Of a DNA stretch of 64,000 nucleotides, positions 1 through 64,000 are shown one piece after another. The notes under the pieces are model-generated. The model was not told the DNA's origin. It saw only the letters and a program-made list of their open reading frames with translations, and ran no database searches. The stretch lies in the NCBI GenBank assembly GCA_964387275.1, contig CAYLVW010000001.1:355508-419507 (forward strand), read 5' to 3'. How positions within the stretch are numbered: position 1 is the stretch's first letter; each line of letters begins with the position of its first letter. The DNA is from an uncultured Candidatus Saccharibacteria bacterium. GTDB lineage: Bacteria > Patescibacteriota > WWE3 > UBA101185 > UBA10185. The translations under genes were made by a program, and so were the position numbers.

Positions 1-901
1 GCATATCGTCCCAATTCTTTCTTTTTTAATTGCTCGACTTGTTGCATATACACTTGTGGGATTTGTACTTGGTGCTTTGGGATCAGTAGTTCAACTTTCA
101 TTATCAATGCGAATAATATTACAACTTGCAGTTGGTGTATTTATGCTAGGCACTGCCTTTAATCTTCTATACTTGCACCCGTTTTTTAGATATTTTGTTA
201 TCCAGCCCCCAAAATCCTTTGCAAAAATAGTGAAGGATCAGTCAAAAAGTAAAAAAATATTTGCCCCTGCTTTGTTAGGCGCAATGACTGTGCTTATACC
301 TTGTGGAGCTACTCAAGCAATGATGGCATATGCTATTTCGACTGGTTCACTAATTTCGGGTGGTGTAACAATGTTTGTGTTTATACTAGGAACCTCTCCC
401 TTATTTTTTATTCTTGGGTATGTACTTAAAAAAGCTAGGGAATCCGCTTTTTTTGGTTTTAACAAAATTGCATCTGCGGCAATTATTTTAGTTGCAATTT
501 ACAACATAAGCGGTGCTGTAGCTTTAACTGGTACAAAATGGACTTTTGAAAATATTGCTAAATCTATAAATTGTTCAATCAGCTTTTGTGATAACTCAGC
601 GTCATCAAATTTAGTAACAACAAAAACGGTTAATGAAGCGACTATTTATATAGAACAATCTGGGTACAGTTCAAGCCCCAGTGTCATTTATATAAAGGCG
701 GGATCTAGTGTTAAATTAAATTTAGTAAATAGAAGTGGTGCAGGATGTATTCAAGCATTCACAATTCCCAAACTAAATATTCAGCAAGTAATACCTATTG
801 GAAGTTCGACTACTTTAGAATTTGTTGCTCCAAATGAACGAGGACCTTTAGCATTTATGTGTAGTATGGGTATGTATAGAGGAGTGATAAACGTAATTTA
901 A
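1..901 (+). CDS. Multi-pass membrane protein (TauE/SafE- or DsbD-like core with PCGATQAMMAYA motif) fused to a C-terminal cupredoxin-like domain (FMCSMGMYRG); 5' end truncated by window edge
   Basis: Reading frame is open from nt 2 to stop at 901. Hydrophobic helices dominate the N-terminal part. The C-terminal ~90 aa is beta-rich with Cys/Met residues resembling a cupredoxin-like metal site. First gene of a metal-related operon. Confidence 0.45.
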   Translation, partial: HIVPILSFLIARLVAYTLVGFVLGALGSVVQLSLSMRIILQLAVGVFMLGTAFNLLYLHPFFRYFVIQPPKSFAKIVKDQSKSKKIFAPALLGAMTVLIPCGATQAMMAYAISTGSLISGGVTMFVFILGTSPLFFILGYVLKKARESAFFGFNKIASAAIILVAIYNISGAVALTGTKWTFENIAKSINCSISFCDNSASSNLVTTKTVNEATIYIEQSGYSSSPSVIYIKAGSSVKLNLVNRSGAGCIQAFTIPKLNIQQVIPIGSSTTLEFVAPNERGPLAFMCSMGMYRGVINVI

Positions 902-906
902 CGATT

Positions 907-1119
907 ATGCAAACTGTAACATTAAAAATCATAGGAATGCATTGTACAAGTTGTGCAATAAATATTGATCTGGAACTTGAAGAACTAAATGGTGTTGGCG
1001 AATCAGTTACTAGTTATGCCAAGATGGTGACAAAAGTTTCTTATGACTCAAATATAGTTAAATTGGAAAAAATTGTAGAAGTACTTAATTTATTAAAATA
1101 TGAGGTTAAATTGTTATGA
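907..1119 (+). CDS. copZ: Heavy-metal-associated (HMA) copper chaperone, CopZ-like
   Basis: 70 aa with the canonical GMHCTSC (GMxCxxC) metal-binding motif near the N-terminus. Its 3' end overlaps the next gene by 4 nt (ATGA). Confidence 0.8.
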   Translation: MQTVTLKIIGMHCTSCAINIDLELEELNGVGESVTSYAKMVTKVSYDSNIVKLEKIVEVLNLLKYEVKLL

Positions 1120-2066
1120 ATACCGATAAGAAATTTATATTAGGAATTGCCGCTTTTACAGCATTAGTTTTTGTTGGAATTATTTTTCTAGCCAACAAAA
1201 CGACTACAACACAGAATGGAGAAACCGTTCTTCCTGAAGATAAAAAGGAGCTTTTGAAAATTGCATCTGACGATTGGATAAAAGGAAATAAGGAAGCTAA
1301 AGTTGTAATAGTTGAATATTTAGATTTTGAATGCGAAGCGTGCGGAGCATATTATCCATTAGTTAAACAGCTATCAGAAGAATATAAAGACGATTTAGCA
1401 ATTGTGACTAGATATTTTCCATTACCCGGGCATAAAAATAGTATGACTTCTGCCACCGCTGTCGAGGCTGCAGGCAAACAGGGTAAATATTGGGAAATGT
1501 TCAATATTTTGTTCGACCATCAAAAGATTTGGGGTGAAAAACAAAGTCCAGATCCTGCTATATTCGAAGGATATGCTCAACAAATTGGTTTAAACATGGA
1601 TCAGTTTAAAAAAGACGTTGTATCCCAGGAAGTTAAAGATAGGGTTAATCGGGATAAAAGTTCTGGTATAAAGCTTGGAGTATCAGGAACACCTTCATTC
1701 TATCTAAATGGAAATAAAATCCCAAATCCCAAAGGACCTGATGACTTTAAATCCTTCATACAAGCCGAGATTTCTAAAACAACTAGTACTAAAACAACTA
1801 GTACTAAAACGGAGGTACAGCTTTATAGTAAAGATGATATTGCCCAGCATAACTTAGAAACAGACTGTTGGATGGCTATAGAGGGTAAAGTATATAATGT
1901 TACAGACTTTGTCGGTAAACACCCAGGTGGTAAGGCAATAATTAATGGTTGTGGTATAGATGCAACAGCATTGTTTAATGAACGCCCTACTAATAATAAA
2001 GGACCCCACCCTGACCAAGCGAAAGAGCTTCTTAAGGAATTTTATATTGGCGATCTTAAGTTGTAA
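1116..2066 (+). CDS. Fusion protein: N-terminal TM anchor + DsbA-like thioredoxin domain (CEAC active site) + Thr/Ser-Lys repeat linker + C-terminal cytochrome b5-like heme-binding domain
   Basis: The thioredoxin-fold region carries YLDFECEACGAY. The TTSTKTTSTKT linker comes from a direct DNA repeat at 1787-1812. The C-terminal LYSKDDIAQHNLETDCWMAIEGKVYNVTDFVGKHPGG matches the cyt b5 heme-binding signature (HPGG). Confidence 0.6.
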   Translation: MNTDKKFILGIAAFTALVFVGIIFLANKTTTTQNGETVLPEDKKELLKIASDDWIKGNKEAKVVIVEYLDFECEACGAYYPLVKQLSEEYKDDLAIVTRYFPLPGHKNSMTSATAVEAAGKQGKYWEMFNILFDHQKIWGEKQSPDPAIFEGYAQQIGLNMDQFKKDVVSQEVKDRVNRDKSSGIKLGVSGTPSFYLNGNKIPNPKGPDDFKSFIQAEISKTTSTKTTSTKTEVQLYSKDDIAQHNLETDCWMAIEGKVYNVTDFVGKHPGGKAIINGCGIDATALFNERPTNNKGPHPDQAKELLKEFYIGDLKL

Positions 2067-2085
2067 TAATTTTATAAGGATATGT

Positions 2086-2730
2086 ATGAATGAAAAAATG
2101 ACAGGCGAACAAACAAATTTAGAGCCTTCCAAATCAAGACGATTTGTATCTATTAAAAATAGAAAGATATTAGTAGCACTAATGCTATTAGGTGCTTTTA
2201 TAGGATTCGCTTTTTATTATAAGGGTGTCTTTGTTGCGGCCACGGTAAATGGAAGTCCTGTAACTAGGCTAAGTGTAATAATGGAACTAGAAAAGCAAGG
2301 AGGGAAAAATACACTAGATGCCCTTATTACCGAGAAGCTAATTGATAATGAGGCTAGAAAGAAAGAAGTTGTTGTAACCAACGATGAGATTGATCAAGAA
2401 ATTAAAAAAATAGAAGCATCAATTACACAACAGGGCGGTACACTTAATGACGCGTTACTACAACAAGGTATGACTTTGGATTCATTGAAGAAACAATTGT
2501 CTGTTCAGAAAAAAATTGAGAAAGTTTTGTCCGATAAGATACAAGTAATTGACGACGATATTTCAAAATATATTTCAGACAATAAAATTGAATTAGAATC
2601 AGGTAAAGAAACTGAAACAAAAAACCAAATAGCCCAACAGCTAAAAGGACAAAAGCTAAATCAGGAAGCATCTTCGTGGATAAATTCACTCAAAGCTGGC
2701 GCCAAAATCAACTACTATGTAAATTATTGA
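2086..2730 (+). CDS. Membrane-anchored SurA-N-like periplasmic chaperone domain protein
   Basis: Start chosen at the MNEKMTGEQ ATG at 2086, which has an AAGGA RBS. The longer ORF from 1960 overlaps the upstream gene. One TM helix followed by a SurA N-terminal-like helical region (LIDNEARKKEVVVTNDEIDQEIKKIEA). Confidence 0.45.
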   Translation: MNEKMTGEQTNLEPSKSRRFVSIKNRKILVALMLLGAFIGFAFYYKGVFVAATVNGSPVTRLSVIMELEKQGGKNTLDALITEKLIDNEARKKEVVVTNDEIDQEIKKIEASITQQGGTLNDALLQQGMTLDSLKKQLSVQKKIEKVLSDKIQVIDDDISKYISDNKIELESGKETETKNQIAQQLKGQKLNQEASSWINSLKAGAKINYYVNY

Positions 2731-2765
2731 TCGTATATGCATAAGGCATGAAGTAAAATAGAAAT

Positions 2766-4667
2766 ATGCTTGTTTATGAATTACTAAAAAATACGAAATT
2801 TAAAAGGTTGGCTTTAACATTGCTTCTGGTTATTCCGTTTGAAGTATTGTCTCTTTTTTCGATTCATTTACCCCAGTTTATTGAGATAGCAGTTTTCAGT
2901 ATTATAATGCTTATCTTTGGTAAAAATGTAATTATTAACGGTCTAAGAAGCCTCATGCACCTAAATTTTTCTAATATAAATCTGCTAATGACAATTGCAG
3001 TATTTGGAGCTCTATATTTAGGGGAGTTAGAAGAGGCTGTTATTATTATTGTTCTTTTTGCCATAAGTGAGACATTAGAAGAGTTTGGTATTCGCAAAAG
3101 TCAAAACTCACTTGAGGAACTTGTTAAAAAAACTCCGAAAACGGCACTCATAAAAGGTCATGATGATAAAACACCTATTGAAAATATATCTGTCGGGGAG
3201 ATCCTTGTAGTAAAGCCAGGCGATTATATTCCTCTGGATTGTGTAGTTGTAGAAGGGAACTCATTAGTTGATGAGAGTACAATAACAGGCGAACCTTTAC
3301 CCAAAAGCAAATTTCCAGGTGAATTGGTATATGCAGGAACACTTAATACCCAGGGATATTTAGAAATCAGAGTTATCAAGGTTTCAAAAGATACTACTTT
3401 AGCTAAGATTGTGGAATTAACATTCCAATCTATAGAAAAAAAGTCACGTGCCACTAAATTTATTGAGAATTTTGCACTTTACTACACACCTACAATAATT
3501 GTCATTGCAACTTTACTAACAATAGTTCCTTTTTTTGTTTTCGGACAACCTTTTACTGTCTGGTTTACGCAAAGTCTTACAGTTCTGCTAATTGCGTGTC
3601 CTTGTGCTTTAGTCATTTCAACACCAATAACAATATTCTCTGCAATTGGGAATGCTACTAAAAGAGGCGCTTTAGTAAAAGGTGGTCAATTTTTAGAGGA
3701 AATGGGGAAAATAAGAGCCATAGCTTTTGATAAAACGAGAACCTTAACTAAAGGAGAGCCTCTCGTATCTGATATTGTTACTTTCGATGGGGTTTCAAAA
3801 GAAGAGCTGCTTAATTGTGTTGCCGGTGCTGAATCTCTTTCTGAACACCCTATTGCGAAAAGTATTGTTGAAAGAGCAAATACCGTAGATGGAGAAAATC
3901 ACTCATACTCAAACTTTAAATCCGTTATGGGTAAAGGTATTAGTGGGGAATGTTTAGTTTGCGTTGATAAACACCACTGCATAGGTACTTTGGAATACAT
4001 TATGGAAGAACATAAAGTTGACACCAAAGTAATAGAAATAGTTGAGAAATTTGAAAAAGAAGGTAAGACAGCGATTGTAATTAGTTCTAATAAGCACATT
4101 GAGGGAGTTATTGGTGTTACTGATACGATTAGAAGTGAAAGTAAACAAATTGTAATGGACTTAAATAAACTCGGAGTAACTTCCATCATGCTTACTGGAG
4201 ATAATGCGTCGGCAGCTGCGTATGTGTCAAAAGAAGTTGGTATTAGTGAGTTTTATGCCAAGCTTCTACCTGATGAGAAAGTTTCAAATTTATTAGAATT
4301 GGTCAGAAAATATAAAAATGTTGCGATGGTTGGAGATGGCGTGAATGATGCTCCTGCCCTTGCAACTGCTTCAGTCGGTATTGCAATGGGTGCTGTTGGA
4401 TCGGATGTAGCTATTGAAAACGCAGATATAGCATTGATGAACAATAATTTAAGCCTACTACCATTTTTGATTAGTCTTGGTAGAAAAGCTATAAGGACTA
4501 TTAAGTTAAACACTACTTTGGCAATTGGAGTAAAACTGTTTTTCCTATTTTTTGCGCTGATTGGAAAAGGTAATCTTGCCTTAGCCATATTTGCTGACGT
4601 TGGTGTTACTTTACTAGTAGTGGCAAATAGTTTGAAATTATTTAATTATGATATGGAAACAAAATAG
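2766..4667 (+). CDS. P1B-type heavy-metal translocating P-type ATPase (Cu+/Zn2+/Cd2+ type, CPC motif), without N-terminal HMA domain
   Basis: CPC in CPCALVIS of TM6, DKTRTLT phosphorylation motif, TGDN, and GDGVNDAPAL hinge. 633 aa. Confidence 0.85.
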   Translation: MLVYELLKNTKFKRLALTLLLVIPFEVLSLFSIHLPQFIEIAVFSIIMLIFGKNVIINGLRSLMHLNFSNINLLMTIAVFGALYLGELEEAVIIIVLFAISETLEEFGIRKSQNSLEELVKKTPKTALIKGHDDKTPIENISVGEILVVKPGDYIPLDCVVVEGNSLVDESTITGEPLPKSKFPGELVYAGTLNTQGYLEIRVIKVSKDTTLAKIVELTFQSIEKKSRATKFIENFALYYTPTIIVIATLLTIVPFFVFGQPFTVWFTQSLTVLLIACPCALVISTPITIFSAIGNATKRGALVKGGQFLEEMGKIRAIAFDKTRTLTKGEPLVSDIVTFDGVSKEELLNCVAGAESLSEHPIAKSIVERANTVDGENHSYSNFKSVMGKGISGECLVCVDKHHCIGTLEYIMEEHKVDTKVIEIVEKFEKEGKTAIVISSNKHIEGVIGVTDTIRSESKQIVMDLNKLGVTSIMLTGDNASAAAYVSKEVGISEFYAKLLPDEKVSNLLELVRKYKNVAMVGDGVNDAPALATASVGIAMGAVGSDVAIENADIALMNNNLSLLPFLISLGRKAIRTIKLNTTLAIGVKLFFLFFALIGKGNLALAIFADVGVTLLVVANSLKLFNYDMETK

Positions 4668-5882
4668 ATGTTAGATATAAATAAGGTACGTCAAGACTTT
4701 CCATTGTTGGCAGAGAACGGCAAAGGCAAAAATCTTATATATTTTGATAATGCGTGCCAGAGTTTACGCCCCAATCAAGTTATTGATAAAGTTGCAGAGT
4801 ATTATCGTGAATACCCCGCCTGCGGTGGGCGCAGTATGCATCGATTAGCCACGAAAGTAACTAACCAGTGTGATGAAGCCCGAGAGGTTATTGCAAACCT
4901 TATCAAAGCTAAAAAGAAAGAGGAAATTATATTTACTCGCAATACGACCGAAGGAATAAATTTAGTAGCTAACAGTATTGGTTTACAAAATGGCGATGTG
5001 GTTATAACAACTGATAGAGAGCATAATTCCAACTTAATTCCATGGCAGGTTCTTAAGAAGAAAATTGGTATTGTCCATAAAATTATCGCCACTAACTCAG
5101 ATGGGCTTTTAGACATGGAAACTTATCAAAAGGTACTTAACGAGGGGGCCAAGCTTGTTTCAATGGGATATACATCTAATTTAGATGGTGTCAGCATCAA
5201 TGCAGAGAGTGTAATAAATATAGCACATAAGTATGGAGCAAAAGTGTTATTGGATGGTGCTCAAGCTATTCCGCATAAAAATGTAAATGTATCTAAATTG
5301 GATGCGGATTTCCTAGTATTTTCAGGACACAAAATGCTGGGTCCTTCGGGTATTGGTGTGCTATATGGTAAACAACAGTTATTAGATAACTTGGAGCCGT
5401 TTTTGGTTGGTGGGGACACGGTTGAATCGTCAACATATGATTCTCATATTTTTTTACCATCTCCCGAAAAGTTTGAGGCGGGACTACAGGACTACGCAGG
5501 AATTATTGGTTTGGGAGAGGCAGTGAGGTACTTAAACAATATAAGCGTTGATGCAATTCAAAAACAAGAACTGGAATTAAACACATTTATAACCTCTGAG
5601 ATTACGAAAAACCCTAGATTGAAAATACTCGGACCTAAAGACCCCGCCTATCGTAGCGGTATTATTTCCTTTACTGTTGAAGGAGCCGATGTACATCAAG
5701 TAGCACTTATGTTGGATAGTTCGGCTGGTATTATGATACGTTCTGGGCAACATTGCGTTCATTCATGGTTTAATGCCCGAAACATAAAAGGCTCTGTTAG
5801 AGCATCTTTGTATTTTTACAATACACTTAAGGAAGCCGAGCAATTTGTTATAAGTTTAGATAAGGTATTGAGGGTGATTTAA
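4668..5882 (+). CDS. sufS: Cysteine desulfurase, class V aminotransferase (SufS/CsdA group II)
   Basis: PLP-lysine region SGHKMLGPSGIGVLYG and the group II active-site loop RSGQHCVHSW. The ATG immediately follows the ATPase stop, indicating translational coupling. Confidence 0.75.
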   Translation: MLDINKVRQDFPLLAENGKGKNLIYFDNACQSLRPNQVIDKVAEYYREYPACGGRSMHRLATKVTNQCDEAREVIANLIKAKKKEEIIFTRNTTEGINLVANSIGLQNGDVVITTDREHNSNLIPWQVLKKKIGIVHKIIATNSDGLLDMETYQKVLNEGAKLVSMGYTSNLDGVSINAESVINIAHKYGAKVLLDGAQAIPHKNVNVSKLDADFLVFSGHKMLGPSGIGVLYGKQQLLDNLEPFLVGGDTVESSTYDSHIFLPSPEKFEAGLQDYAGIIGLGEAVRYLNNISVDAIQKQELELNTFITSEITKNPRLKILGPKDPAYRSGIISFTVEGADVHQVALMLDSSAGIMIRSGQHCVHSWFNARNIKGSVRASLYFYNTLKEAEQFVISLDKVLRVI

Positions 5883-5884
5883 AT

Positions 5885-6817
5885 ATGATTTGTATTGTAG
5901 CTTTTGTCGTTTTATCTATATTAGGAATATTTAGTGCCACCCACCGATTGTTAGCAAAGGAGGCTTTGGATTGTGTATTACGTAGGATAACACTGAGACC
6001 TTGTACGACAGGCTTTAACGAGAGAATTAAAGCACAGATTTTAGGAAAGGTTCTTGGAAAATCGGAAGTAGCTGCAAAATTTCTTAATAAACATTTTGAG
6101 ATATTTTCATGGGTTCTATTTCTCACAATGATAGGTAGCCTTTTCTGGACTACAAAGGGACTACTTAACTTCTACATGTATGGCAGTTGCAACGGATTAA
6201 ATAAATCAGGGTTTTGTGCCCTAGACCCTAAAGGAGAAAACAACAAAGTTTCTCAGGCAGGTGGTAGCTGTGCTACAGGAGAAGGTGACGAAAGCAACGT
6301 GACACTCGTTGATGTAAATTTATCTATATTTCCCACTATAACTAGTGATTCTAGCGATACCGTTGTATTTATAGGCTGCTATAGTTGTGATTACACTAGA
6401 AAAGCCTACCCGCTTATAAAGAAATTAATAAGTGAAAATAATGTTAACTATATATTTGCTCACTATCCTGTTAAAGAGGAAACACTGTATCTTCTTCCGA
6501 TAGGTTATTGTGCATACAAGCAGGATAAAGATAAATTTTGGGAGTTAAATGACAGGCTGTTTTCCAGCGAAAAAAGTGATATTTCTCAAAGGGAGTTTGT
6601 GGACTCATTACTCAAAGATGTTGGTTACGACTTGACTGCAATAAACACATGTAGCACTTCAGAAGAAACAAATTTGGAGGTTGTAGCTAGACGAATTACA
6701 CTTGAAAAAACTAATATTTACGGAACTCCTTTAGTTTTTATAAACGGCAAGGGATTAGTTGGCCCCAAACCCTATAGAGTATATGAACGTATACTTAAGG
6801 GGTGGAGGTTTTGGTGA
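5885..6817 (+). CDS. Membrane-anchored thioredoxin-fold (DsbA-like) protein with CYSC motif
   Basis: N-terminal TM helices. The C-terminal domain has VVFIGCYSCDYTRKAYP (CxxC) in a DsbA-like context. Ends with TGA. Confidence 0.4.
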   Translation: MICIVAFVVLSILGIFSATHRLLAKEALDCVLRRITLRPCTTGFNERIKAQILGKVLGKSEVAAKFLNKHFEIFSWVLFLTMIGSLFWTTKGLLNFYMYGSCNGLNKSGFCALDPKGENNKVSQAGGSCATGEGDESNVTLVDVNLSIFPTITSDSSDTVVFIGCYSCDYTRKAYPLIKKLISENNVNYIFAHYPVKEETLYLLPIGYCAYKQDKDKFWELNDRLFSSEKSDISQREFVDSLLKDVGYDLTAINTCSTSEETNLEVVARRITLEKTNIYGTPLVFINGKGLVGPKPYRVYERILKGWRFW

Positions 6818-6821
6818 CCAC

Positions 6822-7301
6822 ATGTTGAAAATAAAAGAAGAAGTGATAGTAGAAGTTCCATCACAGAATGTTTATTATTTTTTAACACATATAGACGAGT
6901 TGTACAAAATTTGGCATCCTAAACACCATGTTTTTTGTAAAACTATATATAAGAATCTTACTGAAACTGGATGTGTATTCCACTTTTTAGAAATAATCGG
7001 AGGAGTTCCCCTATATTTAGTGGTTAAAGTTTCACTGATAAAGAATAATCAGTATATTGAGTATAAACCTATATTTCCTGTATCCATTTTTAACTTAGGA
7101 GCTGGATATTTCGATATAGAAGCTATTTCTGAAAATAAAACAAAACTTACTGCCGTTGTTGAATTTGGAGATCGTTTTGGTTTACTGGAAAAGATTTGCC
7201 AAGTATTCTTAAAAACTCCAACTCTTAGGCAACACCTTAAAGAAGAGGGCGTTTATTTAAAAAGATATTTAGAGAATCCTATTGCACAAAACTGTTTATA
7301 A
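6822..7301 (+). CDS. Hypothetical protein, possible SRPBCC (START/Bet v1-like) fold
   Basis: Start reassigned to the MLKIKEEV ATG at 6822, which has a GGAGG-like RBS. The longer ORF from 6759 overlaps the upstream gene. The fold assignment is weak. Confidence 0.3.
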   Translation: MLKIKEEVIVEVPSQNVYYFLTHIDELYKIWHPKHHVFCKTIYKNLTETGCVFHFLEIIGGVPLYLVVKVSLIKNNQYIEYKPIFPVSIFNLGAGYFDIEAISENKTKLTAVVEFGDRFGLLEKICQVFLKTPTLRQHLKEEGVYLKRYLENPIAQNCL

Positions 7302-7341
7302 CTAGACTTGTACTATCATTTGCGTCATCAATGTATATAGT

Positions 7342-8622
7342 ATGGAACAAGAACTCAAATACTGCCTATATGCAAGAAAAAGCTCAGAATCAGACGAAAG
7401 GCAGGCAATGTCCATTGAGAGCCAGATCAAGGAAATGTCTGCAATTATCAAACGAGACAAGTTAAATGTAGTTGATATTAGGCAAGAAAGTCATTCCGCT
7501 AAGGTTTCTAGTGCTAGGCCCGTATTCAACCAATTAATCGATGATTTAAAGAAAGGTGAGTTTAACGCTATTTTAACTTGGGCACCAGATCGAATGTCAC
7601 GTAACGCAGGCGATTTAGGCTCTTTAGTCGACTTAATGGATAGTGGCAAACTTGCACAAATTAAAACGTATTCACAGGTTTTTACGAACAATCCAAACGA
7701 AAAGTTTTTATTAATGATACTTTGTTCACAGGCAAAACTGGAAAATGATAACAGAGGTTTAAACGTGAAACGTGGTATCAGAAACAAATGTGAATTGGGT
7801 TGGAGACCCTGCATGCCCCCGCTTGGATATCACAGTAGAGCTATAGATGGGGTAAAAGACATAGTTATTGATCCGATTCGTGGACCTTTAATAAAAGAGC
7901 TCTTTGAGCTAATAGCTTTAGTTGGTATGAGCGGAAGATCCGCAAGAAAGATGCTTTACAAAGAGAAAAACTTTAAGACCAGAAACGCTAAAGATATAAC
8001 TTTGAGTATGGTTTATAAAATTCTTCGCAACCCCTTTTATTATGGCCAATTTGAGTATCCAGTAGGAAGCGGTACTTGGTATAAAGGAAAACACGAACCA
8101 TTAATAACTAAAGAGATATTTGATAAGGTACAAGATCGTTTAGAAATCCCAGAAAAAGCGAAATGGAGATCGAAAAACTTTGCATTTACAAGAATGATTC
8201 ATTGTGGTGAATGTGGAACCATAATTGTCGCTGAGGAAAAATTTAGGAATCTTCTCGATGGAACGAAACGAAAGCATGTTTACTATCATTGTGGTAGACC
8301 AAAAGACGACAGGGAATGTCACCAACCATATCTATCCGAAGACGAATTAGTAAGTCAGCTTATCGAGATCGTGGATACTGTAAAACTTGATTCAAAGGAA
8401 ATGGGAAAGAAGATTAAGCAAGAGTTCGATAGGTATCAGACTTTCGGGAATTTAATCCTAGATGATCACTCTGAAAAAATGCCAGAGTTTAATCACACGA
8501 TTGATATTTCAACCTTTGCTAAACACATCCTAAAAGTAGGGTCTAGTGACGAAAAACGAGAAATCCTTAACCTGATGAAAACCAAGTTTCTATTGAAAGA
8601 TCGTCGAATTACACTTAGCTGA
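7342..8622 (+). CDS. Large serine recombinase (resolvase/invertase-type catalytic domain + recombinase domain + zinc ribbon)
   Basis: The N-terminal YARKSSESDERQAMSIESQ matches the serine-recombinase catalytic motif. A central recombinase domain is present, and CGECGT...HCGRP gives a zinc ribbon. Typical of phage or integrative-element integrases. Confidence 0.75.
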   Translation: MEQELKYCLYARKSSESDERQAMSIESQIKEMSAIIKRDKLNVVDIRQESHSAKVSSARPVFNQLIDDLKKGEFNAILTWAPDRMSRNAGDLGSLVDLMDSGKLAQIKTYSQVFTNNPNEKFLLMILCSQAKLENDNRGLNVKRGIRNKCELGWRPCMPPLGYHSRAIDGVKDIVIDPIRGPLIKELFELIALVGMSGRSARKMLYKEKNFKTRNAKDITLSMVYKILRNPFYYGQFEYPVGSGTWYKGKHEPLITKEIFDKVQDRLEIPEKAKWRSKNFAFTRMIHCGECGTIIVAEEKFRNLLDGTKRKHVYYHCGRPKDDRECHQPYLSEDELVSQLIEIVDTVKLDSKEMGKKIKQEFDRYQTFGNLILDDHSEKMPEFNHTIDISTFAKHILKVGSSDEKREILNLMKTKFLLKDRRITLS

Positions 8623-8668
8623 TTTCAACAATCTTGCAAATTAACAATATAGGCTTCATCATTAATTA

Positions 8669-9172
8669 ATGGGAAATTTATATGTAATTGTTGGTATCGT
8701 TCTTATCTTGGGAGTTGTACTTGGCTTATTATCTTCTAAATTTGGTGAAGATATTTCCGATAAAAAACGCCAATATAAGTATCAAAAGAAAGATTACCTA
8801 TTATCTCGTGCGGAACATCAGTTTTTTGATGTTTTAGTTGATGCATTAGGTGACCACTACTACGTCTTCCCTCAAATTCATTTAATTACTTTACTCGATC
8901 ACAAAATAAATGGACAGAATTGGAGAGGGGCTTTTAGGCATATTGACGAGAAGTCAGTAGATTTTGTGATTTGTGATAAAAGTTATATAAAACCATTAGT
9001 TGCAATAGAGCTGGATGATAAGTCTCATGGAACTGAGAATAGGATCGAAAGAGACGAAGAAGTAAAAAGGATTCTACAAGATGCAGGGGTACCCTTGTTA
9101 CGTTTCGAAAACCATGGAAGTTTTGATAAAGAAGAAATAAAAAATCGTATTATTAATGCTTTAGGAAAGTAA
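8669..9172 (+). CDS. DUF2726/NERD-like restriction-endonuclease-fold protein with N-terminal TM helix
   Basis: VDFVICD...IELDDKSHGTENRIERDEEV fits a D-(E/D)xK nuclease-like core, as seen in DUF2726 proteins. Confidence 0.35.
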   Translation: MGNLYVIVGIVLILGVVLGLLSSKFGEDISDKKRQYKYQKKDYLLSRAEHQFFDVLVDALGDHYYVFPQIHLITLLDHKINGQNWRGAFRHIDEKSVDFVICDKSYIKPLVAIELDDKSHGTENRIERDEEVKRILQDAGVPLLRFENHGSFDKEEIKNRIINALGK

Positions 9173-9376
9173 CTTCATAAAATTAGTAGCCATATAGCGA
9201 TAGAAAAGGCTGTGTAGAACACTGGTATTTGCCCTATACCCATACGGTCTAGAACCGGCACCCTCAATAAGACTATTTAATAAAAAAACGATGATAAATA
9301 AGGATAACCCATTACGGTCATCTGGAACATTGGGACTTGCCTATAACCACCTGAGTAGGGTGGAACAATGAGATTC

Positions 9377-9451
9377 TGGTGACCCTACGGAGAATCGAAC
9401 TCCGATTGCCAGGATGAAAACCTGGCGTCCTAACCATTAGACGATAGGGCC
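9377..9451 (-). tRNA. tRNA-Glu (anticodon UUC), CCA encoded
   Basis: The reverse complement folds as GGCCCTA / D-arm / CCAGG-TTTTCAT-CCTGG / GGAGTTCGATTCTCC / TAGGGTC-A-CCA, giving anticodon TTC. Confidence 0.85.
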
Positions 9452-9588
9452 ATATAAGCACAGATATATCTTATCAAAAACTAGGAATAGTATTTAGTGG
9501 AATCTGTACAAAATAACCTGTAGATTTTACCAATAAACCCCAAGAAATAGCAATATTCACCTAATTTTAGTAGAATGATCATGTTATT

Positions 9589-11070
9589 ATGAATCTAATC
9601 AATCAAGTAATACTGTTTTTTCAATCATTTGTTCTCGCATTAACACCGATGCCTACATATACTGAGGGAGTTTTGGGACAGCCGGTAAGTTTTTTTCCAT
9701 CTAAATCTTCTTTTCAAGCCGATAGAACAGTCTCTAAATTAATATATCGTGGACTTTTTAAATACGATATCTACGGGTCTCTTGTACCAGATCTTGCTGA
9801 TAACTGGTCCATATCCGAAGATGGTATGGGTTACACAATTAAGTTAAAAGACGACCAATACTGGTCAGATGGTTCTAAAATTACCTCAAATGACATCATC
9901 TATACCTCTTTTAAAGTAGGGGATCTTTCTGGAGTAGCTACAGATAGAATAGATGAGTTAACGGTACGGTTTACACTACCTAACAAGTTCTCTCCATTTT
10001 TAAGTATGCTTACAGTGGGGATTATGAAAGACGGTTCAGAAGAAACAAACAATGGGTTACTTCCAATCAGTAATGGTAATTTTAGGGTAATGAGAATTGA
10101 GAAAAATGGCCCTCTCACTAAGCAGGTAGTGCTAACCAAAGTTAATGTCCCAACTGATAAAAAGCTTAATTATTGCGAGGGAATTTTTGCAATACCAAAT
10201 GAAGGAGGCTGCAAAATTCGAAAAATTGTGATTAGGTATTTTGAGAACGAAGAAGAAATGAGTGTTGCAGCAAAACTAGGAGAAATTGATGGGTTTGTAG
10301 CATACAATGAACATGAAGAACTAGAAAACTTCTCAAACTATAAATTCCCACTTCAAGGTGTTTACTACGCAATTTTTTTTAATACCAGAAACGATAAATT
10401 AAAGGATACAGCAATTAGGCAAAAATTGGAGAAAGTATTACCTATCCAAGACATAATTAGTTCTAAAGGTATATCAGTACAAGGCCCAATAAGTAGAAGC
10501 ATATATACAGAAAGATCAATAGTAGAAAAAAAACCGGATCTCTCATTCAAAGAAGACTTGAGTTCAACTCAACTTATACTAACTATCCCAAATACAGAAG
10601 CAATGATGCAAATTGCAGAAGAAGTAAAAAGACACTGGAGAGAAAACTTAAACATAGATGTAACAATCAGAAAAATTGATCAAAAGAATTTCCTTAATGA
10701 AGTTGTAAAACCCAGAAATTTTGAAGTTATGATATATGGACAAGAAATAGGCAGAGACCCCGATAGATATGTAAACTGGTACTCGACACAAGAAGTATAT
10801 CCTGGACTTAATTTCACAGGGTTTAGTCAAGTCAGAGCAGATAGAGCATTGGAGGAGGGAAGAAACTTTACTGAATTTGAAGAACGTTTAGTACATTACA
10901 GAGAGTTTCAAAAAGTAATTGCGGATCAGGTCCCTGTAGTATTTTTATACCATCCATATACAAATTACTACATTTCTAAATATGTTAGAGGGCTTGGAGA
11001 CAAATATACATTTGATATAACTGATAGGTTTTTGGATTTTGAGAATTGGGAAAGAATTATTACTAACTAG
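9589..11070 (+). CDS. ABC transporter substrate-binding protein, family 5 (peptide/nickel type)
   Basis: SBP_bac_5-like signature LIYRGLFKYD...PDLADNWSISEDGMGYTIKLKDDQYWSDGSKITSNDI. No permease or ATPase genes lie adjacent. Confidence 0.65.
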   Translation: MNLINQVILFFQSFVLALTPMPTYTEGVLGQPVSFFPSKSSFQADRTVSKLIYRGLFKYDIYGSLVPDLADNWSISEDGMGYTIKLKDDQYWSDGSKITSNDIIYTSFKVGDLSGVATDRIDELTVRFTLPNKFSPFLSMLTVGIMKDGSEETNNGLLPISNGNFRVMRIEKNGPLTKQVVLTKVNVPTDKKLNYCEGIFAIPNEGGCKIRKIVIRYFENEEEMSVAAKLGEIDGFVAYNEHEELENFSNYKFPLQGVYYAIFFNTRNDKLKDTAIRQKLEKVLPIQDIISSKGISVQGPISRSIYTERSIVEKKPDLSFKEDLSSTQLILTIPNTEAMMQIAEEVKRHWRENLNIDVTIRKIDQKNFLNEVVKPRNFEVMIYGQEIGRDPDRYVNWYSTQEVYPGLNFTGFSQVRADRALEEGRNFTEFEERLVHYREFQKVIADQVPVVFLYHPYTNYYISKYVRGLGDKYTFDITDRFLDFENWERIITN

Positions 11071-11071
11071 C

Positions 11072-11881
11072 ATGCCACATATAATTGATGGAAAAGCACT
11101 TGCAAAAATTAAGCTCCAGGATATAAAAAATTATATTCAACAAAATAATTTAAAATTAACCCTAGCTGTAGTACTTATAGGTAGCGACCAAGCCTCTGCA
11201 ATATATGTAAGAAATAAACTAAGAAAAGCTGAAGAAGTTGGAATTTCTACTAAATTAATTTACAAGGAAACAGAATCACAAAAAGAGCTAAAACACTTGA
11301 TCTCTGAGCTAAATACAGATAAAACCATAACAGGTTTTTTTATACAAGCACCCTTACCAAAGCCTTTAAATTTTACGGATTTGGCATCATTAATTAAACC
11401 TGATAAAGATATTGACGGCTTAACCCCAACAAACTTAGGAAGATTAGCAAACAACATTATTAACACTCCTGTCTCTGCTACACCACTTGCAGTGTTAACA
11501 GCTTTAAAATCTATTCCTAATTTTGATTTTAGAGGAAAACATGTGGTTATTATAGGAAGATCAAACATCTTGGGTAAACCGCTAGCGTTGTTACTTACAA
11601 ACAATGACGCTACAGTAACTCTTTGCCATTCAAAAACTATAAATTTACAACAACTCACACTAACCGCCGATATTATAGTTTCTGCAACAGGAGTAAAAAA
11701 CTTGGTTACTGCAGATATGGTAAAAACTGGTGCAGTCCTAATAGATTGTGGCTCTCCTAACCAAGAAATTACAGATGAAGCCTACAAAAAGTCTTCTTAC
11801 TTTACACCTGTACCAGGGGGTATAGGTCCACTTACAATTGCTTGTCTTTTAGAAAACCTAGTAGGTCTAATCAAGCAATAG
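11072..11881 (+). CDS. folD: Bifunctional methylenetetrahydrofolate dehydrogenase/cyclohydrolase
   Basis: MPHIIDGKALAKI..., the YVRNK motif, GRSNILGKP Rossmann motif and PVPGGIGPLT near the C-terminus. Start moved to the ATG at 11072, just after the upstream stop. Confidence 0.85.
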   Translation: MPHIIDGKALAKIKLQDIKNYIQQNNLKLTLAVVLIGSDQASAIYVRNKLRKAEEVGISTKLIYKETESQKELKHLISELNTDKTITGFFIQAPLPKPLNFTDLASLIKPDKDIDGLTPTNLGRLANNIINTPVSATPLAVLTALKSIPNFDFRGKHVVIIGRSNILGKPLALLLTNNDATVTLCHSKTINLQQLTLTADIIVSATGVKNLVTADMVKTGAVLIDCGSPNQEITDEAYKKSSYFTPVPGGIGPLTIACLLENLVGLIKQ

Positions 11882-12017
11882 TAAACATAGTATCTCTATA
11901 TTCTTAAAATTACTTTTTCCATGAAAAGCTTCAAAGCTTATACTTAACTATTTAGTTTAATTAAATTGTAAAACAGGTGCACTAATGCTTTTTGATGTTA
12001 CTTAGTAACTGAGCAAT

Positions 12018-12046
12018 TTGTCACTATATAGAATGCTCTGTATAAT
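12018..12046 (+). promoter_or_regulatory. Sigma70-like promoter for tRNA-His (TTGTCA -17 bp- TATAAT)
   Basis: Near-consensus -35 and perfect -10 hexamers with a 17-bp spacer. The -10 ends 17 nt before the tRNA 5' end. Confidence 0.45.
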
Positions 12047-12063
12047 CTATGAGTTTACTGCAT

Positions 12064-12140
12064 GGTGGCTGTAGTTCAGTGGTTAGAACGCTGGCCTGTG
12101 GAGCCGGATGTCGTCGGTTCAAATCCGATCAGCCACCCCA
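12064..12140 (+). tRNA. tRNA-His (anticodon GUG) with encoded G-1 and CCA
   Basis: G-1 followed by GTGGCTG acceptor. Anticodon arm CTGGC-CTGTGGA-GCCGG, T-arm TCGGTTCAAATCCGA, then CAGCCAC-C-CCA. Confidence 0.85.
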
Positions 12141-12184
12141 AATATTTTCTTCGAATTTATCCTAATTTCTTATAATTATAAATA

Positions 12185-13129
12185 CTAAATTCTAAGTTCT
12201 GCTCGGAAGTATTTACGCCATATTTCAAAACCTAATTTTGAGTAAAAGTCTGTTTTGTCTGTCCATCCAATCCAACAATATTTAATGCCCTTGGACTTTA
12301 GTAGTTCAGTCCCATAAGATTTTAGAGCTAAACCAACCCCTTTACCTCTCCATTTTTCACTTACGCCTAAAGCTTTTCCGCTTCCTAATTTGTTTTCAAA
12401 TAATAGATTCCAGTTACAGTTTTCAATCTGTATACATGTGACACCAATAATCTCTTTATTGTGTATCGCCATAAAAACGTTGTTATAGTTGTTGTTATCA
12501 AAGTCTTGTTTGTAGTAGTCATGCCATTCCAAAAAGTTTTTCCGTTCGAAGTCTAGTATTTGTTCAGCATATTCAGGTGAAGAAATTTGTATTCTTATCC
12601 CCTCATTATTTATTTTTTCGTATATGCCTTTGGGTGACTTAAAAGTTTCAATATTCTGATACATATCATAGACCAGTTCGTTTTCAATCAAGAAGCCGTT
12701 TTTACTAAAAAAATTTATAGAATTAAGGTTCTCCGGTACCCCAGCCCATAGCCAGCTTCCTGCTCCGCCACCTAGTTTTATAGTCTTAACGCCAAGTTGA
12801 TCGAACCAGTCTTTTGTTGCGTTGATTAATGATGTACCTACTTTGTTATTTCTATATTCTGAGGTTACAACAACCAGCGTAATTACACCTCTATTTTCAT
12901 CACCAACTTGTTTGTTTTTTGCACTAATTACACCAACAATCTTGTTGTTTAGCTCGGCGACAAAGACACGTACTTTGTTATTAGTATCATCATACCCAAA
13001 CAATACGTTAAGCAATCGTTCTGGTGCGATTGGCCACAGTGTACCCAATTCTGAATTTGTGTAGATATCCAACAATGCCTGCTCGTCTTTTGGGTTATAA
13101 AGTCTTATGTTTAGTCTGGCTTGATTCAT
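12185..13129 (-). CDS. Tandem GNAT-family N-acetyltransferase (two acetyltransferase domains)
   Basis: Two acetyl-CoA binding segments, RNNKVGTSLINATKDWF and WRGKGVGLALKSY. Architecture resembles MshD-like double-GNAT enzymes. Confidence 0.6.
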   Translation of the reverse strand: MNQARLNIRLYNPKDEQALLDIYTNSELGTLWPIAPERLLNVLFGYDDTNNKVRVFVAELNNKIVGVISAKNKQVGDENRGVITLVVVTSEYRNNKVGTSLINATKDWFDQLGVKTIKLGGGAGSWLWAGVPENLNSINFFSKNGFLIENELVYDMYQNIETFKSPKGIYEKINNEGIRIQISSPEYAEQILDFERKNFLEWHDYYKQDFDNNNYNNVFMAIHNKEIIGVTCIQIENCNWNLLFENKLGSGKALGVSEKWRGKGVGLALKSYGTELLKSKGIKYCWIGWTDKTDFYSKLGFEIWRKYFRAELRI

Positions 13130-13364
13130 AACTGCATTTTAGCACCATTAAGTTTAGGTTAGTTAGAGATCTTCCTATTAATAATTGCTAACTCTCTTTC
13201 CATAACTTCAATCCTTTCTGACTGCAACAGCCCGATTAGAATATCATCTTGCTCCTGACCCCAAACAAACATTTTACCACCCACTCATTTCCAATCTTAT
13301 GTATGCAGAAATAAGTCTGATCTAGCGGATCAAACTTCAATTAGGTATCCTGTTAGTACTACTT

Positions 13365-14168
13365 ATGCAAATACTTATTAAAATAATCAGAATACTGCAA
13401 AACACACCATTTAACCCAAATTGGCTTTGGATCACTAAATTCAATGAATTAAATAACAAAATTGTAAATCAGCATCTTTACGGAGATATTTTAGAGGTTG
13501 GTGCAGGTAGTGGACTTAGAAAAGCACAAATACTTTCTAATAATACCGGCAATATTACCTCGTATATTGCTACAGATTATGAGGGTTGGGATAACTTCTA
13601 TGAGAAAATTAAGAGTAATAAACTATATATGCTTTTTAACCCAGATCTGGGGTCTAGAAAGCTAGATGGGGTGTGCTCAGCAACAAACCTTCCATATGAA
13701 GACAAAAAATTTGATTGCCATATTAGCTTTGAGGTTTTGGAGCATATGGAAGACATCGATAAATATTTTTCAGAAGCCTACCGAGTTATAAAACCCGGAG
13801 GCATAATTTATTTTAGTACACCATTTATGTACCCATTACATGGAGATCCTCCAGAGTTTAAACACGATTATATGAGATTTGGTAATGGCTTGTATTACCT
13901 TATAGCGCAAAAATACGACTTAAGATTAATTGGAATTGAATCAAACACGGGTCTTGGTACTACTATGGCAGCCTTTGTATCACATTACCTATCAACCAAA
14001 ATACAAAATTCAAATAATATTCTGGTTAAAGTTCTTATATCTACTTTCCTAATACCTACTGCATTATTGTTAAATATGGCAGGATATATTATAGATCTGG
14101 ATCCCGACACTAAGTTTAGTTCACGATTTCATGTTATATACAAAAAAGAAAAACTTGAGCAAATTTAA
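13365..14168 (+). CDS. Class I SAM-dependent methyltransferase
   Basis: Motif I DILEVGAGSGL and motif post-II VIKPGGIIYFSTP. Confidence 0.6.
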   Translation: MQILIKIIRILQNTPFNPNWLWITKFNELNNKIVNQHLYGDILEVGAGSGLRKAQILSNNTGNITSYIATDYEGWDNFYEKIKSNKLYMLFNPDLGSRKLDGVCSATNLPYEDKKFDCHISFEVLEHMEDIDKYFSEAYRVIKPGGIIYFSTPFMYPLHGDPPEFKHDYMRFGNGLYYLIAQKYDLRLIGIESNTGLGTTMAAFVSHYLSTKIQNSNNILVKVLISTFLIPTALLLNMAGYIIDLDPDTKFSSRFHVIYKKEKLEQI

Positions 14169-14255
14169 AGAGTTTATTTTTGACCTATAGTCATAAATAC
14201 CGTATAATACCACCACTATCCAAATCGGGATAGATTGAATTGAAGAGGAAAACAA

Positions 14256-14645
14256 ATGGAAGTGCTTCAGCAAAACGGCATTTATATCGCTTTGGTTATC
14301 ATTATTTCCTTTCTTTATGTTGTTTCTTCGATTGGTGTAGCACTTATCGGTATTATGTCTTCTGGGTTTGGTGGTATTAGTGCTATTGCTGACCCACAAT
14401 CAGACAGGTTTAAGATCGTTTATGGGGCTGTAAGCCTTATTGCGGGTACTCTTACAGCACTTTCACATTACCTTATGTGGGGTGTTTTTAGTATTCTCTT
14501 TATCCCCGCTGTTGTTTGCATTATGGGAGGGGTATACAATTGGATGTCAGTTGCCAGAGGCTACGCCGGTAAAACGGTTCTCTGGGCACTTATTATGAGT
14601 GCGCTTGGTATTATTCTTATGTACCTTAATTTTTGGGTGTTCTAG
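14256..14645 (+). CDS. Small integral membrane protein (4 predicted TM helices)
   Basis: Hydrophobic throughout. RBS GAGGAAAACAAATG precedes the start. Confidence 0.35.
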   Translation: MEVLQQNGIYIALVIIISFLYVVSSIGVALIGIMSSGFGGISAIADPQSDRFKIVYGAVSLIAGTLTALSHYLMWGVFSILFIPAVVCIMGGVYNWMSVARGYAGKTVLWALIMSALGIILMYLNFWVF

Positions 14646-14685
14646 GTATGTTGCAGCTGTTTGAATTTTCTACGTTAGGTAGAGT

Positions 14686-15387
14686 TCAGGCAGCTGCTTT
14701 TTTAATTTCTTTGTGCTCAATAGGCAAACTGACTTTCCAAACATAATAGTAACTATCAGGGACATGCTGACCAAGGCCATTTATCCTATCAAATATTAAA
14801 TGGTTTCCTAATTCAAACTCTTCTGTGATATTCCACACAATAGGCATTAAATCATAATAAATCCCTCCCCACTCAATTACAGAACCCAATGGTTTCCTAT
14901 GAGAGGCAAGTCCCGGTAGGGAGTCAGATTTCCACCAAAATTTTGCTAACGGTTTTGGAAGATTAAACACTAAAACCCCATTGTCACTAGAGATTTCAGG
15001 CTTACCAGTGCCCAAACCCAGCTCCCCTAGCAAAATATCAGCTTCTGCGCCGAGTCTAAATTTAAAGTTTGGGTCAGTAAGACCTGACTCTTCTAAGTAA
15101 GTAAGAGTTCTGTCGGGAATACCACCACCCCCTGGCATTACATAATTTCTCAAAGTCCCATATAATGCAGACTTGTAGTGTTTAGCTAGATAAATTCCGT
15201 AATCTTGAACTTCATTCCAGAGAATTTGCTGTTCGCGGGTTTCACAGTCTTCAAATTTTGGACCTTCCATATATGGACACTGATCTCCCGGTACAACATT
15301 TAACTCTATAGCTTGATCTTCTAAGTAATCATCAATGCCTGTGTTTATATCATCATCAGAGAAGGTTTCAGAGAAACGTAACACCAT
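14686..15387 (-). CDS. Hypothetical protein
   Basis: 233-aa ORF with no recognisable motifs. Acidic N-terminus. Confidence 0.3.
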   Translation of the reverse strand: MVLRFSETFSDDDINTGIDDYLEDQAIELNVVPGDQCPYMEGPKFEDCETREQQILWNEVQDYGIYLAKHYKSALYGTLRNYVMPGGGGIPDRTLTYLEESGLTDPNFKFRLGAEADILLGELGLGTGKPEISSDNGVLVFNLPKPLAKFWWKSDSLPGLASHRKPLGSVIEWGGIYYDLMPIVWNITEEFELGNHLIFDRINGLGQHVPDSYYYVWKVSLPIEHKEIKKAAA

Positions 15388-15476
15388 ATAAAAAGTATAT
15401 CAAAGTTCACATGCACAAATTGCAACGTTGTCTGTACCCTATAGTTATGGTAAAATTCGCGTCTTGGAGGAGAAAA

Positions 15477-16277
15477 ATGACAAGCATCAGAGCCAGAGTT
15501 AATTACTGGTTGGTCCAACTACTTACTTTTGTAGCATCAGTTTATCTGTGTATGTTTATAGGTGGTGTGTTAGCAAACAACCAAGCGGTTATAAACTTAG
15601 GGATACAATCATTCTTCTTGTTTTTGTCTACTTTTATTGGATCGCTTACTCTGGTACTTTTAGTTTTTGTTCATGAAAATGGGCATAAACTCGCCATGGA
15701 GGTGCAGAAGATCAGGTCTTTTGGTCCAATCATGATTCTTCCTCTAGGGGGAATTATGCTCCCGGGCAGATCTATGAGTGCTCTGGAAGGTACAATAACC
15801 ATACTGGCTGGACCTGCTACTGGAATTCTTGGCATTCCATTTTTGTACTTAGGAATGTACCAGGATAAACCAGAATATGTGGGATTAGCCCTAGTGTGGA
15901 TACTAGTAAATGCTGTCAATCTGTTACCTGTGGGGCCACTGGATGGTACCGGCATTGTTGCTAGTATTATTTCAGCAGTATCTCTAAAAGCTGCAAAACT
16001 CTACAAAAAGTTTAGTGTATTGCTGCTCTTTTTGCCTATGACTTTTGCAAGTAGCACTAACGCCTTAGTTGTGTTTGCTCTCACTTTATCTATTGTGATT
16101 CTTATGTGGTTACTAGATAACTACATGACGAAGGTTTTTAGAAAATACTGTAACAAGGATATCGCTGTAAATCCCGCGCTAACGGGCAAGCAAGCTCTTG
16201 TCAGTGCAATAACTTATGGCTTTCTAACTTTGTTACTGGGAGTTTCCTTGGTACAAGCCTTCTCGTACTTTCTATAG
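15477..16277 (+). CDS. Site-2 protease family (peptidase M50) intramembrane zinc metalloprotease
   Basis: HExxH in a TM segment (FVHENGHKLA) and the second signature NAVNLLPVGPLDGTG (LDG motif). Start set at the MTSIRARV ATG after a GGAGGAG RBS. Confidence 0.7.
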   Translation: MTSIRARVNYWLVQLLTFVASVYLCMFIGGVLANNQAVINLGIQSFFLFLSTFIGSLTLVLLVFVHENGHKLAMEVQKIRSFGPIMILPLGGIMLPGRSMSALEGTITILAGPATGILGIPFLYLGMYQDKPEYVGLALVWILVNAVNLLPVGPLDGTGIVASIISAVSLKAAKLYKKFSVLLLFLPMTFASSTNALVVFALTLSIVILMWLLDNYMTKVFRKYCNKDIAVNPALTGKQALVSAITYGFLTLLLGVSLVQAFSYFL

Positions 16278-16293
16278 CACAAGGAGAAAAGGA

Positions 16294-16746
16294 ATGAGCA
16301 ATATCACAACGGACGCAGTTAGAATTGCAGGCTCTAATGCTCCAGAAGAGGGAGACTTTGGTACTGCAACTATTCGTAATTGGGGTACTCTTAGTGCTGA
16401 AGTTCAAAGTATTATTAGAGACGACCTATACCGTGTGGAAACAGGTGGTGGTAATCTTTGGATTCAACACCCAGAAGAACAAGAAATGTATGATGACGAT
16501 TACTGGAGACAAGTCGGTGAAGATAACGCCAGATGTATTGATTGTGGTATGAACCCTTGCTACTGTGAGGATTTCCCAATTATAGATTTTTGCCTCACAT
16601 GCAAAGACCCTAATGTTATTATTTGGGATACTCTGCTTACAATGGATACTCTTGAAGCTGCTCTAGATAAAGCCATAAGATCTCATCATGAGAGCTGTAC
16701 ATGTGGTGGATTTATGATTAGTGTTAGTTTTAGTTTTACGATGTAA
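16294..16746 (+). CDS. Cys-rich cytoplasmic protein (multiple CxxC-like pairs; putative zinc ribbon)
   Basis: The C-terminal half contains CIDCG, CYC, CLTC and HHESCTC. Strong RBS AAGGAGAAAAGGAATG. Followed by a strong terminator. Confidence 0.4.
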   Translation: MSNITTDAVRIAGSNAPEEGDFGTATIRNWGTLSAEVQSIIRDDLYRVETGGGNLWIQHPEEQEMYDDDYWRQVGEDNARCIDCGMNPCYCEDFPIIDFCLTCKDPNVIIWDTLLTMDTLEAALDKAIRSHHESCTCGGFMISVSFSFTM

Positions 16747-16753
16747 AACTCAC

Positions 16754-16800
16754 GCCCGGCAAAAGGTAAGTATAACTTCTTTTTGCCGGGCTTTTTTTAC
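16754..16800 (+). terminator. Rho-independent terminator
   Basis: GCCCGGCAAAAG...CTTTTTGCCGGGC hairpin followed by TTTTTTT. Confidence 0.65.
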
Positions 16801-17002
16801 AACTTAAAAGATCAAGAATCAACCCAAAAATAAAAAGCAGGCTTCTCACTTATATTAAAAATAAATATTTTTAAACTCACTGGTGCCAGTTCTCTAAACC
16901 CAATCTACTATAGGTTTTACATTTAGCCAGTAACTTGCTAAAATCACATCCGCAGAAATACTGCAGACCTTTGACAATATGTGAGAACAGAGAGGAAAAG
17001 CG

Positions 17003-17719
17003 ATGAGGATTCCTATCAAGCTGGAAAGTAAACACTATGTTATTTTAGCTTTAATAGCTATTCCTTTTATCATTCTACTTAGAATCTTCTATAAATGGCT
17101 TGCTATTCCATTTGTTTTTGAGGAGTTCCTGTTTTTTAAGGGAGCTATTTGGGATCCGTTTTTGATGTCAATGCCACTAATTCTTGGAGGCATTGCTTTA
17201 AATGTTTTCCATATGGCATCTACTACAAATCCACCAGAAGTGCATGCTAATGCTGGTAGTATTCCGTTTACGGGATTTCTTACCAGTTTAATGGCAGGTG
17301 TGATGGAGGAGATTGTTTTTCGTTGGGTTTTGTTTTATGCATTTTTTGGAATGTTCTGGTTTATAGATAGAAACATTCTGGGAGGCTTCTTACAAGCTCA
17401 ATTCACAAATAATCTAAGCTTTATTAACACCTTCCTTGTTTTTGGGGCACCAGAAATGATCTCAAACCCCACTAACTGGGCAACCGGTCTTGCTATTCTT
17501 TCGTCCAACTGGAAGTTCCAAGAAGGACATTCCTACCAAGGGATTTCCGGGCAGATTTTTAGTTGGCTAGGTGGTTTGGTGTTTTTTAATGTTATGTTTG
17601 TGCATGGGCTTTTTGCAGCCATGTTGGTGCATTTTGCTTTTGACATGCTGACATTTGTAATGCTTATGGTTGATTTGTTCCTGGAGGAAAACAGTGACAA
17701 ATTCTATGCCTGGTACTAA
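17003..17719 (+). CDS. CPBP-family (CAAX protease / Abi-type) intramembrane metalloprotease
   Basis: Motif 1 EEIVFR (EExxxR), motif 2 FNVMFVHGL (FxxxH) and motif 3 HFAFD. Multi-pass membrane protein. Confidence 0.7.
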   Translation: MRIPIKLESKHYVILALIAIPFIILLRIFYKWLAIPFVFEEFLFFKGAIWDPFLMSMPLILGGIALNVFHMASTTNPPEVHANAGSIPFTGFLTSLMAGVMEEIVFRWVLFYAFFGMFWFIDRNILGGFLQAQFTNNLSFINTFLVFGAPEMISNPTNWATGLAILSSNWKFQEGHSYQGISGQIFSWLGGLVFFNVMFVHGLFAAMLVHFAFDMLTFVMLMVDLFLEENSDKFYAWY

Positions 17720-17756
17720 CAAACAAAAACCCTACAAAACAACAAGGAGGCGAAAC

Positions 17757-19019
17757 ATGGCTCGAGCAATCAAAACTGACCTTACCCAAGATCAAGCTAC
17801 TATTTTGATTGATGCAGGTAAAGCAGTTAGAGGACTTGAAGAGAATCTTAAGTTTTGCTTTCAAGAACGTGATTGGATTATCCGTCAAACAGCATTGGCG
17901 CTGCTTTTGGGCAGACACGTGCTGATTTATGGTATTCATGGTGCCGCTAAGTCTTCTTTTGCAGAACGTGTGTTTGGCTCAATTAAGGGTAAGGGTACTA
18001 GTGGTGAAGATCCTCAGATTTTTTCTATTCAACTTGATGTTGATACAACTAAATCTGATTTGGTTGGCCCTATTAGTATTGCTGATCTTAGAAATAGTGG
18101 CCTAAATGTGAGAAATCTTGCCGGCCATCTGGCCGAAGCACACTTTGCTTATTTGGATGAAGTACTTGACGCTATCTCACTTTTGAGGGGCATTAATGAT
18201 ATTCTTCATGAACGACGCCTTATTGAGGGTAGACAAAATATCCGAGTGCCGCTTCTTACAGCTATTGGTGCTACTAATAGATCACCTAGTGAGGTAGAGG
18301 CGATGTACCCGGGGCTTAATTTGGGTGCTGTTAATGATAGATGGGATTTTGTTGGTAATGTTGGGTACGTTAACGGTATTGCTAGTGTTACCAGCATGGT
18401 TATGAACGGTCTCTTTGGTAAACTCCCGTTTGTCGAAGTGCCTTTCCATCTTATTCAACAGTCCGCTCAAATTCTTGCTAACACTAATATGTTCCCAGAT
18501 GACCAATATGTCCAAGCCTATGTTGAACTTATCACCAAAGTTAGGGAACGATTTAAGAAAGACATGAAACGGTCAATTTCAGATCGTCGTATTAATAGAC
18601 TTACTCAAGTAGTTGAAGCTAATGCTATTCTTTATGGCAGAACTGATCTGACTGCTGAAGACCTCCATGCTATCGGGTATGCACTTTGCCCATCCGGCGA
18701 CTCTGATGAATATAGCGTATTTAAGGAAGTTGCTGATGGGGTCGTTGGTGAATTTGGTGCTGCGATTAATGATAAGACAGACGCAGCTATTAAAAATGCA
18801 CTTAGACGAATTAGCACAGATATTATGGGCATTAAACGAAGCCTTAGTGATCCGAAGTGGAAAGCTGATGTAACCAATGTTGGACCTGCTCTCAAACAGG
18901 TTTCAGAGCTTAAGGATGAGCTTCTTAAACTAGCTCCTAAACTTGAGTCAACTGAGCGCGAGATTAAAAAACTTGTTGATGTGCTCGCTGACCTTAAAGA
19001 CAAGATTAACGATATCTAA
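17757..19019 (+). CDS. MoxR-like AAA+ ATPase with C-terminal coiled-coil extension
   Basis: Walker A HVLIYGIHGAAKS, a MoxR-type segment QLDVDTTKSDLVGP, Walker B FAYLDEV, and sensor-2-like GRTDLTAEDLHAIG. Start chosen at the MARAIK ATG after AAGGAGG. Confidence 0.7.
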   Translation: MARAIKTDLTQDQATILIDAGKAVRGLEENLKFCFQERDWIIRQTALALLLGRHVLIYGIHGAAKSSFAERVFGSIKGKGTSGEDPQIFSIQLDVDTTKSDLVGPISIADLRNSGLNVRNLAGHLAEAHFAYLDEVLDAISLLRGINDILHERRLIEGRQNIRVPLLTAIGATNRSPSEVEAMYPGLNLGAVNDRWDFVGNVGYVNGIASVTSMVMNGLFGKLPFVEVPFHLIQQSAQILANTNMFPDDQYVQAYVELITKVRERFKKDMKRSISDRRINRLTQVVEANAILYGRTDLTAEDLHAIGYALCPSGDSDEYSVFKEVADGVVGEFGAAINDKTDAAIKNALRRISTDIMGIKRSLSDPKWKADVTNVGPALKQVSELKDELLKLAPKLESTEREIKKLVDVLADLKDKINDI

Positions 19020-20179
19020 TGGTTACTCCCTTAAACCTCGAGATTCTATATTGGGTACTGCTATTTATAGCACTACTTATCTTCTATTGGCTTTGGAACA
19101 AACTTAATAACCAATGGCAACAGGATAAATCTGAAGCAACAGGTATTGGTCAGGGAAGTGGATCCCAAGGATCTGGATCAAATTCCGGATCATCTGGTGA
19201 ATCTACAGATGGCCAAGGGCAGTCTACTAGTTCAGGTGAAAATGAGGACGATAATAAATCACTAAGTGATTACTTTGAACAGCTCAGAAAAGCACGTAAG
19301 AAATCTATGGTTGAAAAACTACGCGATGCTGCAAAAGATAAAGATTTGGCTGACTTTATTCAATCCCAAGCTGGCAAAGGCTCTAGCGACATAAGCACTT
19401 GGGATCCTGATAGAATGTATGAAGTTGCAGAAATGATAGGCGAAGATGTCTTAGACATGCTAATCACAAGTCAATCTAAACTTCCAATTAGTATGGATCT
19501 TACAAACAGAAAGAGCACTAAACTTGACGAAGTAAGATCGGGAGGAATCTTTAGGGATACAGCTAAGGTTAGAGGTCCCGAAGACTACCCAGATTTAACT
19601 ACTGAAGAATTAGCTCTTGATGACGATCATCTTTACACGAGAATCTCAACTGGAGAAGCTCGTAGGGTCCGTAGGTATGATCAAAAAGAAGAGATCGACG
19701 TTTTCGGTATGCTAAGAGATCGCTCAGGGTCAATGCAAACTAAGATGCCTCATTCGGGTGTTTCTAGAGATACATGGGCCCGTGGTGTAGTGCTAAGATT
19801 TGCAAGAGACGCAAGTAAAGGTAAAGTTAGGTTTTTCTTTAGAGATTTTGATGAAAGAGTTAAACCTATTCAAAGAGTCTATGGACCTAGTGATGTTTCA
19901 GGTTTTATTGATTATCTTGTAAGACACCCCGCTCCTGCGGATGCTGGAACTAATATCTTAAATGCTATCTCTAGAATGGTTAAAGATATTAAAGCAGATC
20001 CTTCCATAAAAATTAGAACTGCAGATATTGTTCTGATTTCGGATGGAGATGATGGTAGTGTTAGTGATGTTGATGGAGTAAGAGAGATCCTAGGTGATGT
20101 TAAGTTACACACTATCGTAATCGGCGGAAGTAATCCATATCTTAAGGCTGTTTCTACAACTTATAAGGAACTTCGCTAA
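19019..20179 (+). CDS. Membrane-anchored von Willebrand factor A (VWA) domain protein with Gly/Ser-rich low-complexity linker
   Basis: N-terminal TM helix. GSGSQGSGSNSGSSGE linker. MIDAS motif DRSGSM and downstream VLISDGDDG. Start overlaps the upstream stop (TAATGG). Confidence 0.7.
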   Translation: MVTPLNLEILYWVLLFIALLIFYWLWNKLNNQWQQDKSEATGIGQGSGSQGSGSNSGSSGESTDGQGQSTSSGENEDDNKSLSDYFEQLRKARKKSMVEKLRDAAKDKDLADFIQSQAGKGSSDISTWDPDRMYEVAEMIGEDVLDMLITSQSKLPISMDLTNRKSTKLDEVRSGGIFRDTAKVRGPEDYPDLTTEELALDDDHLYTRISTGEARRVRRYDQKEEIDVFGMLRDRSGSMQTKMPHSGVSRDTWARGVVLRFARDASKGKVRFFFRDFDERVKPIQRVYGPSDVSGFIDYLVRHPAPADAGTNILNAISRMVKDIKADPSIKIRTADIVLISDGDDGSVSDVDGVREILGDVKLHTIVIGGSNPYLKAVSTTYKELR

Positions 20180-20194
20180 CTCACATATTCTTAA

Positions 20195-20237
20195 AGCCCC
20201 ATACACCAAATTAATGGTTTATGGGGCCTTTTTTTAT
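20195..20237 (+). terminator. Rho-independent terminator
   Basis: AGCCCCATA...TATGGGGCC hairpin followed by TTTTTTT. Confidence 0.6.
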
Positions 20238-20332
20238 GTCTAATCATCGTTCAAATTCAGATTTGTTCAAATACCAACCCTATAGTATAATTTGCAAGTT
20301 CGTTGAGAACTCAATAGTGCCAAGGAGCAATT

Positions 20333-21739
20333 GTGAAAGCTGAAACCCTGCACATTAGACTAGCAAATATGGCAGCGCGATCTAGATTTATGACTGGTCT
20401 TGCTATTGTTACACTTATCGCAGCTTATCTTGGATTACATATCTTTGTCGACAGTTTTGACTGGACCTACAAGGGATATGGTTTTCTTATTTGGGCAGTT
20501 TTTCTGGTGCAATTTATATTTGCATGGGTTGTTACAGGATTTTTTGTACCTATCTTAAAGTCTCAAAAGGGAGTTCATGATATCAGTACTGTAAATGATA
20601 TGTACAGAATACGTGCAGGTAGATTGATTGACAGTGTTGCAGAAACAACGGGATATAACAAGGAAGTTCATAGACTTATTGTAAATGATACTACCCCTAA
20701 TGCGTTTGCAGCAGGCACAGGATCATCCACGTGTGTTGCGCTTAACTCAGGGCTTCTTAATATTTTGGATGACGATGAAGTAGAAGGGGTTATTGCTCAC
20801 GAATTTGGGCATCTTAAAAATAATGATATTTTCATTACGTTATTTGCTACAAGTTTGGTGGGTGCTTTTATCATTATCGGTCGCTTTATCATGAACGCGG
20901 GTATTTACAACCCTAAATCTTCCAAGAAAAATAACAGTTGGGTGTTGATTGCTCTTGGATTTGCCATTATGGCTTTTGGCTATATTTTTGCTCCTATTCT
21001 CACTGCTTTTATCAGTAGACAGCGAGAAAATCTGGCTGATCTTTATGCAAGTAGTTACGGGTATGGTGAAGGCCTTAAGAAAGCGCTGGCCAAGCTAGCT
21101 GCTTACAAGGGTAAAACTAAGCCAATTGTTGAAAATGCTGCTAGTCTTTATATCAACCAGCCTGTGACTGATTTTATTGGAAGTATATTTTCTACCCACC
21201 CCCCTATTGCAACTAGAATCAGCAATATTGATAATTTTATGAGCTCCGATGAAGGTAGGATTCCGGATACGCTTGAAAGTATTTTGAAAAGCTTTATTAC
21301 GTGGGTAGTCGTTCCTGCTACTGGTGCAATTGTAATGGCGTTTTCAGGTAAGTTTACGGATCTTTCAGGTATTTTTGGGATTCCTTATGTTTACTTGGCT
21401 TCTGTAATGTGGTTACTTGCTGTAAGCACACTGGTGGGCTCTGTGTCCACTAATTATTCTAAGTCAATATCGAATTGGATTCTCATTGCAGCTGGGTTTG
21501 TTTATCTCCTCGCATTTTGGGCAAGTGGTATGGTTGCAGTTAATCTTGGAAGCGAGTTGGGAGGTATTTTCGCAACAGTTGTTGCAACAATTATGTTTTG
21601 GGCTTGGGCAGTAAAACCAGCTACAGCAATGTTAGGACAGTATTTTGGTATTATGTCACTCGCTAGTGACTTTACGAATTACGCATCTTACATCTACGCT
21701 GTAAGCATTTTGGTGACTTTGGGGCTTAGATTCTTCTAG
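20333..21739 (+). CDS. Peptidase M48 (HtpX-like) membrane zinc metalloprotease with extended C-terminal multi-TM region
   Basis: HEFGH (HExxH) in VIAHEFGHLKNND, flanked by TM helices. GTG start after AAGGAGC. Confidence 0.7.
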   Translation: MKAETLHIRLANMAARSRFMTGLAIVTLIAAYLGLHIFVDSFDWTYKGYGFLIWAVFLVQFIFAWVVTGFFVPILKSQKGVHDISTVNDMYRIRAGRLIDSVAETTGYNKEVHRLIVNDTTPNAFAAGTGSSTCVALNSGLLNILDDDEVEGVIAHEFGHLKNNDIFITLFATSLVGAFIIIGRFIMNAGIYNPKSSKKNNSWVLIALGFAIMAFGYIFAPILTAFISRQRENLADLYASSYGYGEGLKKALAKLAAYKGKTKPIVENAASLYINQPVTDFIGSIFSTHPPIATRISNIDNFMSSDEGRIPDTLESILKSFITWVVVPATGAIVMAFSGKFTDLSGIFGIPYVYLASVMWLLAVSTLVGSVSTNYSKSISNWILIAAGFVYLLAFWASGMVAVNLGSELGGIFATVVATIMFWAWAVKPATAMLGQYFGIMSLASDFTNYASYIYAVSILVTLGLRFF

Positions 21740-21744
21740 TGTCC

Positions 21745-21792
21745 CTATGGGGCTTCATTTGTGATTTATCACAATTGAGGCCCTTTTTTGTT
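21745..21792. terminator. Bidirectional hairpin terminator between convergent genes
   Basis: Imperfect inverted repeat GGGGCTTCATTTGTGAT...ATCACAATTGAGGCCC followed by TTTTTTG. Confidence 0.4.
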
Positions 21793-21829
21793 TAGTTTAC
21801 TGTGATATATAGGATAAGTAGGTGACAGA

Positions 21830-23014
21830 CTAGTTAAAACTTCCCACTACGCGTATAGCTTCTTCTACAGTAGTTTCGCCTGCAAGAACTTTGGCTAAAG
21901 CACTACTGCCCAAACTCCTAACTCCTTTTGCCTTAAGAATTTCTTGCAAATTAGGTAGTGACGAATCAGTCATAATAAGTTTTTTTAACTCGTCATCAAT
22001 CTCTACAATCTCAAAAATACCAGTTCTTCCAAGATATCCGCTGTTCATACACTTATCGCATCCCATTCCTTTAAAATAAATCTGATCTGCAGCTACGAGA
22101 TTTCCTAGATATGTTTTTTCAAGATCTGTTGGATAGTAAGGTTGTTTACAAGATGGACATATCTTTCTTACAAGTCTTGAAGCTACAATTCCTGTAAGGG
22201 CATTTGCAACAACAGAAGGAGGAACCTGCATCTCAAGAAGCCTTGCAACAGCAGCTCGGATATTTAGAGTGTGTATGGTGGAAAAAACTAACCTACCTGT
22301 TAGTGATACTTGAGCTGCAATTTGAGCAGACTCTGTATCCCTTATTTCCCCTAACATAACTACATCTGGATCTTGTCTTAATATTGACTTCATAGCTCGT
22401 GCAAAGGTGTATTCACTATCGGAACTCACTTGAGATTGTCTTGTACCATCCATAAGAAATTCAACAGGATCCTCTATCGTAATAATATTTACGCTTTGCT
22501 TATTTAAAACATTAAGCACAGAGTACATTAAACTGGTTTTTCCCGAACCGCTGGGGCCTGTTACCAAAATTATCCCAAATGGGCTCTTAATTAGTTTATT
22601 AATTAAATTAAACTGTTCAGGATCAAAACCAAATTCTCTAAGATCAAAAATTACACTATCCTTATTAAGAATTCTAAGGACAATGGACTCACCATACACT
22701 GAAGGAAATGTAGAAATCCTAAAATTGTATGTAGACATCTTATTTGAAACCTCAAAACTCCCATCCTGGGGTGTTCGGTGCTCAGTAATGTCAAGTTTAG
22801 ACATAACTTTCATGGTGGATGCAATTGGTTTATACAAGTCTCTAGGTAATTTAGAAACTTCGTATAAAACCCCGTCAATTCTAAAACGTACTGAAACATG
22901 ATTTCTTCCAGGATCCATATGAATATCACTTGCGTTTTTTTCTATGGCATCTGAAAGCATTTGCTCAAGCATTTTGGTAACTCTTGCGTCTTGTGAGATA
23001 TTCTGTTCGGGCAT
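21830..23014 (-). CDS. Type II/IV secretion system ATPase (GspE/PilB family), short form
   Basis: Walker A LVTGPSGSGKTS. Tetracysteine CPSC...CDKC zinc motif typical of PilB/GspE. Has the GspE ATPase core but lacks long N-terminal domains. Confidence 0.8.
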   Translation of the reverse strand: MPEQNISQDARVTKMLEQMLSDAIEKNASDIHMDPGRNHVSVRFRIDGVLYEVSKLPRDLYKPIASTMKVMSKLDITEHRTPQDGSFEVSNKMSTYNFRISTFPSVYGESIVLRILNKDSVIFDLREFGFDPEQFNLINKLIKSPFGIILVTGPSGSGKTSLMYSVLNVLNKQSVNIITIEDPVEFLMDGTRQSQVSSDSEYTFARAMKSILRQDPDVVMLGEIRDTESAQIAAQVSLTGRLVFSTIHTLNIRAAVARLLEMQVPPSVVANALTGIVASRLVRKICPSCKQPYYPTDLEKTYLGNLVAADQIYFKGMGCDKCMNSGYLGRTGIFEIVEIDDELKKLIMTDSSLPNLQEILKAKGVRSLGSSALAKVLAGETTVEEAIRVVGSFN

Positions 23015-23175
23015 TATTAATATCGTAGCATAAAATGAACGGACTGAGGACTAAGGCTAAGAGTTATTTTTAGTAGTTAGATTTAACAATATTCTGTTTA
23101 GTTTAGTATCAAAACTTATCGTGAAATTCTAATAATAAGATAGGAAATAACAACCTAAGTTGGTATTATTTAAAC

Positions 23176-23679
23176 ATGTTAAAAAAACCTAGAAGAATTA
23201 GCTGGGAAAAGTTTTGGTTTTTGCTATCAATGATGTACTCCTCAAGAGGTACATGCGACAGATTAAAAGTTGCGTGCTTATTGGTAAACAATAATAGGCT
23301 TGTAGGAGCAGGGTACAATGGATCACCGTCAGGATTACCTCATTGTGATGATGTGGGGCACTTGCTAATAGATGGACACTGCGAAAGAACATTGCACGCC
23401 GAGGAAAATGCAATTATTAATAGTGAGAGATCTAACATAAAAAATAGTGTCGCCTACATCACAGCTACACCTTGTATTAGATGCGCAAAATTACTTATAA
23501 ATTCAGGTGTTAAAGAAATTAAATGCCTTGGTACTTACAAAAACTCCAGAGGCAAAAATCATTTAGAAGATTTATTAAAACAAGCAAAAATCAAACTAAC
23601 TTATTCAAAGTTAAAACCACAAGAACTTATCGATAGTGCTGTGGTTTCTTTAAAATCTCAAGGCGGTTTGTTGACTTAG
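23176..23679 (+). CDS. dCMP/cytidine deaminase family zinc enzyme (ComEB-like dCMP deaminase)
   Basis: HAEENAI and PCIRCAKLL, the H(A/C)E...PCxxC zinc-binding motifs. Confidence 0.75.
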   Translation: MLKKPRRISWEKFWFLLSMMYSSRGTCDRLKVACLLVNNNRLVGAGYNGSPSGLPHCDDVGHLLIDGHCERTLHAEENAIINSERSNIKNSVAYITATPCIRCAKLLINSGVKEIKCLGTYKNSRGKNHLEDLLKQAKIKLTYSKLKPQELIDSAVVSLKSQGGLLT

Positions 23680-23714
23680 CATATTACATCAAGCACTGGT
23701 ATAATGCCCTAGTT

Positions 23715-24524
23715 ATGAAAAATTTTGATGATGTAGTAAGCAATATAAATAGATCTAGAATTAATGTGCCTGTAGACCACAACCCTTTAGTTAAAAAGGT
23801 ACTTGAACAGGTAAATTCTAATGAGGAAATTAAAACTCTCTGGCACTGTATAAATGTTAATGCAATAGATAGGTTAGAAATGACCGATCATGGGCCTGTA
23901 CATTTTCAAATAGTTTCAAACATTGCCCTTAAGCTTACAAGACTTCTAAATAAGCACTCAGTACAACTCTCTGTGGAAAAGGATCACGGTCTTTCTTATG
24001 AGCATGGGGAGCTTGTGGTTGTGCTTGCGAGTCTTTTTCATGATCTTGGTATGTCTATAAACAGAGAGGGACATGAAGAATTTAGTTTAATTGTTGCAAG
24101 CAAGATAATAGACGATGTCTTAAGCTTTATGCCTATAGTAGAAAAAACGATAGTTAAATCTGAAGCACTACATGCAATAATCAGCCACAGGTCCGGAGGC
24201 AGACCCTACACTATAGAAGCAGGAATAGTAAGAGTTGCTGACGCGCTTGACATGGCTGAAGGAAGATCCAGATTAACGTATGAGACAGGTATTGTAAATA
24301 TGCATTCACTTTCTCATGCTGCCATCGACTCTGTAGATATTGAAGAGGGAACTGAAAAACCAATTAAAATCCAAATTAATATGAATAACTCTTCAGGACT
24401 TTTTCAGGTAGATGAACTACTAAATAAAAAAGTAAGAGGATCTGGTCTTGAAAAATATATTAGTGTGAAAGCCTTAATATCAAGGGATACAGAAGAAAGC
24501 CTACTTAAGGAATTTATTTTCTAA
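23715..24524 (+). CDS. HD-domain phosphohydrolase family protein
   Basis: H...HD signature (VHFQ ... LFHDLGM). Confidence 0.5.
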   Translation: MKNFDDVVSNINRSRINVPVDHNPLVKKVLEQVNSNEEIKTLWHCINVNAIDRLEMTDHGPVHFQIVSNIALKLTRLLNKHSVQLSVEKDHGLSYEHGELVVVLASLFHDLGMSINREGHEEFSLIVASKIIDDVLSFMPIVEKTIVKSEALHAIISHRSGGRPYTIEAGIVRVADALDMAEGRSRLTYETGIVNMHSLSHAAIDSVDIEEGTEKPIKIQINMNNSSGLFQVDELLNKKVRGSGLEKYISVKALISRDTEESLLKEFIF

Positions 24525-24612
24525 AACTGTACCTACTTATCCAACCAACATAAGTTAATCCTAAAGATAGTTAACTCTGGTAGTTTTAATTAAAAACTTA
24601 TAGAATCAATTT

Positions 24613-25494
24613 ATGCCCATTAGAAATCTGTTCATGTTGCCATTTGATCACCGAGCGTCTTTTTCAAGAGATCTTCTTAAAATTACAGGTCAACTAGACT
24701 CGAATCAAACTCAAAAAATTGCAAAACTTAAGAACCTTATCTTTCTAGCCTTTCTGAATACTTATGCTAAGTATAGAAATGATAATTTTGCGATATTGGT
24801 TGACGAGCAGTTCGGTGGAGAAGTAATAAGAGGGTGCAAAGAGTTCGGAATAGAATTTGCCACATCCGTAGAAAAAAGTGGTCAAAAGATTTTTGATTTT
24901 GAATACGGCACTGATTACCAAAAACATTTAACAAAAATTAACCCTAATTATGCAAAAGTGCTTGTACGATATCACCCAGAAAATGTACAAGATAATGAAA
25001 TACAACTAAAAAGGCTGGTTGATCTGAGTACTTTTTGTGAGAAAAAGGATATAAAGCTTCTTTTTGAGCTTTTACTTAATCCAAGCGATAAAGACATCGA
25101 AAAAGCAGGCTCAAGAGAAAATTTTGACAATATGTACAGGGCGGATTTGATGAAGCAAGCGGTAAGGGAAGTAAGATCAGTACTAAAACCCACTATATGG
25201 AAACTTGAGGGAATGAATAGCCATGAAGAATGGGATAAGATCCTATCGGTCTTAAGCCCAGAAGAAAAAATAATAGTTTTAGGGAGAGGGGAAAACAAAG
25301 AAAATGTAAGCAAGTGGCTAGATATAGCTGCAAAAAAACCAAACATTGTAGGATTTGCCATAGGAAGGACAATATTTTATAACCCTCTTAAAAAATACTT
25401 AGCAAAAGAAATTAGTGAAAGCTCATGTGTGTCAGAAATAGCTAGCAATTTTGAGGAATTTATTGTTGAATGGAAAAACTTTAAGTCTCTCTAA
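24613..25494 (+). CDS. Hypothetical protein, possibly aldolase-like TIM barrel (DUF2090/LacD-like)
   Basis: N-terminal FMLPFDHR resembles the class I aldolase (LacD/DUF2090) motif. The assignment is weak. Confidence 0.3.
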   Translation: MPIRNLFMLPFDHRASFSRDLLKITGQLDSNQTQKIAKLKNLIFLAFLNTYAKYRNDNFAILVDEQFGGEVIRGCKEFGIEFATSVEKSGQKIFDFEYGTDYQKHLTKINPNYAKVLVRYHPENVQDNEIQLKRLVDLSTFCEKKDIKLLFELLLNPSDKDIEKAGSRENFDNMYRADLMKQAVREVRSVLKPTIWKLEGMNSHEEWDKILSVLSPEEKIIVLGRGENKENVSKWLDIAAKKPNIVGFAIGRTIFYNPLKKYLAKEISESSCVSEIASNFEEFIVEWKNFKSL

Positions 25495-25499
25495 ATATA

Positions 25500-27446
25500 A
25501 TGAATGATGCATTTACGGAACTATTCAAAGATGTAATAAAAGGTCTTAGGAAGTACTACCTAGTATTCTCTCTGACAATTTTACTTCTAGCCTTTTCATC
25601 AAGTTTTTATCCTGTACTAAATATACCTCTATATATTATAGTTACAGTCTTTTTGATGGGTTATTTAAGATATTCTACGATGCACAAAAAAAAGATACGA
25701 CTCTTACTAATCCTTCATCTAACTTTATTAATGTTTATTGGGCTACAAAATAGCAATACAACTATTAGTTTTTATATGTCTGGTGTGTTTTTAGTAGTTA
25801 TATATGTGGAATCAAAAATTTCTATAGTTAAATCTCCTGATGCAATATATAAACTTCTAAAAAGTAAATTTCCAGAATCTGCCAACAAATTAGTCAACTT
25901 TAAAATTGAGAATGTACTAGTGGATAAGCTAGTGAATGGAGATGTTGTTGTAGTCAATGCCGGAGAGATTATTCCAGTAGACGGTGTAATAGAAAGCGGA
26001 ACTTCTAGTGTTGATGAGTCCGGTTTAACTGGCGATTTTATCTACAAAGAGAAGTCCCCAGGCTCAGAAGTAGTAGCGGGATCTATAAATAAACTTACTA
26101 CTATACAAATAAAAATAATAAAAGATCCATCCTTATGGTTAAAAAATATAATATTATCACTTGTTTCTGAGAAACGCCCCCACGCTTATTTAATAGACAG
26201 CTTCGATAAATTATATCTGCCAAATATGCTGGTTTACATAGTAGTCACTATATTTGTAACTCTTTATGTGCTACTTGCTCTTGACAAAATACATTTAAAT
26301 TCTCTATGGTATTCGGTAATTTCATTTCCACTAGGGTTATATTTTATCTTCATATTTTCTATTGAACACTTTACTAAAGCTTTGTCAAAAGAGGGATATC
26401 AAATAAATAATTTCTACTCATTTCTGCTTTCATCCGCAACTAAATCAGTTGTTTTTGGTAAATCTGGTATCTTGGTTGATAGTGTTGCAGAAGTATTGGA
26501 AATGAAAACTTTTGACACAAAACTTCAAAGGTATACTCTAAACTCGATACTAGAAATTGTTTACGTTGTAGTAAGAAAATCGAAACATGACTATTCTGAC
26601 GCAATAATTAAGTACATAAACAATAGAGTCACAAGCGTAGATAACGAAATAAGCCTATCTGAATACAAAGAGGTAATAGGAGAGGGTATTACGTGTTATG
26701 CCGATTCTATAAAGGTTATGATTGGTAACTATAAACTCTGTGAGAATAATCTTATATTTGTTCCTATAAAAGTCAGAGAGTTTGTTGAAGAGATAGAGTC
26801 CTATAAAGGAGAAGCAGTTTTTATTGTATTTAACAAAGAAGTAGTAGCTGTGTTCGCAATTACCAATTTATCAAAATCAGAACTCTCAAGTACTATAGAT
26901 AAAATTAAAGAATATGGAATAAAAACTGTACTAATTACCGGTGATAACCAAGAAAACGCCCAAAAAATATTTAATCGATATAAACTCGAAGATTATTATT
27001 ACGGTGTAACCCCAAGAGATAAGGCAGAAAAAGTATCAGTTATAAAACAAAAATACGGTAATGGTATTACACTTGCTGTTGGTGACTCCTTTAGTGATAT
27101 AGGAGCATTAATTGAGGCTGATCTATCACTTTCTTTAAAAAGTTCGGCGGAAATTGTCCAAACAGTATCAAGTGTTATACTGCCAACAGATTCTATAGAA
27201 CGCATTGAAGAGCTGATAAATTATGGGTATTTCACAAGATACAGTATTATGAGAAACCTTTGGATTAACTTAACAGCATACCCACTTATAGTGTTCATAA
27301 GCACTATGCTTAATATAGATAGTGTATTTCCACTTTTATATAGTCTACTCACAGTCCCTGTAGCTTACTTAATCAGTTTATATACAAGCAATCTTATTAT
27401 CAAAAAACAGAACTTGACCGCAATGAACACCGCACTAAAGTCGTAG
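25500..27446 (+). CDS. P-type ATPase homolog with degenerate catalytic motifs (likely non-phosphorylatable pseudo-ATPase)
   Basis: Actuator-like domain VVNAGEIIPVDGVIESGTSSVDESGLTGDF and TGDN and GD..D-like motifs are kept. The phosphorylation site DKTGT is replaced by GKSGI. There is no CPC/APC transmembrane metal site. Confidence 0.6.
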   Translation: MNDAFTELFKDVIKGLRKYYLVFSLTILLLAFSSSFYPVLNIPLYIIVTVFLMGYLRYSTMHKKKIRLLLILHLTLLMFIGLQNSNTTISFYMSGVFLVVIYVESKISIVKSPDAIYKLLKSKFPESANKLVNFKIENVLVDKLVNGDVVVVNAGEIIPVDGVIESGTSSVDESGLTGDFIYKEKSPGSEVVAGSINKLTTIQIKIIKDPSLWLKNIILSLVSEKRPHAYLIDSFDKLYLPNMLVYIVVTIFVTLYVLLALDKIHLNSLWYSVISFPLGLYFIFIFSIEHFTKALSKEGYQINNFYSFLLSSATKSVVFGKSGILVDSVAEVLEMKTFDTKLQRYTLNSILEIVYVVVRKSKHDYSDAIIKYINNRVTSVDNEISLSEYKEVIGEGITCYADSIKVMIGNYKLCENNLIFVPIKVREFVEEIESYKGEAVFIVFNKEVVAVFAITNLSKSELSSTIDKIKEYGIKTVLITGDNQENAQKIFNRYKLEDYYYGVTPRDKAEKVSVIKQKYGNGITLAVGDSFSDIGALIEADLSLSLKSSAEIVQTVSSVILPTDSIERIEELINYGYFTRYSIMRNLWINLTAYPLIVFISTMLNIDSVFPLLYSLLTVPVAYLISLYTSNLIIKKQNLTAMNTALKS

Positions 27447-27484
27447 TTATTGACTTTAACTTAATTTTCAACGAATATAAAACT

Positions 27485-28243
27485 ATGCCTACACAAAAAA
27501 CAAAACCACTAATATTATCTAAAAGATTTCTATTTGTCTTTGCTGCTTCAGCTTTTTTGGTATGGACAATCTATGCACTAGCAGATATGAGATGGGGTAC
27601 TGTTAAACTTGGATCCGAAAAAACAATTACAGTTATAGGATCTTCATCAGAACAGCAAAATAATCAAATTGCATCTTTCACAACTACTATAACAGCAACT
27701 AATGAAGATAAATCTCTTGCATATGAGGAGGCTAATACGAGAATGAGTGACCTAATTGATTCGATAAAAGCCTTTGGAGTAGATGCAAAGGATTTGAAAA
27801 CAACCTACGTAAATGTATTTCAACAAGAAGAACCTTACTTAGAAAATGGTGTACAAAAATACAAACCAACTCAGTGGAGAGCCAGTCTTTCTCTTGAAAT
27901 AAAATTAAGAGATGTTACAAGGGTACAAGATCTCACTACTTTACTAACTGATAAAAATGCCGGCGATTTGTATGGACCAAATTATGCAACAGATGACTCT
28001 ATGAATAATGATAGTAATAATCTTATGATGTCGGCACTGGCTAATGCCAGAACTAAAGCCGAAACTATTGCAAAGTCTCAAAACACTAAAATTAAGGGAG
28101 TTCTTAGTGTAGTGGAAGGCTACAATACCTCAAATTACCCTGTTTACGGTTTAGAAAAGGCCATGGGAGGTGGTGGGTCAGGTTTTGAACCCGGCACTAC
28201 TGAAGTGTCTAAGTCTGTAACCGTAACCTACATTGTCGAGTAA
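27485..28243 (+). CDS. SIMPL/DUF541-family secreted protein (periplasmic immunogenic protein-like)
   Basis: N-terminal signal/TM helix. Internal repeat architecture and motifs resemble the SIMPL domain. Confidence 0.4.
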   Translation: MPTQKTKPLILSKRFLFVFAASAFLVWTIYALADMRWGTVKLGSEKTITVIGSSSEQQNNQIASFTTTITATNEDKSLAYEEANTRMSDLIDSIKAFGVDAKDLKTTYVNVFQQEEPYLENGVQKYKPTQWRASLSLEIKLRDVTRVQDLTTLLTDKNAGDLYGPNYATDDSMNNDSNNLMMSALANARTKAETIAKSQNTKIKGVLSVVEGYNTSNYPVYGLEKAMGGGGSGFEPGTTEVSKSVTVTYIVE

Positions 28244-28273
28244 TCGGGATGTAGTTATAGCAAACCCAACTTG

Positions 28274-28305
28274 AAAAGGGCGGGCCTACGGCCCGCCCTT
28301 TTCTT
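28274..28305. terminator. Bidirectional rho-independent terminator
   Basis: GGGCGGGCC-TAC-GGCCCGCCC hairpin flanked by A-run and T-run. Serves convergent genes 27485(+) and leuS(-). Confidence 0.7.
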
Positions 28306-28336
28306 ATCAAAAAAAAAATAGAAAAACTGCAAGAAA

Positions 28337-30775
28337 CTACTTTGTAACAAAACTCAAAATCTTACCTTGAACATAAACAACCCTTACAACAGTTCCCAAT
28401 AAAAACTTTGAAATAGCAGAATCAGATTTAGCTAAACGTACAGCCTCTTCTTCGGTTGTCGTAGGAGAAAGAGTAACAAGACCTCGAACCTTACCGTTTA
28501 CCTGAACAGCTACCTTCATAGACTCTTCCTTAAATTCATCGCCACTTAACACAGGCCAACTCTGAACATGAATACTATTTTTAGCATCCCAGATTGCATT
28601 AGAATGTAATTCCTGCCACAGATCTTCTGTAACAAAAGGCGCAAATGGTGCTAACAAAATTAAGAGCTTTTTATATGTTTTAACATTTAAACTACCTGAT
28701 GCTTTTACTATGTTGGTGAATTTCATAAACTCACTAACAGCGGTGTTCATTTTCAGGTTATCACACATATAAGTAATATTTTTAATGAGGGTATTCATAC
28801 CCCTTTCTACCTCAGCACTCTCTGCATCTGTAACCTTATCCTTTAACATATACACACTACTAACCAGCTTATAGGTTGCTTTTATACCAGAGGGATTCCA
28901 TGGATATGTATCTTCATAGGGGCCTATAAAACAAATGTATAACCTTAAAGCATCGGCACCGTAGGCATCTGCCATCTCTATTGGATCAATTATGTTACCA
29001 ATAGATTTGGACATTTTTCTGCCATCAGGGCCTAGTAACAAACCACCGGTCATTCTCCATGAATAAGGCTCTTGGGTAGGAAGTAATCCCTGATCATAAA
29101 GGAACTTATGCCAAAACCTTGAATACAATAGATGCAAGGTAATATGCTCAGACCCTCCAAAATATTTATCAACAGGCAACCAATACTCCATCTTTTTTGG
29201 GTCAGCAAACTGTTTGTCATTCTTAGGATCCAGATATCTTATATAGTACCAGCAAGATCCTGCCCAGTTTGGCATTGTATTTGTTTCTCTGGTTGCAGGA
29301 TTTCCCAATGAATCAATGGTCTGCAACCATTTACTATTTTTGGTCAGTGGGGAATTTCCATCTGCAGTAGGTGAAAAATCTGAAACATCTGGAAGAACTA
29401 ATGGCAATATTTCATTTACTTTTTCAAAATCACTTGTTTTAACTATGGCCTCTACAGTACCATCACTTTTATGTAAAACAGGAATAGGCTCACCCCAGTA
29501 TCTTTGCCTAGAAAATAACCAGTCTCGTATTTTATAAGTTACTTTTGAAAAACCTTTAGATTCCTCTTTCAACCTTTCAATAACCTTTAAGAAAAAATCA
29601 CTACTTTTAACACCATTGTATCCATGTGAATTAATCATCTGACCTGCTTCATCAATAACTGGAATAATAGGTAGCTTAGAAACAATTGCAAATTCTTTAT
29701 CTCTATCGTCGTGTGCAGGAACCCCCATAATAACCCCAGTACCATAGTCGTTTAATACATAGTCAGCAACATAAATTGGCACCGTATCCTTGCTTTCTGA
29801 AAAAGGGTGTTTAGCAACAAATCCTTTAACTTCTACACCAGTTTTTACTTTGCTAGATCTTCGTTCTAAGTCAGTCTTACTTTTTGATAACTCGATATAA
29901 GAATGTACTTCCTCCCAATTACTTATTTTTGATCTTAAACTGGATAACAAGGAGTTTTCAGGAGAAATAGCAATAAAAGATACTCCAAAAATAGTGTCAG
30001 GACGAGTAGTATAAACTTCTGCATCCTCTAACTTGGCACCGTCAGCGTCTACCAACTCAAAAGTAATCTGAGCTCCCTCACTTCTACCGATCCAATTAGT
30101 TTGTGCAGATTTAATAGATTCAGGGAAATCCACCAAACTTAAACCTTCAATAAGCTTATCTGCATATTTTGTAATTTTTAACGTCCACTGTTTAACATTT
30201 TTCCTAACCACTGGATGATTACCGCGTTCGGAAATCTTGTTACCATCCTTATCGGTAAGCACCTCTTCCTCTGCAAGAACAGTCTTGAGTTCCTCACACC
30301 ACCAAACAGGTGATTCTTTATACTCTGCAAGACCTGCTTCAAAAAACTTCAAAAACATCCATTGTGTCCATTTGTAGTAATCGGGGTTACTCGTAACAAC
30401 CTCTCTATCCCAATCAAAACCATAACCCATTCTCTTAAAAGATTCAGTATAATTTCTAATTGCTTCTTCTGTCGTAACAGACGGATGTATTCCTGTTTTT
30501 ACTGCAAAATTTTCCGCAGGTAATCCAAAGGAGTCATAGCCCATTGGAAATAACACATTGTAACCATTCATTCTAAGAAAACGGGAATAAACATCGGGCA
30601 CGGTATACCTCATCATATGCCCAGCATGCAACGCCTTACCAGAAGGGTAGGGAAACTCAGCTAAAATATATTTTTTAGGCTTACTAGAAAAATCCTCCGC
30701 CTTAAAAATATTATCCTTATACCAACCATCGGACCATTTCTTTTCAACTTTTGTGTGATCGTAAACACGAGTCAT
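28337..30775 (-). CDS. leuS: Leucyl-tRNA synthetase
   Basis: 812 aa. HIGH-type motif HAGH and KMSKS motif. Class I aaRS editing and anticodon-binding regions present. Confidence 0.95.
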   Translation of the reverse strand: MTRVYDHTKVEKKWSDGWYKDNIFKAEDFSSKPKKYILAEFPYPSGKALHAGHMMRYTVPDVYSRFLRMNGYNVLFPMGYDSFGLPAENFAVKTGIHPSVTTEEAIRNYTESFKRMGYGFDWDREVVTSNPDYYKWTQWMFLKFFEAGLAEYKESPVWWCEELKTVLAEEEVLTDKDGNKISERGNHPVVRKNVKQWTLKITKYADKLIEGLSLVDFPESIKSAQTNWIGRSEGAQITFELVDADGAKLEDAEVYTTRPDTIFGVSFIAISPENSLLSSLRSKISNWEEVHSYIELSKSKTDLERRSSKVKTGVEVKGFVAKHPFSESKDTVPIYVADYVLNDYGTGVIMGVPAHDDRDKEFAIVSKLPIIPVIDEAGQMINSHGYNGVKSSDFFLKVIERLKEESKGFSKVTYKIRDWLFSRQRYWGEPIPVLHKSDGTVEAIVKTSDFEKVNEILPLVLPDVSDFSPTADGNSPLTKNSKWLQTIDSLGNPATRETNTMPNWAGSCWYYIRYLDPKNDKQFADPKKMEYWLPVDKYFGGSEHITLHLLYSRFWHKFLYDQGLLPTQEPYSWRMTGGLLLGPDGRKMSKSIGNIIDPIEMADAYGADALRLYICFIGPYEDTYPWNPSGIKATYKLVSSVYMLKDKVTDAESAEVERGMNTLIKNITYMCDNLKMNTAVSEFMKFTNIVKASGSLNVKTYKKLLILLAPFAPFVTEDLWQELHSNAIWDAKNSIHVQSWPVLSGDEFKEESMKVAVQVNGKVRGLVTLSPTTTEEEAVRLAKSDSAISKFLLGTVVRVVYVQGKILSFVTK

Positions 30776-31019
30776 AATAGTAATTTATACAGCTGAAACA
30801 CTCCAAAATCAATATATTGGCTGTGTGATAGAAGATTTTGGCACAATACTATAAACTTTACTTTTAAGATGCAATCTAGGTAAAAATAACCATAGAGCAG
30901 ACAAATATCGAATTTACTGTATGCACCAGTAGTTTAAAACCCTACTAAAACGGTACTTAAAAATCACACTGACCTGATAGTTGATTTTTAGTCAATTTTA
31001 TTATAATATTCACATCTGT

Positions 31020-31196
31020 ATGGCAAAGAAAAAAGGAAACCGATTCTTAATAGCTCTGGAATGCACCGAAACAGGTGATAGGCTTTATGTAACCCAAAAA
31101 AACAGGATCAACTCTCCCGAGAAGATGCAAATCAAAAAATTCAACAAAAAGCTAAGAAAGCACACAGTACATAAAGAAGTACAGCGATTAAAATAA
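31020..31196 (+). CDS. rpmG: 50S ribosomal protein L33 (C- form)
   Basis: MAKKKGNRFLIALECTETGDRLYVTQKNRINSPEKMQIKKFNKKLRKHTVHKE matches L33. The upstream in-frame extension was rejected. Confidence 0.75.
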   Translation: MAKKKGNRFLIALECTETGDRLYVTQKNRINSPEKMQIKKFNKKLRKHTVHKEVQRLK

Positions 31197-31265
31197 TAAA
31201 TCCCGCTTAAGTAAACCATACCTACTTACATTGACATAAACCATAACTGACGTTAGCATGGTGTA

Positions 31266-32006
31266 ATGTTTAATACCCTAATAGAAAAAATAAAGCTTAT
31301 TACAAATAGATTTAACCTTTTTAACAATTTTGTCTCAGTGTTTATTATCCTTCTTCTAACCTTTGTTTCCTTCAGTGCAGGAGTGATGTATGCAGATCTC
31401 ACTAGTGGAAACTTTCAAAAAGCAAATAATAATACCGCAGGCTCAGTTAAGCAGGTGGCAGGGCAGATTGAAAACTTGGTCAAACCCAACGAAAAAGATA
31501 ATGTCAGAGGAAACAAAAATGCAAAAATTGCACTTATTGAGTATTCAGATATTGACTGTCCATTCTGTAAGCAGTTCCACTCAACAGCCATAGAAATATT
31601 AAAACAGTATGAAGGGGAGGTTATGTGGGTGCATAGAGATTTTCCAATAGATTCACTACACCCTGAGGCTTCAAAAAAAGCTATCGCGGCTGCTTGTGTC
31701 AGCCAACTATCTGGTAACGACAGTTATTGGAAATTTATAGATATTCTCTACGAGCGAGCAGAAAAAGCCTCAGATCTTGAAAATATAGCAATAGAAATTG
31801 GGGTAGACAAAACAAAATTTAATGATTGCTATACAAACAGCAAAACTAAGTCTGATGTTCTACAAGACTATAATGATGGAATTAAAGCAGGTGTTCAGGG
31901 AACTCCTGGTAACTTTGTGATGAACGTAGAAACCGGAAAATCTTTAGAACTAAGAGGGGCGGTACCTGCCGAAGAAGTTGCTCAGGCAATTGAATCAGTC
32001 AAATAG
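31266..32006 (+). CDS. DsbA-family thiol:disulfide oxidoreductase with N-terminal TM anchor
   Basis: CPFC active site in YSDIDCPFCKQFH, within a DsbA-like fold. Confidence 0.7.
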   Translation: MFNTLIEKIKLITNRFNLFNNFVSVFIILLLTFVSFSAGVMYADLTSGNFQKANNNTAGSVKQVAGQIENLVKPNEKDNVRGNKNAKIALIEYSDIDCPFCKQFHSTAIEILKQYEGEVMWVHRDFPIDSLHPEASKKAIAAACVSQLSGNDSYWKFIDILYERAEKASDLENIAIEIGVDKTKFNDCYTNSKTKSDVLQDYNDGIKAGVQGTPGNFVMNVETGKSLELRGAVPAEEVAQAIESVK

Positions 32007-32032
32007 ATGCCTTTTCTAGTGATCCTAGGATC

Positions 32033-33121
32033 CTAGTATACCTGATTCGAAAGTTTCTCCATAAGGGATGAGTAAAATCTCAAATTATGTGCCGTTGCCA
32101 AACTTATACAGCTTGTGTCTTTGATTCGAAATAAGTGGTTCAAATAAGCCCTGGAATGAGTAATACAAAGCTCACAATCGCAAAAAGCAGAAACTCTAGA
32201 AAAATCTTTAGAATACTTACCCTGTCCAATATTAAGATAACTACTAGACAAACCAAAATCATTAAAAGTATATAACCTTTTATGTCTGGCATCTCGTGTA
32301 GGTAATACACAATCAAACATATCGTACCCCATCTCAACACAATTTATGATATCTCCAGGTTTACCGACTCCCATAGCATATTTGGGCTTGTCACTGGGCA
32401 TAATACTGCAAACATAAGATACAATGTCTGTAAGAAAAGCCTTATTTTCATCCACAGGCCAACCCCCATAAGCGTACCCGTCAAACCCAACCTCAATCAG
32501 AGCATCAGCACATCTCTTTCTGAGCTCTTTAATGTCACCGCCTTGAACTATTGCAAAGAGCTTAGGTCGATTTTCAACTGGAGTATTAGCAAATAGTTTT
32601 TCGAAATGCACTTTACACCTCTTAGCCCATCGTACGGTTCGTTCTACAGAGATTTCTTGGGTAGCTAAATCTTCTTTTGGGTCAGTACAATCATCTAAAC
32701 ACATAATTATATCTGAGCCTATCTTTTTTTGAGTCTCAATGCAGGATTCTGGGGTCAGAACTGTAAGCTTAGGTTGCTCATTAGGATTTAAAGCCATATA
32801 AAATTCTGCCCCATCTTCAGTAATAAGACCATTTTTTGAATTGGCATGGATAAGAGACATAACCTGGAATCCCCCAGAGTCAGAAATTACAGGCAAGTTA
32901 TGACCCATAAAATTATGTATCCCCCCTACTTCAGCTAAAATATCCACCAACCCCTCATGCATTATGTGATAGGTATTAACAACAATCCCTGTAGTTTTTG
33001 TACGCAATAAATCATTTGTAGGTAAACCCTTAATAACAGCCTTTGTGGCATCAGGAAAAAAACATGGAAAATTAAGTGTTTTCCCTCTTAAGTTAATACT
33101 TTTTAGAACGCTTTTTGGCAT
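32033..33121 (-). CDS. tgt: Queuine tRNA-ribosyltransferase (tRNA-guanine transglycosylase)
   Basis: Zinc site CDCELCITHSRAYLNHL (CxCxxC...H) and catalytic Asp region. Confidence 0.85.
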   Translation of the reverse strand: MPKSVLKSINLRGKTLNFPCFFPDATKAVIKGLPTNDLLRTKTTGIVVNTYHIMHEGLVDILAEVGGIHNFMGHNLPVISDSGGFQVMSLIHANSKNGLITEDGAEFYMALNPNEQPKLTVLTPESCIETQKKIGSDIIMCLDDCTDPKEDLATQEISVERTVRWAKRCKVHFEKLFANTPVENRPKLFAIVQGGDIKELRKRCADALIEVGFDGYAYGGWPVDENKAFLTDIVSYVCSIMPSDKPKYAMGVGKPGDIINCVEMGYDMFDCVLPTRDARHKRLYTFNDFGLSSSYLNIGQGKYSKDFSRVSAFCDCELCITHSRAYLNHLFRIKDTSCISLATAHNLRFYSSLMEKLSNQVY

Positions 33122-33152
33122 GTTTTTATTGTATTTGTGCTAATATATACGA

Positions 33153-33830
33153 ATGAATCAGGGTAGATTATATCTTGTATCAGGCCCAATTGGAAATTTC
33201 AATGATATTACGCTAAGAGCAATAGATATTTTAAAATCCTCAGACATAATATTATCGGAAGATACAAGAGAAACATCAAAACTATTAAATAATTTAAATA
33301 TTAAAGCTGAGCAAATCTCATACAGAGACCAAAATCATGAACGGATAATAGACACTGTCTTAGGCTTATTAGAAGAAGGGAAGGTACTAAGTTTGGTCTC
33401 AGACTCAGGAACTCCCGTGATATCTGATCCAGGATTTAAACTTGTCAGAGAATTAAAGAATAAAAATATCAATGTTGTACCGGTTCCGGGACCTACAGCT
33501 GCAATGACAGCTATATCTGCCTCAGGACTTCCTACAGATAGGTTTGTTTTTCTGGGTTTTTTGCCTAAAACATCCGGAAGAAGACAAAATCTTTTAAAAA
33601 TATACGGTGATCTTGATAATACCTTGATTATTTATGAATCACCCTATAGAATAGTCAAACTTCTTGAGGAGATTTTAGAAACCCTCGGTGACAGAAAAGT
33701 CTGTTTAGCAAGAGAGCTTACTAAAATCCATGAGGAAATCGTTACTGATAAAGTAAGTATTTTGTTGGAGAAAACAAAAAACAGATCCCCTAAAGGTGAA
33801 TTTGTTGTAATGGTCTCAAAGGAAGACTAA
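33153..33830 (+). CDS. rsmI: 16S rRNA (cytidine1402-2'-O)-methyltransferase
   Basis: Tetrapyrrole-methylase fold N-terminus LYLVSGPIGNFNDITLRAIDILKSSDIILSEDTR. Confidence 0.85.
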   Translation: MNQGRLYLVSGPIGNFNDITLRAIDILKSSDIILSEDTRETSKLLNNLNIKAEQISYRDQNHERIIDTVLGLLEEGKVLSLVSDSGTPVISDPGFKLVRELKNKNINVVPVPGPTAAMTAISASGLPTDRFVFLGFLPKTSGRRQNLLKIYGDLDNTLIIYESPYRIVKLLEEILETLGDRKVCLARELTKIHEEIVTDKVSILLEKTKNRSPKGEFVVMVSKED

Positions 33831-33838
33831 TCTAACCA

Positions 33839-35887
33839 ATGGAACACAAAGTCCTAGAACAAGAAAAAAGCCATTTAAAATCAGTTCAACAGAAATTAAT
33901 CGAATCAAAAAACTTTATAGAGGATGGGATGAAAGCTTTAGGCGATAAGAATCTAGAAACTCTTAAAGATCTTAGGGAAAATAGAGAAACGAATGGAGCA
34001 GATTTATTCTTTTTTATAGAGCAATTAGATGAACAAAACAAGGCATTTAATATTAAAGATAAATATCAAAGGCTGGAAGAAATTAAATCACTTCTAAAAG
34101 AAACCTATTTTGCAAGACTAAATTTAAAAGACCCTGTTTCGAAAATTGAAGAAGCTTACTATATTGGTAAATTTGGCTTTACTGATGATAAACCAGAAGT
34201 TATAGATTGGAGAGCAAAAGTCGCCTCAGTTTATTATAGATATAGATATCCGCAAAACGGAGTAACCTACGACACTCCAGATGGCTTAGTTACAAAAGAC
34301 TTAACACTAAAACGAAGTTTTGAAATGGACAATGGTGATCTAATTAAATACTTTAACAATGATATACAGCTGGACGAATCTCAAATCTTAAACTCAAAAC
34401 TGGAAAAAAGAACAGGAGGTGTATTGGAAGATATTGTCGAAACTATTCAAGAGTCTCAGTTAAATATCATTGAAGCGGATCCAAGACAAATATCTATAGT
34501 ACAAGGTTGTGTGGGTAGTGGAAAAAGCACTGTAGCAATACATAAACTTTCACACATTTTTTTTAACTTCCCTGAATTGATTCATCCTGAACGTTCAATA
34601 CTTATTGCAAAAAACCAAATACTTGTAGGATATTTATCAACACTATTTCCAAAACTTGGAATATTTGATATCAACTATAAGACACTAAAGGATCTGTTGG
34701 TTAACATCGTTTTTGGGGAAGGCTTAAGGATAAAATACGACTTCTCACTAGGTACTGATATAACTAAATACAACATAAAAACGCATGAGCTTTTACACCA
34801 TAGGTTAAGGTCCATTGCCGAAAAGTATGATCTTGAAATGACTGAATTATTAGAAACAAAGGAATTTGAAAGTTTTGCAGGGTATGTATACAACTACAAC
34901 CAAACACCTTATCAAAACTATTCAGAATGTATCGCAGAACTCGAAGAAGAAATTGATATTCAACAATATAACTTAACAGAACATGCCGGCTCATCCAGGG
35001 AAATGCTTTGGAAAGACAATGTCAAAACCTTAAAAAAACTAATCAATAAACTCAAAAAAATCAGAACTACTATCAAAGAAACTACACTTCTGGAAATTAT
35101 CAAAGAACTTAAAATTAATCATCATTCAAAACTTGGTTACTACGAAACACTACTATATACATACGTTTATTCCGAGGTAGTGGGAATAGAAGCAATTAGA
35201 AAATTTGAGTACTGTGTGGTGGATGAGGGCCAAGATTTCGGGTTATTGGAGTTTGCTGTACTTAGTAAAGCTGTTATAAACGGTAGATTTTGCATTCTAG
35301 GTGATCTTAATCAATCCTACCAAAATGAAGGCCTAACGAAGTGGGAAGATATATCTCAAGTAATACGTGAAGCTAAGAATGCTCAAACATTTGAATTAGA
35401 TACTAATTATAGAAGCACAAAACAGATAATTGAATTTGCTAACACAATATTAAAACCTTATACGGAAAAATACTTACCTAAGTCCATTAATAGAGTAGGG
35501 CTCAAACCAATGTATGAAGTAGTAGAATCTAGCCTAGATGCAGTTGAAAAAACAAAAAATCTTCTTAAATCTGAACTAGCAAATTTAGATAAGAGTATAG
35601 GGATAATCTGTTACGATATAGACGCGTTTACTGAACTTGATAAGTTTCTAACTCATATGAATCTTCCAGAGGATCAGTATGTAAAATTAGACCCAAGCAA
35701 GAAAATATCATACCTACCTAAAGGGCTCTACTTAACAAAATTTGAAGATTGCAAGGGACTGGAATTTTCAAAAGTATATGTTTTAGGTAACAAACTATCA
35801 CTAATTAGTACTTACACTGAGGCTAAAAAGTATTTTGTAGCTTCAACCAGAGCTATGAATGAACTTGTAATTTTTGATGTTAAGTAG
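33839..35887 (+). CDS. UvrD/Rep-family superfamily-1 helicase with ~200-aa N-terminal coiled-coil extension (HelD-like)
   Basis: Walker A GCVGSGKST, motif II VVDEGQDF, and a C-terminal UvrD-like 2B/2A region. Confidence 0.6.
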   Translation: MEHKVLEQEKSHLKSVQQKLIESKNFIEDGMKALGDKNLETLKDLRENRETNGADLFFFIEQLDEQNKAFNIKDKYQRLEEIKSLLKETYFARLNLKDPVSKIEEAYYIGKFGFTDDKPEVIDWRAKVASVYYRYRYPQNGVTYDTPDGLVTKDLTLKRSFEMDNGDLIKYFNNDIQLDESQILNSKLEKRTGGVLEDIVETIQESQLNIIEADPRQISIVQGCVGSGKSTVAIHKLSHIFFNFPELIHPERSILIAKNQILVGYLSTLFPKLGIFDINYKTLKDLLVNIVFGEGLRIKYDFSLGTDITKYNIKTHELLHHRLRSIAEKYDLEMTELLETKEFESFAGYVYNYNQTPYQNYSECIAELEEEIDIQQYNLTEHAGSSREMLWKDNVKTLKKLINKLKKIRTTIKETTLLEIIKELKINHHSKLGYYETLLYTYVYSEVVGIEAIRKFEYCVVDEGQDFGLLEFAVLSKAVINGRFCILGDLNQSYQNEGLTKWEDISQVIREAKNAQTFELDTNYRSTKQIIEFANTILKPYTEKYLPKSINRVGLKPMYEVVESSLDAVEKTKNLLKSELANLDKSIGIICYDIDAFTELDKFLTHMNLPEDQYVKLDPSKKISYLPKGLYLTKFEDCKGLEFSKVYVLGNKLSLISTYTEAKKYFVASTRAMNELVIFDVK

Positions 35888-35903
35888 GTAATATAGTATT
35901 AAC

Positions 35904-37430
35904 ATGTTTTTAAAAACTAGAATTTTTCTAAAAAACAACTACCTTTTATTGATCGTTATAGTAATTGCTTCCGTTTTAAGGTTTACTCATTTAGGCTATT
36001 CAGATTATCAAGGCGATGAAATAAAAGCCTTATTTATGCCAGGATCCGATGAGACAGCCACTGAGTTTCTTTTAGATCAAAGAAAAGGACCTGTACAGTT
36101 TTTGATCACAATGATTGTAAGCTTTATAAACCCAGGATACGATAATCAACTTCTTACTAGATTGCCTTTTGCTATTGCAAGTTTTTTAGCAGTTATTCTT
36201 TTTTATAAATTTGTAGAAATAATATTTGGCAAGAAAGTTGCTTTTTTTGCGTCTTTCTTTTTTGCAACTAATGGGTTTTTGGTAGCGTTCGCGAGAATAG
36301 TACAATATCAGTCTTTTATTCTATTCTTTGAATTCTTAGCACTTTATCTTCTATCATTAGCAGCATACAAACCAAATAATAAATATAACGTTGTATTTAT
36401 CTACCTAGGTCTATCAGCGTGGGCAATGTCTATACTTTCTCATTACAATGGTATTTTTATTGCACCATTTGCTTTTTATTTTTTGTATAAGTGGTTTAAA
36501 ACAGCTAGTTACAACTACAAGTTTAAGCTTTTTAATTTTATTCTTGCAGGATCTGTAAGTGCAGGATTACTACTTGCTTTCTATGTACCATTTGTTTTTT
36601 CTATCAAGGATGCAACTTTAGCGTATTGGAGTAATAGAGTTTCTGGGGGAGATGGTAAAGTATCTAGCTCTTATTACCTTTTTACTGTATATCAACCTAT
36701 TTATGTTATCCATATGTATGTGGGGCTATTTGTACTCGGACTACTTACCTTCATTAAACGTAACTTCTTCAGCCATATTGAAAAATTTCTTGTAATATTG
36801 TGGGGGTTACTTCCGCTTATTTTTTTGGAGCTTGTAATAAATCTACCAGGAACTCATATATTCAATTATCTGGTACCCGGAATGATAATGATGGGTTTTG
36901 GCGTTAATTTTATACATGAAGTGTTAGGTAGGGTTTTAAGGCAAAAAATTCTTTGTAACTTCGTCTTTTCAATCGGGGTATTTACTGTCTTTACATTTAT
37001 TGCACTTCAAAGCTATTTTATTTTTGTTGATCATAAAAGTGAATACCCATGGGAAAATGAAAAATTCTTTGTGTGGAACTTTAGTAAACCTAGCGCTTCC
37101 TATCACCTGAGTTTATTTGGATTTCCATATAGTAGAGAATGGGAAGAAGTCAGGAATTTTATAAAACTACAATCAGCCAGCTCTTTTTATACTACAAACG
37201 AAAGAGATAGTATAGTTAGATACTATGTTCCTCTGGTAAAAAGCGGTGAAAATATTGGTTACTACATTTACGTACTAAATCCTCAATCTTTTACTGATAA
37301 AATCTTAAATGAAAGGGCAAAAGCTTGGGTTGATGAAAATGAACCGGTTAATATAATAAAAAAAGAGGGCAAAGAACTAGTAAAAATTTATTACCTCCCA
37401 CCTAATTTTCAGCCGCTGAGTGCTAAATAA
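35904..37430 (+). CDS. Glycosyltransferase family 39 / ArnT-like membrane glycosyltransferase
   Basis: Multi-TM protein with an N-terminal YSDYQGDE(I) loop motif characteristic of PMT/ArnT-type enzymes. Confidence 0.55.
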   Translation: MFLKTRIFLKNNYLLLIVIVIASVLRFTHLGYSDYQGDEIKALFMPGSDETATEFLLDQRKGPVQFLITMIVSFINPGYDNQLLTRLPFAIASFLAVILFYKFVEIIFGKKVAFFASFFFATNGFLVAFARIVQYQSFILFFEFLALYLLSLAAYKPNNKYNVVFIYLGLSAWAMSILSHYNGIFIAPFAFYFLYKWFKTASYNYKFKLFNFILAGSVSAGLLLAFYVPFVFSIKDATLAYWSNRVSGGDGKVSSSYYLFTVYQPIYVIHMYVGLFVLGLLTFIKRNFFSHIEKFLVILWGLLPLIFLELVINLPGTHIFNYLVPGMIMMGFGVNFIHEVLGRVLRQKILCNFVFSIGVFTVFTFIALQSYFIFVDHKSEYPWENEKFFVWNFSKPSASYHLSLFGFPYSREWEEVRNFIKLQSASSFYTTNERDSIVRYYVPLVKSGENIGYYIYVLNPQSFTDKILNERAKAWVDENEPVNIIKKEGKELVKIYYLPPNFQPLSAK

Positions 37431-37945
37431 TGCCCATACAACTGCTTAAAGACTTGATAATAGGAGTGAGTGAATTTGGTAATCAGCCAATTTTTGTACT
37501 TTTTACTATACTTATAACCGCACTACTTTTACTGCATAATAAGCTAACAAAAGACTTCTTATTTTTAATGCTAAGCTCACTTAGCTACCCTTACTCATTA
37601 ATACTTAAAGAGATCTTCAAGATTGAAAATCCTGCAAGAGAAGGCATGGCAATGTATTTTGAGGGAGATAAGTACACCTTTCCCTCTTCACACGTTGTTT
37701 TCTACACAGTTTTTTTTGGATATATCTTTTTCTTAACATATTTACGCAACTCTAAATTATCTAAACAATCTAAAATAACGCTTCAAATACTATGCTTAGT
37801 GATGATTCTTTTTGTAGGAGCGTCTAGAATTTTACTTGGCTACCACTCAGTATTGGATGTAGCGGCAGGGTATGTTTTTGGAAGCTTGTACTTAGCTCTT
37901 ATTATTGTTCTGAGCAATTTAGAAAACGGAAATAAAATAGGGTAA
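37430..37945 (+). CDS. PAP2-family phosphatase
   Basis: PSSH and SRILLGYHSVLDV match PAP2 motifs 2 and 3. Membrane protein. Confidence 0.65.
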   Translation: MPIQLLKDLIIGVSEFGNQPIFVLFTILITALLLLHNKLTKDFLFLMLSSLSYPYSLILKEIFKIENPAREGMAMYFEGDKYTFPSSHVVFYTVFFGYIFFLTYLRNSKLSKQSKITLQILCLVMILFVGASRILLGYHSVLDVAAGYVFGSLYLALIIVLSNLENGNKIG

Positions 37946-38293
37946 GAAAACGTATATAAATACCATCACTGCAACAAATGAATTTACAAGCACAAAAGCC
38001 GCAGACATATCTTTTATAACTTTTGCACCCTCATGGTGCTCTTTTATTAAGTGGTCAATAAATTCCTCAATCACGGTATTTAAAATCTCAGCACCTAGTA
38101 ACATTCCACAGGATATTACTACTAAAACCCAGCTTAAAGCATCTATATGAAAAAATAGAGCAAGCAAAAAGGATAAAATCATAAATACAGTCTGGAGTCT
38201 AAAGTTAGCCTCGTTAACAAAAACATGTTTAAGACCCGCAAAAGCATACTTGAAACTGTTTAAATGTCTTCTGGGATGATGAGACTTAAGCAT
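37919..38293 (-). CDS. dgkA: Diacylglycerol/undecaprenol kinase (DgkA family)
   Basis: 124-aa three-TM protein with conserved NEANFR and EILNTVIEEFIDH segments. Confidence 0.65.
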   Translation of the reverse strand: MLKSHHPRRHLNSFKYAFAGLKHVFVNEANFRLQTVFMILSFLLALFFHIDALSWVLVVISCGMLLGAEILNTVIEEFIDHLIKEHHEGAKVIKDMSAAFVLVNSFVAVMVFIYVFLPYFISVF

Positions 38294-38334
38294 ACTTACA
38301 TCATACTAGCACTTTGAGGTATAATCCATAAGAT

Positions 38335-39525
38335 ATGCTTGGAAGTTTCTGGATTTACATTAAAAAACATAAAAGAAACACTTTTATAATTGTTGGAGCA
38401 ATATTAGTTGGTATTTTCATAATATTTAGACCAAATGGTGCAGTAAATGTAAGAGAGTATAAGGTTTCAAGAATCGAAGTAATCAAAAACATTAATGCTT
38501 CAGGTGAAACTAAAGCAGACACCTCAAATGTCGTAAAAAGCCCTGTTTCGGCTAAAATTAAAAAGATAAATTATCACAGTGGCTCTCAAGTAAGTAAGGA
38601 TGATATAGTTTTGGAATTTGATGAACTCAGCTTAAATGCATCCTATACCTCTTCCTGGCAAGCCTATTTAGCAGCTAAAGCCACGGCAGACACATATGAT
38701 CAACAAATCAAAGCTGCAGAGGCCTCTGTCAGTGATAAGAGATATGCTAGAGATGCAGCTCAAAGAGATTACAATGAAGATGACAGTTTTGATAACAAAC
38801 AAGCACTAAAAACTTCAGAATCAGCTTATCAAAGTGCGGTATCCTCGCTAAATACTATAAAAGAAAAACAAGAATCTACTAAACAAAGTGTTGCTTCTAC
38901 TTATTCAACATTCCTATTGGCTAGTGATAACTACAAAAATTCAAAACTAAAAGCTCCAAATACAGGATTTCTAGCACTCGAAAACTTAAAGATAGGCGAT
39001 AGTATACTGGTGGGTCAAGAACTTTACTCAATTACAAATAGCGCTGATTTACAATTTGTAGCGGAGGTTGATGAGGCCGACATACAAAGTATAGTTTTAA
39101 GCCAACCAGTAAGAGTAGAACTAGAAGGTTATGCTGAAAAAGAGTTTGAAGGCTTTGTATCTACAATTGATGCAAAAACTTCTATCACATCAAGCGGAGG
39201 AAATATTGTGGAAACTTACATAGAGGTAAATTTTGAAAACATAAAGCCTATCATTGGGCTTACCGGTACAGCTAAAATTCAAGTAGGTAAAGAAACAGAA
39301 CAAATTGCTGTACCTTTTGACGCTGTTACGTTTGAGGGAGATAATAATGATTTTGTGTATGTAATTAAAAATGGCAAAGCTCTCAAAACTAAAGTTGAAG
39401 TAGGATTTGAGGGAGATGAGTACTATGCAATCAAATCAGGATTAAATGAAGGAGACCTTGTAGTAACAGGTGTAGATATTACAACTATTAAAGATGGACA
39501 ACAAATTTCCCTTATTAAAGATTGA
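38335..39525 (+). CDS. HlyD/MacA-type periplasmic adaptor (membrane fusion protein)
   Basis: N-terminal TM helix, biotinyl/lipoyl-like hairpin, coiled-coil region and C-terminal beta-barrel. Upstream of MacB-type ABC genes. Confidence 0.7.
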   Translation: MLGSFWIYIKKHKRNTFIIVGAILVGIFIIFRPNGAVNVREYKVSRIEVIKNINASGETKADTSNVVKSPVSAKIKKINYHSGSQVSKDDIVLEFDELSLNASYTSSWQAYLAAKATADTYDQQIKAAEASVSDKRYARDAAQRDYNEDDSFDNKQALKTSESAYQSAVSSLNTIKEKQESTKQSVASTYSTFLLASDNYKNSKLKAPNTGFLALENLKIGDSILVGQELYSITNSADLQFVAEVDEADIQSIVLSQPVRVELEGYAEKEFEGFVSTIDAKTSITSSGGNIVETYIEVNFENIKPIIGLTGTAKIQVGKETEQIAVPFDAVTFEGDNNDFVYVIKNGKALKTKVEVGFEGDEYYAIKSGLNEGDLVVTGVDITTIKDGQQISLIKD

Positions 39526-40186
39526 CGGTGTCTCAAAAGAGTATTTTTTAGGCGACACGCTTGTCAAAGCTGTCGACGAAGTAAGCCTTGAAATAAATCA
39601 GGGAGAATTTATAAGTATATTAGGTAAATCTGGTTCAGGGAAATCGACTCTTATGCATATTATAGGTCTTTTGGATAGACCAACAAAAGGCACCCTCCAT
39701 TTAGATGGTAAAAAAGTAAACGAACTTTCAGATGACGAATTAGCAAAAGTTAGAAGTGAGAAAATAGGATTTATCTTCCAAGCATTTAATTTATTGGCAA
39801 GAACTTCAGCTCTAGATAATGTATTACTGCCAACTGTTTACAATATAGCTGCAAAGGTAGGTGCTGAAGAAAGAGCAAGAAATATTTTAAAAAGAGTTGG
39901 ATTGGAACAGCGCACAAAAAATATGCCAAACCAACTATCCGGTGGGCAACAACAAAGAGTCGCAATTGCAAGATCACTGATAAATAACCCTTCTATAATC
40001 CTTGCAGATGAGCCTACAGGAAACTTAGATTCTAAATCTACTGAAGAGATTCTTAAACTTCTGGAAGAACTGCATGAGGAGGGTAAAACTATAATAATTG
40101 TTACTCATGATGAAGATATTACAAAAATTACGGATAGAGTAATTAAAATCAACGATGGGAAAATCGTGGAGGATATAAAAAAATGA
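39494..40186 (+). CDS. ABC transporter ATP-binding protein (MacB/LolD type)
   Basis: Walker A GKSGSGKST, ABC signature LSGGQQQRVAIARSL and Walker B ILADEPT. The N-terminal 10 codons overlap the upstream gene, so the start is uncertain. Confidence 0.85.
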   Translation: MDNKFPLLKIDGVSKEYFLGDTLVKAVDEVSLEINQGEFISILGKSGSGKSTLMHIIGLLDRPTKGTLHLDGKKVNELSDDELAKVRSEKIGFIFQAFNLLARTSALDNVLLPTVYNIAAKVGAEERARNILKRVGLEQRTKNMPNQLSGGQQQRVAIARSLINNPSIILADEPTGNLDSKSTEEILKLLEELHEEGKTIIIVTHDEDITKITDRVIKINDGKIVEDIKK

Positions 40187-41364
40187 ATGAGTTTTTAAAA
40201 CTTGCTATTAAGTCACTAAAACTAAATAAAATCAGAACATTTCTTACAATGCTTGGGATTATTATTGGTGTTGCTGCCGTTATTATACTAACTTCTATAG
40301 TAGGCGGTCTTCAAAAAACCATTACTACGCAATTTGAAAGTTTCGGCTCAAATACGCTTTTCCTGTTTCCGGGCAAAACAGGTGGCTCCAGAGGTCCTGG
40401 GGGGAGTATTGTAAATAAATTAACTTTTGACATGGGAAATAAAGTAGCTAATGTCGAAGGGGTTACTGACGTATCAGTTTTAGTTTTTACTACAGGAACT
40501 GCAAAATATAAAAATAAAGAAAGTGACAACGTCACAACATATGGCGTTGACAGTAAATTCTTCACAATAAATAAGCTGGAAACGGTAAAGGGCAGACAGA
40601 TCAACAATTCAGACATATCTGGAGTTAAATTAAATGTAGTAATAGGAGAGGATGTGAGAAAGAATCTTTTTGAGAACATAGACCCAATAGGAAAAGAAAT
40701 TACAGTTAAGGGTATTAAATACACCGTTGTGGGAATACTTGAAAAAAGAGGTGCTGTGTTTGGTCAAAGCCAAGATAATACTGTGTACGTGCCAGTCAGC
40801 GTTGCAAGAACAAGATATCAAATAGATAGACCCAATTTCTTCTATATAAGGCTTCAGAACCTAGACAATGTTGATGCAGTAAAAAAGAATATAAACAATG
40901 TAATAAAACAATACATCACTGAGGATGATTTTTCGGTAGTAAGCCAAGAACAAAGCTTAGATTTTATTAAGTCTATTCTTGGAGTACTTGCAACTGCACT
41001 AGGAGGTATCGCCGCAATATCCTTGATTGTAGGAGGAGTTGGAATAATGAATATAATGTTTGTATCAGTCACAGAACGAACAAAAGAAATTGGACTTAGA
41101 AAAGCAATAGGAGCAAGTTCAACAAATGTCCTAACCCAGTTTCTACTTGAAGCAATAATACTGTCTGTTTTGGGTGGCTTGTTTGGTGTAGTTATAGGTA
41201 TAGGATTTTCTTATGTGATAGGGTTTTTTATAGATACAGCTCTTAATCCTTTCTATATAACCTTATCTTTTTTGGTTTCTGCAATAATCGGCATTATCTT
41301 CGGAGTTGCTCCTGCGATTAAGGCTAGTAAACTTGATCCAATTGTAGCCCTTAGATATGAATAA
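40183..41364 (+). CDS. ABC transporter permease, FtsX/MacB-type (MacB periplasmic domain + 4 TM)
   Basis: MacB_PCD-like N-terminal region and FtsX C-terminal TM bundle. Start overlaps the ATPase stop (ATGA). Confidence 0.8.
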   Translation: MNEFLKLAIKSLKLNKIRTFLTMLGIIIGVAAVIILTSIVGGLQKTITTQFESFGSNTLFLFPGKTGGSRGPGGSIVNKLTFDMGNKVANVEGVTDVSVLVFTTGTAKYKNKESDNVTTYGVDSKFFTINKLETVKGRQINNSDISGVKLNVVIGEDVRKNLFENIDPIGKEITVKGIKYTVVGILEKRGAVFGQSQDNTVYVPVSVARTRYQIDRPNFFYIRLQNLDNVDAVKKNINNVIKQYITEDDFSVVSQEQSLDFIKSILGVLATALGGIAAISLIVGGVGIMNIMFVSVTERTKEIGLRKAIGASSTNVLTQFLLEAIILSVLGGLFGVVIGIGFSYVIGFFIDTALNPFYITLSFLVSAIIGIIFGVAPAIKASKLDPIVALRYE

Positions 41365-41465
41365 AGGCTTAATAACTTTTCTTTGCAAAGAAAAATGTGA
41401 GCGTGGGTCAATTCAAAAAAACACTCTATACAGTAATAAAAACACAGATTGTTAAGCTTATAGTA

Positions 41466-41888
41466 CTAATTTAAAACAACGCTTATCTCAGAATCTTTTG
41501 TAATATTGGTTTGCCTAAAGTCATTAGTAACATCTAATCCATTGAGTAAAATGAGCCAAGATTTACCTTTTGGCGCTGAAACAGAGTTAACTTCTTCTAA
41601 AACAATATGATCTACATAAGAGGTAAATTCAAAAGAGACCAAACCATCCTCTCTTAACTCATCAAGAGCATCATAAATACTGTCACTATTTAGTAATTTT
41701 ACAGAAGCGACATCTTTACCCTGTACCGTAACTTTTGCGGTAACTTCGTAAGTTTTTTCTACCTTCTTGTCCTCATCTACCTCACCTACATCCACTTTAT
41801 CTACCTTTAAGACGCTATTTATACTAAGTATAGCTAGTCCTAAACATATCAAATATATAAAAAAAGCTATTTTATTTATTCTTGGCAT
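41466..41888 (-). CDS. Secreted hypothetical protein (possibly DUF4430-like)
   Basis: Signal/TM helix at the N-terminus. Small beta-rich domain. Confidence 0.3.
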   Translation of the reverse strand: MPRINKIAFFIYLICLGLAILSINSVLKVDKVDVGEVDEDKKVEKTYEVTAKVTVQGKDVASVKLLNSDSIYDALDELREDGLVSFEFTSYVDHIVLEEVNSVSAPKGKSWLILLNGLDVTNDFRQTNITKDSEISVVLN

Positions 41889-41900
41889 AGTTACTAGATT

Positions 41901-41928
41901 TTAACATTTCGATAAGATTGAGTATAAT
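41901..41928 (+). promoter_or_regulatory. Sigma70-like promoter for tRNA-Arg (TTAACA -16 bp- TATAAT)
   Basis: Perfect -10 hexamer ends 16 nt upstream of the tRNA 5' end. Confidence 0.4.
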
Positions 41929-41944
41929 AAGCCAGAAACACTGT

Positions 41945-42021
41945 GCCTCCATAGCTCAGCGGATTAGAGCACTTCGCTTCGGACGAAGGGGTCGGGAGTT
42001 CGAATCTCTCTGGAGGCGCCA
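41945..42021 (+). tRNA. tRNA-Arg (anticodon UCG), CCA encoded
   Basis: GCCTCCA / TAGCTCAGCGGATTAGAGCA / CTTCG-CTTCGGA-CGAAG / GGTCGGGAGTTCGAATCTCTC / TGGAGGC-G-CCA. Confidence 0.85.
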
Positions 42022-42075
42022 AATAAAGATAAGGCACATCTTATGGATCTTAGCTACAATGCTATAATCTAACTC

Positions 42076-42870
42076 ATGGGTAATCCAACACCTATAAAAA
42101 TAATTAAGTCGGATGTTTCTGCAATTGAAGTCGCAAAATACTATTTAAAAGTAGAGCTTTCCAAACTATTCCCGAATATAAGACATGAGGAAATTGAAAA
42201 TAGTATAAACACACTTAAAGAATCCAAGATTCTACCATTATTAGAAGCCATATCGTTTACATACCACCTTAATGGAGTTTACTATAACATAACCAGGGAT
42301 GGGTATATCTGGAACGAAGAAGAGTGGGATGTTGAAAATTTAATCTATTTTGGTATGGATACAAATATCAACAAACTAATTAGTTCTTCAGAAATTGGGG
42401 GTAAAGCACCAAATTTAAGAGATTATCTACTAAACTACTTTAAAAATTTTCCAAACGACCCAGAAAATCTCTCCTCACTCAAACCTACAAACAAAAAAAT
42501 AGAATTTTCAAAACTTCTTCTAAGAGAAAAGGAAGGAAAAATTCTTACATTAGACGGATCTCACAGACTGACAGAGATGCTACTACAAGGATATAAAACT
42601 GTTCAAGCTTACGTGGCACATCCAATAGATAATAAAGTTAAAGATACAGATAGGAAAGTTGTTATTGGTTCCAGCACTTTTATACTTCTTACAATTCTTT
42701 ATAAAAATGGTTCTGAAACCGAAAGGTCTGCAGTTGAAACAATAGTAAAACAACTTATTGCAAGAAGTACAGACGGAATAGAACAAGTTCAAAAGTTTTG
42801 GATAGATAGACAAGAAGATGAAGAAATCAAGAATTCAGGTAAAAATATTCTAAGTCAACTTATCGGATAA
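42076..42870 (+). CDS. ParB/Sulfiredoxin (ParB N-terminal nuclease-like) domain protein
   Basis: KILTLDGSHRLTEMLLQGYKTVQAYV matches the ParB/Srx box-II-like DGxHR...A motif. The remainder is unassigned. Confidence 0.45.
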   Translation: MGNPTPIKIIKSDVSAIEVAKYYLKVELSKLFPNIRHEEIENSINTLKESKILPLLEAISFTYHLNGVYYNITRDGYIWNEEEWDVENLIYFGMDTNINKLISSSEIGGKAPNLRDYLLNYFKNFPNDPENLSSLKPTNKKIEFSKLLLREKEGKILTLDGSHRLTEMLLQGYKTVQAYVAHPIDNKVKDTDRKVVIGSSTFILLTILYKNGSETERSAVETIVKQLIARSTDGIEQVQKFWIDRQEDEEIKNSGKNILSQLIG

Positions 42871-42989
42871 AGTTACCATAGTAAAAAACCCGAACACTAC
42901 GACCTTCAACTATAGCAACTCCACATATAGGATCTTAATAGAACTAATAATCTAGTTACTTCCAAAGTAAATGGGAATATAATCAGAGC

Positions 42990-43202
42990 ATGTCAAAAAT
43001 ATACAAAGTAGAAACTATATCTGAAAGTGGGCTTAGTACTATACTACTAAATTCCGGTTCAATACCTGAGAAAAAAGTCGAGGCTACGTTAAACTCCTAC
43101 TCAAAGGACGGGTGGGAATTAGAATTTATGGTTGTAGAAAGAAGAAGATACTTACTACTCTGGACTAGGGAAACTGTAATTATCACACTCTCAAAAGCTT
43201 AA
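42990..43202 (+). CDS. Small hypothetical protein (DUF4177-like)
   Basis: 70-aa ORF with no assignable motifs. Confidence 0.3.
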   Translation: MSKIYKVETISESGLSTILLNSGSIPEKKVEATLNSYSKDGWELEFMVVERRRYLLLWTRETVIITLSKA

Positions 43203-43265
43203 TAGAATAAGCTTTCACAACTTACAAAATCTATAGTACAATGCTCATTAGGAGATGGAGGGAAA

Positions 43266-44216
43266 ATGAACAAACCTCGTACATTCTGGAGCAGACTTAC
43301 CTATGCAATAGCTGATTTGACTATTTTTAATTTGATTGCAGCGTCAGTTTTCTACGCAGGAGCTGACGGATGGCTATTTGGATTAAAGATCGTCGTTTTC
43401 ATATCTGGTTTAGCTTATGGTTTTCTGGGATTCCTTATAACTTTGGACGATAAGAAAGATGTCCATGGTAACAAGATTGAGCAGACAGGGTGGGAAAGAT
43501 TTGGGTATTTAACTGTGACTATAGGATTTGCTCTTATGGCTATAGCATCCGTCGTAGTATTTGCCCCAATGTTAGTAACATATGCCAATCCGAGCGGTAC
43601 CATTGTAACTGCTATATCCGTACTAGTTGTGATCAGAAATATTCTAATTCTTGGGGGCTATTCTATTGTAGCAATTGAAGAGCTTAAAAGAGAAACATCT
43701 ACAGAAACTTTATCTGACTTGTGGAAAACACTCGATGCTAATAAGAATCAAAAACAGGGGTTTGCTTTTGTGGTTATATATGTAGTGGGAATTGCACTTT
43801 CTGTGGTTATTGCTATGGCTGCCAACTCTGAACAAAAACCTATGTATACAGGGGCTATGCCCAGATGGGAAGTTCTTTCTGAGGTAGACGAACCTAACAA
43901 CAGGAAGGTGGAGCTTGACGAAGGACTTGAGCTTGTTACTCCTGCCGGATACAGACTAACCGTATTGGATATCGGCGTTGGGAAATGCAATATTAGTGGA
44001 TATGGGGGTCTGGATACTAGACAAAAGGTATTTGTTATTGCAGCTCATAATCTGTATGGGAATTATACTGTTTCTACTATTTGTATTGATCCTGATGTTA
44101 TGGGAACTTACAGGGATGCAGAAAACACAATTACAGTAAGTCACGAGAGAGTGGCTTTTGACACAACTCGGCTTTATATTATGCTTGGTGATACCTGGTC
44201 CGTAGTCGAAAAGTAG
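43266..44216 (+). CDS. Membrane protein (4 TM) with C-terminal soluble beta-rich domain
   Basis: Hydropathy pattern. RBS GGAGATGGAGGG upstream. Confidence 0.35.
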   Translation: MNKPRTFWSRLTYAIADLTIFNLIAASVFYAGADGWLFGLKIVVFISGLAYGFLGFLITLDDKKDVHGNKIEQTGWERFGYLTVTIGFALMAIASVVVFAPMLVTYANPSGTIVTAISVLVVIRNILILGGYSIVAIEELKRETSTETLSDLWKTLDANKNQKQGFAFVVIYVVGIALSVVIAMAANSEQKPMYTGAMPRWEVLSEVDEPNNRKVELDEGLELVTPAGYRLTVLDIGVGKCNISGYGGLDTRQKVFVIAAHNLYGNYTVSTICIDPDVMGTYRDAENTITVSHERVAFDTTRLYIMLGDTWSVVEK

Positions 44217-44330
44217 CATTTAATGCACTTGAGATCTCACAAATTTCAAGTGCTTTTTTATACCATAAATAACCTATAATATTGTAATACTTGCTTAAAA
44301 ATGTTAAATTCTCAGTAGAGGGAGTGAAAA

Positions 44331-44636
44331 ATGCTCGATGTTTCCAGCTGGGACAACCTACCTATTACTGTAACAGGTGATAACGGTGTAGATACCAGAG
44401 GAAAAAGTGTAGTTGAACATAATAGATTGTATATACTCACAAGTATTGATTATGGAGACAATCCACAGCTTACAATTACGCATGCGGCTAGTAGAAAAAC
44501 ACACAGAGTTGCAACAAAAACTGTGAGGGTAAAAGATAAAGTAACACCTAAGCTTATTTTTAGGACTTCTAGAAATGCTATTTATTTTTATGAAGTAACT
44601 CAGGAGGTACTTTATCAAGCAGATGAGGGTGAGTAA
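44331..44636 (+). CDS. Small beta-rich hypothetical protein
   Basis: RBS GGGAGTGAAAAATG. Translationally coupled to the next ORF (TAATG overlap). Confidence 0.3.
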   Translation: MLDVSSWDNLPITVTGDNGVDTRGKSVVEHNRLYILTSIDYGDNPQLTITHAASRKTHRVATKTVRVKDKVTPKLIFRTSRNAIYFYEVTQEVLYQADEGE

Positions 44637-44965
44637 TGCCGAGGTATCCCAATAAGTTTCAATTAGGATATTGGCATAATAAACAAGTAACAGTTACCAG
44701 ATATAGAGATACCGGTATTTTCGAATTTAAAGCGGTCGTAGCTAACTTTAAGGGACAGTTGTACTTAGGTACTAAAACTACCCTTGCGAACTTAGGTACT
44801 TGGGTAACCTTAATAGACGCAAACAATAAGGAGATGTCGCTTGATGCTGTTTTAATGCCAAATGGCTCTGATGTATATCTAATTCAGGCAGCTGTAGAAC
44901 AAGACACTCTGGCAGGTATAAGGTTTTGGTTTAGGTTGGATCTGAATTTAGCGATTACTGTTTAA
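44636..44965 (+). CDS. Small beta-rich hypothetical protein
   Basis: Start overlaps the upstream stop. Followed by a terminator. Confidence 0.3.
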   Translation: MPRYPNKFQLGYWHNKQVTVTRYRDTGIFEFKAVVANFKGQLYLGTKTTLANLGTWVTLIDANNKEMSLDAVLMPNGSDVYLIQAAVEQDTLAGIRFWFRLDLNLAITV

Positions 44966-44975
44966 CAGTTCTTAA

Positions 44976-45018
44976 CTGGCCGACCTTTCTCAGGATGAGG
45001 AAATCGGCCATTTTTTTT
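44976..45018 (+). terminator. Rho-independent terminator
   Basis: TGGCCGA...TCGGCCA hairpin with an inner stem, followed by TTTTTTTT. Confidence 0.6.
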
Positions 45019-45026
45019 GATATAAT
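45018..45026 (+). promoter_or_regulatory. Extended -10 promoter element (TGaTATAAT) for tRNA-Lys
   Basis: TGATATAAT lies 16 nt upstream of the tRNA 5' end. Confidence 0.4.
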
Positions 45027-45042
45027 CTTGAGCGTTAGTTGA

Positions 45043-45117
45043 GGGGACGTAGCTCAGCGGTAGAGCAGGGGACTCTTAATCCCTTGGTCCTGGGTTCGAT
45101 TCCCAGCGTCCTCACCA
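45043..45117 (+). tRNA. tRNA-Lys (anticodon CUU), CCA encoded
   Basis: GGGGACG / TAGCTCAGCGGTAGAGCA / GGGGA-CTCTTAA-TCCCT / TGGTC / CTGGGTTCGATTCCCAG / CGTCCTC-A-CCA. Confidence 0.85.
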
Positions 45118-45264
45118 GCAAAGTTTCCATATTATTAGAAATATAACAATTTAGACTAAGGTTCATGTTAAACCAGATAAGTACTATTTATAGTAAACTG
45201 CATTTTACTCCAAGGGTTAGTATGATATATTCTTACTTAATCTAGCATAGAAAGGTGATTCGGA

Positions 45265-46284
45265 ATGAGACCGTCAAGTGGTATCGAAGCATTGAGGAAA
45301 GGGTTAGTTTTAGCTAAAGACCTTACCATCTTAGCCAGAAGCGTAATGAGTGGAGCTCCTTATTCAACGTGTCTGGAATTTACCAATCTTTGTCCCATTG
45401 GATGTAATTGTATCTGGAGACGGCGGGGTGTCCCGGAAAGTCAGATGACTGATGAGGAAGTTTTGACATTCCTATATGAGCAAAGAAAAGCAGGGGTGGT
45501 ACATATAGTTCTATCCGGCGGTGAACCGTATGTTCGTTCTAAGCTCTTAAAGAGAGTTTTGCGAGAGCGTATCGTAAAAGCATACTGGGTAGTAACTTCG
45601 GGTGTTATACCTATGCATACAGGTCTTGAAGGTGTAATGCATTTTGTATCAATAGATGGCTTGAACCAGACTCATGATACTGTACGTAAAAGCCCTGGAT
45701 TGTTTAATAAGCTGTGGCAAAATCTTACGCACGCGCGTGCTACTAGAGAATTTCCAGTTATGGCCCACATGACAATCAACCAATTGAACATGTTGGAGGT
45801 TGATGATGTTTGTAGACTGCTTACTGAAACAGATATTACTGATGGGTTAGTTTGTAGTACCTTTACACCATCAAAGGCTAATCAAGAAACTGGACTTGTC
45901 TTAACAGATAAGATGCGGGCTGACATTGTAGAAATGCTACTCCAAACCAAAATGAGGTTTGGGGAACGTTTAGTGATGTCTAAGGCAGCAATAGAGAGGC
46001 TACATCCAGACGCAACCGCACTCCAAACTCCACAAAACTGTCTGGTAGCAAAATACTCGCGTTGCTATAACTCCAAGGGAGAGAGAATCCCAATATGTGT
46101 AATTATGCAGGGTGAGTATGTTCAGCAAATCGATAAAAACGGAAAACCACAACAAGTTTTCGTCCAACATGTGGACTGTAAGGATTGCGGTACTATTGTT
46201 AACACTATGCTAAATTCAGCAGTTAATGGAATCTTGCCTGACCTAGAAACAATCTTTGGACTTGCACAAACATTAGCTGTCTAG
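45265..46284 (+). CDS. Radical SAM superfamily enzyme with non-canonical cluster motif (CPIGCNC, Cx3CxC) and C-terminal Cys-rich auxiliary (SPASM/twitch-like) region
   Basis: VLSGGEPYV (GGEP SAM-binding motif) and VSIDGLNQTHDTVRKSPGLFNKL, a MoaA/SPASM-like ribose motif. The C-terminus carries five more Cys (C...C...C...CKDCG). Confidence 0.55.
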   Translation: MRPSSGIEALRKGLVLAKDLTILARSVMSGAPYSTCLEFTNLCPIGCNCIWRRRGVPESQMTDEEVLTFLYEQRKAGVVHIVLSGGEPYVRSKLLKRVLRERIVKAYWVVTSGVIPMHTGLEGVMHFVSIDGLNQTHDTVRKSPGLFNKLWQNLTHARATREFPVMAHMTINQLNMLEVDDVCRLLTETDITDGLVCSTFTPSKANQETGLVLTDKMRADIVEMLLQTKMRFGERLVMSKAAIERLHPDATALQTPQNCLVAKYSRCYNSKGERIPICVIMQGEYVQQIDKNGKPQQVFVQHVDCKDCGTIVNTMLNSAVNGILPDLETIFGLAQTLAV

Positions 46285-46315
46285 GAAGCCTGACGATTAA
46301 AAAGTAACACCTACG

Positions 46316-46360
46316 TAAGTTCGTACGTACAAAAATTGTCGTACGAACTTTTTCTTTTAT
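46316..46360 (+). terminator. Rho-independent terminator
   Basis: Perfect 11-bp inverted repeat AAGTTCGTACG / CGTACGAACTT with a 12-nt loop, followed by TTTTCTTTTATT. Confidence 0.6.
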
Positions 46361-46588
46361 TAAAATCCCATTACTATGGTTTATTTACCTTTAAATAATA
46401 TTCGAACTATCAATCGGAAAAAATGTAAAACACTCTATTACAATATTTATACATGAGAAGTCTCTGTATTGTATACCTAAAATAACTACTACCAAGCAGA
46501 CTGTAATTCCTCAAACAAAATACCATTAAATATAACTAGTTTGATATTTGTGCAAAATTTTGTATTATATAGATAATTATAAATACAT

Positions 46589-46999
46589 ATGCAGAAAATA
46601 ACTGTACAAACAACCGTAAAAGCACCTATAAAAAAAGTCTGGCAATATTTCAATGGTATAGAACACTACTCGGGGTGGTCTTTTGCTTCCAATGATTGGG
46701 GAGCAAAAGGAATTGAAAATGATCTAAGGGTTGGGGGAAGGCTTAGAGTACATAACTTTGCAAAGGATAGCAGTGCAGATTTTATTTTTGAGGGGGTGTA
46801 TAAGGAAATCCAGGAAAACAAATTAATAGATTTTGATATGACTGATGATAGAAATGTTTGTGTAGAGTTTACAGAAGTTGCGGATGGAGTTTTAGTAACT
46901 GAAACTTTTGATGCAGAGACTGAAAATTCTGAGGAATTACAAAGATCAGGATGGCAGGCATATTTAGATAACTTTAAAAAATACGTTGAATCTAACTAA
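46589..46999 (+). CDS. SRPBCC-superfamily protein (AHSA1/Aha1-like)
   Basis: VKAPIKKVWQYFNGIEHYSGW and overall length fit the Activator-of-Hsp90-ATPase-like SRPBCC family. Confidence 0.55.
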   Translation: MQKITVQTTVKAPIKKVWQYFNGIEHYSGWSFASNDWGAKGIENDLRVGGRLRVHNFAKDSSADFIFEGVYKEIQENKLIDFDMTDDRNVCVEFTEVADGVLVTETFDAETENSEELQRSGWQAYLDNFKKYVESN

Positions 47000-47096
47000 A
47001 TATAGACAGCATGATAACTAGTAGAAACTATAACTTAAAATACGTCTAGATCTTTCTATAGTAATAATGAGTATTTAAAAACAAAAGATAATAATC

Positions 47097-48683
47097 ATGA
47101 AAAAATTAATAAAAATCTTTGTAATCATTGTAGTATTTATACTAATACCAGTTGTTTTATATCTTCTTACTAAAAACACTGCTATCAAAGATACCGAGCA
47201 TGCAAACACAACTGGGAGCAAAGTACAACCTCAAGAAATAGTTAATTTAAATAACGGAGATACATATTTAATAAACGCTAAGTTCATAGAAAAGGAGCTG
47301 AACGGTAATAAAGTCAGGATGCTAGGATATAATGGATCTATCCCTGGACCTTTAATCAAAGTAAAACAAGGTTCAGAAATTATTCTTGAGTTAAAAAATG
47401 AATTAGATGTACCAACAACACTACACTCTCACGGAGTTAGACTTGAAAACAAATATGATGGTGTTCCAAAAGTTACACAAGAAGAAATTAAACCCGGTGA
47501 AACTTTCAGCTATAAAGTTAAATTTCCAGACCAAGGTCTTTTCTGGTACCACCCACACATAAGAGAGGATTATACCCAAGAAATGGGACTCTATGGGAAT
47601 TTTTTAGTAGAGCCTAACAACAAAGAAGAGTGGAATCCTGTAAACTCCGAAAAAATACTGTTTGTAGACGACATTTCACTTACGCTAAATGGAATAGAAA
47701 CTTTTGATAACGAAACTGCAAATTATGTACTAATGGGTAGATTTGGAAACACTCTACTTGTAAATGGAGATACAAAATATTCTGATAATGTTAATTTTGG
47801 TGATGTTGTAAGGTACTACGCATCTAATTCAGCCAATACCCGGGTATTTAATCTATCAATCCAAGGAGCAAGAATAAAACTTGTTGGCTCAGATAATGGC
47901 AAATACGAGAAAGAAGAATTTGTGGAGTCTATTATCCTAGGACCATCAGAAAGAGTCATATTTGAAGTTTATTTTGATAAACCAGGCAACTACACACTAT
48001 TACATAATACTCCGGAAAAAGAGTATATATTAGGAGTTATCAGCGTCAGTGACAAAGTCACTGACGCAAACTATTCAAAAGAATTCTTTGAAATTAAATA
48101 CAATAAAGAGCTAACAGATTATAGAACTAATCTTTCAAACTACATAAATATTGCACCAGATAAATCAGTTGAGATATCTTTAGAAATGAAAAGTGCATCC
48201 GGAATGATGGGAGGGGAGGGTATGCATATGATGCCTGACGGGTCATTAATGGGAAATAATACTATGAATAGTGTACAAACCTACGGAAAAATTGAATGGG
48301 AGGACACCATGCCCATGATGAATGCTGCCTCTACAACCAAAACCGTAAAGTGGGAACTTATAGATACTATAACTGAAAAAACTAATCATGATATCAATTG
48401 GACTTTTAGCAAAGATGAACTAATTAAGTTAAGAATATTTAATAGTGATAAATCCCAACATCCCATGCAACACCCATTTCACATTCATGGTCAAAGGTTT
48501 ATTGTATTAGCAACAAACGGTGAACCAACAAGTAATTTAGCGTGGAAAGACTCTGCACTAATTCAAACTGGGGACACTGTAGATCTGCTTGTAGAAATGA
48601 CTAACCCAGGAACCTGGATGTTTCATTGTCACATACCCGAACATTTAGAAAGTGGAATGATGGGGAACTTTCAAGTCTTATAG
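47097..48683 (+). CDS. Multicopper oxidase (three-domain laccase/CueO-like) with Met-rich insert
   Basis: Copper ligand motifs HSHG, WYHPH, HPFHIHG and HCHIPEHLESGMM are all present. N-terminal TM/signal. Met-rich segment GMMGGEGMHMMPDGSLMGNNTMNS...MPMMN. Confidence 0.85.
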   Translation: MKKLIKIFVIIVVFILIPVVLYLLTKNTAIKDTEHANTTGSKVQPQEIVNLNNGDTYLINAKFIEKELNGNKVRMLGYNGSIPGPLIKVKQGSEIILELKNELDVPTTLHSHGVRLENKYDGVPKVTQEEIKPGETFSYKVKFPDQGLFWYHPHIREDYTQEMGLYGNFLVEPNNKEEWNPVNSEKILFVDDISLTLNGIETFDNETANYVLMGRFGNTLLVNGDTKYSDNVNFGDVVRYYASNSANTRVFNLSIQGARIKLVGSDNGKYEKEEFVESIILGPSERVIFEVYFDKPGNYTLLHNTPEKEYILGVISVSDKVTDANYSKEFFEIKYNKELTDYRTNLSNYINIAPDKSVEISLEMKSASGMMGGEGMHMMPDGSLMGNNTMNSVQTYGKIEWEDTMPMMNAASTTKTVKWELIDTITEKTNHDINWTFSKDELIKLRIFNSDKSQHPMQHPFHIHGQRFIVLATNGEPTSNLAWKDSALIQTGDTVDLLVEMTNPGTWMFHCHIPEHLESGMMGNFQVL

Positions 48684-48835
48684 ACTTTTACATAAGTATA
48701 CACATATTCACAAGTCAACTCAGACAAGTCAAGTAAGACCTGGTAAAACTGACAACTTGAATCTGATACTTATGATTTAGCTTTATATGTAAAACCTAAC
48801 ACCCAAAAGAGTAGAGTGTTAGGTTCAAGAAAGTT

Positions 48836-49411
48836 TTAAGTTATGATGTCTTCTGGAAACCTCAGATGGAAAACAAATACACCATCGCTTAATACATAAA
48901 TAGTACCGTGCTTAAAAGAAACCCTCTTAGCATAAGGTCTTGTTTCGCTCTGAGCTATACACAACTCAACATAAGTAGGACCAACTAAATACTCCTTAAT
49001 TCCTTTACGAACTGCTAAAATCTCATGAAAATCAAAACCTAGTGTTCGTAATGCAGGTACAAGAGCAACTGCTTTGTATATAGAAATGCCTGTAAGATTC
49101 AGTAGTATATGCGTACGTTTGTAGCAAACCACCTCAAAAACAGAATTTCCTTCAGTAAATCTACAGTACACAGTATCACTTAGTTTATTCCATTCTGGTA
49201 CGGAAGAAGTAGGCTTTCTGCGGTATAAATGAACGCTCAAAGGTCTTCTATATTCCCAATAATTATCGAAAATTTGTTGACCTAGTAAATTGCTAACTCT
49301 ACTTCTCTCACTATCAACTAGACCATAATCTGTGAAATCAAACAGAGTATGGTAATGTCCAGAATCAAAATCTGAAGCCTGCCCAGAATTAAATTGGAGT
49401 CTTGTGGCCAT
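48836..49411 (-). CDS. Hypothetical protein
   Basis: 191-aa ORF with no recognisable motifs. Confidence 0.3.
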   Translation of the reverse strand: MATRLQFNSGQASDFDSGHYHTLFDFTDYGLVDSERSRVSNLLGQQIFDNYWEYRRPLSVHLYRRKPTSSVPEWNKLSDTVYCRFTEGNSVFEVVCYKRTHILLNLTGISIYKAVALVPALRTLGFDFHEILAVRKGIKEYLVGPTYVELCIAQSETRPYAKRVSFKHGTIYVLSDGVFVFHLRFPEDIIT

Positions 49412-49758
49412 CTGCCTCTCCCTCTTGGTAGTTATTCTTTATATGTCAAGGAATGTAAACACTCTCTGGTTATGTATGGCGTGTAAAACTTACCCGTGGC
49501 ATCTACATGTACATTAAGATATAACTTAAACCAACAGAGTTAAAATACTTGATTAATCTATAAATATCAAGTCAAAACTGTGTAACTGATCTACAGTATG
49601 GTATAATATATCGATTTTGAATTGCCCGCTTTTAACAAAAATTAGGCAGAAAATCCTCAACATTGATCATTGCCCAATAATGATTAAGCTACCACTTAGG
49701 TGGTATGAGCAGATGATAGCTCACGCAAGTATGCGTTTAGGTAAAGTTTTTAGAAATT

Positions 49759-51570
49759 ATGGAACTAAGAAATATAGCTATAATTGCACACGTTGACCAT
49801 GGTAAAACCACCCTCGTAGATGGTTTATTAAAGCAATCAAAAACTTTCAGAGACAATGAAACTTTTATGTCTCAGGATTTAATAATGGACTCAAACGACC
49901 AAGAAAGAGAAAGAGGTATTACAATTTTGGCTAAAAATACAGCTGTAATGTATAAGGGAGTAAAAATTAATATAATTGATACCCCAGGTCACGCTGATTT
50001 CGGAGGAGAAGTTGAGAGAACACTTAACATGGCTGACGGTGCTCTACTTTTAGTAGACGCTCAGGAAGGCCCCATGCCTCAAACTAAATTTGTATTGGGC
50101 AAAGCTTTAGAACTTGGACTTAAAGTAATCGTAATAGTTAATAAAATCGACAAAAAAGATGCAAGAACTCAAGACACACTAAAAAAAGTCCAAGACTTAA
50201 TACTGGAACTAGCAACACATGAAGACCACTTAGATGCCCCGGTACTATATGCGATTGGTAGGGAAGAAAAAGCATGGGCAGAACATCCGGAAAACTTTGC
50301 ACAAGAAGCAGATTTATCTCCTATATTTGAAGCAATTCTAAAACATATACCGGCCCCAAAAACAGATAATGAATCTTCATTTCAAATGCTTGTTTCCTCA
50401 CTTGATTGGGATAACTACAAAGGTAAGTATGCAATAGGAAGGATTAAGAGAGGTAAAGCAATTATAGGAGCAAAAGTAGCACTAATTAAAGCAGACGGTT
50501 CTATAGAACAAGCATCCATTGAGAAAATTTTTGTAAGCCAAGGACTAAAAAGAATAGAAGCAGAAGAAGGAGTTTCAGGAGATATTATCGCTCTAACGGG
50601 AATAAAAAATGCGGGTATTGGAGATACAATTTGTGATTTTAACAACCAAGAAGCACTACCTACAATCAGAATCGACGAACCAACTCTGAGTATGTATATA
50701 GGACCTAATACGTCACCATTTATGGGTAAAGAAGGGAAGTTTTTAACAGGAAGGCAGATTCTTGAAAGAATAGAAAAAGAATTACAAACAAATGTAGCAA
50801 TGAGATTCAAAGTAGATGAAGAAGGCAAATACATAGTATCTGGTAGGGGTGAGCTGCATCTTTCAGTTTTTTTGGAAACTCTAAGACGAGAGGGCTACGA
50901 ATTAGAGGTAGGAAAACCAAAAGTTATTACCAAAATAGTAGATGGTAAAGAACTAGATCCAGTAGAAGAACTAACAATAGATGTGGAAAATGAGTACGTT
51001 GGAGCAATAAAAGGTGAAATTGGGAAGAGAAGGGGAGTACTGCTCTCTCAAGAAGAAATCACAAGTATTAGTACACGAATGGTTTTTGATATACCTACAA
51101 AATCAATCTTAGGTCTTAGAAGCACATTACTCACCCTGTCAAAGGGTACTGCAGTGATGAGTACTATCTTTTCAAGATATGAAAAAATCGGTGGCGAATT
51201 TCAAAAGCTTAGAAGAGGGGTTTTGGTAGCTTCTGATACAGGCAAATCTACTGCATACGGCCTAACAACAGCACAAGACAAAGGACCCGTATTTATAGGA
51301 CCCCAAATACCGGTATATGAAGGGATGATAGTAGGAATAAATGGCCGCGATGACGATTTGGAAATCAATGTCTGTAGGGAAAAACAACTGACAAACAATA
51401 GATCTGTAGGAGAAGATGGAATAATACTCACTCCCCCAATAATTATGAGTTTGGAACAAAGCATCGGTTTTCTTGAAGACGACGAGTTATTAGAAATAAC
51501 CCCCTCTACACTAAGACTAAGAAAAAAAATTCTCGAAAAAACTGCAAGATACAGAGCATCTAGAAAATAA
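49759..51570 (+). CDS. typA: Translational GTPase TypA/BipA
   Basis: G1 AHVDHGKTT, G3 DTPGHADF, G4 NKID. 603 aa with EF-G-like domain order. Confidence 0.95.
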   Translation: MELRNIAIIAHVDHGKTTLVDGLLKQSKTFRDNETFMSQDLIMDSNDQERERGITILAKNTAVMYKGVKINIIDTPGHADFGGEVERTLNMADGALLLVDAQEGPMPQTKFVLGKALELGLKVIVIVNKIDKKDARTQDTLKKVQDLILELATHEDHLDAPVLYAIGREEKAWAEHPENFAQEADLSPIFEAILKHIPAPKTDNESSFQMLVSSLDWDNYKGKYAIGRIKRGKAIIGAKVALIKADGSIEQASIEKIFVSQGLKRIEAEEGVSGDIIALTGIKNAGIGDTICDFNNQEALPTIRIDEPTLSMYIGPNTSPFMGKEGKFLTGRQILERIEKELQTNVAMRFKVDEEGKYIVSGRGELHLSVFLETLRREGYELEVGKPKVITKIVDGKELDPVEELTIDVENEYVGAIKGEIGKRRGVLLSQEEITSISTRMVFDIPTKSILGLRSTLLTLSKGTAVMSTIFSRYEKIGGEFQKLRRGVLVASDTGKSTAYGLTTAQDKGPVFIGPQIPVYEGMIVGINGRDDDLEINVCREKQLTNNRSVGEDGIILTPPIIMSLEQSIGFLEDDELLEITPSTLRLRKKILEKTARYRASRK

Positions 51571-51639
51571 ACCAAACTTACTAAAGCAAATCCAAAGCAT
51601 TAAAACGATAAATTACAACTATTCTGGTATATTAATAGC

Positions 51640-52698
51640 ATGAAGAAGTATTTCAATAGAAACGTGCTAATTATTTCAGCGCTGGCAATACTGACAATTC
51701 TAGTTGGGATAGCTGCTTACAACTTTAAACCTTTTGGAAATATCCTAAAATCTGTAACTAGAGGGTTTGTTAATAACAATCCGGTCGCATCTTCAGTTTA
51801 TATCCAAAACTCAGAAGGTAGTGTTTTTTTAATCTCAACGCAATTAGAAGACGGGGAACTTCCAGATTCAAACTATTCAGAAACACCAAAAGAAGTGATA
51901 CAAGCGGATGTAGTTTCCGTATCTCCAGATAAAAAGAAAATCGTTTATGCAGACAACTCAGAGGAAACTAAATATAGTGTTAAAGATTTGGAAAGTGATA
52001 CAACATTCGTCGTAGACAATAAATCCCCGTATATCAAAGATTTTGAATGGTCTCCTGATGGAAAGTACTTAATTGCAATATCTGGTAGTTCAAGTAGTGA
52101 TGTGGCAACAGTATTCAACACTTCTGAGTACACCAAATTAGTATCATTCGGAACAATTGGATCCAAATATTATTGGCCGGACAATGATCAGTTTATTACT
52201 AGTTTCCCATTACAAACCCAATATGAAAGACCATGGCTAAACGGCAATGCAACAGGAATCAAACTTGTAACCTTACCCGAAGGAAAATCAGAACTTCTAG
52301 TAAGTCCATCTGATACAGAAGATTTTTTACTTACTTACTACGAAAGCGGCAAAGGCATAGTAACCTCTGTATACGTAGAATCCACAGATATGTGGTCCAA
52401 AACAAATACTGCTATGAAAAATAATCAATACATTCTTGACCTACCTTCAAGAAAATTAACACCTTATACTGCTGGAGATTTTATTGTTCCTTCTGAAGTT
52501 GAAATTTCAAATGCACTTGGAGGCCAAATATCACCAGGCAGTATAAGCGTACAAAAAAACCAAAACTACCAAAAACTGGTTTTAGCTATAGTTAGAAAAG
52601 ATAGTTCAATATACAACTCAGATATTTATATCTTTAGCAAAAACGATTTAACTAAATTCACAAAACTAGGTACGGGTCTTTTTTTGGATTGGAGATAA
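51640..52698 (+). CDS. Membrane-anchored PD40/TolB-like beta-propeller repeat protein
   Basis: N-terminal TM helix. WSPDGKYLIA-type repeats. Confidence 0.4.
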   Translation: MKKYFNRNVLIISALAILTILVGIAAYNFKPFGNILKSVTRGFVNNNPVASSVYIQNSEGSVFLISTQLEDGELPDSNYSETPKEVIQADVVSVSPDKKKIVYADNSEETKYSVKDLESDTTFVVDNKSPYIKDFEWSPDGKYLIAISGSSSSDVATVFNTSEYTKLVSFGTIGSKYYWPDNDQFITSFPLQTQYERPWLNGNATGIKLVTLPEGKSELLVSPSDTEDFLLTYYESGKGIVTSVYVESTDMWSKTNTAMKNNQYILDLPSRKLTPYTAGDFIVPSEVEISNALGGQISPGSISVQKNQNYQKLVLAIVRKDSSIYNSDIYIFSKNDLTKFTKLGTGLFLDWR

Positions 52699-52746
52699 GT
52701 TAACCCATAGTGTGCATAAATTGGAAAAATGGGGTAAAATAAGCAA

Positions 52747-53499
52747 ATGAAAGATACCTCTTGGGAAAAAGTAAGTTCCAAATATAATAAAAATCTGGCG
52801 GATAAAGGCGATTACTATCATCTAAATCTAGTTATCCCAAAGTCACTGGAACTTCTAAAATTAAATGAAAACTCAAAGGTTCTAGATCTTGCTTGTGGGC
52901 AGGGGGTCCTTGCAAGGCACCTACCTAAAAACACCAGCTATCTAGGCATTGATTTATCAGAGTCTTTGATAGAATTTGCAAAAAAATATGAGATTCAATC
53001 CAACCACAGCTTTATAGTTGGAGATATAACTAAACCTCTAAATATAGGGTCTCAAACGTTCACACACAGTACTATAATTCTCGCACTACAAAATACCGGA
53101 AAAGTAGCTAATGTACTTTTTAATGCTGCAAAATATATAAAAAAAGGCGGGAAGTTACTAATTGTTATAAACCACCCCCACTATAGAATCCCTAGACATT
53201 CTTCATGGGAAATAGACGAGAAAAATAACATACAGTATAGAAAAATTAATAAATATCTATCTAAAATAGAAATCCCCGTTAACCACGACCCGTCAAAAGG
53301 GGCTAAAGGAAACTTTTCGATAAGCTATCACTTCTCACTAGAGTCTCTATCAAAAGATTTATTTGAGGCAGGATTTTATATAGAAAAAATTGAAGAATGG
53401 TCGAGTGATAAAAAAAGTGTAGGCAAAAACTCCAAGAGAGAAAACGTCTCTAGAAGTGAGATTCCTTTATTTATGTGCCTACTTTGCACAAAAAACTAA
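52747..53499 (+). CDS. Class I SAM-dependent methyltransferase
   Basis: Motif I VLDLACGQGVLARHL and GGKLLIVINHP. Confidence 0.6.
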   Translation: MKDTSWEKVSSKYNKNLADKGDYYHLNLVIPKSLELLKLNENSKVLDLACGQGVLARHLPKNTSYLGIDLSESLIEFAKKYEIQSNHSFIVGDITKPLNIGSQTFTHSTIILALQNTGKVANVLFNAAKYIKKGGKLLIVINHPHYRIPRHSSWEIDEKNNIQYRKINKYLSKIEIPVNHDPSKGAKGNFSISYHFSLESLSKDLFEAGFYIEKIEEWSSDKKSVGKNSKRENVSRSEIPLFMCLLCTKN

Positions 53500-53596
53500 C
53501 TTTTACCACTAAAAAAGTAAATCAACTCATTTCTTAGTTAAAACCTGACTCCACCAAGTAGACATTCAACCTAATGTTATAATATCAGTGGTTTTT

Positions 53597-53683
53597 TGCC
53601 AGAGTGGTGAAATTGGTAGACACGCAGTCTTCAGACGGCTGTATCCGCAAGGATGTATGGGTTCAAATCCCTTCTCTGGCACC
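53597..53683 (+). tRNA. tRNA-Leu (anticodon CAG), long variable arm, CCA encoded
   Basis: GCCAGAG / TGGTGAAATTGGTAGACACG / CAGTC-TTCAGAC-GGCTG / variable arm TATCCGCAAGGATGT / ATGGGTTCAAATCCCTT / CTCTGGC-A-CCA. Confidence 0.85.
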
Positions 53684-53825
53684 AAGTCACTTAACGAATG
53701 AAATGAGATTAGTGAATTGGGGTGCAAAGCCACCAAGTCACTTAACGAATGAAATGAGATTAGTGAATTGGGGTGCAAAGCCACCAAGTCACTTAACGAA
53801 TGAAATGAGAATAGTAAATTAGATT
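53679..53825 (+). repeat. Tandem direct repeat, 3 copies of a ~51-nt unit (third truncated and diverged), first copy beginning inside the tRNA-Leu(CAG) CACCA 3' end
   Basis: Unit CACCAAGTCACTTAACGAATGAAATGAGATTAGTGAATTGGGGTGCAAAGC. The unit contains an imperfect internal hairpin. Translated as identical 17-aa repeats by the ORF track on both strands. Confidence 0.8.
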
Positions 53826-53937
53826 GTAAAACCATTAAATATTCACATCAATTTTTAGAGAAACAAGAAATAACCTATAATAATATAAGGGATTTTGCAC
53901 CAATCTGTGTTAAAATCATCAAGTTCAGGAGAGAAAA

Positions 53938-54318
53938 ATGGCCATACCTTTGGATATCCTAAAAGCTCTTACCAGAGTAGTCAGTGAATCTAAAGAACTT
54001 GAACTAGATAAGGTATTTCTAATTAGACTATCAAGACGCTTCGCAGGTAACGGGGAAATTAGCTTGGATGCTCTATATGAGATTGTCAAAAAATATCTTG
54101 AAAAGATGGCGTACCAGAAACTTCCTATAAGGCAGCAAATAATCCTAACCCTTGCTGCAATAAATACCGTAAGCTATGTATTTAATGGGGAGGGGGTAAA
54201 AGGTCCTGATAAGATTGACCTAGATTACCGTGCAATCTATGTAGTATTGGAAATTCCTGAGTATACAGCCTACGATTTCTTTAGAACACTGGGCAATAGT
54301 ATGAATAGATTTAACTAA
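53938..54318 (+). CDS. Hypothetical protein, paralog A of a 4-member tandem family (~120-126 aa)
   Basis: Strong RBS AGGAGAGAAAAATG. Shares the core Q(Q)xILxLxAI(N/G)T(V/L)...DL(D/E)(F/Y)...(I/V)xxFY with the three ORFs at 54702-55839. Confidence 0.45.
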   Translation: MAIPLDILKALTRVVSESKELELDKVFLIRLSRRFAGNGEISLDALYEIVKKYLEKMAYQKLPIRQQIILTLAAINTVSYVFNGEGVKGPDKIDLDYRAIYVVLEIPEYTAYDFFRTLGNSMNRFN

Positions 54319-54463
54319 TACCTAGATATTCAAAGTAACCTAGATGTAAGGTAAGTGTAGTCACTATCAAATACAACTCGTTTGGGACCCAAAGTAGAAA
54401 AACTGCCTTGGGTCCTTTTTTGATTTCAGAAATAGTTAGTTTTATAGTATAATTCCATGGTTT

Positions 54464-54550
54464 GGGCGAGTGGCGGAATTGGTATACGCGCAACGTTGAG
54501 GTCGTTGTCGAGTAAAATCGGTGCAGGTTCAAGTCCTGTCTCGCCCACCA
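54464..54550 (+). tRNA. tRNA-Leu (anticodon GAG), long variable arm, CCA encoded
   Basis: GGGCGAG / TGGCGGAATTGGTATACGCG / CAACG-TTGAGGT-CGTTG / variable arm TCGAGTAAAATCGGTGC / AGGTTCAAGTCCTGT / CTCGCCC-A-CCA. A TATAAT -10 lies at about 54448. Confidence 0.85.
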
Positions 54551-54630
54551 AGTCACTTAGCGAATGAAATGAGATTAGTGAATTGGGGTGCAGAGCCACC
54601 AAGTCACTTAGCGAATGAAATGAGCTAGTG
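54546..54630 (+). repeat. Tandem direct repeat (1.7 copies) of the same 51-nt unit as at 53679, again starting at the CACCA 3' end of a tRNA-Leu
   Basis: Unit CACCAAGTCACTTAGCGAATGAAATGAGATTAGTGAATTGGGGTGCAGAGC differs from the first-locus unit at 2 of 51 positions. Confidence 0.75.
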
Positions 54631-54701
54631 TAACTATGTATAAATAGCCGGGTCGTAGACTCGGTTTTTTTGTTGGCCAAACAAGCGAAAATACCTCAAA
54701 T

Positions 54702-55082
54702 TTGTTACAATGTGCCAAGACGTGGAGGGACAAGATGACGTTGGAAGAGGCAATTTTACTTATAGGAACAGCTTCTACAGTAATTGAACTACCAAGAAGA
54801 ACTGCTTTTTCTATAGCACATTACTTTTCGGATGGCACCTTAACACACTTTAAAATAGACCTTGAACTACTGGAGCGTAGAATTGCAGAAATGCATTTTA
54901 AAGCACTGCCTAAAGATGACCAAATGATTCTTACTGTTTGTGCAATTAACACTCTAGTAACGCATGATTCTACGTATATGCTAGATTTTGATGTAGCTGC
55001 TGAGGTTCTGGGTGTTAAATATGAAAGTATCCCTATGTTCTATGAACATTTAAGACTTTATGTAGAAGCGAACCCTAATTAA
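54702..55082 (+). CDS. Hypothetical protein, paralog B of the tandem family
   Basis: LPKDDQMILTVCAINTLVTHDSTYMLDFDVAAEVLGVKYESIPMFYEHL aligns with paralogs A, C and D. Confidence 0.45.
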   Translation: MLQCAKTWRDKMTLEEAILLIGTASTVIELPRRTAFSIAHYFSDGTLTHFKIDLELLERRIAEMHFKALPKDDQMILTVCAINTLVTHDSTYMLDFDVAAEVLGVKYESIPMFYEHLRLYVEANPN

Positions 55083-55444
55083 TGAACGGCTGGCATGTGA
55101 AATTCACCTCATCATTAATTCTATTTCTTTCTACTGAAAAAGACTTGGCTGACTTCCATGCTAGAGATATTGTTTATTTCTTCTCAAGAAGAGCACTACA
55201 GACAATAAACCTAAAAGATATCATCGAGTTTATTGAGCAGTTTGGGTACCAGGATCTGTCTCCACAGCAACAACTTATCCTGATTTTGTGTGCCATTGGA
55301 ACTGTTGACGCAAATGCAACTAAGCAGGATTTGGAGTTTAATATTGCAGCTCAAATAATGAATGTAAGAGTGAGTGTTATTTCCTTGTTCTATAAGAGAG
55401 TTGTGCAAAAAATAAGCGCTAGCTTCACAGGTTCTATAAATTAG
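55082..55444 (+). CDS. Hypothetical protein, paralog C of the tandem family
   Basis: LSPQQQLILILCAIGTVDANATKQDLEFNIAAQIMNVRVSVISLFYKRV. Start overlaps the upstream stop (TAATG). Confidence 0.45.
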   Translation: MNGWHVKFTSSLILFLSTEKDLADFHARDIVYFFSRRALQTINLKDIIEFIEQFGYQDLSPQQQLILILCAIGTVDANATKQDLEFNIAAQIMNVRVSVISLFYKRVVQKISASFTGSIN

Positions 55445-55476
55445 TTACAAACAAAAAACCAAAAGGGAGAAGAGTC

Positions 55477-55839
55477 ATGACACCAAGCTTAAGTGATAAG
55501 GCACTTGCTAAGGCTAAGGCTATCGTTTCTGAATCATTGAATCTAAGGTCCACTGATCTCAATTTTATGAGTATGCTGGGAGTTTCGATTTTCTTATTTA
55601 TTAAAGGCGTTAGAGACGTAGAAACTATGGAGACTCACATTCGAGATTCATTGTCAGACATCGAAATTAGCGAAGAAGATAAACTTGCTTTGATCTTGGC
55701 CGTATTTGTTTGCATTGAAGACGAGATATTCTACCTAGATTTTACTGTAGCCTCTAAGCACTGTAACTGTGATCTTGAGGCAGTTAAAGAACTTTATAGT
55801 AGACTAAAAAGACCAGGTATTACTTACATGAGTAACTAA
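55477..55839 (+). CDS. Hypothetical protein, paralog D (most divergent) of the tandem family
   Basis: ISEEDKLALILAVFVCIEDEIFYLDFTVASKH...LYSRL. RBS AAAGGGAGAAGAGTCATG. Confidence 0.4.
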   Translation: MTPSLSDKALAKAKAIVSESLNLRSTDLNFMSMLGVSIFLFIKGVRDVETMETHIRDSLSDIEISEEDKLALILAVFVCIEDEIFYLDFTVASKHCNCDLEAVKELYSRLKRPGITYMSN

Positions 55840-55845
55840 TAGAAA

Positions 55846-56175
55846 ATGCTGTCTTTTCTCACAGACACTACTTTTGTTGGAAACTCCTTGTCTTTTGTGG
55901 TTATTGCATTAGGCATAATCATGGGGATCATTAGTTTGCTTGATATTATTAAATGCCTTGGCATTATTAATGATAAAAACAACATGTACAGATTTCTTAG
56001 TCGTGAAAAAGCAAAACTTGCACTGGTCAGAAATCTATATTGGTTTGGTATTAGTGTTGCTCTGATAACACTTGGCTATCTTGGTGTTATTGCTCTTATT
56101 TGCTTGTGGCTGGTTAGCTATGCAAAGACTAGATTGGCTATTTCACAAAATGCGAATAAGGGTAGTAAAAGTTAG
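55846..56175 (+). CDS. Small membrane protein (3 TM)
   Basis: Hydrophobic ORF, followed by a terminator. Confidence 0.35.
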   Translation: MLSFLTDTTFVGNSLSFVVIALGIIMGIISLLDIIKCLGIINDKNNMYRFLSREKAKLALVRNLYWFGISVALITLGYLGVIALICLWLVSYAKTRLAISQNANKGSKS

Positions 56176-56203
56176 TGGCGTTGTTCTAGGCTGTGGCCGG
56201 GAT

Positions 56204-56235
56204 TTTTGTACCCAAAAATCCCGGCCCTTTTTGTT
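56204..56235 (+). terminator. Rho-independent terminator
   Basis: GGCCGGGATTTTT...AAAAATCCCGGCC hairpin followed by CTTTTTGTT. Confidence 0.6.
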
Positions 56236-56406
56236 ATCAAAAACAGCAATTGAAAAAAACTACTACACACGATATAATGCCTTGGTTGGAAAAGCTTATG
56301 GGGAAGCTCTAAAACTTGCTTTATTAGCAAATGTATAAGTACCTTCTCCAGATTTTTTCGTTTGCGAGTTGTGACCTTACCAAGCACTCGCAATCCTTAC
56401 ACTCTT

Positions 56407-56481
56407 GCGAGAGTAGATCAGTGGTAGATCGTCTCCTTGCCAAGGAGAAGGCCGCGGGTTCGAACCCCGTCTCTCGCTCCA
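56407..56481 (+). tRNA. tRNA-Gly (anticodon GCC), CCA encoded
   Basis: GCGAGAG / TAGATCAGTGGTAGATCG / TCTCC-TTGCCAA-GGAGA / AGGCC / GCGGGTTCGAACCCCGT / CTCTCGC-T-CCA. Confidence 0.85.
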
Positions 56482-56710
56482 AATAAAACTTTCCTACACA
56501 GCAACTACTCATAAACATCTCTTATTTTATTAGATAGACAATTAAATACTACAGGTAACCTATTTAAACTAGTTTGCTACTTATTCGCATAAATCTAACT
56601 CAAAAAAACAAATCTGCTATTGTATTTAGCTAAGGTGTATGTTTTTATATCTTCTGCTTTTGTGTTAGTATCCAATCATCGAAGTCAGGAATGGTAGGGA
56701 AGAGACAAAA

Positions 56711-56959
56711 ATGCTTTCCTTGGCAGTGTTTCCTGGAATAATATCGGAACTTACGTTGTGGCTAGGTCTAATAACTTTTTCGACTGGAATAGTATTGATT
56801 ATATTCAGCTTGGGTCAAAAGTTAGATCTTGGAGTAAAGATACTGGGTGCCGGTATTCTTATTAGTATACTTGGCTTTCTCATAATACTTGCGGGATGGA
56901 TATTATTTCTAGGGTTACTTCTGACTCCAATTGTTTTTTGGGTTGGGGATCGTTTGTAA
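56711..56959 (+). CDS. Small membrane protein (2-3 TM)
   Basis: 82-aa hydrophobic ORF. Confidence 0.3.
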   Translation: MLSLAVFPGIISELTLWLGLITFSTGIVLIIFSLGQKLDLGVKILGAGILISILGFLIILAGWILFLGLLLTPIVFWVGDRL

Positions 56960-56996
56960 AACTTATTATTTACAATATACGTTTTTAATACAGGTA

Positions 56997-57033
56997 GAGG
57001 CAGGAAATTTTTTCCTAAAAATTTCCTGCCTCA
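56997..57033. terminator. Perfect 15-bp hairpin between convergent genes (bidirectional terminator candidate)
   Basis: GAGGCAGGAAATTTT / AAAATTTCCTGCCTC with a short loop. It lacks a long U-run on the plus side. Confidence 0.45.
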
Positions 57034-57040
57034 CACACAA

Positions 57041-57478
57041 CTACTTAGCTTCTAAATCATAAGCAACATACAAAACACCATCATCAAACATAAAATACAC
57101 GTTATCAGAATCGTCATTTTTCTCAAGAATTAGAATGCTACCATCTGGAATTTCTGTTGGACTTCTATAATCCCCACCTAGAGTGATATAAAAAGCACTA
57201 TTTATAAAAAGAAAACTTCGATTAACAACTTGGAACTCAAATGAACCGTAGGTATAGGAGTATCCTTTTGAAACAACCCATCCAGTTAAATTGGAGCTAT
57301 CAAATTGATCTTTACTAACAACTGTGGCACTAAAACCACTAGGACCACTTGTTTGTATAGCACTCGCTTCATTACACCCACAAGCAACAATAGACACAAA
57401 TAAGGCAATAACAACCAAATAAAAACCAAATTTCTTACTGCGCTGTCCAAATAGCTTTGATGAATCGTGTTGTACCAT
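57041..57478 (-). CDS. Secreted/membrane-anchored hypothetical protein
   Basis: N-terminal TM helix with Cys (lipoprotein-like). Beta-rich. Confidence 0.3.
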   Translation of the reverse strand: MVQHDSSKLFGQRSKKFGFYLVVIALFVSIVACGCNEASAIQTSGPSGFSATVVSKDQFDSSNLTGWVVSKGYSYTYGSFEFQVVNRSFLFINSAFYITLGGDYRSPTEIPDGSILILEKNDDSDNVYFMFDDGVLYVAYDLEAK

Positions 57479-57615
57479 TTGCCTCTCCTTTTTGGAAAAC
57501 TACTTGGCATTATATTAGTTAAATCATAAGTACACAAACCCCAAATACTTAGAATTTTTACAAAAAAGGGATATAATAGGTCACATCAGATATAAGGGTT
57601 AAGAAACTTATAGTT

Positions 57616-58272
57616 ATGGAATACTTAGTAATATCAGATTTACATCTGACAGAATTTAATAAAGCAAAGTTTGATTACCTATCAGGTTTATTCTCAAGGT
57701 ATGAAAATATTATATTAAATGGGGACCTTTGGACTAACTATTACAAAGATTTTGATTATTTCGTGAAATCTGACTGGAGCAAACTTTTTCCTATTTTGAA
57801 ATCCAAAAACACTATATACATAGAAGGGAACCACGACCTGTTTAAAACTTCAGATGAAAGAATAAATCTATTCAGTAATGATCATAAAAAAGAATTAATA
57901 GTCGAAATAGATAACGAAAAATATATCATCAGACATGGACACACTTATTTCAAAAGAACAAAAACAGATCTAGAGAAGAAGTTATGGAGAAAATTAGGAC
58001 TTTATAAATTAAGGATTTTTGTAGAGAAACTTATTGCTAAACATTTTGGGAGAGACTTATACCAAGCCTTCTGCAGCAAAGATAATCAAAAAATTAAAGA
58101 TGCAAAAAGAAACTCTGAAGAAAAAGATGTGTGGCTTCTAACAGGGCACACTCATGTCTCAGAATTTAACTTCAAGGAAAAATTTGTAAATACAGGTTTT
58201 ACTAATTACGGACTTGCAACATTTGCAGTACTTACTGCTCAAGGCCCAAAACTGTACAATGAGTCTTTTTAA
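57616..58272 (+). CDS. Calcineurin-like metallophosphoesterase
   Basis: ISDLHL, GDLW and GNHD metal-binding motifs, with later GHTH. Confidence 0.65.
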   Translation: MEYLVISDLHLTEFNKAKFDYLSGLFSRYENIILNGDLWTNYYKDFDYFVKSDWSKLFPILKSKNTIYIEGNHDLFKTSDERINLFSNDHKKELIVEIDNEKYIIRHGHTYFKRTKTDLEKKLWRKLGLYKLRIFVEKLIAKHFGRDLYQAFCSKDNQKIKDAKRNSEEKDVWLLTGHTHVSEFNFKEKFVNTGFTNYGLATFAVLTAQGPKLYNESF

Positions 58273-58459
58273 CTCTTTTTAGTCGACCCCAGCTCGGCGC
58301 CGTCGCGCCTGCGCCTTTCGATTCCTCGCGTTACATATGAAGGATCCCGCCAGCACCTCACTTCATTTGTTACTAACGGGGTCCTTCATGGTGGCAAATC
58401 GTCGCTTAAGCACCTATTGCACCCCATTCTACTAAATTCGCTTTGCTCATTAAGTATTA

Positions 58460-58535
58460 TGGTGGAGCAGGTGGGAGTCGAACCCACATAGCCGGTTTTT
58501 CAGACCGGTGCCGTGACCACCTTGGCTACCGCTCC
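58460..58535 (-). tRNA. tRNA-Phe (anticodon GAA), CCA encoded
   Basis: The reverse complement folds as GGAGCGG...CCGGT-CTGAAAA-ACCGG...GTGGGTTCGACTCCCAC-CTGCTCC-A-CCA. An extended -10 TGGTATAAT lies upstream on the minus strand at about 58553-58561. Confidence 0.8.
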
Positions 58536-58697
58536 ACGAAAGTAACTTTGAGATTATACCAGATACCTCAACACTGAAAAAGAAAAAAACAACAATCTAC
58601 AGTCTAGGTTTTACCTCCTAAGTTAGAACTCCATGCTCCTCAATATGAAAATAAAAAGCACCCATGGTGAAGATTGTTCCCCATGGGTGCTATAAAT

Positions 58698-60098
58698 TTA
58701 CTCTGCGCTAGAAAGGAAAAGGCTAAGATCCGGGATCAACACGCGATCCAAGACACCAATATCCTGACCAAACACAGACATAGCCGTATCTCTATCCGCA
58801 TACTTAAGCCTCATTGCAGCAAGGTAGTAACTAAGACCACTGCCTTTACCAGGCTCATAGGCATAGTAAAAACCCGTATTGTATTGCCCAGACCCCATAA
58901 CAGCAAGCAGATTGCTGGCAGTAACAACATTGTCGTAAGTAACATCACCAATGGTGACAAATCTTACACCACCGCCGTCACCAATATCAATAACGTCCTC
59001 GCTAGTGGACTGAGTAATACTTCCGATATCCCCAATACCATGAACAGCAAGAATGACGTCATCGTATGCACCACGCCTAAGACCTGCATACAAAGTAGCA
59101 GGGTTATCGGCATACTCTCTGGTACTCAGAAGGTCAGCGGTGACCTTATTATCAGTAAAGATATAAAGCGCACTACCCACCGGTGAAACCTTAGACGACA
59201 AAATCACCAAATAGTAAGTCTTGTCTCCAAGCAGCCAAGTAACATTGCTCAATGCACCATCACCAATGAAAGAGGTATTGGGCTGCCTGCCCCAAAAGTT
59301 CCTATACTCAAACATAATAGAGCCGTAAGCGTTTCCACCTTGGTACAACTTCATTCCGGTCTGCCGACCAATGAACTCTGAAAGTGAGTCCTGATCAACA
59401 CCCTTGAAGTTAGGCACAATATTAGTGCTCATGGCTGAAGACAGTAAGTCTCTTACCTGCACAGCAGGAGTACCGTTAGCTTCCCAGAAACCCCATTCCA
59501 AGTAGTCTCTTGGGAGGATACTCTCAAAATTCTCAGTCCAAATCGCATAGCCACCTAGATCCAACTCTCTTCGTCCAGGACCCCACTTCTCAACATATTG
59601 AATTTGAGTGAGTTTCAGAGTGTCCCCAACACGGTTGTAGATCAAAAAAACATTGGATCTATCAATAACATACCCAGTATAACCAGGACGAAGCTGGAAA
59701 AGACTCGCACTCTCAAACCGAGCGTTAATCATACCTGCGATATCATTCTCGTTAAAATCCTGATAATAAATGATATCCAGCTCGGAATTATCCCAAGCTC
59801 CCCATTTAACAGACTGCATAGTGCCTTTAACAAAAGTCGAGTCGGGATAAAAGACTGTCCCAACCTCAGTAGCTGTTTCACCAGCGCCGTCGCCATTTTC
59901 ACGATAAGCGACATCAAAAGTAGGTGAAGTAATAGACATAATCTGGCTATCACCAACCTTAAGCTGAGAAATAGTCATAATGTTCTTACCTCCAACAGGA
60001 GGAGGAACAGGAACGTTTCCCTCAACAAAAAGGCTACACGAGGTAAGAGTAAGGCTCAAAACGGTAGCAAACACTGCCTTCAAGCGATGTGATTTCAT
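58698..60098 (-). CDS. Large secreted lipoprotein-like hypothetical protein
   Basis: Signal peptide with lipobox-like LTSC. 466 aa. Confidence 0.4.
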   Translation of the reverse strand: MKSHRLKAVFATVLSLTLTSCSLFVEGNVPVPPPVGGKNIMTISQLKVGDSQIMSITSPTFDVAYRENGDGAGETATEVGTVFYPDSTFVKGTMQSVKWGAWDNSELDIIYYQDFNENDIAGMINARFESASLFQLRPGYTGYVIDRSNVFLIYNRVGDTLKLTQIQYVEKWGPGRRELDLGGYAIWTENFESILPRDYLEWGFWEANGTPAVQVRDLLSSAMSTNIVPNFKGVDQDSLSEFIGRQTGMKLYQGGNAYGSIMFEYRNFWGRQPNTSFIGDGALSNVTWLLGDKTYYLVILSSKVSPVGSALYIFTDNKVTADLLSTREYADNPATLYAGLRRGAYDDVILAVHGIGDIGSITQSTSEDVIDIGDGGGVRFVTIGDVTYDNVVTASNLLAVMGSGQYNTGFYYAYEPGKGSGLSYYLAAMRLKYADRDTAMSVFGQDIGVLDRVLIPDLSLFLSSAE

Positions 60099-60176
60099 CA
60101 GCTTTCTCCTTCGCGTGACATTATATCCTATAGGGTTATTTTGGACAACTTTCGCTTATAAGTACTGGAAAATGGA

Positions 60177-60875
60177 CTATTTTGCCATTAAATGCTGCTT
60201 TTCGAACTGAGGCAAGTGTTCTATTGCGTATCGTAAGGTAGTTCTAGCCATTTTTGATTTATTCTTTTTAAGATATTTAATGAGGGCTGGCGTGGAAACT
60301 CTTTTTCCGGCCTCTCTAAGTAACCATCCCACCGCTTTATGAACTAGATCTTCTTTATCCAAAAGTAGAAGGTCAGCAATTTCGTAGGTACGGAGATCTT
60401 CTCCATTCATAAGATGGTGAAATGTAGACACAATGGAAATTCTACGCTCCCATAGGGATTTGGATCTGGCGAGTTTGTTAAGAATTTCTTCATTATTCTT
60501 ATACACGTGTGCACCTACAATTTGCCTTGCGCTAAGATCTACCAAATCCCAATTATTAACATATTTAATATTTCTCATATAGGTCTTGTAAGTAAGGTCA
60601 GGATTTTCTTTATATTTTTCAACAAGTAGGAGAAGGGCACAAAGCCTTACTTCGTGAAATTCGTTATCTAACAGTTTCTCAATTTCATAAATGTGGATGT
60701 CTTGTTTTGTACTACTTACCAACTTTCTAATAATAGGTACTGTAATACCTAAAAACTTATCCCCATAACCATATTGACCAGGATTGGTCTTAAAAAACCA
60801 CTGAGAGGTTTTAGCTCTAGTGGGATCTTTTAGTCTTAATAATTTATTAAGAAGTTCCTTATGATTCATAATCAT
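60177..60875 (-). CDS. DNA alkylation repair enzyme family protein (AlkC/AlkD-like HEAT-repeat glycosylase)
   Basis: N-terminal DPTRAKTSQWFFKTNPGQYGYGDKFLGITVPIIRKL matches the DNA_alkylation family. Confidence 0.6.
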   Translation of the reverse strand: MIMNHKELLNKLLRLKDPTRAKTSQWFFKTNPGQYGYGDKFLGITVPIIRKLVSSTKQDIHIYEIEKLLDNEFHEVRLCALLLLVEKYKENPDLTYKTYMRNIKYVNNWDLVDLSARQIVGAHVYKNNEEILNKLARSKSLWERRISIVSTFHHLMNGEDLRTYEIADLLLLDKEDLVHKAVGWLLREAGKRVSTPALIKYLKKNKSKMARTTLRYAIEHLPQFEKQHLMAK

Positions 60876-60953
60876 ATTATACAGTGCTAAAACTTCCTAA
60901 ATTTGTAAAAACTTGGTAATATACACAAAGTTTGCAGTCAGTATTGTGTCTAG

Positions 60954-61029
60954 GGCGGTTAGCTCAGCTGGTCAGAGCATTCGGTTTACATCCGAAAGGT
61001 CATAGGTTCGAACCCTATACCGCCCACCA
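60954..61029 (+). tRNA. tRNA-Val (anticodon UAC), CCA encoded
   Basis: GGGCGGT / TAGCTCAGCTGGTCAGAGCA / TTCGG-TTTACAT-CCGAA / AGGTC / ATAGGTTCGAACCCTAT / ACCGCCC-A-CCA. Confidence 0.85.
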
Positions 61030-61260
61030 ATAAATTGACTAGAAAATATCTTTCCTATCTGAAAAATCATAGATCAAAAAGCTAGGTTTCCTATCAAGTT
61101 GCATTATGAATAACTAAGCTTAGTGAATCACTGTATAAAACTACCCTTATAAAGGGTAAATATTAACTCAACATAAATTAACATTTTTTCAATTCAAAAA
61201 GAGATCAATTAATACTAAAAAAGATCTCAAGAGTTTTATCTCGTTGAGATCTTATAGATC

Positions 61261-61632
61261 CTAACATTCACCAAGAACACGACCATTATACATACCAAGT
61301 TGTATCAAGGTAGTTTTTAGGCGGACGGGTGTTACAGTAAGAGGGAGTCTTGAAAAAACATACGGCATTCTCCCATCTACTTTATATTCAAATACGTTCA
61401 CCAAATCAAAGGACGCAACCACTGCAGCAAGTGCTCTAATATCCCGAGTGTTTCCTATGACAACAGTGCGAACACTCCTATCAAAAATCTCATTGGTCGC
61501 AATCCTATCACTAAAAAGTGGCCTTGTTTGCCAATCTATAACTGCAAGTAAGTCTGTAGGTCTTCTAAACAAAGCATCCATTGCTGCATGAAGATTTCTA
61601 GTTGGTATTAAAACAAGCTGAAGCGGATCCAT
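61261..61632 (-). CDS. Hypothetical protein
   Basis: Start taken at MDPLQ, which has an AGGAGGG RBS. Confidence 0.3.
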   Translation of the reverse strand: MDPLQLVLIPTRNLHAAMDALFRRPTDLLAVIDWQTRPLFSDRIATNEIFDRSVRTVVIGNTRDIRALAAVVASFDLVNVFEYKVDGRMPYVFSRLPLTVTPVRLKTTLIQLGMYNGRVLGEC

Positions 61633-61747
61633 TGAATCCCTCCTTTGACTAATATTGCCTCTCTTAAAGAAATAGTACAACTAATATTGTGGCATCGCAA
61701 TTAAAAAGACCAAACCCCCATTTTGATAATTTGCCCATAATATATGG

Positions 61748-62092
61748 TTAGTAGAGTTCCTTGGTAACTTCAAGTTCAAAACCCGAAGCGGCTAGATAAC
61801 GACTAACATAAGTATAGCTAAGCATAGTAGACATCCAATATGTCGTATGATGCATCTTTATCTCAGGCATTGAACCATAAGAGACATTAAGAACAAGTGA
61901 TGCAAGCATAAGCAATGTACTAGTAGTAAAATATACAGCGCTATCACCAATCTCCGGAGCACAACTTGCACCCTCGAAAATATGCATAATTGAAGCGGGT
62001 TTAGTTACTACAACAAGCTCATTGCCTAAAGTTAAAGCGTCAACAATATCCTTTAGTGTATATTCGTTCCCGTGAAGCAACATTGTCTTCAT
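61748..62092 (-). CDS. Hypothetical protein
   Basis: 114-aa ORF with no recognisable motifs. Confidence 0.3.
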   Translation of the reverse strand: MKTMLLHGNEYTLKDIVDALTLGNELVVVTKPASIMHIFEGASCAPEIGDSAVYFTTSTLLMLASLVLNVSYGSMPEIKMHHTTYWMSTMLSYTYVSRYLAASGFELEVTKELY

Positions 62093-62147
62093 GACCTCTC
62101 CTTGAATTTTGGAATTATACTACTATTAATCTAAATATAAAATTGTT

Positions 62148-63107
62148 TTAGTGCCCAACTAATACTGTAATAAATTTCCCAACTTTTTGTGCAATTAACT
62201 CAAACTCTTCTTGATTTGTATTTTCGGATAGTAAACAAACAACAGCGGTTCCAGAAACACCCGAAGCTACCCCACAATCATGATAAGTACCAATATCCGT
62301 ACCTATTTTATGAGAAAAATCTATTTCCCCATCAATCCCAATATCTAGTCTATTATCGAAATCAGTACTATCTAATAATTCCAGGATATACGCTCCAGAG
62401 TTCTTAGCCAATATACTACTTTTAATAATGGTATCAAATACTAAAACACCGTCTTCTGGAGATAAAAAGTTTTTATTGAAATAATCAGGAGATACCCCAA
62501 TAGCTTTAAATGTATCTGATATAGCAGGCCACCCTAAAACCCTGAGCAAAATATTTTGAGCAGTATTATCAGATTTTTTTAATAATTTACTTAAAACCTC
62601 GTCTATTGTATACACAGAGCCGAATTCCCCTCGATTTATATCCCCAGTACCTTCTGAATAATCTGAGGCTAAATACACTATAGTATCACCCATACTAAGA
62701 TTTCCTTCCTCAAGCTCCAGTAAAGTAGCTATCGCAATAGGGGTTTTAAATAGGGAAGCACCATAAAACAGTTTGCCTTCATTAAAATAGTAAGAAAGTG
62801 AAGTATCATAGGTACCATCAAAACTCCAATCTCCTGATTTATGAAGATTTGGATAGTATTTAATGAACAAACCGTATCTTCCATTTGTAGAAATAACGAC
62901 ATCTTTAACGCCATTAAACTCCGAGTCAAAATTTACTTCTTCTATAGATGGGTTATTTAAACTATCAGAAATAATTCTCGGACTATTCAAAGTATAAGAT
63001 GAGACAATCGTATTAAATTCTTGGTTTGTTTTTTGGGTTGAAAAATATATACCTAACAAAATTAACGCAAAAATAAGTATAAAAGAAAAACCGTACCAAA
63101 ATTTCAT
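62148..63107 (-). CDS. Class A beta-lactamase-like serine hydrolase with N-terminal TM anchor
   Basis: SxxK (ASLFKTP), SDN (KKSDNTAQN) and KxG-like HKIGTD motifs in the right order and spacing. Confidence 0.6.
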   Translation of the reverse strand: MKFWYGFSFILIFALILLGIYFSTQKTNQEFNTIVSSYTLNSPRIISDSLNNPSIEEVNFDSEFNGVKDVVISTNGRYGLFIKYYPNLHKSGDWSFDGTYDTSLSYYFNEGKLFYGASLFKTPIAIATLLELEEGNLSMGDTIVYLASDYSEGTGDINRGEFGSVYTIDEVLSKLLKKSDNTAQNILLRVLGWPAISDTFKAIGVSPDYFNKNFLSPEDGVLVFDTIIKSSILAKNSGAYILELLDSTDFDNRLDIGIDGEIDFSHKIGTDIGTYHDCGVASGVSGTAVVCLLSENTNQEEFELIAQKVGKFITVLVGH

Positions 63108-63303
63108 AACTAATACTTACATAGCAGTTACACTAACACAAGGAAACAAAATATATTTTCCAGCAAATAACTTGCGATTATCGTAGCTACACTGTAATAA
63201 ACCAGACATCTATATTCAGGATTGATAACTAGGTTTAATTCTACCAAAATAAAAAAAGGAGTAGAGTCTTTCTAAGTAGAAAGAAACTACCCCAAGTAGA
63301 AAC

Positions 63304-63693
63304 TCAGTCCATAGGCAAAAAAACCATTCCAACAGATCCAGCAGTACAAACAAAATTAAAGCGTATTCCTGAGCTACTAATCTCATTAATTACGGCATGC
63401 AAAGGAGTCTTAAGAGCTACCCAGTAACTTGGCTTAACGCCAAATCTGGTTAATCCAAATCTACAATCTGCACCAAAATCCCTAATAATTCTTGTCCAAA
63501 CAATAAACCTAGGAACAAAACAAATGGTCCCAAAATCACGCCTTAGATCTAAAGCTTCCTCACCCAAAATGGCAAGGGAAAGATTAGGAGAAAAGGGCAC
63601 GGCGACAAACTCATAACCGTTTTTGCAAAAACCAATAATATCTTCTTTGGTAACATCCTCAGCAAAAAGAATAAGAGCGTCGTCAACAACCAT
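63304..63693 (-). CDS. Hypothetical protein
   Basis: Start placed at the internal ATG (VMVVDD), which has a GGGAGG RBS. The annotated TTG start has no spacing for an RBS. Confidence 0.3.
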   Translation of the reverse strand: MVVDDALILFAEDVTKEDIIGFCKNGYEFVAVPFSPNLSLAILGEEALDLRRDFGTICFVPRFIVWTRIIRDFGADCRFGLTRFGVKPSYWVALKTPLHAVINEISSSGIRFNFVCTAGSVGMVFLPMD

Positions 63694-63732
63694 AACCCAC
63701 CTCCCGGATTGAAAGTACAACCTCCCTCAAAA

Positions 63733-64000
63733 TTACTTCAAACCTTTAGGAATAAGACCACTTGCAGAGTAGTGGTTATAAGTAAAACCAGGAAGACCAC
63801 TAAGAACTTCGAGGAATACCGCATGAGCAGACTTGTTGCTAAACCCATACATATAAATCAACCCAAGTCTCCTGAGATTAAGCACCATAGGAGTAAATCT
63901 ACCTTCCAAGGCATAAACTAAAGCCACATCTGACGTACACATAAGAGTAATTGGTTGCTCTTCAAATTTAGTCATATCGATAGCACGTCTAATTGTTTCG
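63733..64000 (-). CDS. Hypothetical protein, possibly N-terminally truncated by the window edge
   Basis: ORF ends at 63733. First ATG is at 63975 and the frame continues to the window end. Confidence 0.25.
   Translation of the reverse strand, partial: ETIRRAIDMTKFEEQPITLMCTSDVALVYALEGRFTPMVLNLRRLGLIYMYGFSNKSAHAVFLEVLSGLPGFTYNHYSASGLIPKGLK

Follow-up and report, generated by a model that had tools for sequence, protein, structure and literature searches.

The first 9376 bp of the window (the whole stretch of 64,000 nucleotides analysed here), together with at least 8.9 kb of adjoining upstream DNA, form, with a probability that we put at roughly 0.7, that part of a mosaic integrative island which lies nearest the tRNA, in a chromosome of the Patescibacteria/CPR type. 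An earlier, sequence-only reading had proposed an integrated island here and this idea is largely supported. The protein-coding genes that it listed between positions 1 and 9451 (g1–g10 below) are all in place on the plus strand, and the Pfam and NCBIfam domain calls hold for g1–g7, g9 and g10, with g8 as the exception. The tight packing that it described is evident at g5–g8, which abut with gaps of 0 (g5/g6), 2 (g6/g7) and 4 nt (g7/g8), but genes overlap only at g2/g3. The metal region does not begin at the window edge: an identical public contig (L001), the only overlapping one, continues it for 8,885 bp upstream before ending within a CopA-type gene, and no left end of the island is seen over that distance.

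A serine-integrase module joined to a tRNA

The right end of the proposed island is a serine-integrase module comprising a 40-bp leader, the recombinase gene g9, the DUF2726 gene g10 and a repeat-bearing terminus of 170 bp that meets tRNA-Glu(ttc) at its CCA end. The leader (7302–7341, plus strand; CTAGACTT...) marks a junction that was placed by alignment of relatives and by blastn break-points, and DNA identity between the window and its relative L177 changes from 76% to the left of ~7300 to 89% to the right. The large serine recombinase recognized earlier at 7342–8622 (g9, plus strand) is a phage-type serine integrase of 426 amino acids with Pfam Resolvase, Recombinase and Zn_ribbon_recom domains and with the catalytic Ser14 within a YARKSS motif; its catalytic domain was aligned with PDB structures, SPbeta SprA (PDB code 9dxh) being matched. 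The DUF2726 protein g10 (8669–9172, plus strand; Pfam 9e-31), also correctly called, has an N-terminal TM helix and is a small accessory gene of the module: DUF2726 accompanies the recombinase in L084, L085–L089 and L177, and its position is held by other genes in L082, L090 and L178.

The conserved spacer of about 170 bp (9205–9376, no strand; defined by alignment of relatives) abuts the tRNA CCA end and contains two internal repeats, ACCCAtACGGTC...GAAC and TTGCC.TATA.CC, each occurring twice. It gave no RNA-structure signal and no Rfam match; the spacer is unique in the window, and no second copy of its terminal motifs was found. This spacer is the terminus of the element and is probably the region (att arm) bound by the recombinase or an accessory protein. 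The tRNA-Glu(ttc) (9377–9451, minus strand; identified by ARAGORN and by Rfam at 62.9 bits), which had been located in the same place, is intact, with an encoded CCA and its 3′ end towards the island, and is the chromosomal integration target.

The proposed association of a serine-recombinase element with tRNA-Glu is borne out by the relatives of this module. With proteins that are 88–97% identical, the recombinase–DUF2726–spacer unit is found again abutting tRNA-Glu(ttc), tRNA-Lys and tRNA-Glu(ctc) at their 3′ ends, and the spacer is conserved beside all three. L084, L085 and L089 match the window from 7320/7342 to 9382, the homology ending at the tRNA 3′ end, and in L085 and L089 the target is tRNA-Lys. 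In L090, the same recombinase (81% DNA identity) and the spacer lie beside tRNA-Glu(ctc) with different genes between them. L082 and L083 have the tRNA-Glu–SBP–tRNA-His backbone of the window and a recombinase of 88% amino-acid identity, but their cargo differs, consisting of ParB-MTase, TerS and TerL genes and a type I R-M system. Of the 28 informative serine recombinases in the fetched loci, 17 are oriented towards a tRNA 3′ end no more than 3 kb away, compared with 4.2% of random oriented positions; in clusters at 90% the recombinase has 18 members, and the pump and the DsbA–b5 protein are singletons. Relatives of g9 set their elements against several different tRNAs, at the 3′ end, and leave these genes intact.

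In L082–L088, the ParB-MTase, TerS and TerL genes to the left of the recombinase shift with it between tRNA-Glu and tRNA-Lys sites, indicating that elements of this family extend leftwards from the recombinase. The integrase family accompanies terminase and ParB-MTase genes in about 20 contigs from viral collections, and its usual elements are 7–12 kb in length and carry the integrase, TerS, TerL and a ParB-like methylase along with accessory cargo that varies, with no capsid or tail genes in the examined loci. Two checks suggested by the sequence-only reading, for an att repeat and for a GC or compositional anomaly of the block, found neither; such results are not informative for a serine integrase and for transfer between CPR genomes.

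Metal and thiol genes left of the integrase

What lies left of the integrase would be modular cargo, made up of a copper cassette on the opposite strand and a thiol/metal operon regulated by BlaI/BlaR1-like proteins. The cassette, upstream of the window, contains a two-component system, a protein with HMA, DsbD_2 and two cupredoxin domains, an HMA protein and a pump of the CopA type with two HMA domains. The operon has as its regulators a Penicillinase_R-family repressor paired with a BlaR1-like M56 protease, and comprises DsbA, DsbD_2–CupA-like, CopZ, DsbA–cytochrome b5 and SurA-like proteins, a ZntA-like pump, SufS, g7 and g8.

The window truncates the 5′ end of g1 (1–901, plus strand; 345 residues at full length in L001), in which the multi-TM and cupredoxin parts seen earlier correspond to a DsbD_2 membrane domain (Pfam 5e-28) and a Cupredoxin_1 domain (2e-10). 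The latter can be further specified as a CupA-like Cu(I)-binding domain, CupA (PDB codes 2mry and 4f2e) being the best PDB match with the Cys and CxMxM positions aligned. The CopZ-like metallochaperone g2 (907–1119, plus strand; Pfam HMA 1.9e-11) has the reported GMHCTSC motif, and all of its matches to NCBIfam families of the CopZ/MerP type fall under the curated cut-offs. The fusion described for g3 (1116–2066, plus strand) joins a membrane-anchored DsbA-like domain (CEAC; Thioredoxin_4 1.4e-25) to a cytochrome b5-like domain (Cyt-b5 8.8e-21) that retains both His269, within HPGG, and His298; this protein is found at 59–81% identity across many related loci. The product of g4 (2086–2730, plus strand; 214 residues as called in L001) is, as proposed, a chaperone resembling the SurA N-terminal domain (SurA_N_3 3.6e-8). 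Pfam, NCBIfam and PDB sequence searches gave no match for g8 (6822–7301, plus strand), a 159-residue protein of unknown fold; a single-sequence model (pLDDT 41.8) is unreliable, so that the SRPBCC fold suggested earlier is no more than putative, being compatible only with the order of the secondary-structure elements. Homologues of g8 at 55–61% identity occur in L003, L004, L008, L177 and others, but only in some relatives, L178 being one that lacks it.

The pump g5 (2766–4667, plus strand) has the CPC motif and lacks an HMA domain, as had been noted, and its sequence places it among the P1B-2 (ZntA/CadA-like) ATPases, with a predicted specificity of the Zn/Cd/Pb class and not of the copper type. 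Its PDB matches were ZntA (PDB code 4umv; 3.9e-110) and CadA (PDB code 7qbz; 3.7e-106), both best matches, with the CPC motif, the TM7 lysine (GVK; equivalent to Lys693) and the TM8 aspartate (ADVG; equivalent to Asp714) aligned; it passes the cut-off of the NCBIfam IB2 family and misses that of the IB1 copper family. It differs from ZntA and CadA in having no N-terminal metal-binding domain and in its phosphorylation motif, DKTRT in place of DKTGT, a clade-conserved variant (DKT[RK]T) kept in 53 orthologues; the searchable literature yielded no P-type ATPase described with DKTRT or DKTKT. The earlier phrase 'copper or soft-metal export' thus divides, the pump being ZntA/CadA-like and the copper parts being the CupA-like domain, CopZ and, upstream, a CopA-type pump and its two-component system.

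The block from BlaI to g7 is flanked, in two close relatives, by a ParB-methylase/TerS/TerL module on one side and by a serine recombinase–tRNA end on the other. L177 runs from a TerL-like gene through DUF4352, BlaI to g8, DsrE, SHOCT, AAT, recombinase (96.7% amino-acid identity), DUF2726 and spacer to the start of a tRNA. L178 and L180, which are one 172-kb contig, run from R-M genes through a ParB-MTase (77% identical to that of L082), TerS, TerL, DUF4352, the copper cassette (76–85% amino-acid identity to that of the window), BlaI to g7 (75% DNA identity), a different recombinase (51% amino-acid identity), and DsrE and other genes to tRNA-Gln. In L002, L005, L014, L015, L017 and L029, a serine recombinase and a facing tRNA lie downstream of related pumps; between them are a T4 coupling protein and Replic_Relax in L002 (Pfam), ORFs homologous to these by sequence in L014 and L029, a Toprim primase in L015, a CDF exporter in L017, and ArsR and a second pump in L005.

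It is conceivable, but rather unlikely, that only the 2.1-kb recombinase–DUF2726–spacer unit (~7302–9376) is mobile and that the metal block is a vertically inherited neighbour of the insertion. Homology to all of the recombinase relatives starts about 40 bp upstream of the recombinase, where the identity to L177 changes; the L090 recombinase directly follows metabolic genes of the opposite strand; no ParB-MTase, TerS or TerL gene lies within 18 kb to the left of the recombinase in this genome; and in WWE3 genomes L008–L010 the BlaI-to-g7 block appears to be syntenic with its downstream flank, with uniform divergence. A point against the island is that the copper cassette is also found among ordinary chromosomal genes in L182–L185. 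However, the Ter genes of L082–L088 travel with the recombinase, the block lies between a Ter module and a recombinase in L177 and L178/L180, and in L178 it adjoins another recombinase, at another tRNA.

For the mosaic island that we favour, the synteny in L008–L010 means that the block is not mobile everywhere, and since the module is more conserved than the block (89% versus 76% DNA identity) joint arrival is not required; the two have separate histories. Delivery of the block by the recombinase, as first suggested, is therefore too simple. The block is island cargo in two close relatives. Modules have been exchanged among these islands, and that of the window may itself still be mobile.

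The SufS–g7 gene pair

The start of g6 (4668–5882, plus strand; Aminotran_5 9e-119) abuts the stop codon of the pump gene. Its assignment as a type II (SufS-like) cysteine desulfurase is upheld by alignment of the PLP lysine (SGHK) and catalytic cysteine (HC) with a solved SufS (PDB code 8d8s; 1.4e-93), with a score against TIGR01979 (449 bits) slightly under the cut-off of 475. The adjacent g7 (5885–6817, plus strand) is a two-TM membrane protein with an extracytoplasmic DsbA/BdbD/ScsC-like domain and the CYSC motif, in agreement with the earlier call and as confirmed by alignment, an AF2 model (pLDDT 76.5; >90 in the Trx domain) and Foldseek matches (PDB codes 6eez, 3eu4 and 4gxz). This outer domain contains C165-x-x-C168 and cis-Pro 282 and superposes on α-DsbA2, BdbD and ScsC with target-normalised TM-scores of 0.73–0.81. 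No Pfam family matched the membrane module. Alignments of homologues reveal invariant cysteines at positions 3, 30, 40, 102 and 111, of which C30 and C40 are in a cytoplasmic basic loop and C102 and C111 are outside.

The coupling of SufS to the pump had been singled out as unusual. Although the two genes abut here, of the 21 loci with full flanks only 11 have an orthologous pump next to SufS–g7, and it can lie on either side of them, whereas SufS is linked to g7 in all 46 loci. It is g7 that is the obligate partner, and SufS–g7 is a strictly conserved, undescribed gene pair.

We consider unlikely the earlier suggestion that SufS, coupled to the pump, provides sulfur during copper stress, whether to repair Fe–S clusters or to handle metals. 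The 0-nt gap and the conservation of the pump–SufS–g7 order in the closest relatives would suit such a role, and co-expression would be sensible given the reported inhibition of Fe–S cluster biogenesis by zinc in Escherichia coli (PMC6495748). The pump, however, is of the Zn/Cd/Pb type and is absent from beside many of the pairs, and the invariant partner of SufS is a membrane thioredoxin-fold protein. The gene neighbourhoods of seven loci give no support to Fe–S repair: precomputed Pfam calls place no SufU, SufE or SufBCD beside SufS in L001, L177 or L178, and the immediate neighbours examined at four pump-less loci include none of these either, being TruB, sortase, peptidoglycan-binding proteins, TerC and cupin.

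Less probable again is a route in which persulfide sulfur from SufS would pass through the g7 cysteines to the outside and capture Zn, Cd or Cu as sulfides, complementing the pump. Conserved cysteines on both membrane faces, the frequent proximity of a thiophilic-metal pump and the DsrE-family sulfur-carrier genes in the same islands of L177 and L178 are consistent with this, but half of the SufS–g7 pairs have no nearby pump and the outer domain, with CxxC and cis-Pro, is canonically DsbA/BdbD/ScsC-like, so that disulfide exchange fits better than sulfur carriage. SufS–g7 may instead form a disulfide relay that would be driven by sulfane sulfur and need no quinone, with a putative direction of redox flow.

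Relationship to known systems

The 3′ ends of tRNAs are the classic target of tyrosine integrases. Resemblance to tRNA-linked islands and to large serine integrases (phiC31, Bxb1, TP901-1, SPbeta SprA and staphylococcal CcrB) lies in the integrase at the element end, the modular cargo, the metal-resistance genes that directly follow the 3′ end of an intact tRNA and, in g9, the Resolvase, Recombinase and Zn-ribbon domains with an N-terminal catalytic serine. The island has no long flanking repeats, which are not expected for serine integrases (PMC4701971). The targets described in that work are protein-coding genes; the g9 clade, in contrast, is systematically tRNA-linked, near-identical enzymes occur at three different tRNAs and g9 is short for the family. 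It is only remotely similar to CcrB, XisF and SprA (116 bits where the cut-off is 900; E value 8e-8). Some sources label family members 'DNA invertase Pin-like', but a housekeeping resolvase or invertase is very improbable in view of the full large-serine-recombinase architecture, the match to PHROG 95 'integrase' (5.5e-64), the near-identical copies at different tRNAs in unrelated genomic contexts and the association with terminase and ParB-MTase genes in viral-collection contigs.

Elements with g9-type integrases resemble PICI-like phage satellites in size, in their integrase, TerS, TerL and ParB-like methylase genes and in site-specific integration. They differ in having no known helper phage, replication module or packaging site and in carrying TerS together with TerL, the latter often duplicated; the Ter/ParB-methylase module is not seen in the window itself.

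With the Streptococcus pneumoniae cop operon (CopY–CupA–CopA) and CopZ/CopA systems, the island shares an HMA chaperone, a CopA-type pump with two HMA domains, a Penicillinase_R-family repressor and, in g1, an aligned CupA-like Cu(I) site (Cys...Cys-x-Met-x-Met). The g1 cupredoxin is, however, fused to a six-TM DsbD_2 domain and not to a single anchor, the copper cassette has its own two-component regulator and the operon repressor lacks, as read from its sequence, the C-terminal Cys motif of CopY and is paired with an M56 protease.

The grouping of several DsbA-like oxidoreductases with a DsbD-family membrane protein and a chaperone, in an operon for metal stress, recalls the copper-stress Scs system (ScsB/ScsC) and the BdbCD and DsbA–DsbB systems. 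In contrast to these, the block has no DsbB, BdbC or VKOR homologue, g3 couples DsbA to a b5-type heme domain and g7, obligately paired with a cytoplasmic cysteine desulfurase, has a membrane module of two TM helices only, with cysteine pairs on both faces. The architecture of g7 recalls VKOR–Trx fusions, with a membrane module and an outward-facing Trx domain. As in SufS–SufE and SufS–SufU, a type II desulfurase with an intact active site is directly followed by a cysteine-bearing partner gene, but this partner is a membrane thioredoxin-fold protein, and no SufBCD scaffold was called near the pair in the examined loci.

The operon may ensure that cysteines outside the cytoplasm are correctly oxidised and not occupied by thiophilic metals. 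The CupA-like and CopZ proteins would pass Cu(I) on to the pump of the CopA type, while export of Zn/Cd/Pb-type ions would fall to the ZntA-like pump that lacks an HMA domain. As in the Scs and Bdb systems, disulfides would be formed and repaired by the three DsbA-like proteins together with the chaperone. The copper, zinc and disulfide-bond genes are likely to be the cargo of a patchwork mobile island in a small-genome bacterium of the CPR type, and the SufS–g7 pair may prove to be of greater interest than the island itself.

The metal and thiol-redox block

Ten plus-strand genes (g1–g10) lead up to a minus-strand tRNA-Glu(ttc) at 9377–9451. The first, g1 (1–901; cut by the window edge), combines DsbD_2 and Cupredoxin_1 domains and is followed by an HMA protein (g2, 907–1119), a DsbA–cytochrome b5 fusion (g3, 1116–2066), a SurA_N protein (g4, 2086–2730), a P1B ATPase without an HMA domain (g5, 2766–4667), a SufS-type desulfurase (g6, 4668–5882), a DsbA-like protein with the motif CYSC (g7, 5885–6817), a protein without a family match (g8, 6822–7301), a protein with Resolvase, Recombinase and Zn_ribbon_recom domains (g9, 7342–8622) and a DUF2726 protein (g10, 8669–9172). 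The ORF list, Pfam and NCBIfam bear out all of the genes named in the sequence-only reading, together with their positions and strand; the overlapping stop and start codons that it described are confined to g2/g3, while g5/g6, g6/g7 and g7/g8 abut with gaps of 0–4 nt. To the right of tRNA-Glu lies ordinary chromosome (an SBP_bac_5 protein, FolD, tRNA-His, LeuRS, BipA and eight more tRNAs). The proteins have their closest relatives in Patescibacteria/CPR assemblies, e.g. WWE3, Woesebacteria and Gottesmanbacteria.

The metal/thiol block continues beyond the left edge of the window. One public contig (L001; this and similar handles denote loci fetched for comparison) is identical to window 1–5471 and reaches 8,885 bp farther upstream. 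Immediately before g1 and on the same strand, it carries genes for a BlaI-family repressor, a BlaR1-like M56 protease and a further DsbA. The opposite strand of this extension holds a copper cassette consisting of a response regulator, a histidine kinase, an HMA–DsbD_2 protein with two cupredoxin domains, an HMA protein and a CopA-type pump that has two HMA domains and is 1,165 residues long in the source genome. The BlaI/BlaR1-like pair occupies L001 6519–7875, equivalent to window −2366 to −1010; the repressor lacks the CopY Cys motif and the protease has a Cys-rich extracellular tail. The pair may serve as a sensor of thiol or metal stress rather than of β-lactams. Copper handling is not restricted to the island, since the distant backbone encodes a three-domain multicopper oxidase (47097–48683) and another P-type ATPase (25500–27446).

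The cupredoxin domain of g1 (Pfam Cupredoxin_1, 2e-10) is assigned by alignment to the type of CupA, the pneumococcal Cu(I) chaperone; its C...CSMGM falls on C74 and C111-x-M113-x-M115 of the CupA structure (PDB code 2mry; E = 0.0024), so that the predicted Cys and Cys-x-Met-x-Met ligands are in register. Homologs of the g3 fusion occur in about 25 loci (59–81% identity), and both putative heme-ligand histidines are retained. Such an extracytoplasmic heme domain could offer an additional route for DsbA reoxidation; no literature on this fusion was found. For g8, previously called SRPBCC-like, searches of Pfam, NCBIfam and the PDB gave no sequence match to SRPBCC or other families. Its single-sequence model (pLDDT 41.8) was too poor for a fold search, and only the β-α-α-β6/7-α order hints at a helix-grip fold.

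The copper type implied for g5 is not borne out by its sequence. The YN (TM7) and MxxSS (TM8) motifs are absent, the score against the copper IB1 model TIGR01511 (363.7) lies below the cut-off of 397, and the protein passes the NCBIfam IB2 model. Searches against solved pumps gave hits to PDB codes 4umv (3.9e-110) and 7qbz (3.7e-106), and CPC278, GVK590 and ADVG610–613 match ZntA K693 and D714 in the alignment. We therefore classify g5, from its sequence, as a ZntA/CadA-like P1B-2 (Zn/Cd/Pb-type) ATPase. Its phosphorylation motif (residues 322–326, window 3729–3743) reads DKTRT in place of the canonical DKTGT, which is otherwise near-invariant in P-type ATPases; the Asp, the Lys and both Thr residues are kept. 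The substitution is not a lesion, as it is conserved across the orthologous CPR pump clade (DKTRT, n = 46; DKTKT, n = 7). More distant pumps within the same loci have DKTGT. The searchable literature yielded no mention of DKTRT in P-type ATPases.

A serine recombinase at a tRNA end

By domain criteria, g9 is classed as a large serine recombinase (serine integrase), with a resolvase domain (PF00239, 2e-20) followed by Recombinase (PF07508, 1.4e-14) and zinc-ribbon (PF13408, 3.5e-7) domains. Ser14 (YARKSS) aligns with the RVS serine of a solved catalytic domain (PDB code 3g13), and the protein matches PHROG 95, ‘integrase’, at 5.5e-64.

The right end of the island is a real mobile-element end, and its junction is placed at the tRNA CCA end. 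Recombinases 88–97% identical to g9 are found in differing settings; the 90% cluster of g9 has 18 members and that of the pump one. Three loci (L084, L085 and L089) match window 7320/7342–9382 continuously through the recombinase, DUF2726 and a spacer of 170 bp, with homology that runs as far as the CCA end of the tRNA, a tRNA-Lys in L085 and L089. In a further locus (L090) the recombinase and spacer adjoin tRNA-Glu(ctc), with other genes between the two, so that across genomes the recombinase–spacer unit is found beside tRNA-Glu(ttc), tRNA-Lys(ttt) and tRNA-Glu(ctc). L082 and L083 share the tRNA-Glu/SBP/tRNA-His backbone of the window and the same recombinase, and carry other cargo: a ParB-like methylase, TerS, TerL and a type I restriction–modification (R-M) system, with no metal genes. 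Upstream of the recombinase, the homology in all of these loci starts at CTAGACTT, window ~7303, straight after the stop codon of g8. No empty tRNA-Glu site was found among the relatives.

The spacer (9205–9376, ~170 bp) is probably a protein-binding att arm, because it is conserved whichever tRNA adjoins it, contains two pairs of internal repeats and gives no RNA-structure signal. A structured RNA was rejected, with a weak RNAalifold energy and no covariation; Rfam called only the two tRNAs in window 1–13000 and left the spacer unmatched. A terminator-like hairpin lies within it on the minus strand (9322–9303). No match to the spacer motif was found in the viral collection, nor any second copy of the terminal motifs in the window or L001.

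It is tyrosine integrases that commonly target the 3′ ends of tRNA genes; serine integrases as a rule insert into protein-coding genes, and the repeats that they leave behind are only 2–21 bp long (PMC4701971 and established knowledge). This accounts for the outcome of a search for a direct repeat matching the tRNA-Glu region, suggested by the sequence-only reading as a sign of insertion: the window and the 8.9 kb extension contain only chance matches of ≤12 nt. It also makes the tRNA linkage of the serine recombinases noteworthy. When the fetched loci are taken together, 17 of the 28 serine-recombinase genes that were informative are followed, at a distance of no more than 3 kb, by a tRNA whose 3′ end points toward the gene; the frequency for random oriented positions is 4.2%. 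These recombinases belong to several subfamilies (24–100% identity to g9) and face tRNAs that include Glu, Lys, Gln, Ser, Arg, His and Gly; examples are L002 16869–18456, L005 17874–20261, L017 10291–12754, L178 11000–14342, L096, L101, L104 and L130.

A second serine recombinase in L082 (14491–15657, minus strand), which seems to be split into two ORFs, faces the 3′ end of tRNA-His (13969–14043) on the opposite side of the backbone segment shared with the window; in the window, tRNA-His (12065–12140) is followed by a GNAT gene in place of a recombinase. In a WWE3-type genome (L010), the BlaI gene is preceded at a distance of 1.2 kb by a tRNA-Glu(ctc) (1021–1094) whose 3′ end points to the block, which is thus tRNA-adjacent there too, on its other side.

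A family of small elements encoding a ParB-like DNA methylase, TerS, TerL (often duplicated), variable cargo and a serine integrase is widespread in CPR metagenomes and IMG/VR; examples are L082 723–11281, L084, L085 4837–11848, L091–L111 and L180 14526–17811. No capsid or tail genes occur in the loci seen, and in this the elements resemble phage satellites.

The metal block as probable island cargo

The layouts of related loci lead us to propose, with a probability of about 0.7, that the metal block is cargo of a mosaic serine-integrase island, the left end of which in this genome lies outside the sequence examined (the window and the L001 extension). In L177 (g7 88% identical), the order is TerL-like, DUF4352, BlaI through g8, DsrE, SHOCT and AAT, and then a recombinase (96.7% amino-acid identity), DUF2726, the spacer and the start of the tRNA. 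L178 and L180 are two overlapping views of one 172 kb contig, which reads from the left R-M genes, ParB-MTase, TerS, TerL, DUF4352 and then the copper cassette, with gene order unchanged and 76–85% amino-acid identity to that of the window. To its right follow four extra genes, BlaI through g7 (75% DNA identity), a different serine recombinase (51% amino-acid identity), small cargo and tRNA-Gln. The block on this contig therefore lies between the hallmark left module of the family and a recombinase–tRNA end, and the integration module has been swapped.

In six further loci fetched through the pump (L002, L005, L014, L015, L017 and L029), a serine recombinase and a tRNA that faces it lie downstream of a metal pump. 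L002, whose pump is ZntA-like, has genes for a type IV coupling protein (TrwB/TraG-like, ~870 residues) and Replic_Relax in the interval from pump to recombinase (12695–16255), with homologous ORFs in L014 (13453–16950) and L029 (13903–18280); these are genes of conjugative or mobilizable elements in CPR genomes. In L015 the corresponding interval contains a Toprim primase, in L017 a CDF exporter, and in L005 both ArsR and a second P1B pump.

Alternatively, only the recombinase–DUF2726–spacer unit might be mobile, with the metal block a neighbor rather than cargo; we consider this unlikely. DNA identity between the window and L177 is 76% in the block and 89% in the recombinase module, with the switch at window ~7300; the two have separate histories. 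In WWE3 genomes the block appears to be vertically inherited. Composition is uninformative on island status, with flat GC (~35%) over the whole window, tetranucleotide z ≤ 2.2 and GC3 of 0.25 versus 0.28; atypical composition is not required for membership.

For the proposed island, the right boundary is defined. No Ter module occurs within the 18 kb visible to the left of the recombinase. The copper cassette is also found amid ordinary chromosomal genes in four loci (L182–L185), and for this reason no firm prediction is made of what adjoins its left side here. Nothing conserved was found upstream of the ParB-MTase genes that could serve as a left-end motif, and a candidate 12-mer, CTTGCCTATWAC, was set aside as it recurs in L085 only.

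Genes for a DsrE-family sulfur carrier, DUF302, tRNA-Thr_ED and SHOCT lie beside the recombinase in L177 (11472–12062) and L178 (12357–14156), on opposite sides of it in these two closest relatives. Considered as possible markers of an older island common to both loci, the DsrE/SHOCT genes proved more diverged than the block, with 57–65% amino-acid identity as against 84% DNA identity. The DsrE genes are a second hint of sulfur trafficking in the islands.

The SufS–g7 pair and the function of the operon

The desulfurase g6 has the SGHK and GQHC motifs aligned with the PLP lysine and catalytic cysteine of a solved SufS (PDB code 8d8s; 1.4e-93). The coupling of SufS to the pump remarked upon in the sequence-only reading stands as a gene order, pump–SufS–g7, that recurs in many CPR genomes; the obligate partner of SufS is instead the membrane protein g7. 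Among loci sampled independently through g7, all 46 informative cases (46 of 46) include SufS, which in 40 of them directly adjoins g7. Of the 21 loci with complete flanks, only 11 have the orthologous pump next to the pair, on one side or the other. DKT[RK]T is found in 28 of 33 pumps adjoining the pair. Pump-less loci have TruB, a sortase, peptidoglycan-binding proteins, TerC and a cupin as neighbors. No SufU, SufE or SufBCD was called beside SufS in the close-relative loci with Pfam calls or among the examined neighbors in four pump-less loci.

More than 1,000 homologs of about 310 residues make up the g7 family, in which C3, C30, C40, C102, C111, C165-x-x-C168 and the cis-Pro loop G280-T281-P282 are invariant. 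Complete CPR genomes with the SufS–g7 pair exist, e.g. CP006914. Two TM helices are predicted; on our reading of the positive-inside rule, a basic loop on the cytoplasmic side would carry C30 and C40, with the remaining cysteines outside. In the model, residues 140–300 have pLDDT > 90 and the Cys-rich linker (100–133) is left unresolved. In a Foldseek search the outer domain superposes on α-DsbA2, BdbD and ScsC (hits to PDB codes 6eez, 3eu4 and 4gxz; E of about 1e-8 to 1e-7), and the modeled thioredoxin fold with helical insertion, CxxC and cis-Pro identifies it as a predicted member of the DsbA family. The N-terminal module, modeled with moderate confidence, matches no known family; with only two predicted TM helices, where DsbB and VKOR have a four-helix bundle with a quinone-coupled CxxC, and no Pfam match to either, it was rejected as a member of these families. 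It may still be a functional analog of them.

CPR bacteria are generally regarded as lacking quinones and respiratory chains. A speculative and rather improbable role for SufS–g7, one that would suit such bacteria, would be a self-contained disulfide relay, driven by sulfane sulfur and free of quinone and oxygen, that replaces DsbB or VKOR. This reading starts from the gene pairing, the conserved cysteines on both faces of the membrane and the missing Fe–S scaffold genes in the examined neighborhoods. The electron path is conjecture: SufS would convert cysteine to an enzyme-bound persulfide carrying zero-valent sulfur, which would oxidize the cytoplasmic Cys30/Cys40 of g7 to a disulfide and leave as H2S, and the oxidizing equivalent would pass through C3, C102 and C111 to the outward CxxC of the DsbA-like domain and thence to secreted proteins. 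Released sulfide and the frequent ZntA-like neighbor with DKT[RK]T might tie the relay to the handling of thiophilic metals. Sulfane (zero-valent) sulfur has been reported to oxidize DsbA anaerobically and to rescue an Escherichia coli dsbB mutant (PMC11921322). No published description of a SufS–membrane-DsbA pair was found, and literature searches gave nothing specific on the pump–SufS–g7 trio, disulfide formation in CPR or serine-integrase elements of CPR.

The BlaI/BlaR1-type operon comprises three DsbA-like proteins, the DsbD-family protein with a CupA-like site, CopZ, the SurA-like chaperone, the pump and SufS–g7, and the CopA-type cassette adjoins it. We infer from this content an envelope thiol-protection and metal-efflux module, which would be analogous to the Scs/Bdb systems combined with Cop and Znt. 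The initial interpretation is supported in part: a tRNA-linked metal island stands as probable, and what needs revision is the implied copper type of the pump and the choice of the pump as the distinctive partner of SufS.

Metal-resistance islands at tRNA genes are ordinary, and mobile elements in CPR genomes are poorly charted. What sets this tRNA-linked metal island in CPR apart is a serine integrase with systematically tRNA-linked relatives. It supplies a concrete integrase family and candidate att-end sequences, possible genetic tools for organisms that so far lack any. The comparisons show copper, zinc and thiol-redox cassettes moving between islands in CPR genomes, the integration module being replaced separately from the cargo. 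The conserved DKT[RK]T variant of the pump poses a further, minor puzzle and, like the strictly conserved SufS–membrane-DsbA pair, deserves experiments; the pair opens a directly testable question, namely how DsbA is reoxidized in bacteria without quinones.

Follow-up and report, generated by a model that had tools for sequence, protein, structure and literature searches.

Introduction

CPBP proteins such as MroQ/SpdC of S. aureus and Abx1 of streptococci work with partners, and the metal dependence of CPBP proteases is debated. Another bacterial CPBP protease that works with partner proteins is myxosortase (PMC11980579). RavA-ViaA acts at the inner membrane (PMC9489729). NorQ/NorD pulls on a linker of NorD and thereby brings FeB into cNOR, a membrane enzyme (PMC13036017, PMC9976466). 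Kaur et al. (2020) described MoxR-vWA ternary conflict systems of the classes VMAP, iSTAND, FtsH and beta-propeller; in the iSTAND class, the vWA domain was described as preceded by N-terminal TM segments and a four-helix region, a GxxxTAKS P-loop was noted in the FtsH and beta-propeller classes, and 'CAAX' and 'Rce1' are not mentioned (PMC7159879).

Here, a locus is described in which a CPBP protease gene precedes the genes of a RavA-like ATPase and a ViaA-like TM-anchored VWA protein. No description of this combination was found in the searched literature, in agreement with an earlier sequence-only reading of the same DNA, which could not match the gene cluster to a described system.

Results

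Gene content and transcription units

In the window, the stretch of 64,000 nucleotides that was analysed, six co-directional genes are located on the + strand between positions 15477 and 21739, within 6.3 kb, and encode an M50 protease, a Cys-rich protein, a CPBP protease, a MoxR ATPase, a TM-VWA protein and an M48 protease; the sequence-only reading had counted seven. Its M50/S2P assignment holds for the first gene (15477, or 15411, to 16277, +), which matched Pfam Peptidase_M50 with 44.1 bits (cut-off 27.2) and shows the motifs HENGH and NxxPxxxLDG. The Cys-rich protein (16294-16746, +) contains two CxxC pairs and the stretch HHESCTC, as had been stated, and no match was obtained for it in Pfam, NCBIfam, PDB, PHROG or PADLOC. 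The M48/HtpX-like protease (20333-21739, +) was also correctly recognised (102 bits in Pfam); its M48 domain spans residues 98-301 and is followed by ∼165 C-terminal residues that look hydrophobic by eye. The Pfam cut-offs were passed by M50, MoxR and M48.

Both of the previously noticed terminators fold strongly. The terminator 3' of the M50/Cys-rich unit (16754-16798, +; 17-bp-class stem, then a T-run) has a dG of -25.9 kcal/mol (z -7.9) and is the left boundary, outside the cassette formed by the CPBP, MoxR and VWA genes. The cassette has its own intrinsic terminator (20196-20236, +; dG -19.4 kcal/mol, z -4.0), and in both cases 0 of 200 shuffles equalled the fold. By eye, stem-loops with a T-run could also be identified 3' of the VWA gene in loci L003, L006, L008 and L011/L012. 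A promoter-like site of the cassette (16916-16944, +; TTTACA and TAAAAT at a spacing of 17 nt, the -10 hexamer being preceded by TG) reached 10 of 12 consensus positions in a consensus scan and is a consensus match only; TGn-type -10 elements are also present 60-85 nt 5' of the CPBP start in L003, L006, L008 and L011. Thus, an own promoter-like -10 and an own terminator were found at each locus read. In addition, the cassette is bracketed by the arms of an inverted repeat: the 5' arm CTTTGACAATATGTGAG (16969-16985, +) is complementary in 15 of 17 bases to the 3' arm CTCACATATTCTTAAAG (20180-20196, +), which lies immediately 3' of the VWA stop codon. Analogous 5'/3' complementarity was found in L011/L012 and L003, and it was absent from L006, L008 and L036 among the loci checked.

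The cassette is conserved and was transferred as a unit

The order CPBP, MoxR, TM-VWA was found in eight loci of seven lineages, all on metagenomic contigs (the window, L001, L003, L006, L008, L011, L012 and L036). Although the proteins show only 31-53 % amino-acid identity, the order is constant; successive genes are separated by -4 to 37 nt, and different loci have unrelated flanks. Where hosts could be identified, they are CPR-like bacteria with small genomes. In three AT-rich hosts the GC3 of the three cassette genes was far above that of the flanking genes, namely 0.61-0.73 (L001) and 0.49-0.58 (L003) versus 0.25-0.32, and 0.40-0.45 versus 0.20-0.28 (L008), which indicates horizontal transfer as one unit. 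Exactly the CPBP, MoxR and VWA genes moved.

No homologs of the M50, Cys-rich and M48 proteins were found near the other seven triad loci, where the downstream flank visible for M48 extended 2.9-10 kb in six loci and the upstream flank visible for M50 and the Cys-rich protein 3.6-10 kb in three. The sequence-only reading had combined the three proteases, a zinc-ribbon-like protein and the MoxR/VWA pair into one module, and had asked whether MoxR-VWA is consistently flanked by CPBP and M48. The linkage of CPBP to the pair stood in all eight loci, but M50, the Cys-rich protein and M48 never recurred, so that for these three genes the absence of conserved linkage, which it had named as speaking against a module, is what was found. 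The cassette is best explained as a self-contained three-gene operon; M50, the Cys-rich gene and M48 lie beside it, are unrelated to it and belong to other transcription units.

The CPBP protease

The first cassette gene (17003-17719, +) encodes a putative polytopic, Rce1-like membrane protease of 238 aa. The motifs EExxxR, FxxxH and HxxxD, on which the sequence-only reading had based its CPBP/CAAX-type call, are intact, with E102, E103, R107, F172, H176, H210 and D214 invariant in 11 homologs, and the protein looks active. Pfam PF02517 (Rce1-like) was matched by 10 of the 11 family members (best E 2.7e-6); scanned singly, the window protein (16.6 bits) and eight relatives scored 16.6-22.1 bits, below the cut-off of 22.4, and neither fold search nor profile search with CPBP reached Rce1. 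The assignment is made from the three invariant catalytic motifs and near-threshold Pfam matches, and the clade is divergent. The AlphaFold model is all-helical (pLDDT 80), and both termini are predicted to be cytoplasmic because they carry the most K/R residues. A TTNPPEV loop, in which E79 of the NPPE stretch is invariant, and a C-terminal KxYxWY tail were present in 11/11 triad-type proteins and in 0/12 solo relatives.

The MoxR ATPase and the VWA protein

The second gene (17757-19019, +; 420 aa), whose ATG at 17757 is preceded by a good Shine-Dalgarno sequence, AAGGAGG, encodes the MoxR-like AAA+ ATPase that had been predicted, with matches to bpMoxR (64 bits), AAA_5 and AAA_lid_8 in Pfam. 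Among PDB entries, it matches E. coli RavA best (E 7.6e-11). The bpMoxR match (PF20030) is not discriminating: against the same profile, E. coli RavA reaches 191 bits, more than the window MoxR. NCBIfam RavA gave 51.8 bits with a cut-off of 681. Invariant in seven orthologs are G59xxG62xA64K65 (Walker A), D134/E135 (Walker B), T173/N174, R195 and D276/R277. Walker A had been called unusual, but GIHGAAKS fits the normal MoxR form GxxGxAK[ST], compared with GPPGIAKS in E. coli RavA and GxxGTAK[ST] in relatives. A C-terminal extension of ∼110 aa (about residues 310-420), for which a coiled coil had been proposed, has no Pfam match; LARA and RavA_C were not detected by Pfam, while both were found in the RavA control. 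No TM segment and no AAA_3 match (Pfam, E ≤ 0.01) were found in MoxR.

The third gene (19019-20179, +; 386 aa), the start codon of which shares one base with the MoxR stop, encodes a ViaA-like TM-VWA protein. It is composed of an N-out TM helix with [DE]IxxW, a disordered Gly/Ser/acidic linker (residues 47-69 with pLDDT below 50), a four-helix region and a C-terminal VWA domain with complete MIDAS. The single sequence had no Pfam match. However, the AlphaFold model (pLDDT 89.5) gave 210 PDB matches at E ≤ 1e-3, the top listed ones being VWA domains with that of BatB (3ibs) first, and the MIDAS residues D234xS236xS238, T311 and D342 vary little or not at all across 71 relatives. The confident model and the MIDAS together confirm the VWA fold predicted by the sequence-only reading. 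In 62 of 67 relatives more K/R residues follow the TM helix than precede it, which by the positive-inside rule places the VWA domain in the cytoplasm. The VWA family profile aligned by hhalign to E. coli ViaA with 93.9 % probability (E 1.6e-7) over 220 columns including the pre-VWA region. Judged by sequence, the ATPase/VWA pair is RavA/ViaA-like.

On the anchor, I9, W12, L15 and L19 form a conserved helix face. Of the 16 best representatives, 15 carry the anchor motif [DE][IV]xxW, as against 2 of the 55 others. All seven loci with this motif have an upstream CPBP gene, compared with 0/3 loci without it (L037, L038 and L042), which carry more distantly related MoxR/TM-VWA pairs of this family, with a non-CPBP gene upstream. 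Three signatures, the YxWY tail and NPPE loop of CPBP and the [DE]IxxW anchor of VWA, thus appear to be confined essentially to linked CPBP and pair.

Discussion

The conserved gene order supports a functional link between a membrane protease and the MoxR/VWA pair. We lean towards an operon whose CPBP, cytoplasmic MoxR and TM-VWA proteins would form a single complex at the membrane, with the intramembrane protease under the control of the AAA+/VWA pair. The VWA anchor helix would pack against CPBP within the bilayer, and the cytoplasmic NPPE loop (E79) and the C-terminal aromatic tail of CPBP may serve as docking sites for the MIDAS face, the MoxR ring or both. ATP hydrolysis by a MoxR hexamer might then act on the VWA linker, as in NorQ/NorD, and switch the protease on, either through conformational gating or through insertion of the catalytic metal. 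The outcome would be ATP-controlled intramembrane proteolysis. Since the pairs in L037, L038 and L042 have no upstream CPBP gene, the pair can presumably work without CPBP, which may not be its client.

The mobility of the cassette and its patchy occurrence suggest an accessory role in stress or conflict. The triad might serve in anti-phage defence or conflict as a MoxR-vWA 'ternary' system, in which AAA+/VWA senses the invader and CPBP, as the effector, cleaves a membrane or envelope protein, leading to growth arrest or exclusion. This is considered rather unlikely, but it would fit a mobile cassette in differing contexts. MoxR-vWA cores with interchangeable third components are known (PMC7159879), but the cassette has none of the four that were described, and the VWA protein is without a C-terminal effector domain. 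The GxxGTAK[ST] P-loop in 6/7 triad MoxRs recalls the GxxxTAKS of the FtsH and beta-propeller classes (PMC7159879), whereas the bpMoxR match is not diagnostic. In L006, genes for a ClpB-like AAA+ protein, three E2-CBASS-like proteins and a JAB peptidase lie 3' of the cassette, but defence-like neighbours occur at this locus only and no accessory gene recurs across the loci. MoxR matches PHROG 19600 at 100 bits, but relatives were absent from phage, plasmid and IMG/VR collections and none of the proteins matched in PADLOC. A conflict role concerns the biological function and is compatible with a protease controlled by AAA+/VWA.

Alternatively, the VWA protein could be the substrate of CPBP, a cut within or close to the N-terminal helix freeing the VWA/MoxR complex from the membrane in the style of regulated intramembrane proteolysis. 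Substrates of intramembrane proteases typically have a single-pass anchor and then a disordered linker, and [DE]IxxW is essentially confined to loci with an upstream CPBP gene; the conserved helix face, however, fits stable helix packing equally well, the CPBP-specific cytoplasmic tail and loop are left unexplained, and we know of no precedent for a CPBP protease cleaving the N-terminal anchor of a partner, which makes this improbable. That CPBP is a passenger, functionally meaningless beside a pair serving another client, agrees with the more distant same-family pairs without CPBP, but is quite improbable given the constant order of such diverged genes, the tight spacing (4-nt overlap to 37 nt), the joint transfer seen in the GC3 boundaries and the clade-specific signatures in both CPBP and VWA. 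Least probable is a membrane quality-control or signalling module of all six genes, which at the level of conservation is refuted. Their adjacency and common direction, and a GC content of 0.39-0.41 in the 14.3-21.8 kb stretch, slightly above the 0.33-0.36 in the rest of the window, would speak for it. However, strong terminators divide the genes into three transcription units, only the cassette recurs at the other loci, and the GC rise lies mostly in codon positions 1+2 (MoxR GC1 0.58, GC3 0.30) and so reflects amino-acid composition.

The preferred protease-controlling complex can be compared with several known systems. Myxosortase, MroQ/SpdC and Abx1 are, like the window CPBP, polytopic with EExxxR, FxxxH and HxxxD/N motifs; to our knowledge, none of them is coupled to an AAA+/VWA pair. 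The Bacteroides Bat operon (MoxR-DUF58-BatA/BatB) shares the VWA domain anchored by an N-terminal TM helix, and its BatB is the top structural match. In contrast to the Bat operon, which also has TPR partners that the cassette is without, there is a single VWA gene here and MoxR is RavA-like. A BatA/B-type operon, which the sequence-only reading had named as a possible objection to its module, was ruled out, as neither an AAA_3-type MoxR nor a DUF58 gene is present. The ternary conflict systems also have a MoxR and vWA core with a conserved third gene, but in none of the four classes is this of CPBP type; their hosts are multicellular, no effector domain is fused to the vWA protein here, and PF20030, being common to RavA, does not by itself tie the cassette to them. 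In NorQ-NorD, as in CbbQ-CbbO and CoxD-CoxE, a MoxR hexamer and a VWA adaptor are encoded beside the client, which here would presumably be the intramembrane protease and for NorQ-NorD is an integral membrane redox enzyme; no sequence-level membership in these three families was found for the cassette proteins. E. coli RavA-ViaA shares the AAA_5 and AAA_lid_8 architecture, the GxxGxAKS Walker A, the alignable VWA and pre-VWA regions and two adjacent, overlapping genes. Where RavA has LARA and the RavA C-terminal domain, the window MoxR has its extension, where ViaA has an N-terminal domain, the window protein is anchored by a TM helix, and a CPBP protease gene belongs to the operon.

Conservation of the triad across lineages

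Three consecutive genes on the + strand of the window, encoding a predicted CPBP protease (17003-17719), a MoxR-type ATPase (17757-19019) and a TM-anchored VWA protein (19019-20179), are referred to as the triad. All three proteins have few close relatives among 5.8 billion proteins. Further loci were found via the contigs of CPBP homologues (41-52 % identical), and one locus (L036) was added via one VWA representative. Every contig of a CPBP homologue with enough downstream sequence (L001, L003, L006/L007, L008, L011 and L012) carried, behind the CPBP gene, a gene for a bpMoxR-type ATPase of ~420 aa and then one for a protein of ~355-385 aa. These downstream genes were identified as orthologues of the window MoxR and VWA genes by BLASTP and HMM searches. 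The sample consists of eight loci including the window, from seven lineages, all on metagenomic contigs.

The gene order of the triad was identical in all eight loci, and neighbouring genes overlapped by up to 4 nt or lay up to 37 nt apart. The flanks were entirely different between loci, with genes for a D-Ala-D-Ala ligase and a cytidylyltransferase in L003, RF-1 and CdaA genes in L008, an SBP_bac_5 gene in L011, SBP_bac_1 and VanW genes in L036, and in L006 PspC/LiaF-type genes on one side and ClpB-like AAA+ and E2/JAB genes on the other. At each other locus read by eye, a TGn-type -10 was present 60-85 nt 5' of the CPBP start and a stem-loop with a T-run followed the VWA stop.

In the window, the triad lies between genes for an M50 protease (15477, or 15411, to 16277) and a Cys-rich protein (16294-16746) on one side and an M48/HtpX protease gene (20333-21739) on the other, and the sequence-only reading had joined the three membrane protease families, the MoxR/VWA pair and the Cys-rich protein into one module. 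Homologues of M50, the Cys-rich protein and M48 were absent from the other triad loci when compared by BLASTP with all ORFs of the fetched loci, M48 being detectable downstream in six of these loci and M50 and the Cys-rich protein upstream in three. Their only matches were in L002, which is the window's own genome in its Logan version, and the row of three proteases is therefore confined to that genome. The suggested neighbourhood check thus bore out the flanking of MoxR-VWA by CPBP (eight loci, seven lineages) and not the linkage to M48, which was seen nowhere else. The unit is very probably the triad, with M50, the Cys-rich protein and M48 as bystanders, and the row of three protease families is read here as a coincidence of neighbourhood rather than as a module.

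No recurrent accessory genes were found around the triad, except for the SBP_bac_5 gene, the only non-triad gene common to any two triad loci. The window copy (9589-11070) and that of L011 (4075-5499), a candidate division WWE3 contig, encode proteins of 55 % identity, which looks like residual synteny and hints at a WWE3-like (CPR) bacterium as the source of the window. Directly 3' of the triad in L006 (6915-13741, also present in L007) lie a 157-aa gene and genes for a ClpB-like AAA+ protein (603 aa), three E2-CBASS-like proteins and a Prok-JAB peptidase. This set, found in this lineage only, resembles ubiquitin-like conjugation sets of some defence or FtsH-ternary systems.

Transcription units in the window

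Seven co-directional genes had been counted in this region; six + strand genes were found in 15411-21739. Both terminators proposed earlier were real, at 16754-16798 (dG -25.9 kcal/mol, z -7.9) and 20196-20236 (dG -19.4 kcal/mol, z -4.0), and no shuffled sequence folded as well; owing to their long loops, neither was picked up by a simple scanner. The six-gene row is split by these terminators into three transcription units. The CPBP gene has a promoter-like site upstream (16916-16944), the MoxR gene starts at ATG 17757 behind AAGGAGG, and the M48 gene has a GTG start with a Shine-Dalgarno sequence and, by eye, a TATAAT-like -10 box upstream.

The M50 protein scored 44.1 bits in Pfam against a cut-off of 27.2, and its HENGH and LDG motifs are present. 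The start of the Cys-rich gene lies 17 nt past the M50 stop, and the two may therefore form a pair of their own. The Cys-rich protein (150 aa) has no signal peptide, and comparison with Pfam, NCBIfam, PADLOC, PHROGs and PDB sequences gave no match; at its C-terminus (...HHESCTCGGFMISVSFSFTM), Cys residues give way to a short hydrophobic tail. M48/HtpX matched its Pfam family with 102 bits over residues 98-301. Of the long multi-TM C-terminal extension ascribed to it, the length stands, at ~165 aa after the domain, and the hydrophobic character is a judgement by eye.

The surrounding window is ordinary chromosome, AT-rich (36 % GC), with nine scattered tRNAs and genes for LeuRS, FolD, a NifS-like protein, a PilB-like ATPase and P-type ATPases. 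Beside tRNA-Glu (9377-9451, - strand) lie a DUF2726 gene and the gene of a large serine recombinase with Resolvase, Recombinase and Zn_ribbon_recom domains; this region (7342-9451) is possibly one border of an integrated element unrelated to the triad.

The CPBP protein

The window CPBP protein (238 aa) matched PF02517 (Rce1-like) with 16.6 bits, below the gathering cut-off of 22.4. When eight relatives were scanned singly, they gave 17-22.1 bits, likewise below 22.4, or no hit; 10 of 11 members matched nearly the whole profile, with a best E of 2.7e-6. The EExxxR motif (E102, E103, R107) was invariant in 11 triad-type homologues, which are encoded with MoxR and VWA, and in a set of 22 triad-type and solo sequences, made up of these 11, the triad-type protein of L036 and ten more remote relatives of the solo type, which have no MoxR/VWA nearby. 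For the FxxxH and HxxxN/D motifs, F172, H176 and H210 were invariant and D214 was conserved in at least 90 %, with one relative apparently carrying N (by eye). The AlphaFold model (pLDDT 80.4) shows a membrane protein built entirely of helices and had no Foldseek match in the PDB at E <= 0.001, and two profile searches of PDB sequences did not reach Rce1 and matched nothing relevant. From its conserved motifs the protein is filed as a predicted, divergent and catalytically intact CPBP protease.

The solo CPBP relatives, at 30-37 % identity, originate in part from MAGs of Melainabacteria/Obscuribacterales and in part from various metagenomes. In the loci examined, they had neither a MoxR/VWA gene nor a conserved neighbour nearby, and a conserved partner sought for the Melainabacteria/Obscuribacterales proteins was not found.

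A membrane-tethered RavA/ViaA-like pair

The motifs of the MoxR ATPase were invariant in seven orthologues (G59xxG62xA64K65, D134/E135, T173/N174, R195 and D276/R277) and cover Walker A, Walker B, sensor 1, arginine finger and sensor 2. The Walker A motif, earlier called unusual, turned out to be the family norm, GxxGxAK[ST]. Only E. coli RavA chains were matched in the PDB (E 7.6e-11), and Pfam assigned AAA_5, AAA_lid_8 and bpMoxR (64 bits). The bpMoxR match does not discriminate and was dropped as a marker of Aravind-type conflict systems: E. coli RavA, used as a control, scored 191 bits with bpMoxR (PF20030), three times the window value. The label therefore indicates 'RavA-like' and does not indicate 'conflict system'. 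The window protein lies below the level of true RavA (NCBIfam RavA 51.8 bits, cut-off 681) and, unlike E. coli RavA, lacks LARA_dom (PF20265) and ATPase_RavA_C (PF12592).

The VWA protein (386 aa) starts with a hydrophobic helix and contains a DRSGS motif, and as a single sequence it had no Pfam match. A full scan of 1.84 billion representatives yielded 276 relatives at E <= 1e-3, of which 22 reached E <= 1e-30; the best 150 of the 276 were mostly 340-390 aa long and aligned over most of the query. Among 71 aligned representatives from the protein search (334-386 aa), the expected MIDAS (DxSxS...T...D) was confirmed, with D234, S238, T311 and D342 invariant and S236 conserved in at least 90 %. 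An N-terminal TM helix was present in 67 of the 71, and in 62 of these 67 the distribution of K/R residues predicts a cytoplasmic C-terminal part. In the model built on this alignment (pLDDT 89.5), the TM helix is followed by a disordered linker of Gly, Ser and acidic residues, four helices, a hairpin and the VWA domain. The model gave 210 PDB matches with Foldseek at E <= 1e-3, and the top ones listed were VWA domains, with BatB first. The VWA domain extends to the C-terminus (residue 386), and no effector domain is fused to the protein.

VWA_2 (Pfam) was matched by four of seven orthologues and VWA_CoxE by two of seven (best E 1.6e-5), the window protein not being matched by VWA_CoxE. The family profile aligned with E. 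coli ViaA by hhalign (93.9 % probability, E 1.6e-7, 220 columns), query residues 127-369 pairing with ViaA 206-452 and the alignment extending upstream of the VWA core. A RavA-like MoxR together with a ViaA-aligned, TM-anchored VWA protein thus makes up a membrane-tethered RavA/ViaA-like pair.

Sequence elements linking the protease to the pair

A C-terminal [KR]xYx[WF]Y tail was present in all 11 triad-type CPBPs and in none of 12 solo proteins, all 12 of which end right past the last TM helix. The same distribution, 11/11 and 0/12, was found for a TTNPPEV loop between hydrophobic segments 2 and 3. In the VWA protein, the anchor helix starts with a [DE][IV]xxW motif in 15 of the 16 representatives with the best scores, compared with 2 of the 55 others, and I9, W12, L15 and L19, invariant in the triad orthologues, lie on one face of this helix. 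A CPBP gene was found upstream in all seven loci with the anchor motif and in none of three loci without it.

The distant MoxR/TM-VWA pairs L037, L038 and L042 are preceded by unrelated genes and lack a CPBP gene. Upstream lie, respectively, genes for a 170-aa protein with a signal-peptide-like N-terminus (39-551) and a 270-aa protein with an internal duplication (213-1025), and a truncated ORF of 137 aa or more (2-415). The third partner of this family of pairs may be interchangeable.

Both CPBP termini are predicted to be cytoplasmic by the positive-inside rule applied to hydropathy rather than by a dedicated topology predictor. With a cytoplasmic N-terminus and two intervening helices, the NPPE loop would therefore be cytoplasmic as well. 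Tail and loop would then probably lie on the same side of the membrane as the VWA domain and MoxR.

Horizontal movement and bracketing repeats

In three AT-rich hosts, the GC3 boundary matches the limits of the triad, with values of 0.61-0.73 for the triad against 0.25-0.32 for the flanking genes in L001, 0.49-0.58 against 0.25-0.32 in L003 and 0.40-0.45 against 0.20-0.28 in L008. In these three loci the cassette was clearly transferred as a unit. The contrast was absent in the ~50 % GC hosts L006 and L036. In the window it is weak (0.26-0.38 against 0.21-0.34) and the raised total GC falls largely on codon positions 1 and 2; therefore no recent transfer is claimed there. A recent island in the window bounded by tRNA-His is not supported, given the same codon-position pattern and the absence of flanking direct repeats. 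Named triad hosts are a candidate division WWE3 MAG and a MAG labelled Pseudobdellovibrionaceae, the latter represented by a contig with AT-rich flanks.

A phage or plasmid origin found no support either: VWA tblastn against phage and plasmid collections and IMG/VR scans gave no relative. MoxR (17757-19019) matched PHROG 19600 ('ATPase') with 100 bits over nearly its full length, above any Pfam model, which means that ATPases closely related to this type are encoded by some phages; unlike MoxR, VWA and CPBP had no viral matches.

An inverted repeat brackets the cassette, with one arm 13-50 nt 5' of the CPBP start and the other at or just past the VWA stop. In the window (16969-16985 and 20180-20196), 15 of 17 bases are complementary and the energy-based test was weak (p ~0.1). 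In L011/L012, the arms (L011 136-153 and 3296-3313) pair at 16 of 18 positions with a duplex energy of -34 kcal/mol (p < 0.004), and in L003 (~9952-9964 and 13088-13100) ~11 perfect base pairs gave -28.4 kcal/mol (p 0.003). L006, L008 and L036 have no such repeat, and the arm sequences differ between loci. The repeat could reflect pairing of the mRNA 5'UTR with the 3' end or be a relic of mobilisation. In L011 (3296-3360), a stretch made up of the final ~20 nt of the VWA gene, stop codon included (TGCTTATTGTAATCAATTAG), occurs three times in tandem; the near-identical L012 has one copy.

Proposed mechanism and alternative explanations

Known MoxR/VWA pairs act on clients whose genes lie next to their own. 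In the case of NorQ/NorD, the client is the membrane enzyme cNOR, which is remodelled so that FeB can be inserted; the AAA+ pore is occupied by a VWA 'finger', the C-terminus of NorD lies on the ring and force is passed via the linker (PMC13036017, PMC9976466). RavA-ViaA is associated with the inner membrane (PMC9489729). By analogy with such pairs, CPBP, MoxR and VWA would form a ternary membrane complex, in which the VWA anchor would pack against CPBP within the bilayer. A MIDAS binds an acidic side chain. The MIDAS, the MoxR ring or both would hold the cytoplasmic loop and tail of CPBP, with E79 of the NPPE loop as the clade-specific candidate ligand, and ATP hydrolysis would switch the protease via gating or metal loading. 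Taken together, the triad as the unit, the ternary complex and the ATP-switched protease make an account that is favoured, by analogy, as somewhat probable.

A role in conflict or defence, with CPBP as the effector, is compatible with this mechanism and is considered rather unlikely. The mobility of the cassette and the E2/JAB/AAA+ neighbours of one locus (L006) speak for it, but a scan of seven proteins found no PADLOC-DB 2.0 family, the VWA protein carries no effector fusion and no defence context recurs among the triad loci. That CPBP instead cleaves the VWA anchor and thereby releases the MoxR/VWA pair appears still less probable, and CPBP as a mere passenger gene is very unlikely. The six-gene module of the sequence-only reading is highly improbable.

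The ATP-switched protease would bear on two groups of proteins. To our knowledge, MoxR/VWA pairs are very widespread and clients are known for only a few of them, and CPBP proteases are abundant in bacteria, with their regulation largely unknown. The function of RavA-ViaA is still debated. A cassette of three genes, in which protease and pair are genetically locked, is a tractable case for both MoxR/VWA clients and CPBP regulation, and the CPBP tail, the NPPE loop and the VWA anchor motif are candidate contact elements marking the linked clade.

Comparison with known MoxR/VWA systems

A link of CPBP to MoxR/VWA was not found in the full text of 8 million papers available without subscription, and MoxR and CAAX are co-mentioned there only in passing, in two papers. 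Within that scope, the sequence-only reading was right that the combination matches no described system, as far as the CPBP-MoxR-VWA cassette is concerned. Assignment to the Bat (BatA/B) operon was rejected: that operon combines an MRP/AAA_3-type MoxR with DUF58 and several TM-VWA genes, whereas the window MoxR has no AAA_3 match at E <= 0.01, no DUF58 gene lies in any triad locus and there is a single VWA gene.

Kaur et al. (2020) defined four MoxR-vWA ternary classes, VMAP, iSTAND, FtsH and beta-propeller (PMC7159879), and neither 'CAAX' nor 'Rce1' occurs in the text of that paper. As in these systems, a MoxR and vWA core is accompanied by a conserved third gene in the triad (eight loci, seven lineages). 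The third component is VMAP, iSTAND, FtsH or beta-propeller in the described classes, whereas it is a predicted CPBP protease in the triad, and the variable effector fusions of their vWA proteins are lacking in the triad VWA. The cassette is best called a client- or effector-coupled MoxR/VWA module. More tentatively, a MoxR/VWA pair hard-wired to CPBP might represent a fifth MoxR-vWA ternary class, a counterpart in split form of FtsH-type AAA+ membrane proteases, with ATP control exerted 'in trans', that spreads horizontally among small-genome CPR-type bacteria. If so, CPBP would be the first defined client of a RavA-like ATPase and the pair would be the first regulator known to bring energy coupling to a CPBP protease.

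Follow-up and report, generated by a model that had tools for sequence, protein, structure and literature searches.

P-type ATPases are defined by the aspartyl-phosphate of their reaction cycle, and the locus described here raises the question of what a protein built like one of these pumps can be when the aspartate has been replaced by glycine. The gene is a complete ORF of 648 codons for amino acids with an ATG start at positions 25500..27446 of a stretch of 64,000 nucleotides, referred to here as the window (all coordinates are on its plus strand). Is it an error of assembly, a relic, an enzyme with unusual chemistry, a passive channel, or a pump whose fold has been put to some other use in the membrane?

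Fold and Family of the Pseudo-Pump

The 648-residue reading frame is present exactly where a preliminary description of this DNA had placed it, and the strings that were quoted there (VVNAGEIIPVDGVIESGTSSVDESGLTGDF, VVFGKSGILV, TGDN, and GDSFSD) all occur in its product, P0001. The protein matches two Pfam families above cutoff, E1-E2_ATPase (PF00122, 8.8e-25, 87.7 bits) and Hydrolase (PF00702, 1.2e-14, 55.6 bits), and it passes the NCBIfam model TIGR01494 (118.5 bits, cutoff 62.3). Its top NCBIfam match is the P1B heavy-metal model TIGR01525, with a score (241.1 bits) below the cutoff of 346.25, and it is likewise under the cutoffs of the other P1B subfamily models (TIGR01511, 163.7 vs. 397; TIGR01512, 152.7 vs. 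313.5). The homology covers all three of the A, P, and N domains, and HMMER matches CopA structures at 3e-36. An N-terminal HMA metal-binding domain (PF00403) was absent in the Pfam search.

The AlphaFold model (pLDDT 80.3, pTM 0.73) contains eight helices (aa 2–33, 38–63, 68–81, 88–123, 227–260, 266–297, 567–603, and 611–647) that are predicted to span the membrane and to correspond to MA, MB, and M1–M6, the arrangement of P1B enzymes with their A, P, and N domains. In this model the four N-terminal helices MA, MB, M1, and M2 (aa 2–123, 25503..25868), which are also evident in the hydropathy profile, are followed by the actuator (A) domain (aa 124–226, 25869..26177), helices M3–M4 (aa 227–297, 26178..26390), the P-domain with the inserted N-domain (aa 298–566, 26391..27197, pLDDT about 85–95), and helices M5–M6 (aa 567–647, 27198..27440). 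Foldseek aligned the model with ZntA (4umw/4umv, TM 0.69–0.75), with ATP7B (TM about 0.7), and with CopA. Hence P0001 is a member of the P-type ATPase superfamily, class P1B, by descent, and the retention of P-type architecture that had been proposed from the sequence holds.

Loss of the Catalytic and Metal-Binding Motifs

The HMMER alignment of P0001 with CopA of Archaeoglobus fulgidus (3j08), with which MAFFT alignments concur in the placement of the motifs, puts GKSGI (aa 320–324, 26457..26471) on DKTGT, so that the phosphorylated Asp is replaced by Gly 320 (codon GGT), as had been claimed. The actuator motif (S/T)GE, which reads SGE in the A. fulgidus enzyme, is aligned with TGD (aa 177–179, 26028..26036), a substitution (E179D) that bears out the altered actuator noted earlier. 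The metal-binding CPC motif of M4 is replaced by FPL (aa 276–278, 26325..26333), in which the helix-breaking Pro is retained, and no CPC-type motif is found in the membrane domain, again as reported. In the N-domain, SKHD (aa 361–364, 26580..26591) takes the place of SEHP, with the loss of Glu and Pro and the retention of His, and the GxG motif is kept as GEG. The hinge motif GDGxND (GDGIND in 3j08) reads GDSFSD (aa 528–533, 27081..27098). Asp 456 is replaced by Asn, while TGDN (aa 480–483, 26937..26948) and Lys 508 are retained.

The extent of these changes was assessed at 43 near-invariant columns, each conserved in at least 90% of 201 functional P1B relatives. P0001 has 25 of these residues, against a median of 42 in the relatives, none of which has fewer than 29, and this indicates degeneration far beyond the normal range of the family. 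The phosphorylated Asp and the actuator Glu are each present in 100% of the 201 references. The preliminary description had also recognized that a canonical motif elsewhere in the region would speak against it, and no hidden DKTGT-like motif was found in any of the six frames of positions 24000–29000.

By alignment, the YN and MxxSS ligands of CopA are absent from M5–M6 of P0001 and there is no equivalent of K/DxG or HEGxT, although the alignment of M5 is ambiguous, with HMMER placing Y594-P595 on YN and MAFFT placing N590 on the Asn. With Gly in place of the phosphorylated Asp and Asp in place of the dephosphorylating Glu, the protein would no longer be able to go through the Post-Albers cycle, and with FPL in place of CPC and the YN/MxxSS ligands gone, it would no longer bind soft metals in the membrane. 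As a homolog of an active family without its essential catalytic residues, P0001 is a pseudoenzyme in the operational sense, and it is very probably dead with respect to the phosphorylation cycle, judging from these residues.

An Ortholog That Shares the Losses

An exhaustive HMMER search over 1.84 billion representatives yielded a single match of ortholog grade, P0061 (397 bits; the next match scored 171), which is 36% identical to P0001 and is encoded in the same gene order of HD, DUF2090, pseudo-pump, SIMPL, and LeuRS. It scores just 98.9 on the P1B model TIGR01525 (cutoff 346.25). An ortholog with an intact DKTGT had been named beforehand as a finding that could refute the proposal of a dead pump. 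P0061 also has Gly at this position, in the sequence GDTLL, and both genes use the codon GGT. Other derived states common to the two proteins are C276F, P285I, G530S, G549S, A553V, and G615S in addition to D320G, and both have lost the TGE motif, the threonines of DKTGT, D456, and N532 (Ser in P0001 and Thr in P0061). Decay has gone further in the ortholog, which has RSQ for TGE, SKSE without the N-domain His, and TSGN for TGDN, and which lacks one glycine of GxG. Residues T480, K508, D529, and D533 and the M4 proline P277 (FPI in the ortholog) are kept in both proteins.

This comparison makes an artefact of sequencing or assembly, or a wrongly called frame, so improbable that it hardly needs to be considered further. 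Nothing specific points to such an error, beyond the fact that the NCBI contig may share reads with L001, a Logan assembly, and against it stand the identical sequence of L001, the ortholog from an independent sample (SRR29476910) with the same GGT codon and derived residues, and degeneration that extends over 18 of 43 near-invariant columns rather than a single base.

The ortholog also bears on whether P0001 could still be an active ATPase or phosphatase that uses non-canonical chemistry, for example with another carboxylate as the nucleophile. Such an enzyme could make use of what is partly kept of HAD motifs II–IV in P0001 (T480, K508, D529, and D533) together with the N-domain His and GxG, and P0061 does have an Asp one residue beyond the canonical position (FGDT). 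The HAD and P-type mechanism, however, needs the Asp of motif I as its nucleophile, which P0001 lacks as a result of Gly 320; the displaced Asp is not conserved, being Lys in P0001; and the losses common to both proteins are compounded in P0061 by those of TGDN, His, and a GxG glycine. Continued catalysis is accordingly very improbable.

The known distribution of the family is narrow. Word-indexed searches, whether with P0001 or with the alignment of the two members, recovered nothing but ordinary P1B pumps of at most 27% identity and missed P0061, and a scan of metagenome contigs with the family alignment gave no new members, only three ordinary P1B pumps, which were rejected as they are closer to the resident paralog of the window than to the pseudo-pump. 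Three further candidates without an exact DKTGT (P0067, P0114, and P0175) were also set aside, since each keeps the Asp in the form of DKTAT or DKTRT. The outgroups have neither the syntenic block nor the pseudo-pump gene, and the carriers are two metagenomic sequences. The host lineage, placed by the matches of its LeuRS, is sparsely sampled within the Patescibacteria.

Selection and the Pattern of Conservation

Because each of the nine syntenic genes is saturated at its synonymous sites, pN and pS are given here instead of dN/dS. For P0001 and P0061 they are 0.43 and 0.78 (saturated), which, as one saturated pairwise comparison within a family of two members, suggests that the gene is very probably kept by purifying selection. 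Both ORFs are intact. The composition is A+T-rich, such that about 8% of random codons are stops, and the chance of a random sequence of this composition remaining open for 648 codons is about 5e-24; the alignment of the two proteins has only 27 gap columns.

Conservation between the two proteins is inverted, with identity lowest in the C-terminal part of the catalytic P-domain (25%) and in the A-domain (29%), where the identities fall mostly at ancestral fold residues, and highest (about 50%) in M3–M6 (M3–M4, 53%; M5–M6, 49%). Residues that are shared and specific to this clade follow the same pattern, at 25 per 100 in M3–M4 and 22 in M5–M6 vs. 3.4 in the A-domain. They are mostly changes from small to aromatic residues and are concentrated in M4–M6, where the ion site of M4 carries the substitutions C276F, G281Y, L282F, T284F, P285I, and T286F. 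Near-identical stretches include RN[LI]WINLTAYPL[IV]VFI in M5–M6, FP[LI]GLYF[IV]FIFS, and ID[SH]FDKLYL.

A functionless relic, inactivated and drifting but so far spared interruption or deletion in both genomes, would account for some of these data. The pseudo-pump is the fastest-evolving gene of the block (36% identity vs. 53–80%), its pN is 1.4–3.3 times those of the neighboring genes (0.13–0.30), and this rate also fits a weak or fading constraint. Each lineage shows its own, independent decay of the catalytic motifs, the low score of P0061 on the P1B model points in the same direction, and there are just two carriers, with the gene missing from the outgroups. A drifting relic is nevertheless unlikely, given a pN well below a saturated pS, two intact frames with few gaps in a composition rich in potential stop codons, and long near-identical stretches with shared derived residues concentrated in the transmembrane core. 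In reduced CPR genomes, moreover, useless DNA is generally believed to be soon deleted.

The earlier proposal of a relative of P-type ATPases that is dead for catalysis is thus supported, and that the gene is conserved rather than decaying is borne out by the losses shared with P0061, by pN below pS, and by the intact ORFs. For this single ortholog pair, the loss is conserved and the gene, to judge from its substitutions, is under purifying selection.

Genomic Context and Origin

The pseudo-pump is the third gene of a conserved, clade-specific block that begins with an HD-domain protein (23715..24524; 80% identical in L002), followed by a DUF2090 protein that resembles class I aldolases (24613..25494). 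The DUF2090 gene ends 5 nt upstream of the pseudo-pump start and overlaps it by 4 nt in L002, and a SIMPL/DUF541 protein with an N-terminal hydrophobic anchor is encoded 38 nt downstream of the pseudo-pump (27485..28243). The spacing of the genes around the pseudo-pump is tight in both genomes, and the HD, DUF2090, and SIMPL genes are probably expressed together with it. Promoter and terminator scans of the block were at chance level; the best promoter-like site (23676..23705), with 10 of 12 matches and an extended TG, lies just 5′ of the HD gene and is possibly the start of a four-gene unit. A genome-contig scan anchored on DUF2090 revealed no conserved linkage to an ATPase, HD, or SIMPL gene in 80 loci, and so guilt by association yields no functional lead. 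The PADLOC anti-phage models did not match the HD, DUF2090, pseudo-pump, or SIMPL proteins.

The window also encodes an intact P1B-2-type (Zn/Cd-like) pump (2766..4667), which has CPC, the M5 Lys, the M6 DxG, and a phosphorylation motif that reads DKTRT, not DKTGT. With 556 bits on TIGR01525 it is a full-scoring P1B enzyme, consistent with the intact CPC pump that had been reported there. The possibility that the pseudo-pump is a recent duplicate of this neighbor was considered and rejected, as the paralog scores 107.5 bits in the P0001 search and ranks 150th of 151, vs. 171 bits for the best external match, which is of the CopA type. CopA-type proteins make up 101 of the 148 closest functional matches, including the top four. 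The pseudo-pump therefore most likely descends from a CopA-type (Cu+) P1B-ATPase and not from the resident Zn/Cd paralog, although both the large number of CopA sequences in databases and long-branch effects confound this assignment.

A Proposed Role in the Membrane Without Pumping

The explanation that we favor, with a probability of about 0.6, is that P0001 is a lineage-restricted pseudo-enzyme that arose from a heavy-metal P1B pump, kept the fold, and has a non-pumping role in the membrane. Its inactivation would be older than the split of the two known carriers, and purifying selection would have kept the gene afterwards. Selection would have shifted off the catalytic headpiece, which is drifting in its own way in each lineage, and would act on the remodeled, aromatic-rich membrane core (M3–M6) and on part of the N-domain. 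We infer that P0001 has neither ATPase nor transport activity and that it serves as a partner or scaffold.

Roles that had been suggested earlier included a channel-like protein, and a remodeled core could in principle provide an ATP-independent facilitator, that is, a passive pathway, or a carrier whose substrate would be new, not a metal, and possibly hydrophobic, with M4–M6 as the new site and the headpiece as a gate at most. The retention in both proteins of P277, the helix-unwinding proline at the canonical binding site, fits such a function, as do the high conservation and clade-specific residues of M3–M6, which would be expected if a new membrane site were selected, and the residues T480, K508, D529, and D533 make a ligand-gated headpiece conceivable. 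On the other hand, the ion-site residues are now bulky and aromatic or aliphatic (F276, Y281, F282, F284, I285, and F286), and the M4–M6 core of the two proteins has no conserved acidic, Cys, His, or Met ligand, which looks more like a pathway that has been filled than one that is open. The nucleotide-binding residues also differ between P0001 and P0061, and we know of no P-type ATPase that is naturally a passive carrier. Overall, the channel looks to be the weakest of the earlier suggestions, and a facilitator is unlikely, if slightly less so than a relic.

Returning to the favored pseudo-enzyme, if selection acts on the M3–M6 core and not on the headpiece, the most likely form of this role would be that of an integral membrane protein that does not pump but works via its transmembrane core as a structural or regulatory partner. 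That P0001 is such a non-transporting partner is a plausible, if tentative, proposal at somewhat less than even odds. The retention of TGDN, K508, D529, D533, H363, and GxG leaves nucleotide or phosphate binding conceivable in P0001. A bolder and rather doubtful proposal is that the two proteins are the first example in prokaryotes of a P-type ATPase pseudo-enzyme family maintained by selection, with the scaffold repurposed for a role that needs no ATP and is carried by a remodeled aromatic membrane core. Its members might sense or bind hydrophobic or membrane ligands, or regulate a partner, in the episymbiotic lifestyle of CPR bacteria. The inert headpiece might then be a platform for interactions or ligand binding, because it still has T480, K508, D529, and D533 as well as a conserved pair of cysteines, C399 and C414.

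Comparison With Known Systems

Stand-alone P-type ATPases that persist without the Asp are essentially undescribed in prokaryotes, and our literature search for prokaryotic pseudo-P-type ATPases found none; the one parallel in the literature searched was that of alveolate guanylate cyclases, whose flippase modules are degenerate. A conserved dead pump would mean that a membrane function without catalysis can be built on the P1B scaffold, and nature would have provided an experiment to show which parts of the fold are important when there is no catalytic cycle. Domain matches annotate such proteins as heavy-metal pumps, so inventories of metal resistance in CPR and other metagenome-derived genomes may count too many transporters. 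With just two metagenomic sequences known, the distribution is tiny, and this limits the impact.

Among solved structures and functional relatives, the best sequence matches of P0001 are the CopA-type P1B-1 Cu(I)-ATPases (A. fulgidus 3j08/3j09/7r0g and L. pneumophila 3rfu/4bbj), with which it shares the 8-TM topology, the A/P/N headpiece, the M4 Pro, TGDN, the conserved Lys, D529/D533, the N-domain His, and GxG. It differs from them in having Gly for the phosphorylated Asp, TGD, FPL, and an aromatic-rich M4, in lacking YN/MxxSS and HMA, and in falling under every P1B subfamily cutoff. Its best structural match is with the ZntA-type P1B-2 Zn/Cd/Pb-ATPases (S. sonnei 4umv/4umw, TM 0.69–0.75). 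The resident paralog of the window resembles it in length and in the lack of an N-terminal HMA, but the two are just 28% identical, and P0001 is without the M5 Lys, M6 DxG, and catalytic Asp of this group.

A second protein with Gly for the phosphorylated Asp (GKTAL) is P0060, from the high-GC contig L089, where its gene adjoins a CusS/CusR-type two-component system and resolvases. Its other altered motifs are SGN for TGE, IPC for CPC, and GDDVTD for GDGxND. Unlike P0001, from which it is distant (59.8 bits), it keeps SSHP, ATPT, and the normal character of M5/M6, and it appears to have been inactivated independently and more recently.

A precedent for a retained P-type module with altered catalytic residues comes from the P4-ATPase–guanylate cyclase fusions of alveolates and stramenopiles, in which the flippase module is retained and reported to be essential even though some lineages (Cryptosporidium, GC-beta, gregarines, and Tetrahymena) have changes at the Asp of DKTGT and at the Glu of the actuator (PMC13466520). 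The authors consider it possible that ATPase activity was modified or lost there, with a supporting role for the flippase module (PMC13466520), while the modules of T. gondii and PfGC-alpha keep the Asp (PMC6592433). These modules are eukaryotic and of the P4 class, whereas P0001 is a stand-alone prokaryotic derivative of a P1B pump with no effector domain.

Pump architecture with key catalytic residues lost

The pseudo-pump, a relative of the P1B-type ATPases, is encoded by an uninterrupted ORF of 648 aa (window 25500-27446, forward strand). Its Pfam matches to E1-E2_ATPase (8.8e-25) and HAD-type Hydrolase (1.2e-14) both exceed the gathering scores, while the score on its top NCBIfam model, TIGR01525 (P1B heavy-metal ATPase), falls short of the curated cutoff (241 versus 346 bits), and the cutoff is passed only for the generic P-type model TIGR01494 (118.5 versus 62.3 bits). 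An AlphaFold2 model built with a 48-sequence alignment (mean pLDDT 80.3, pTM 0.73; headpiece ∼85-95, membrane helices ∼60-75) has eight long helices at the MA, MB and M1-M6 positions together with A, P and N domains. P-type ATPases were its sole Foldseek matches in the PDB, with ZntA (4umw/4umv, TM 0.69-0.75), ATP7B and CopA at the top and E2-like states fitting best. Helices, domains and structural matches together point to a complete P1B pump architecture, and the model and matches bear out the preliminary description of the protein as retaining the P-type fold.

Motifs were placed by residue-level HMMER alignment to the structure of A. fulgidus CopA (3j08, E = 3e-36), and independently run MAFFT alignments gave the same placement. 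The phosphorylation motif DKTGT is replaced by GKSGI (aa 320-324), the actuator TGE by TGD (aa 177-179), the CPC metal site of M4 by FPL (aa 276-278), SEHP of the N-domain by SKHD (aa 361-364) and the hinge GDGxND by GDSFSD (aa 528-533), while TGDN is retained (aa 480-483). Every sequence string quoted in the preliminary description was found in the protein, and the substitution of the phospho-Asp by Gly (codon GGT), the altered actuator and an M4 lacking CPC, all noted there, fall at the homologous positions. A canonical motif elsewhere in the region was also looked for, and no DKTGT-like motif is concealed in the other reading frames around the gene. An alignment of 201 functional P1B relatives has 43 columns with ≥90% conservation, and the pseudo-pump keeps 25 of them (references: median 42, minimum 29). 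Near-invariant residues lost are E179, C276, P285, D320, T322, T324, T326, D456, G530 and N532, and those kept are P277, G323, H363, G394, G396, G481-D482, K508, D529 and D533. Pfam finds no HMA domain. Just two cysteines are present, both in the N-domain, C399 (GITC, window 26694-26696) and C414 (NYKLC, 26739-26741); they correspond to C398 and C413 of the 36%-identical ortholog and are mostly Ala and Met in functional pumps, and the pair might make a disulfide bond or a small site for metal or redox chemistry.

The other pump of the window (2766-4667, forward strand) had been described as an intact CPC-type pump. It is indeed of the P1B-2 type (CPC, M5 Lys, M6 DxG) and keeps 40/43 conserved columns, but its phosphorylation motif is DKTRT and not DKTGT, the fourth position being Arg instead of Gly. 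This protein lacks an N-terminal HMA domain and, past the GxG motif of its N-domain, carries an insert rich in Cys and His, GECLVCVDKHHC. DKTRT also occurs in an unrelated match (P0114) and may mark a subfamily.

A syntenic ortholog with the same loss

When 1.84 billion representatives were scanned exhaustively with HMMER, a single ortholog-grade match emerged, P0061 (629 aa, 397 bits, 36% identity over the full length; next match 171 bits), carried on a 19-kb contig, L002 (positions 7634-9523), of a different sample. Gene order is the same in both: HD, DUF2090, pseudo-pump, SIMPL, LeuRS(-), DsbA, TGT(-), TP_methylase and UvrD. Word-indexed searches returned the pseudo-pump itself and then ordinary pumps of at most 27% identity, all with DKTGT. 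Both such searches missed P0061, even as a member of the query alignment, and the exhaustive scan alone detected it; for fast-evolving families, word-indexed negatives should not count as absence.

The phospho-Asp position of P0061 is also Gly (CFGDTLL, codon GGT), its M4 motif is FPI, and it shares the derived states P285I, G530S, G549S, A553V and G615S with the pseudo-pump, which argues that inactivation was ancestral and predates the split of the two carrier lineages. The view of the protein as a catalytically dead P-type relative is thus upheld by a loss shared with its ortholog, and the independent ortholog excludes an artefact of sequence. P0061 has decayed further (TGE to RSQ, TGDN to TSGN, with loss of the His in the N-domain and of one Gly in GxG), keeps 16/43 conserved columns and scores 98.9 bits against TIGR01525. 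Catalysis by another route, with a different carboxylate standing in for the lost Asp, is weakened by the lack of a conserved replacement carboxylate in the two proteins. Both still carry T480, K508, D529 and D533, so that phosphate or nucleotide binding without turnover may be conceivable. The family as known consists of these two sequences, both metagenomic.

Relaxed constraint and a remodelled membrane core

Between the two genomes, identity is 53-80% for the eight neighbouring genes and 36% for the pseudo-pump. Synonymous sites are saturated in all genes compared (pS 0.70-0.86), and pN is 0.43 for the pseudo-pump versus 0.13-0.30 for its neighbours; hence it evolves 1.4-3.3 times faster than they do. 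Even so, this pN is much lower than the pS of the same gene (0.78). Both ORFs are intact, with 27 gap columns between them; at this A+T-rich composition ∼8% of random codons are stops, and 648 open codons would arise by chance with a probability of ∼5e-24. Constraint on the protein appears to be relaxed but real, and the reading of the gene as a relic is weakened by its low pN relative to pS, the two intact ORFs and the derived residues shared with P0061.

Identity between the two proteins is highest in M3-M4 (53%) and M5-M6 (49%), followed by the N-domain (41%), the N-terminal part of the P-domain (37%), the N-terminal helices (34.5%), the A-domain (29%) and the C-terminal part of the P-domain (25%). 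This pattern is the reverse of that in a working pump, in which conservation peaks at the P-domain motifs. Clade-specific residues, identical in both proteins and present in <5% of functional pumps, number 25 per 100 in M3-M4, 22 in M5-M6 and 3.4 in the A-domain, and those in M4 change small residues to bulky ones (C276F, G281Y, L282F, T284F, P285I, T286F). Near-invariant stretches are FP[LI]GLYF[IV]FIFS, RN[LI]WINLTAYPL[IV]VFI, ID[SH]FDKLYL and IGNYK.CE...KVREF. These residues and stretches suggest that the membrane core was remodelled and then held, which indicates a new constraint beyond residual conservation. The filled ion site weakens the alternative that the protein acts as a facilitator or channel.

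Origin and genomic setting

CopA-type pumps (CPC, YN and MxxSS signatures) make up 101 of the 148 closest functional relatives, including the top four, and the P1B-2 pump of the same window ranks 150/151 (107.5 bits). Our tentative best guess is a CopA-type ancestor, with the caveats of a long branch and of the many CopA pumps in databases. LeuRS matches, the named ones being "Patescibacteria group" and WWE3, place the host in the Patescibacteria (CPR); L002 is 68% identical and the next relatives ∼60%.

The UvrD-TP_methylase-LeuRS side is syntenic in three LeuRS-anchored outgroups (L086, L087, L088), with TGT and L33 also on the conserved flank. The HD-DUF2090-pseudo-pump-SIMPL block is absent from all three, where CTP synthase and SLT, or else an MFS transporter, are encoded in its position, and the block (window 23715-28243; L002:5928-10326) is specific to the two-genome clade. 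Its genes are probably co-transcribed: gaps are 88, 5 and 38 nt in the window and 12 nt, a 4-nt overlap and 41 nt on L002, and a good promoter-like site lies directly 5' of the HD gene, in a promoter scan that overall was at chance level. The DUF2090 protein is similar to class I aldolases (IolJ and tagatose-bisphosphate type), and the SIMPL protein shows weak similarity to YggE. Across 80 other genomes DUF2090 shows no linkage to ATPase, HD or SIMPL genes, and none of the four block proteins matches known defence systems. Apart from probable co-transcription, the context offers no functional lead.

Elsewhere in the window, a forward-strand run at 17003-21739 begins with a 238-aa ORF with no Pfam match on record, followed by a MoxR-type AAA+ ATPase (17670-19019; bpMoxR, AAA_5 and AAA_lid_8 domains), a 386-aa protein with no Pfam match (19019-20179) and an M48 peptidase (20333-21739). 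The run, upstream of a T2SSE pilus ATPase encoded on the other strand, may be a MoxR-associated system. G+C rises to 0.43 at 58001-60000, versus ∼0.35 elsewhere, with negative GC skew, coinciding with a 466-aa ORF (58698-60098, reverse strand) beside a tRNA gene (58463-58535). The 64 kb hold nine tRNA genes, single and scattered, and no rRNA.

Proposed role

The P-type/HAD mechanism requires the motif-I Asp as nucleophile, and dephosphorylation requires the Glu of TGE. With Gly at the former position, Asp at the latter and M4-M6 devoid of thiol, thioether or imidazole ligands, metal pumping driven by ATP can with high confidence be regarded as excluded in practice. We tentatively favor a role as a non-transporting membrane partner or scaffold, since constraint appears to lie on the aromatic-filled membrane core and on a patch of the N-domain, with the catalytic pocket left to drift. 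The evidence that this is a dead pump, and a conserved one, is solid, but it comes from two metagenomic sequences.

Comparison with known systems

By descent the protein is a P1B-ATPase, but it does not qualify as one by function, and we therefore do not class it among the pumps. Asp-less P1B relatives arise sporadically: a distant one, P0060, on a high-GC contig (L089:8001-10151), has DKTGT changed to GKTAL, TGE to SGN, CPC to IPC and GDGxND to GDDVTD, and appears to be a second, independent case. It divergently adjoins a CusS/CusR-type two-component system, with two resolvase genes close by, and inactive relatives of copper pumps may turn up repeatedly in metal-resistance islands. The literature searched, including a 2023 review of the field's open questions, yielded no account of a prokaryotic pseudo-P-type ATPase occurring as a stand-alone protein. 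The closest precedent is the flippase module of the alveolate P4-ATPase-guanylate cyclases, which is kept in Cryptosporidium, GC-beta, gregarines and Tetrahymena with changes to its DKTGT Asp and LDGET Glu (PMC13466520).
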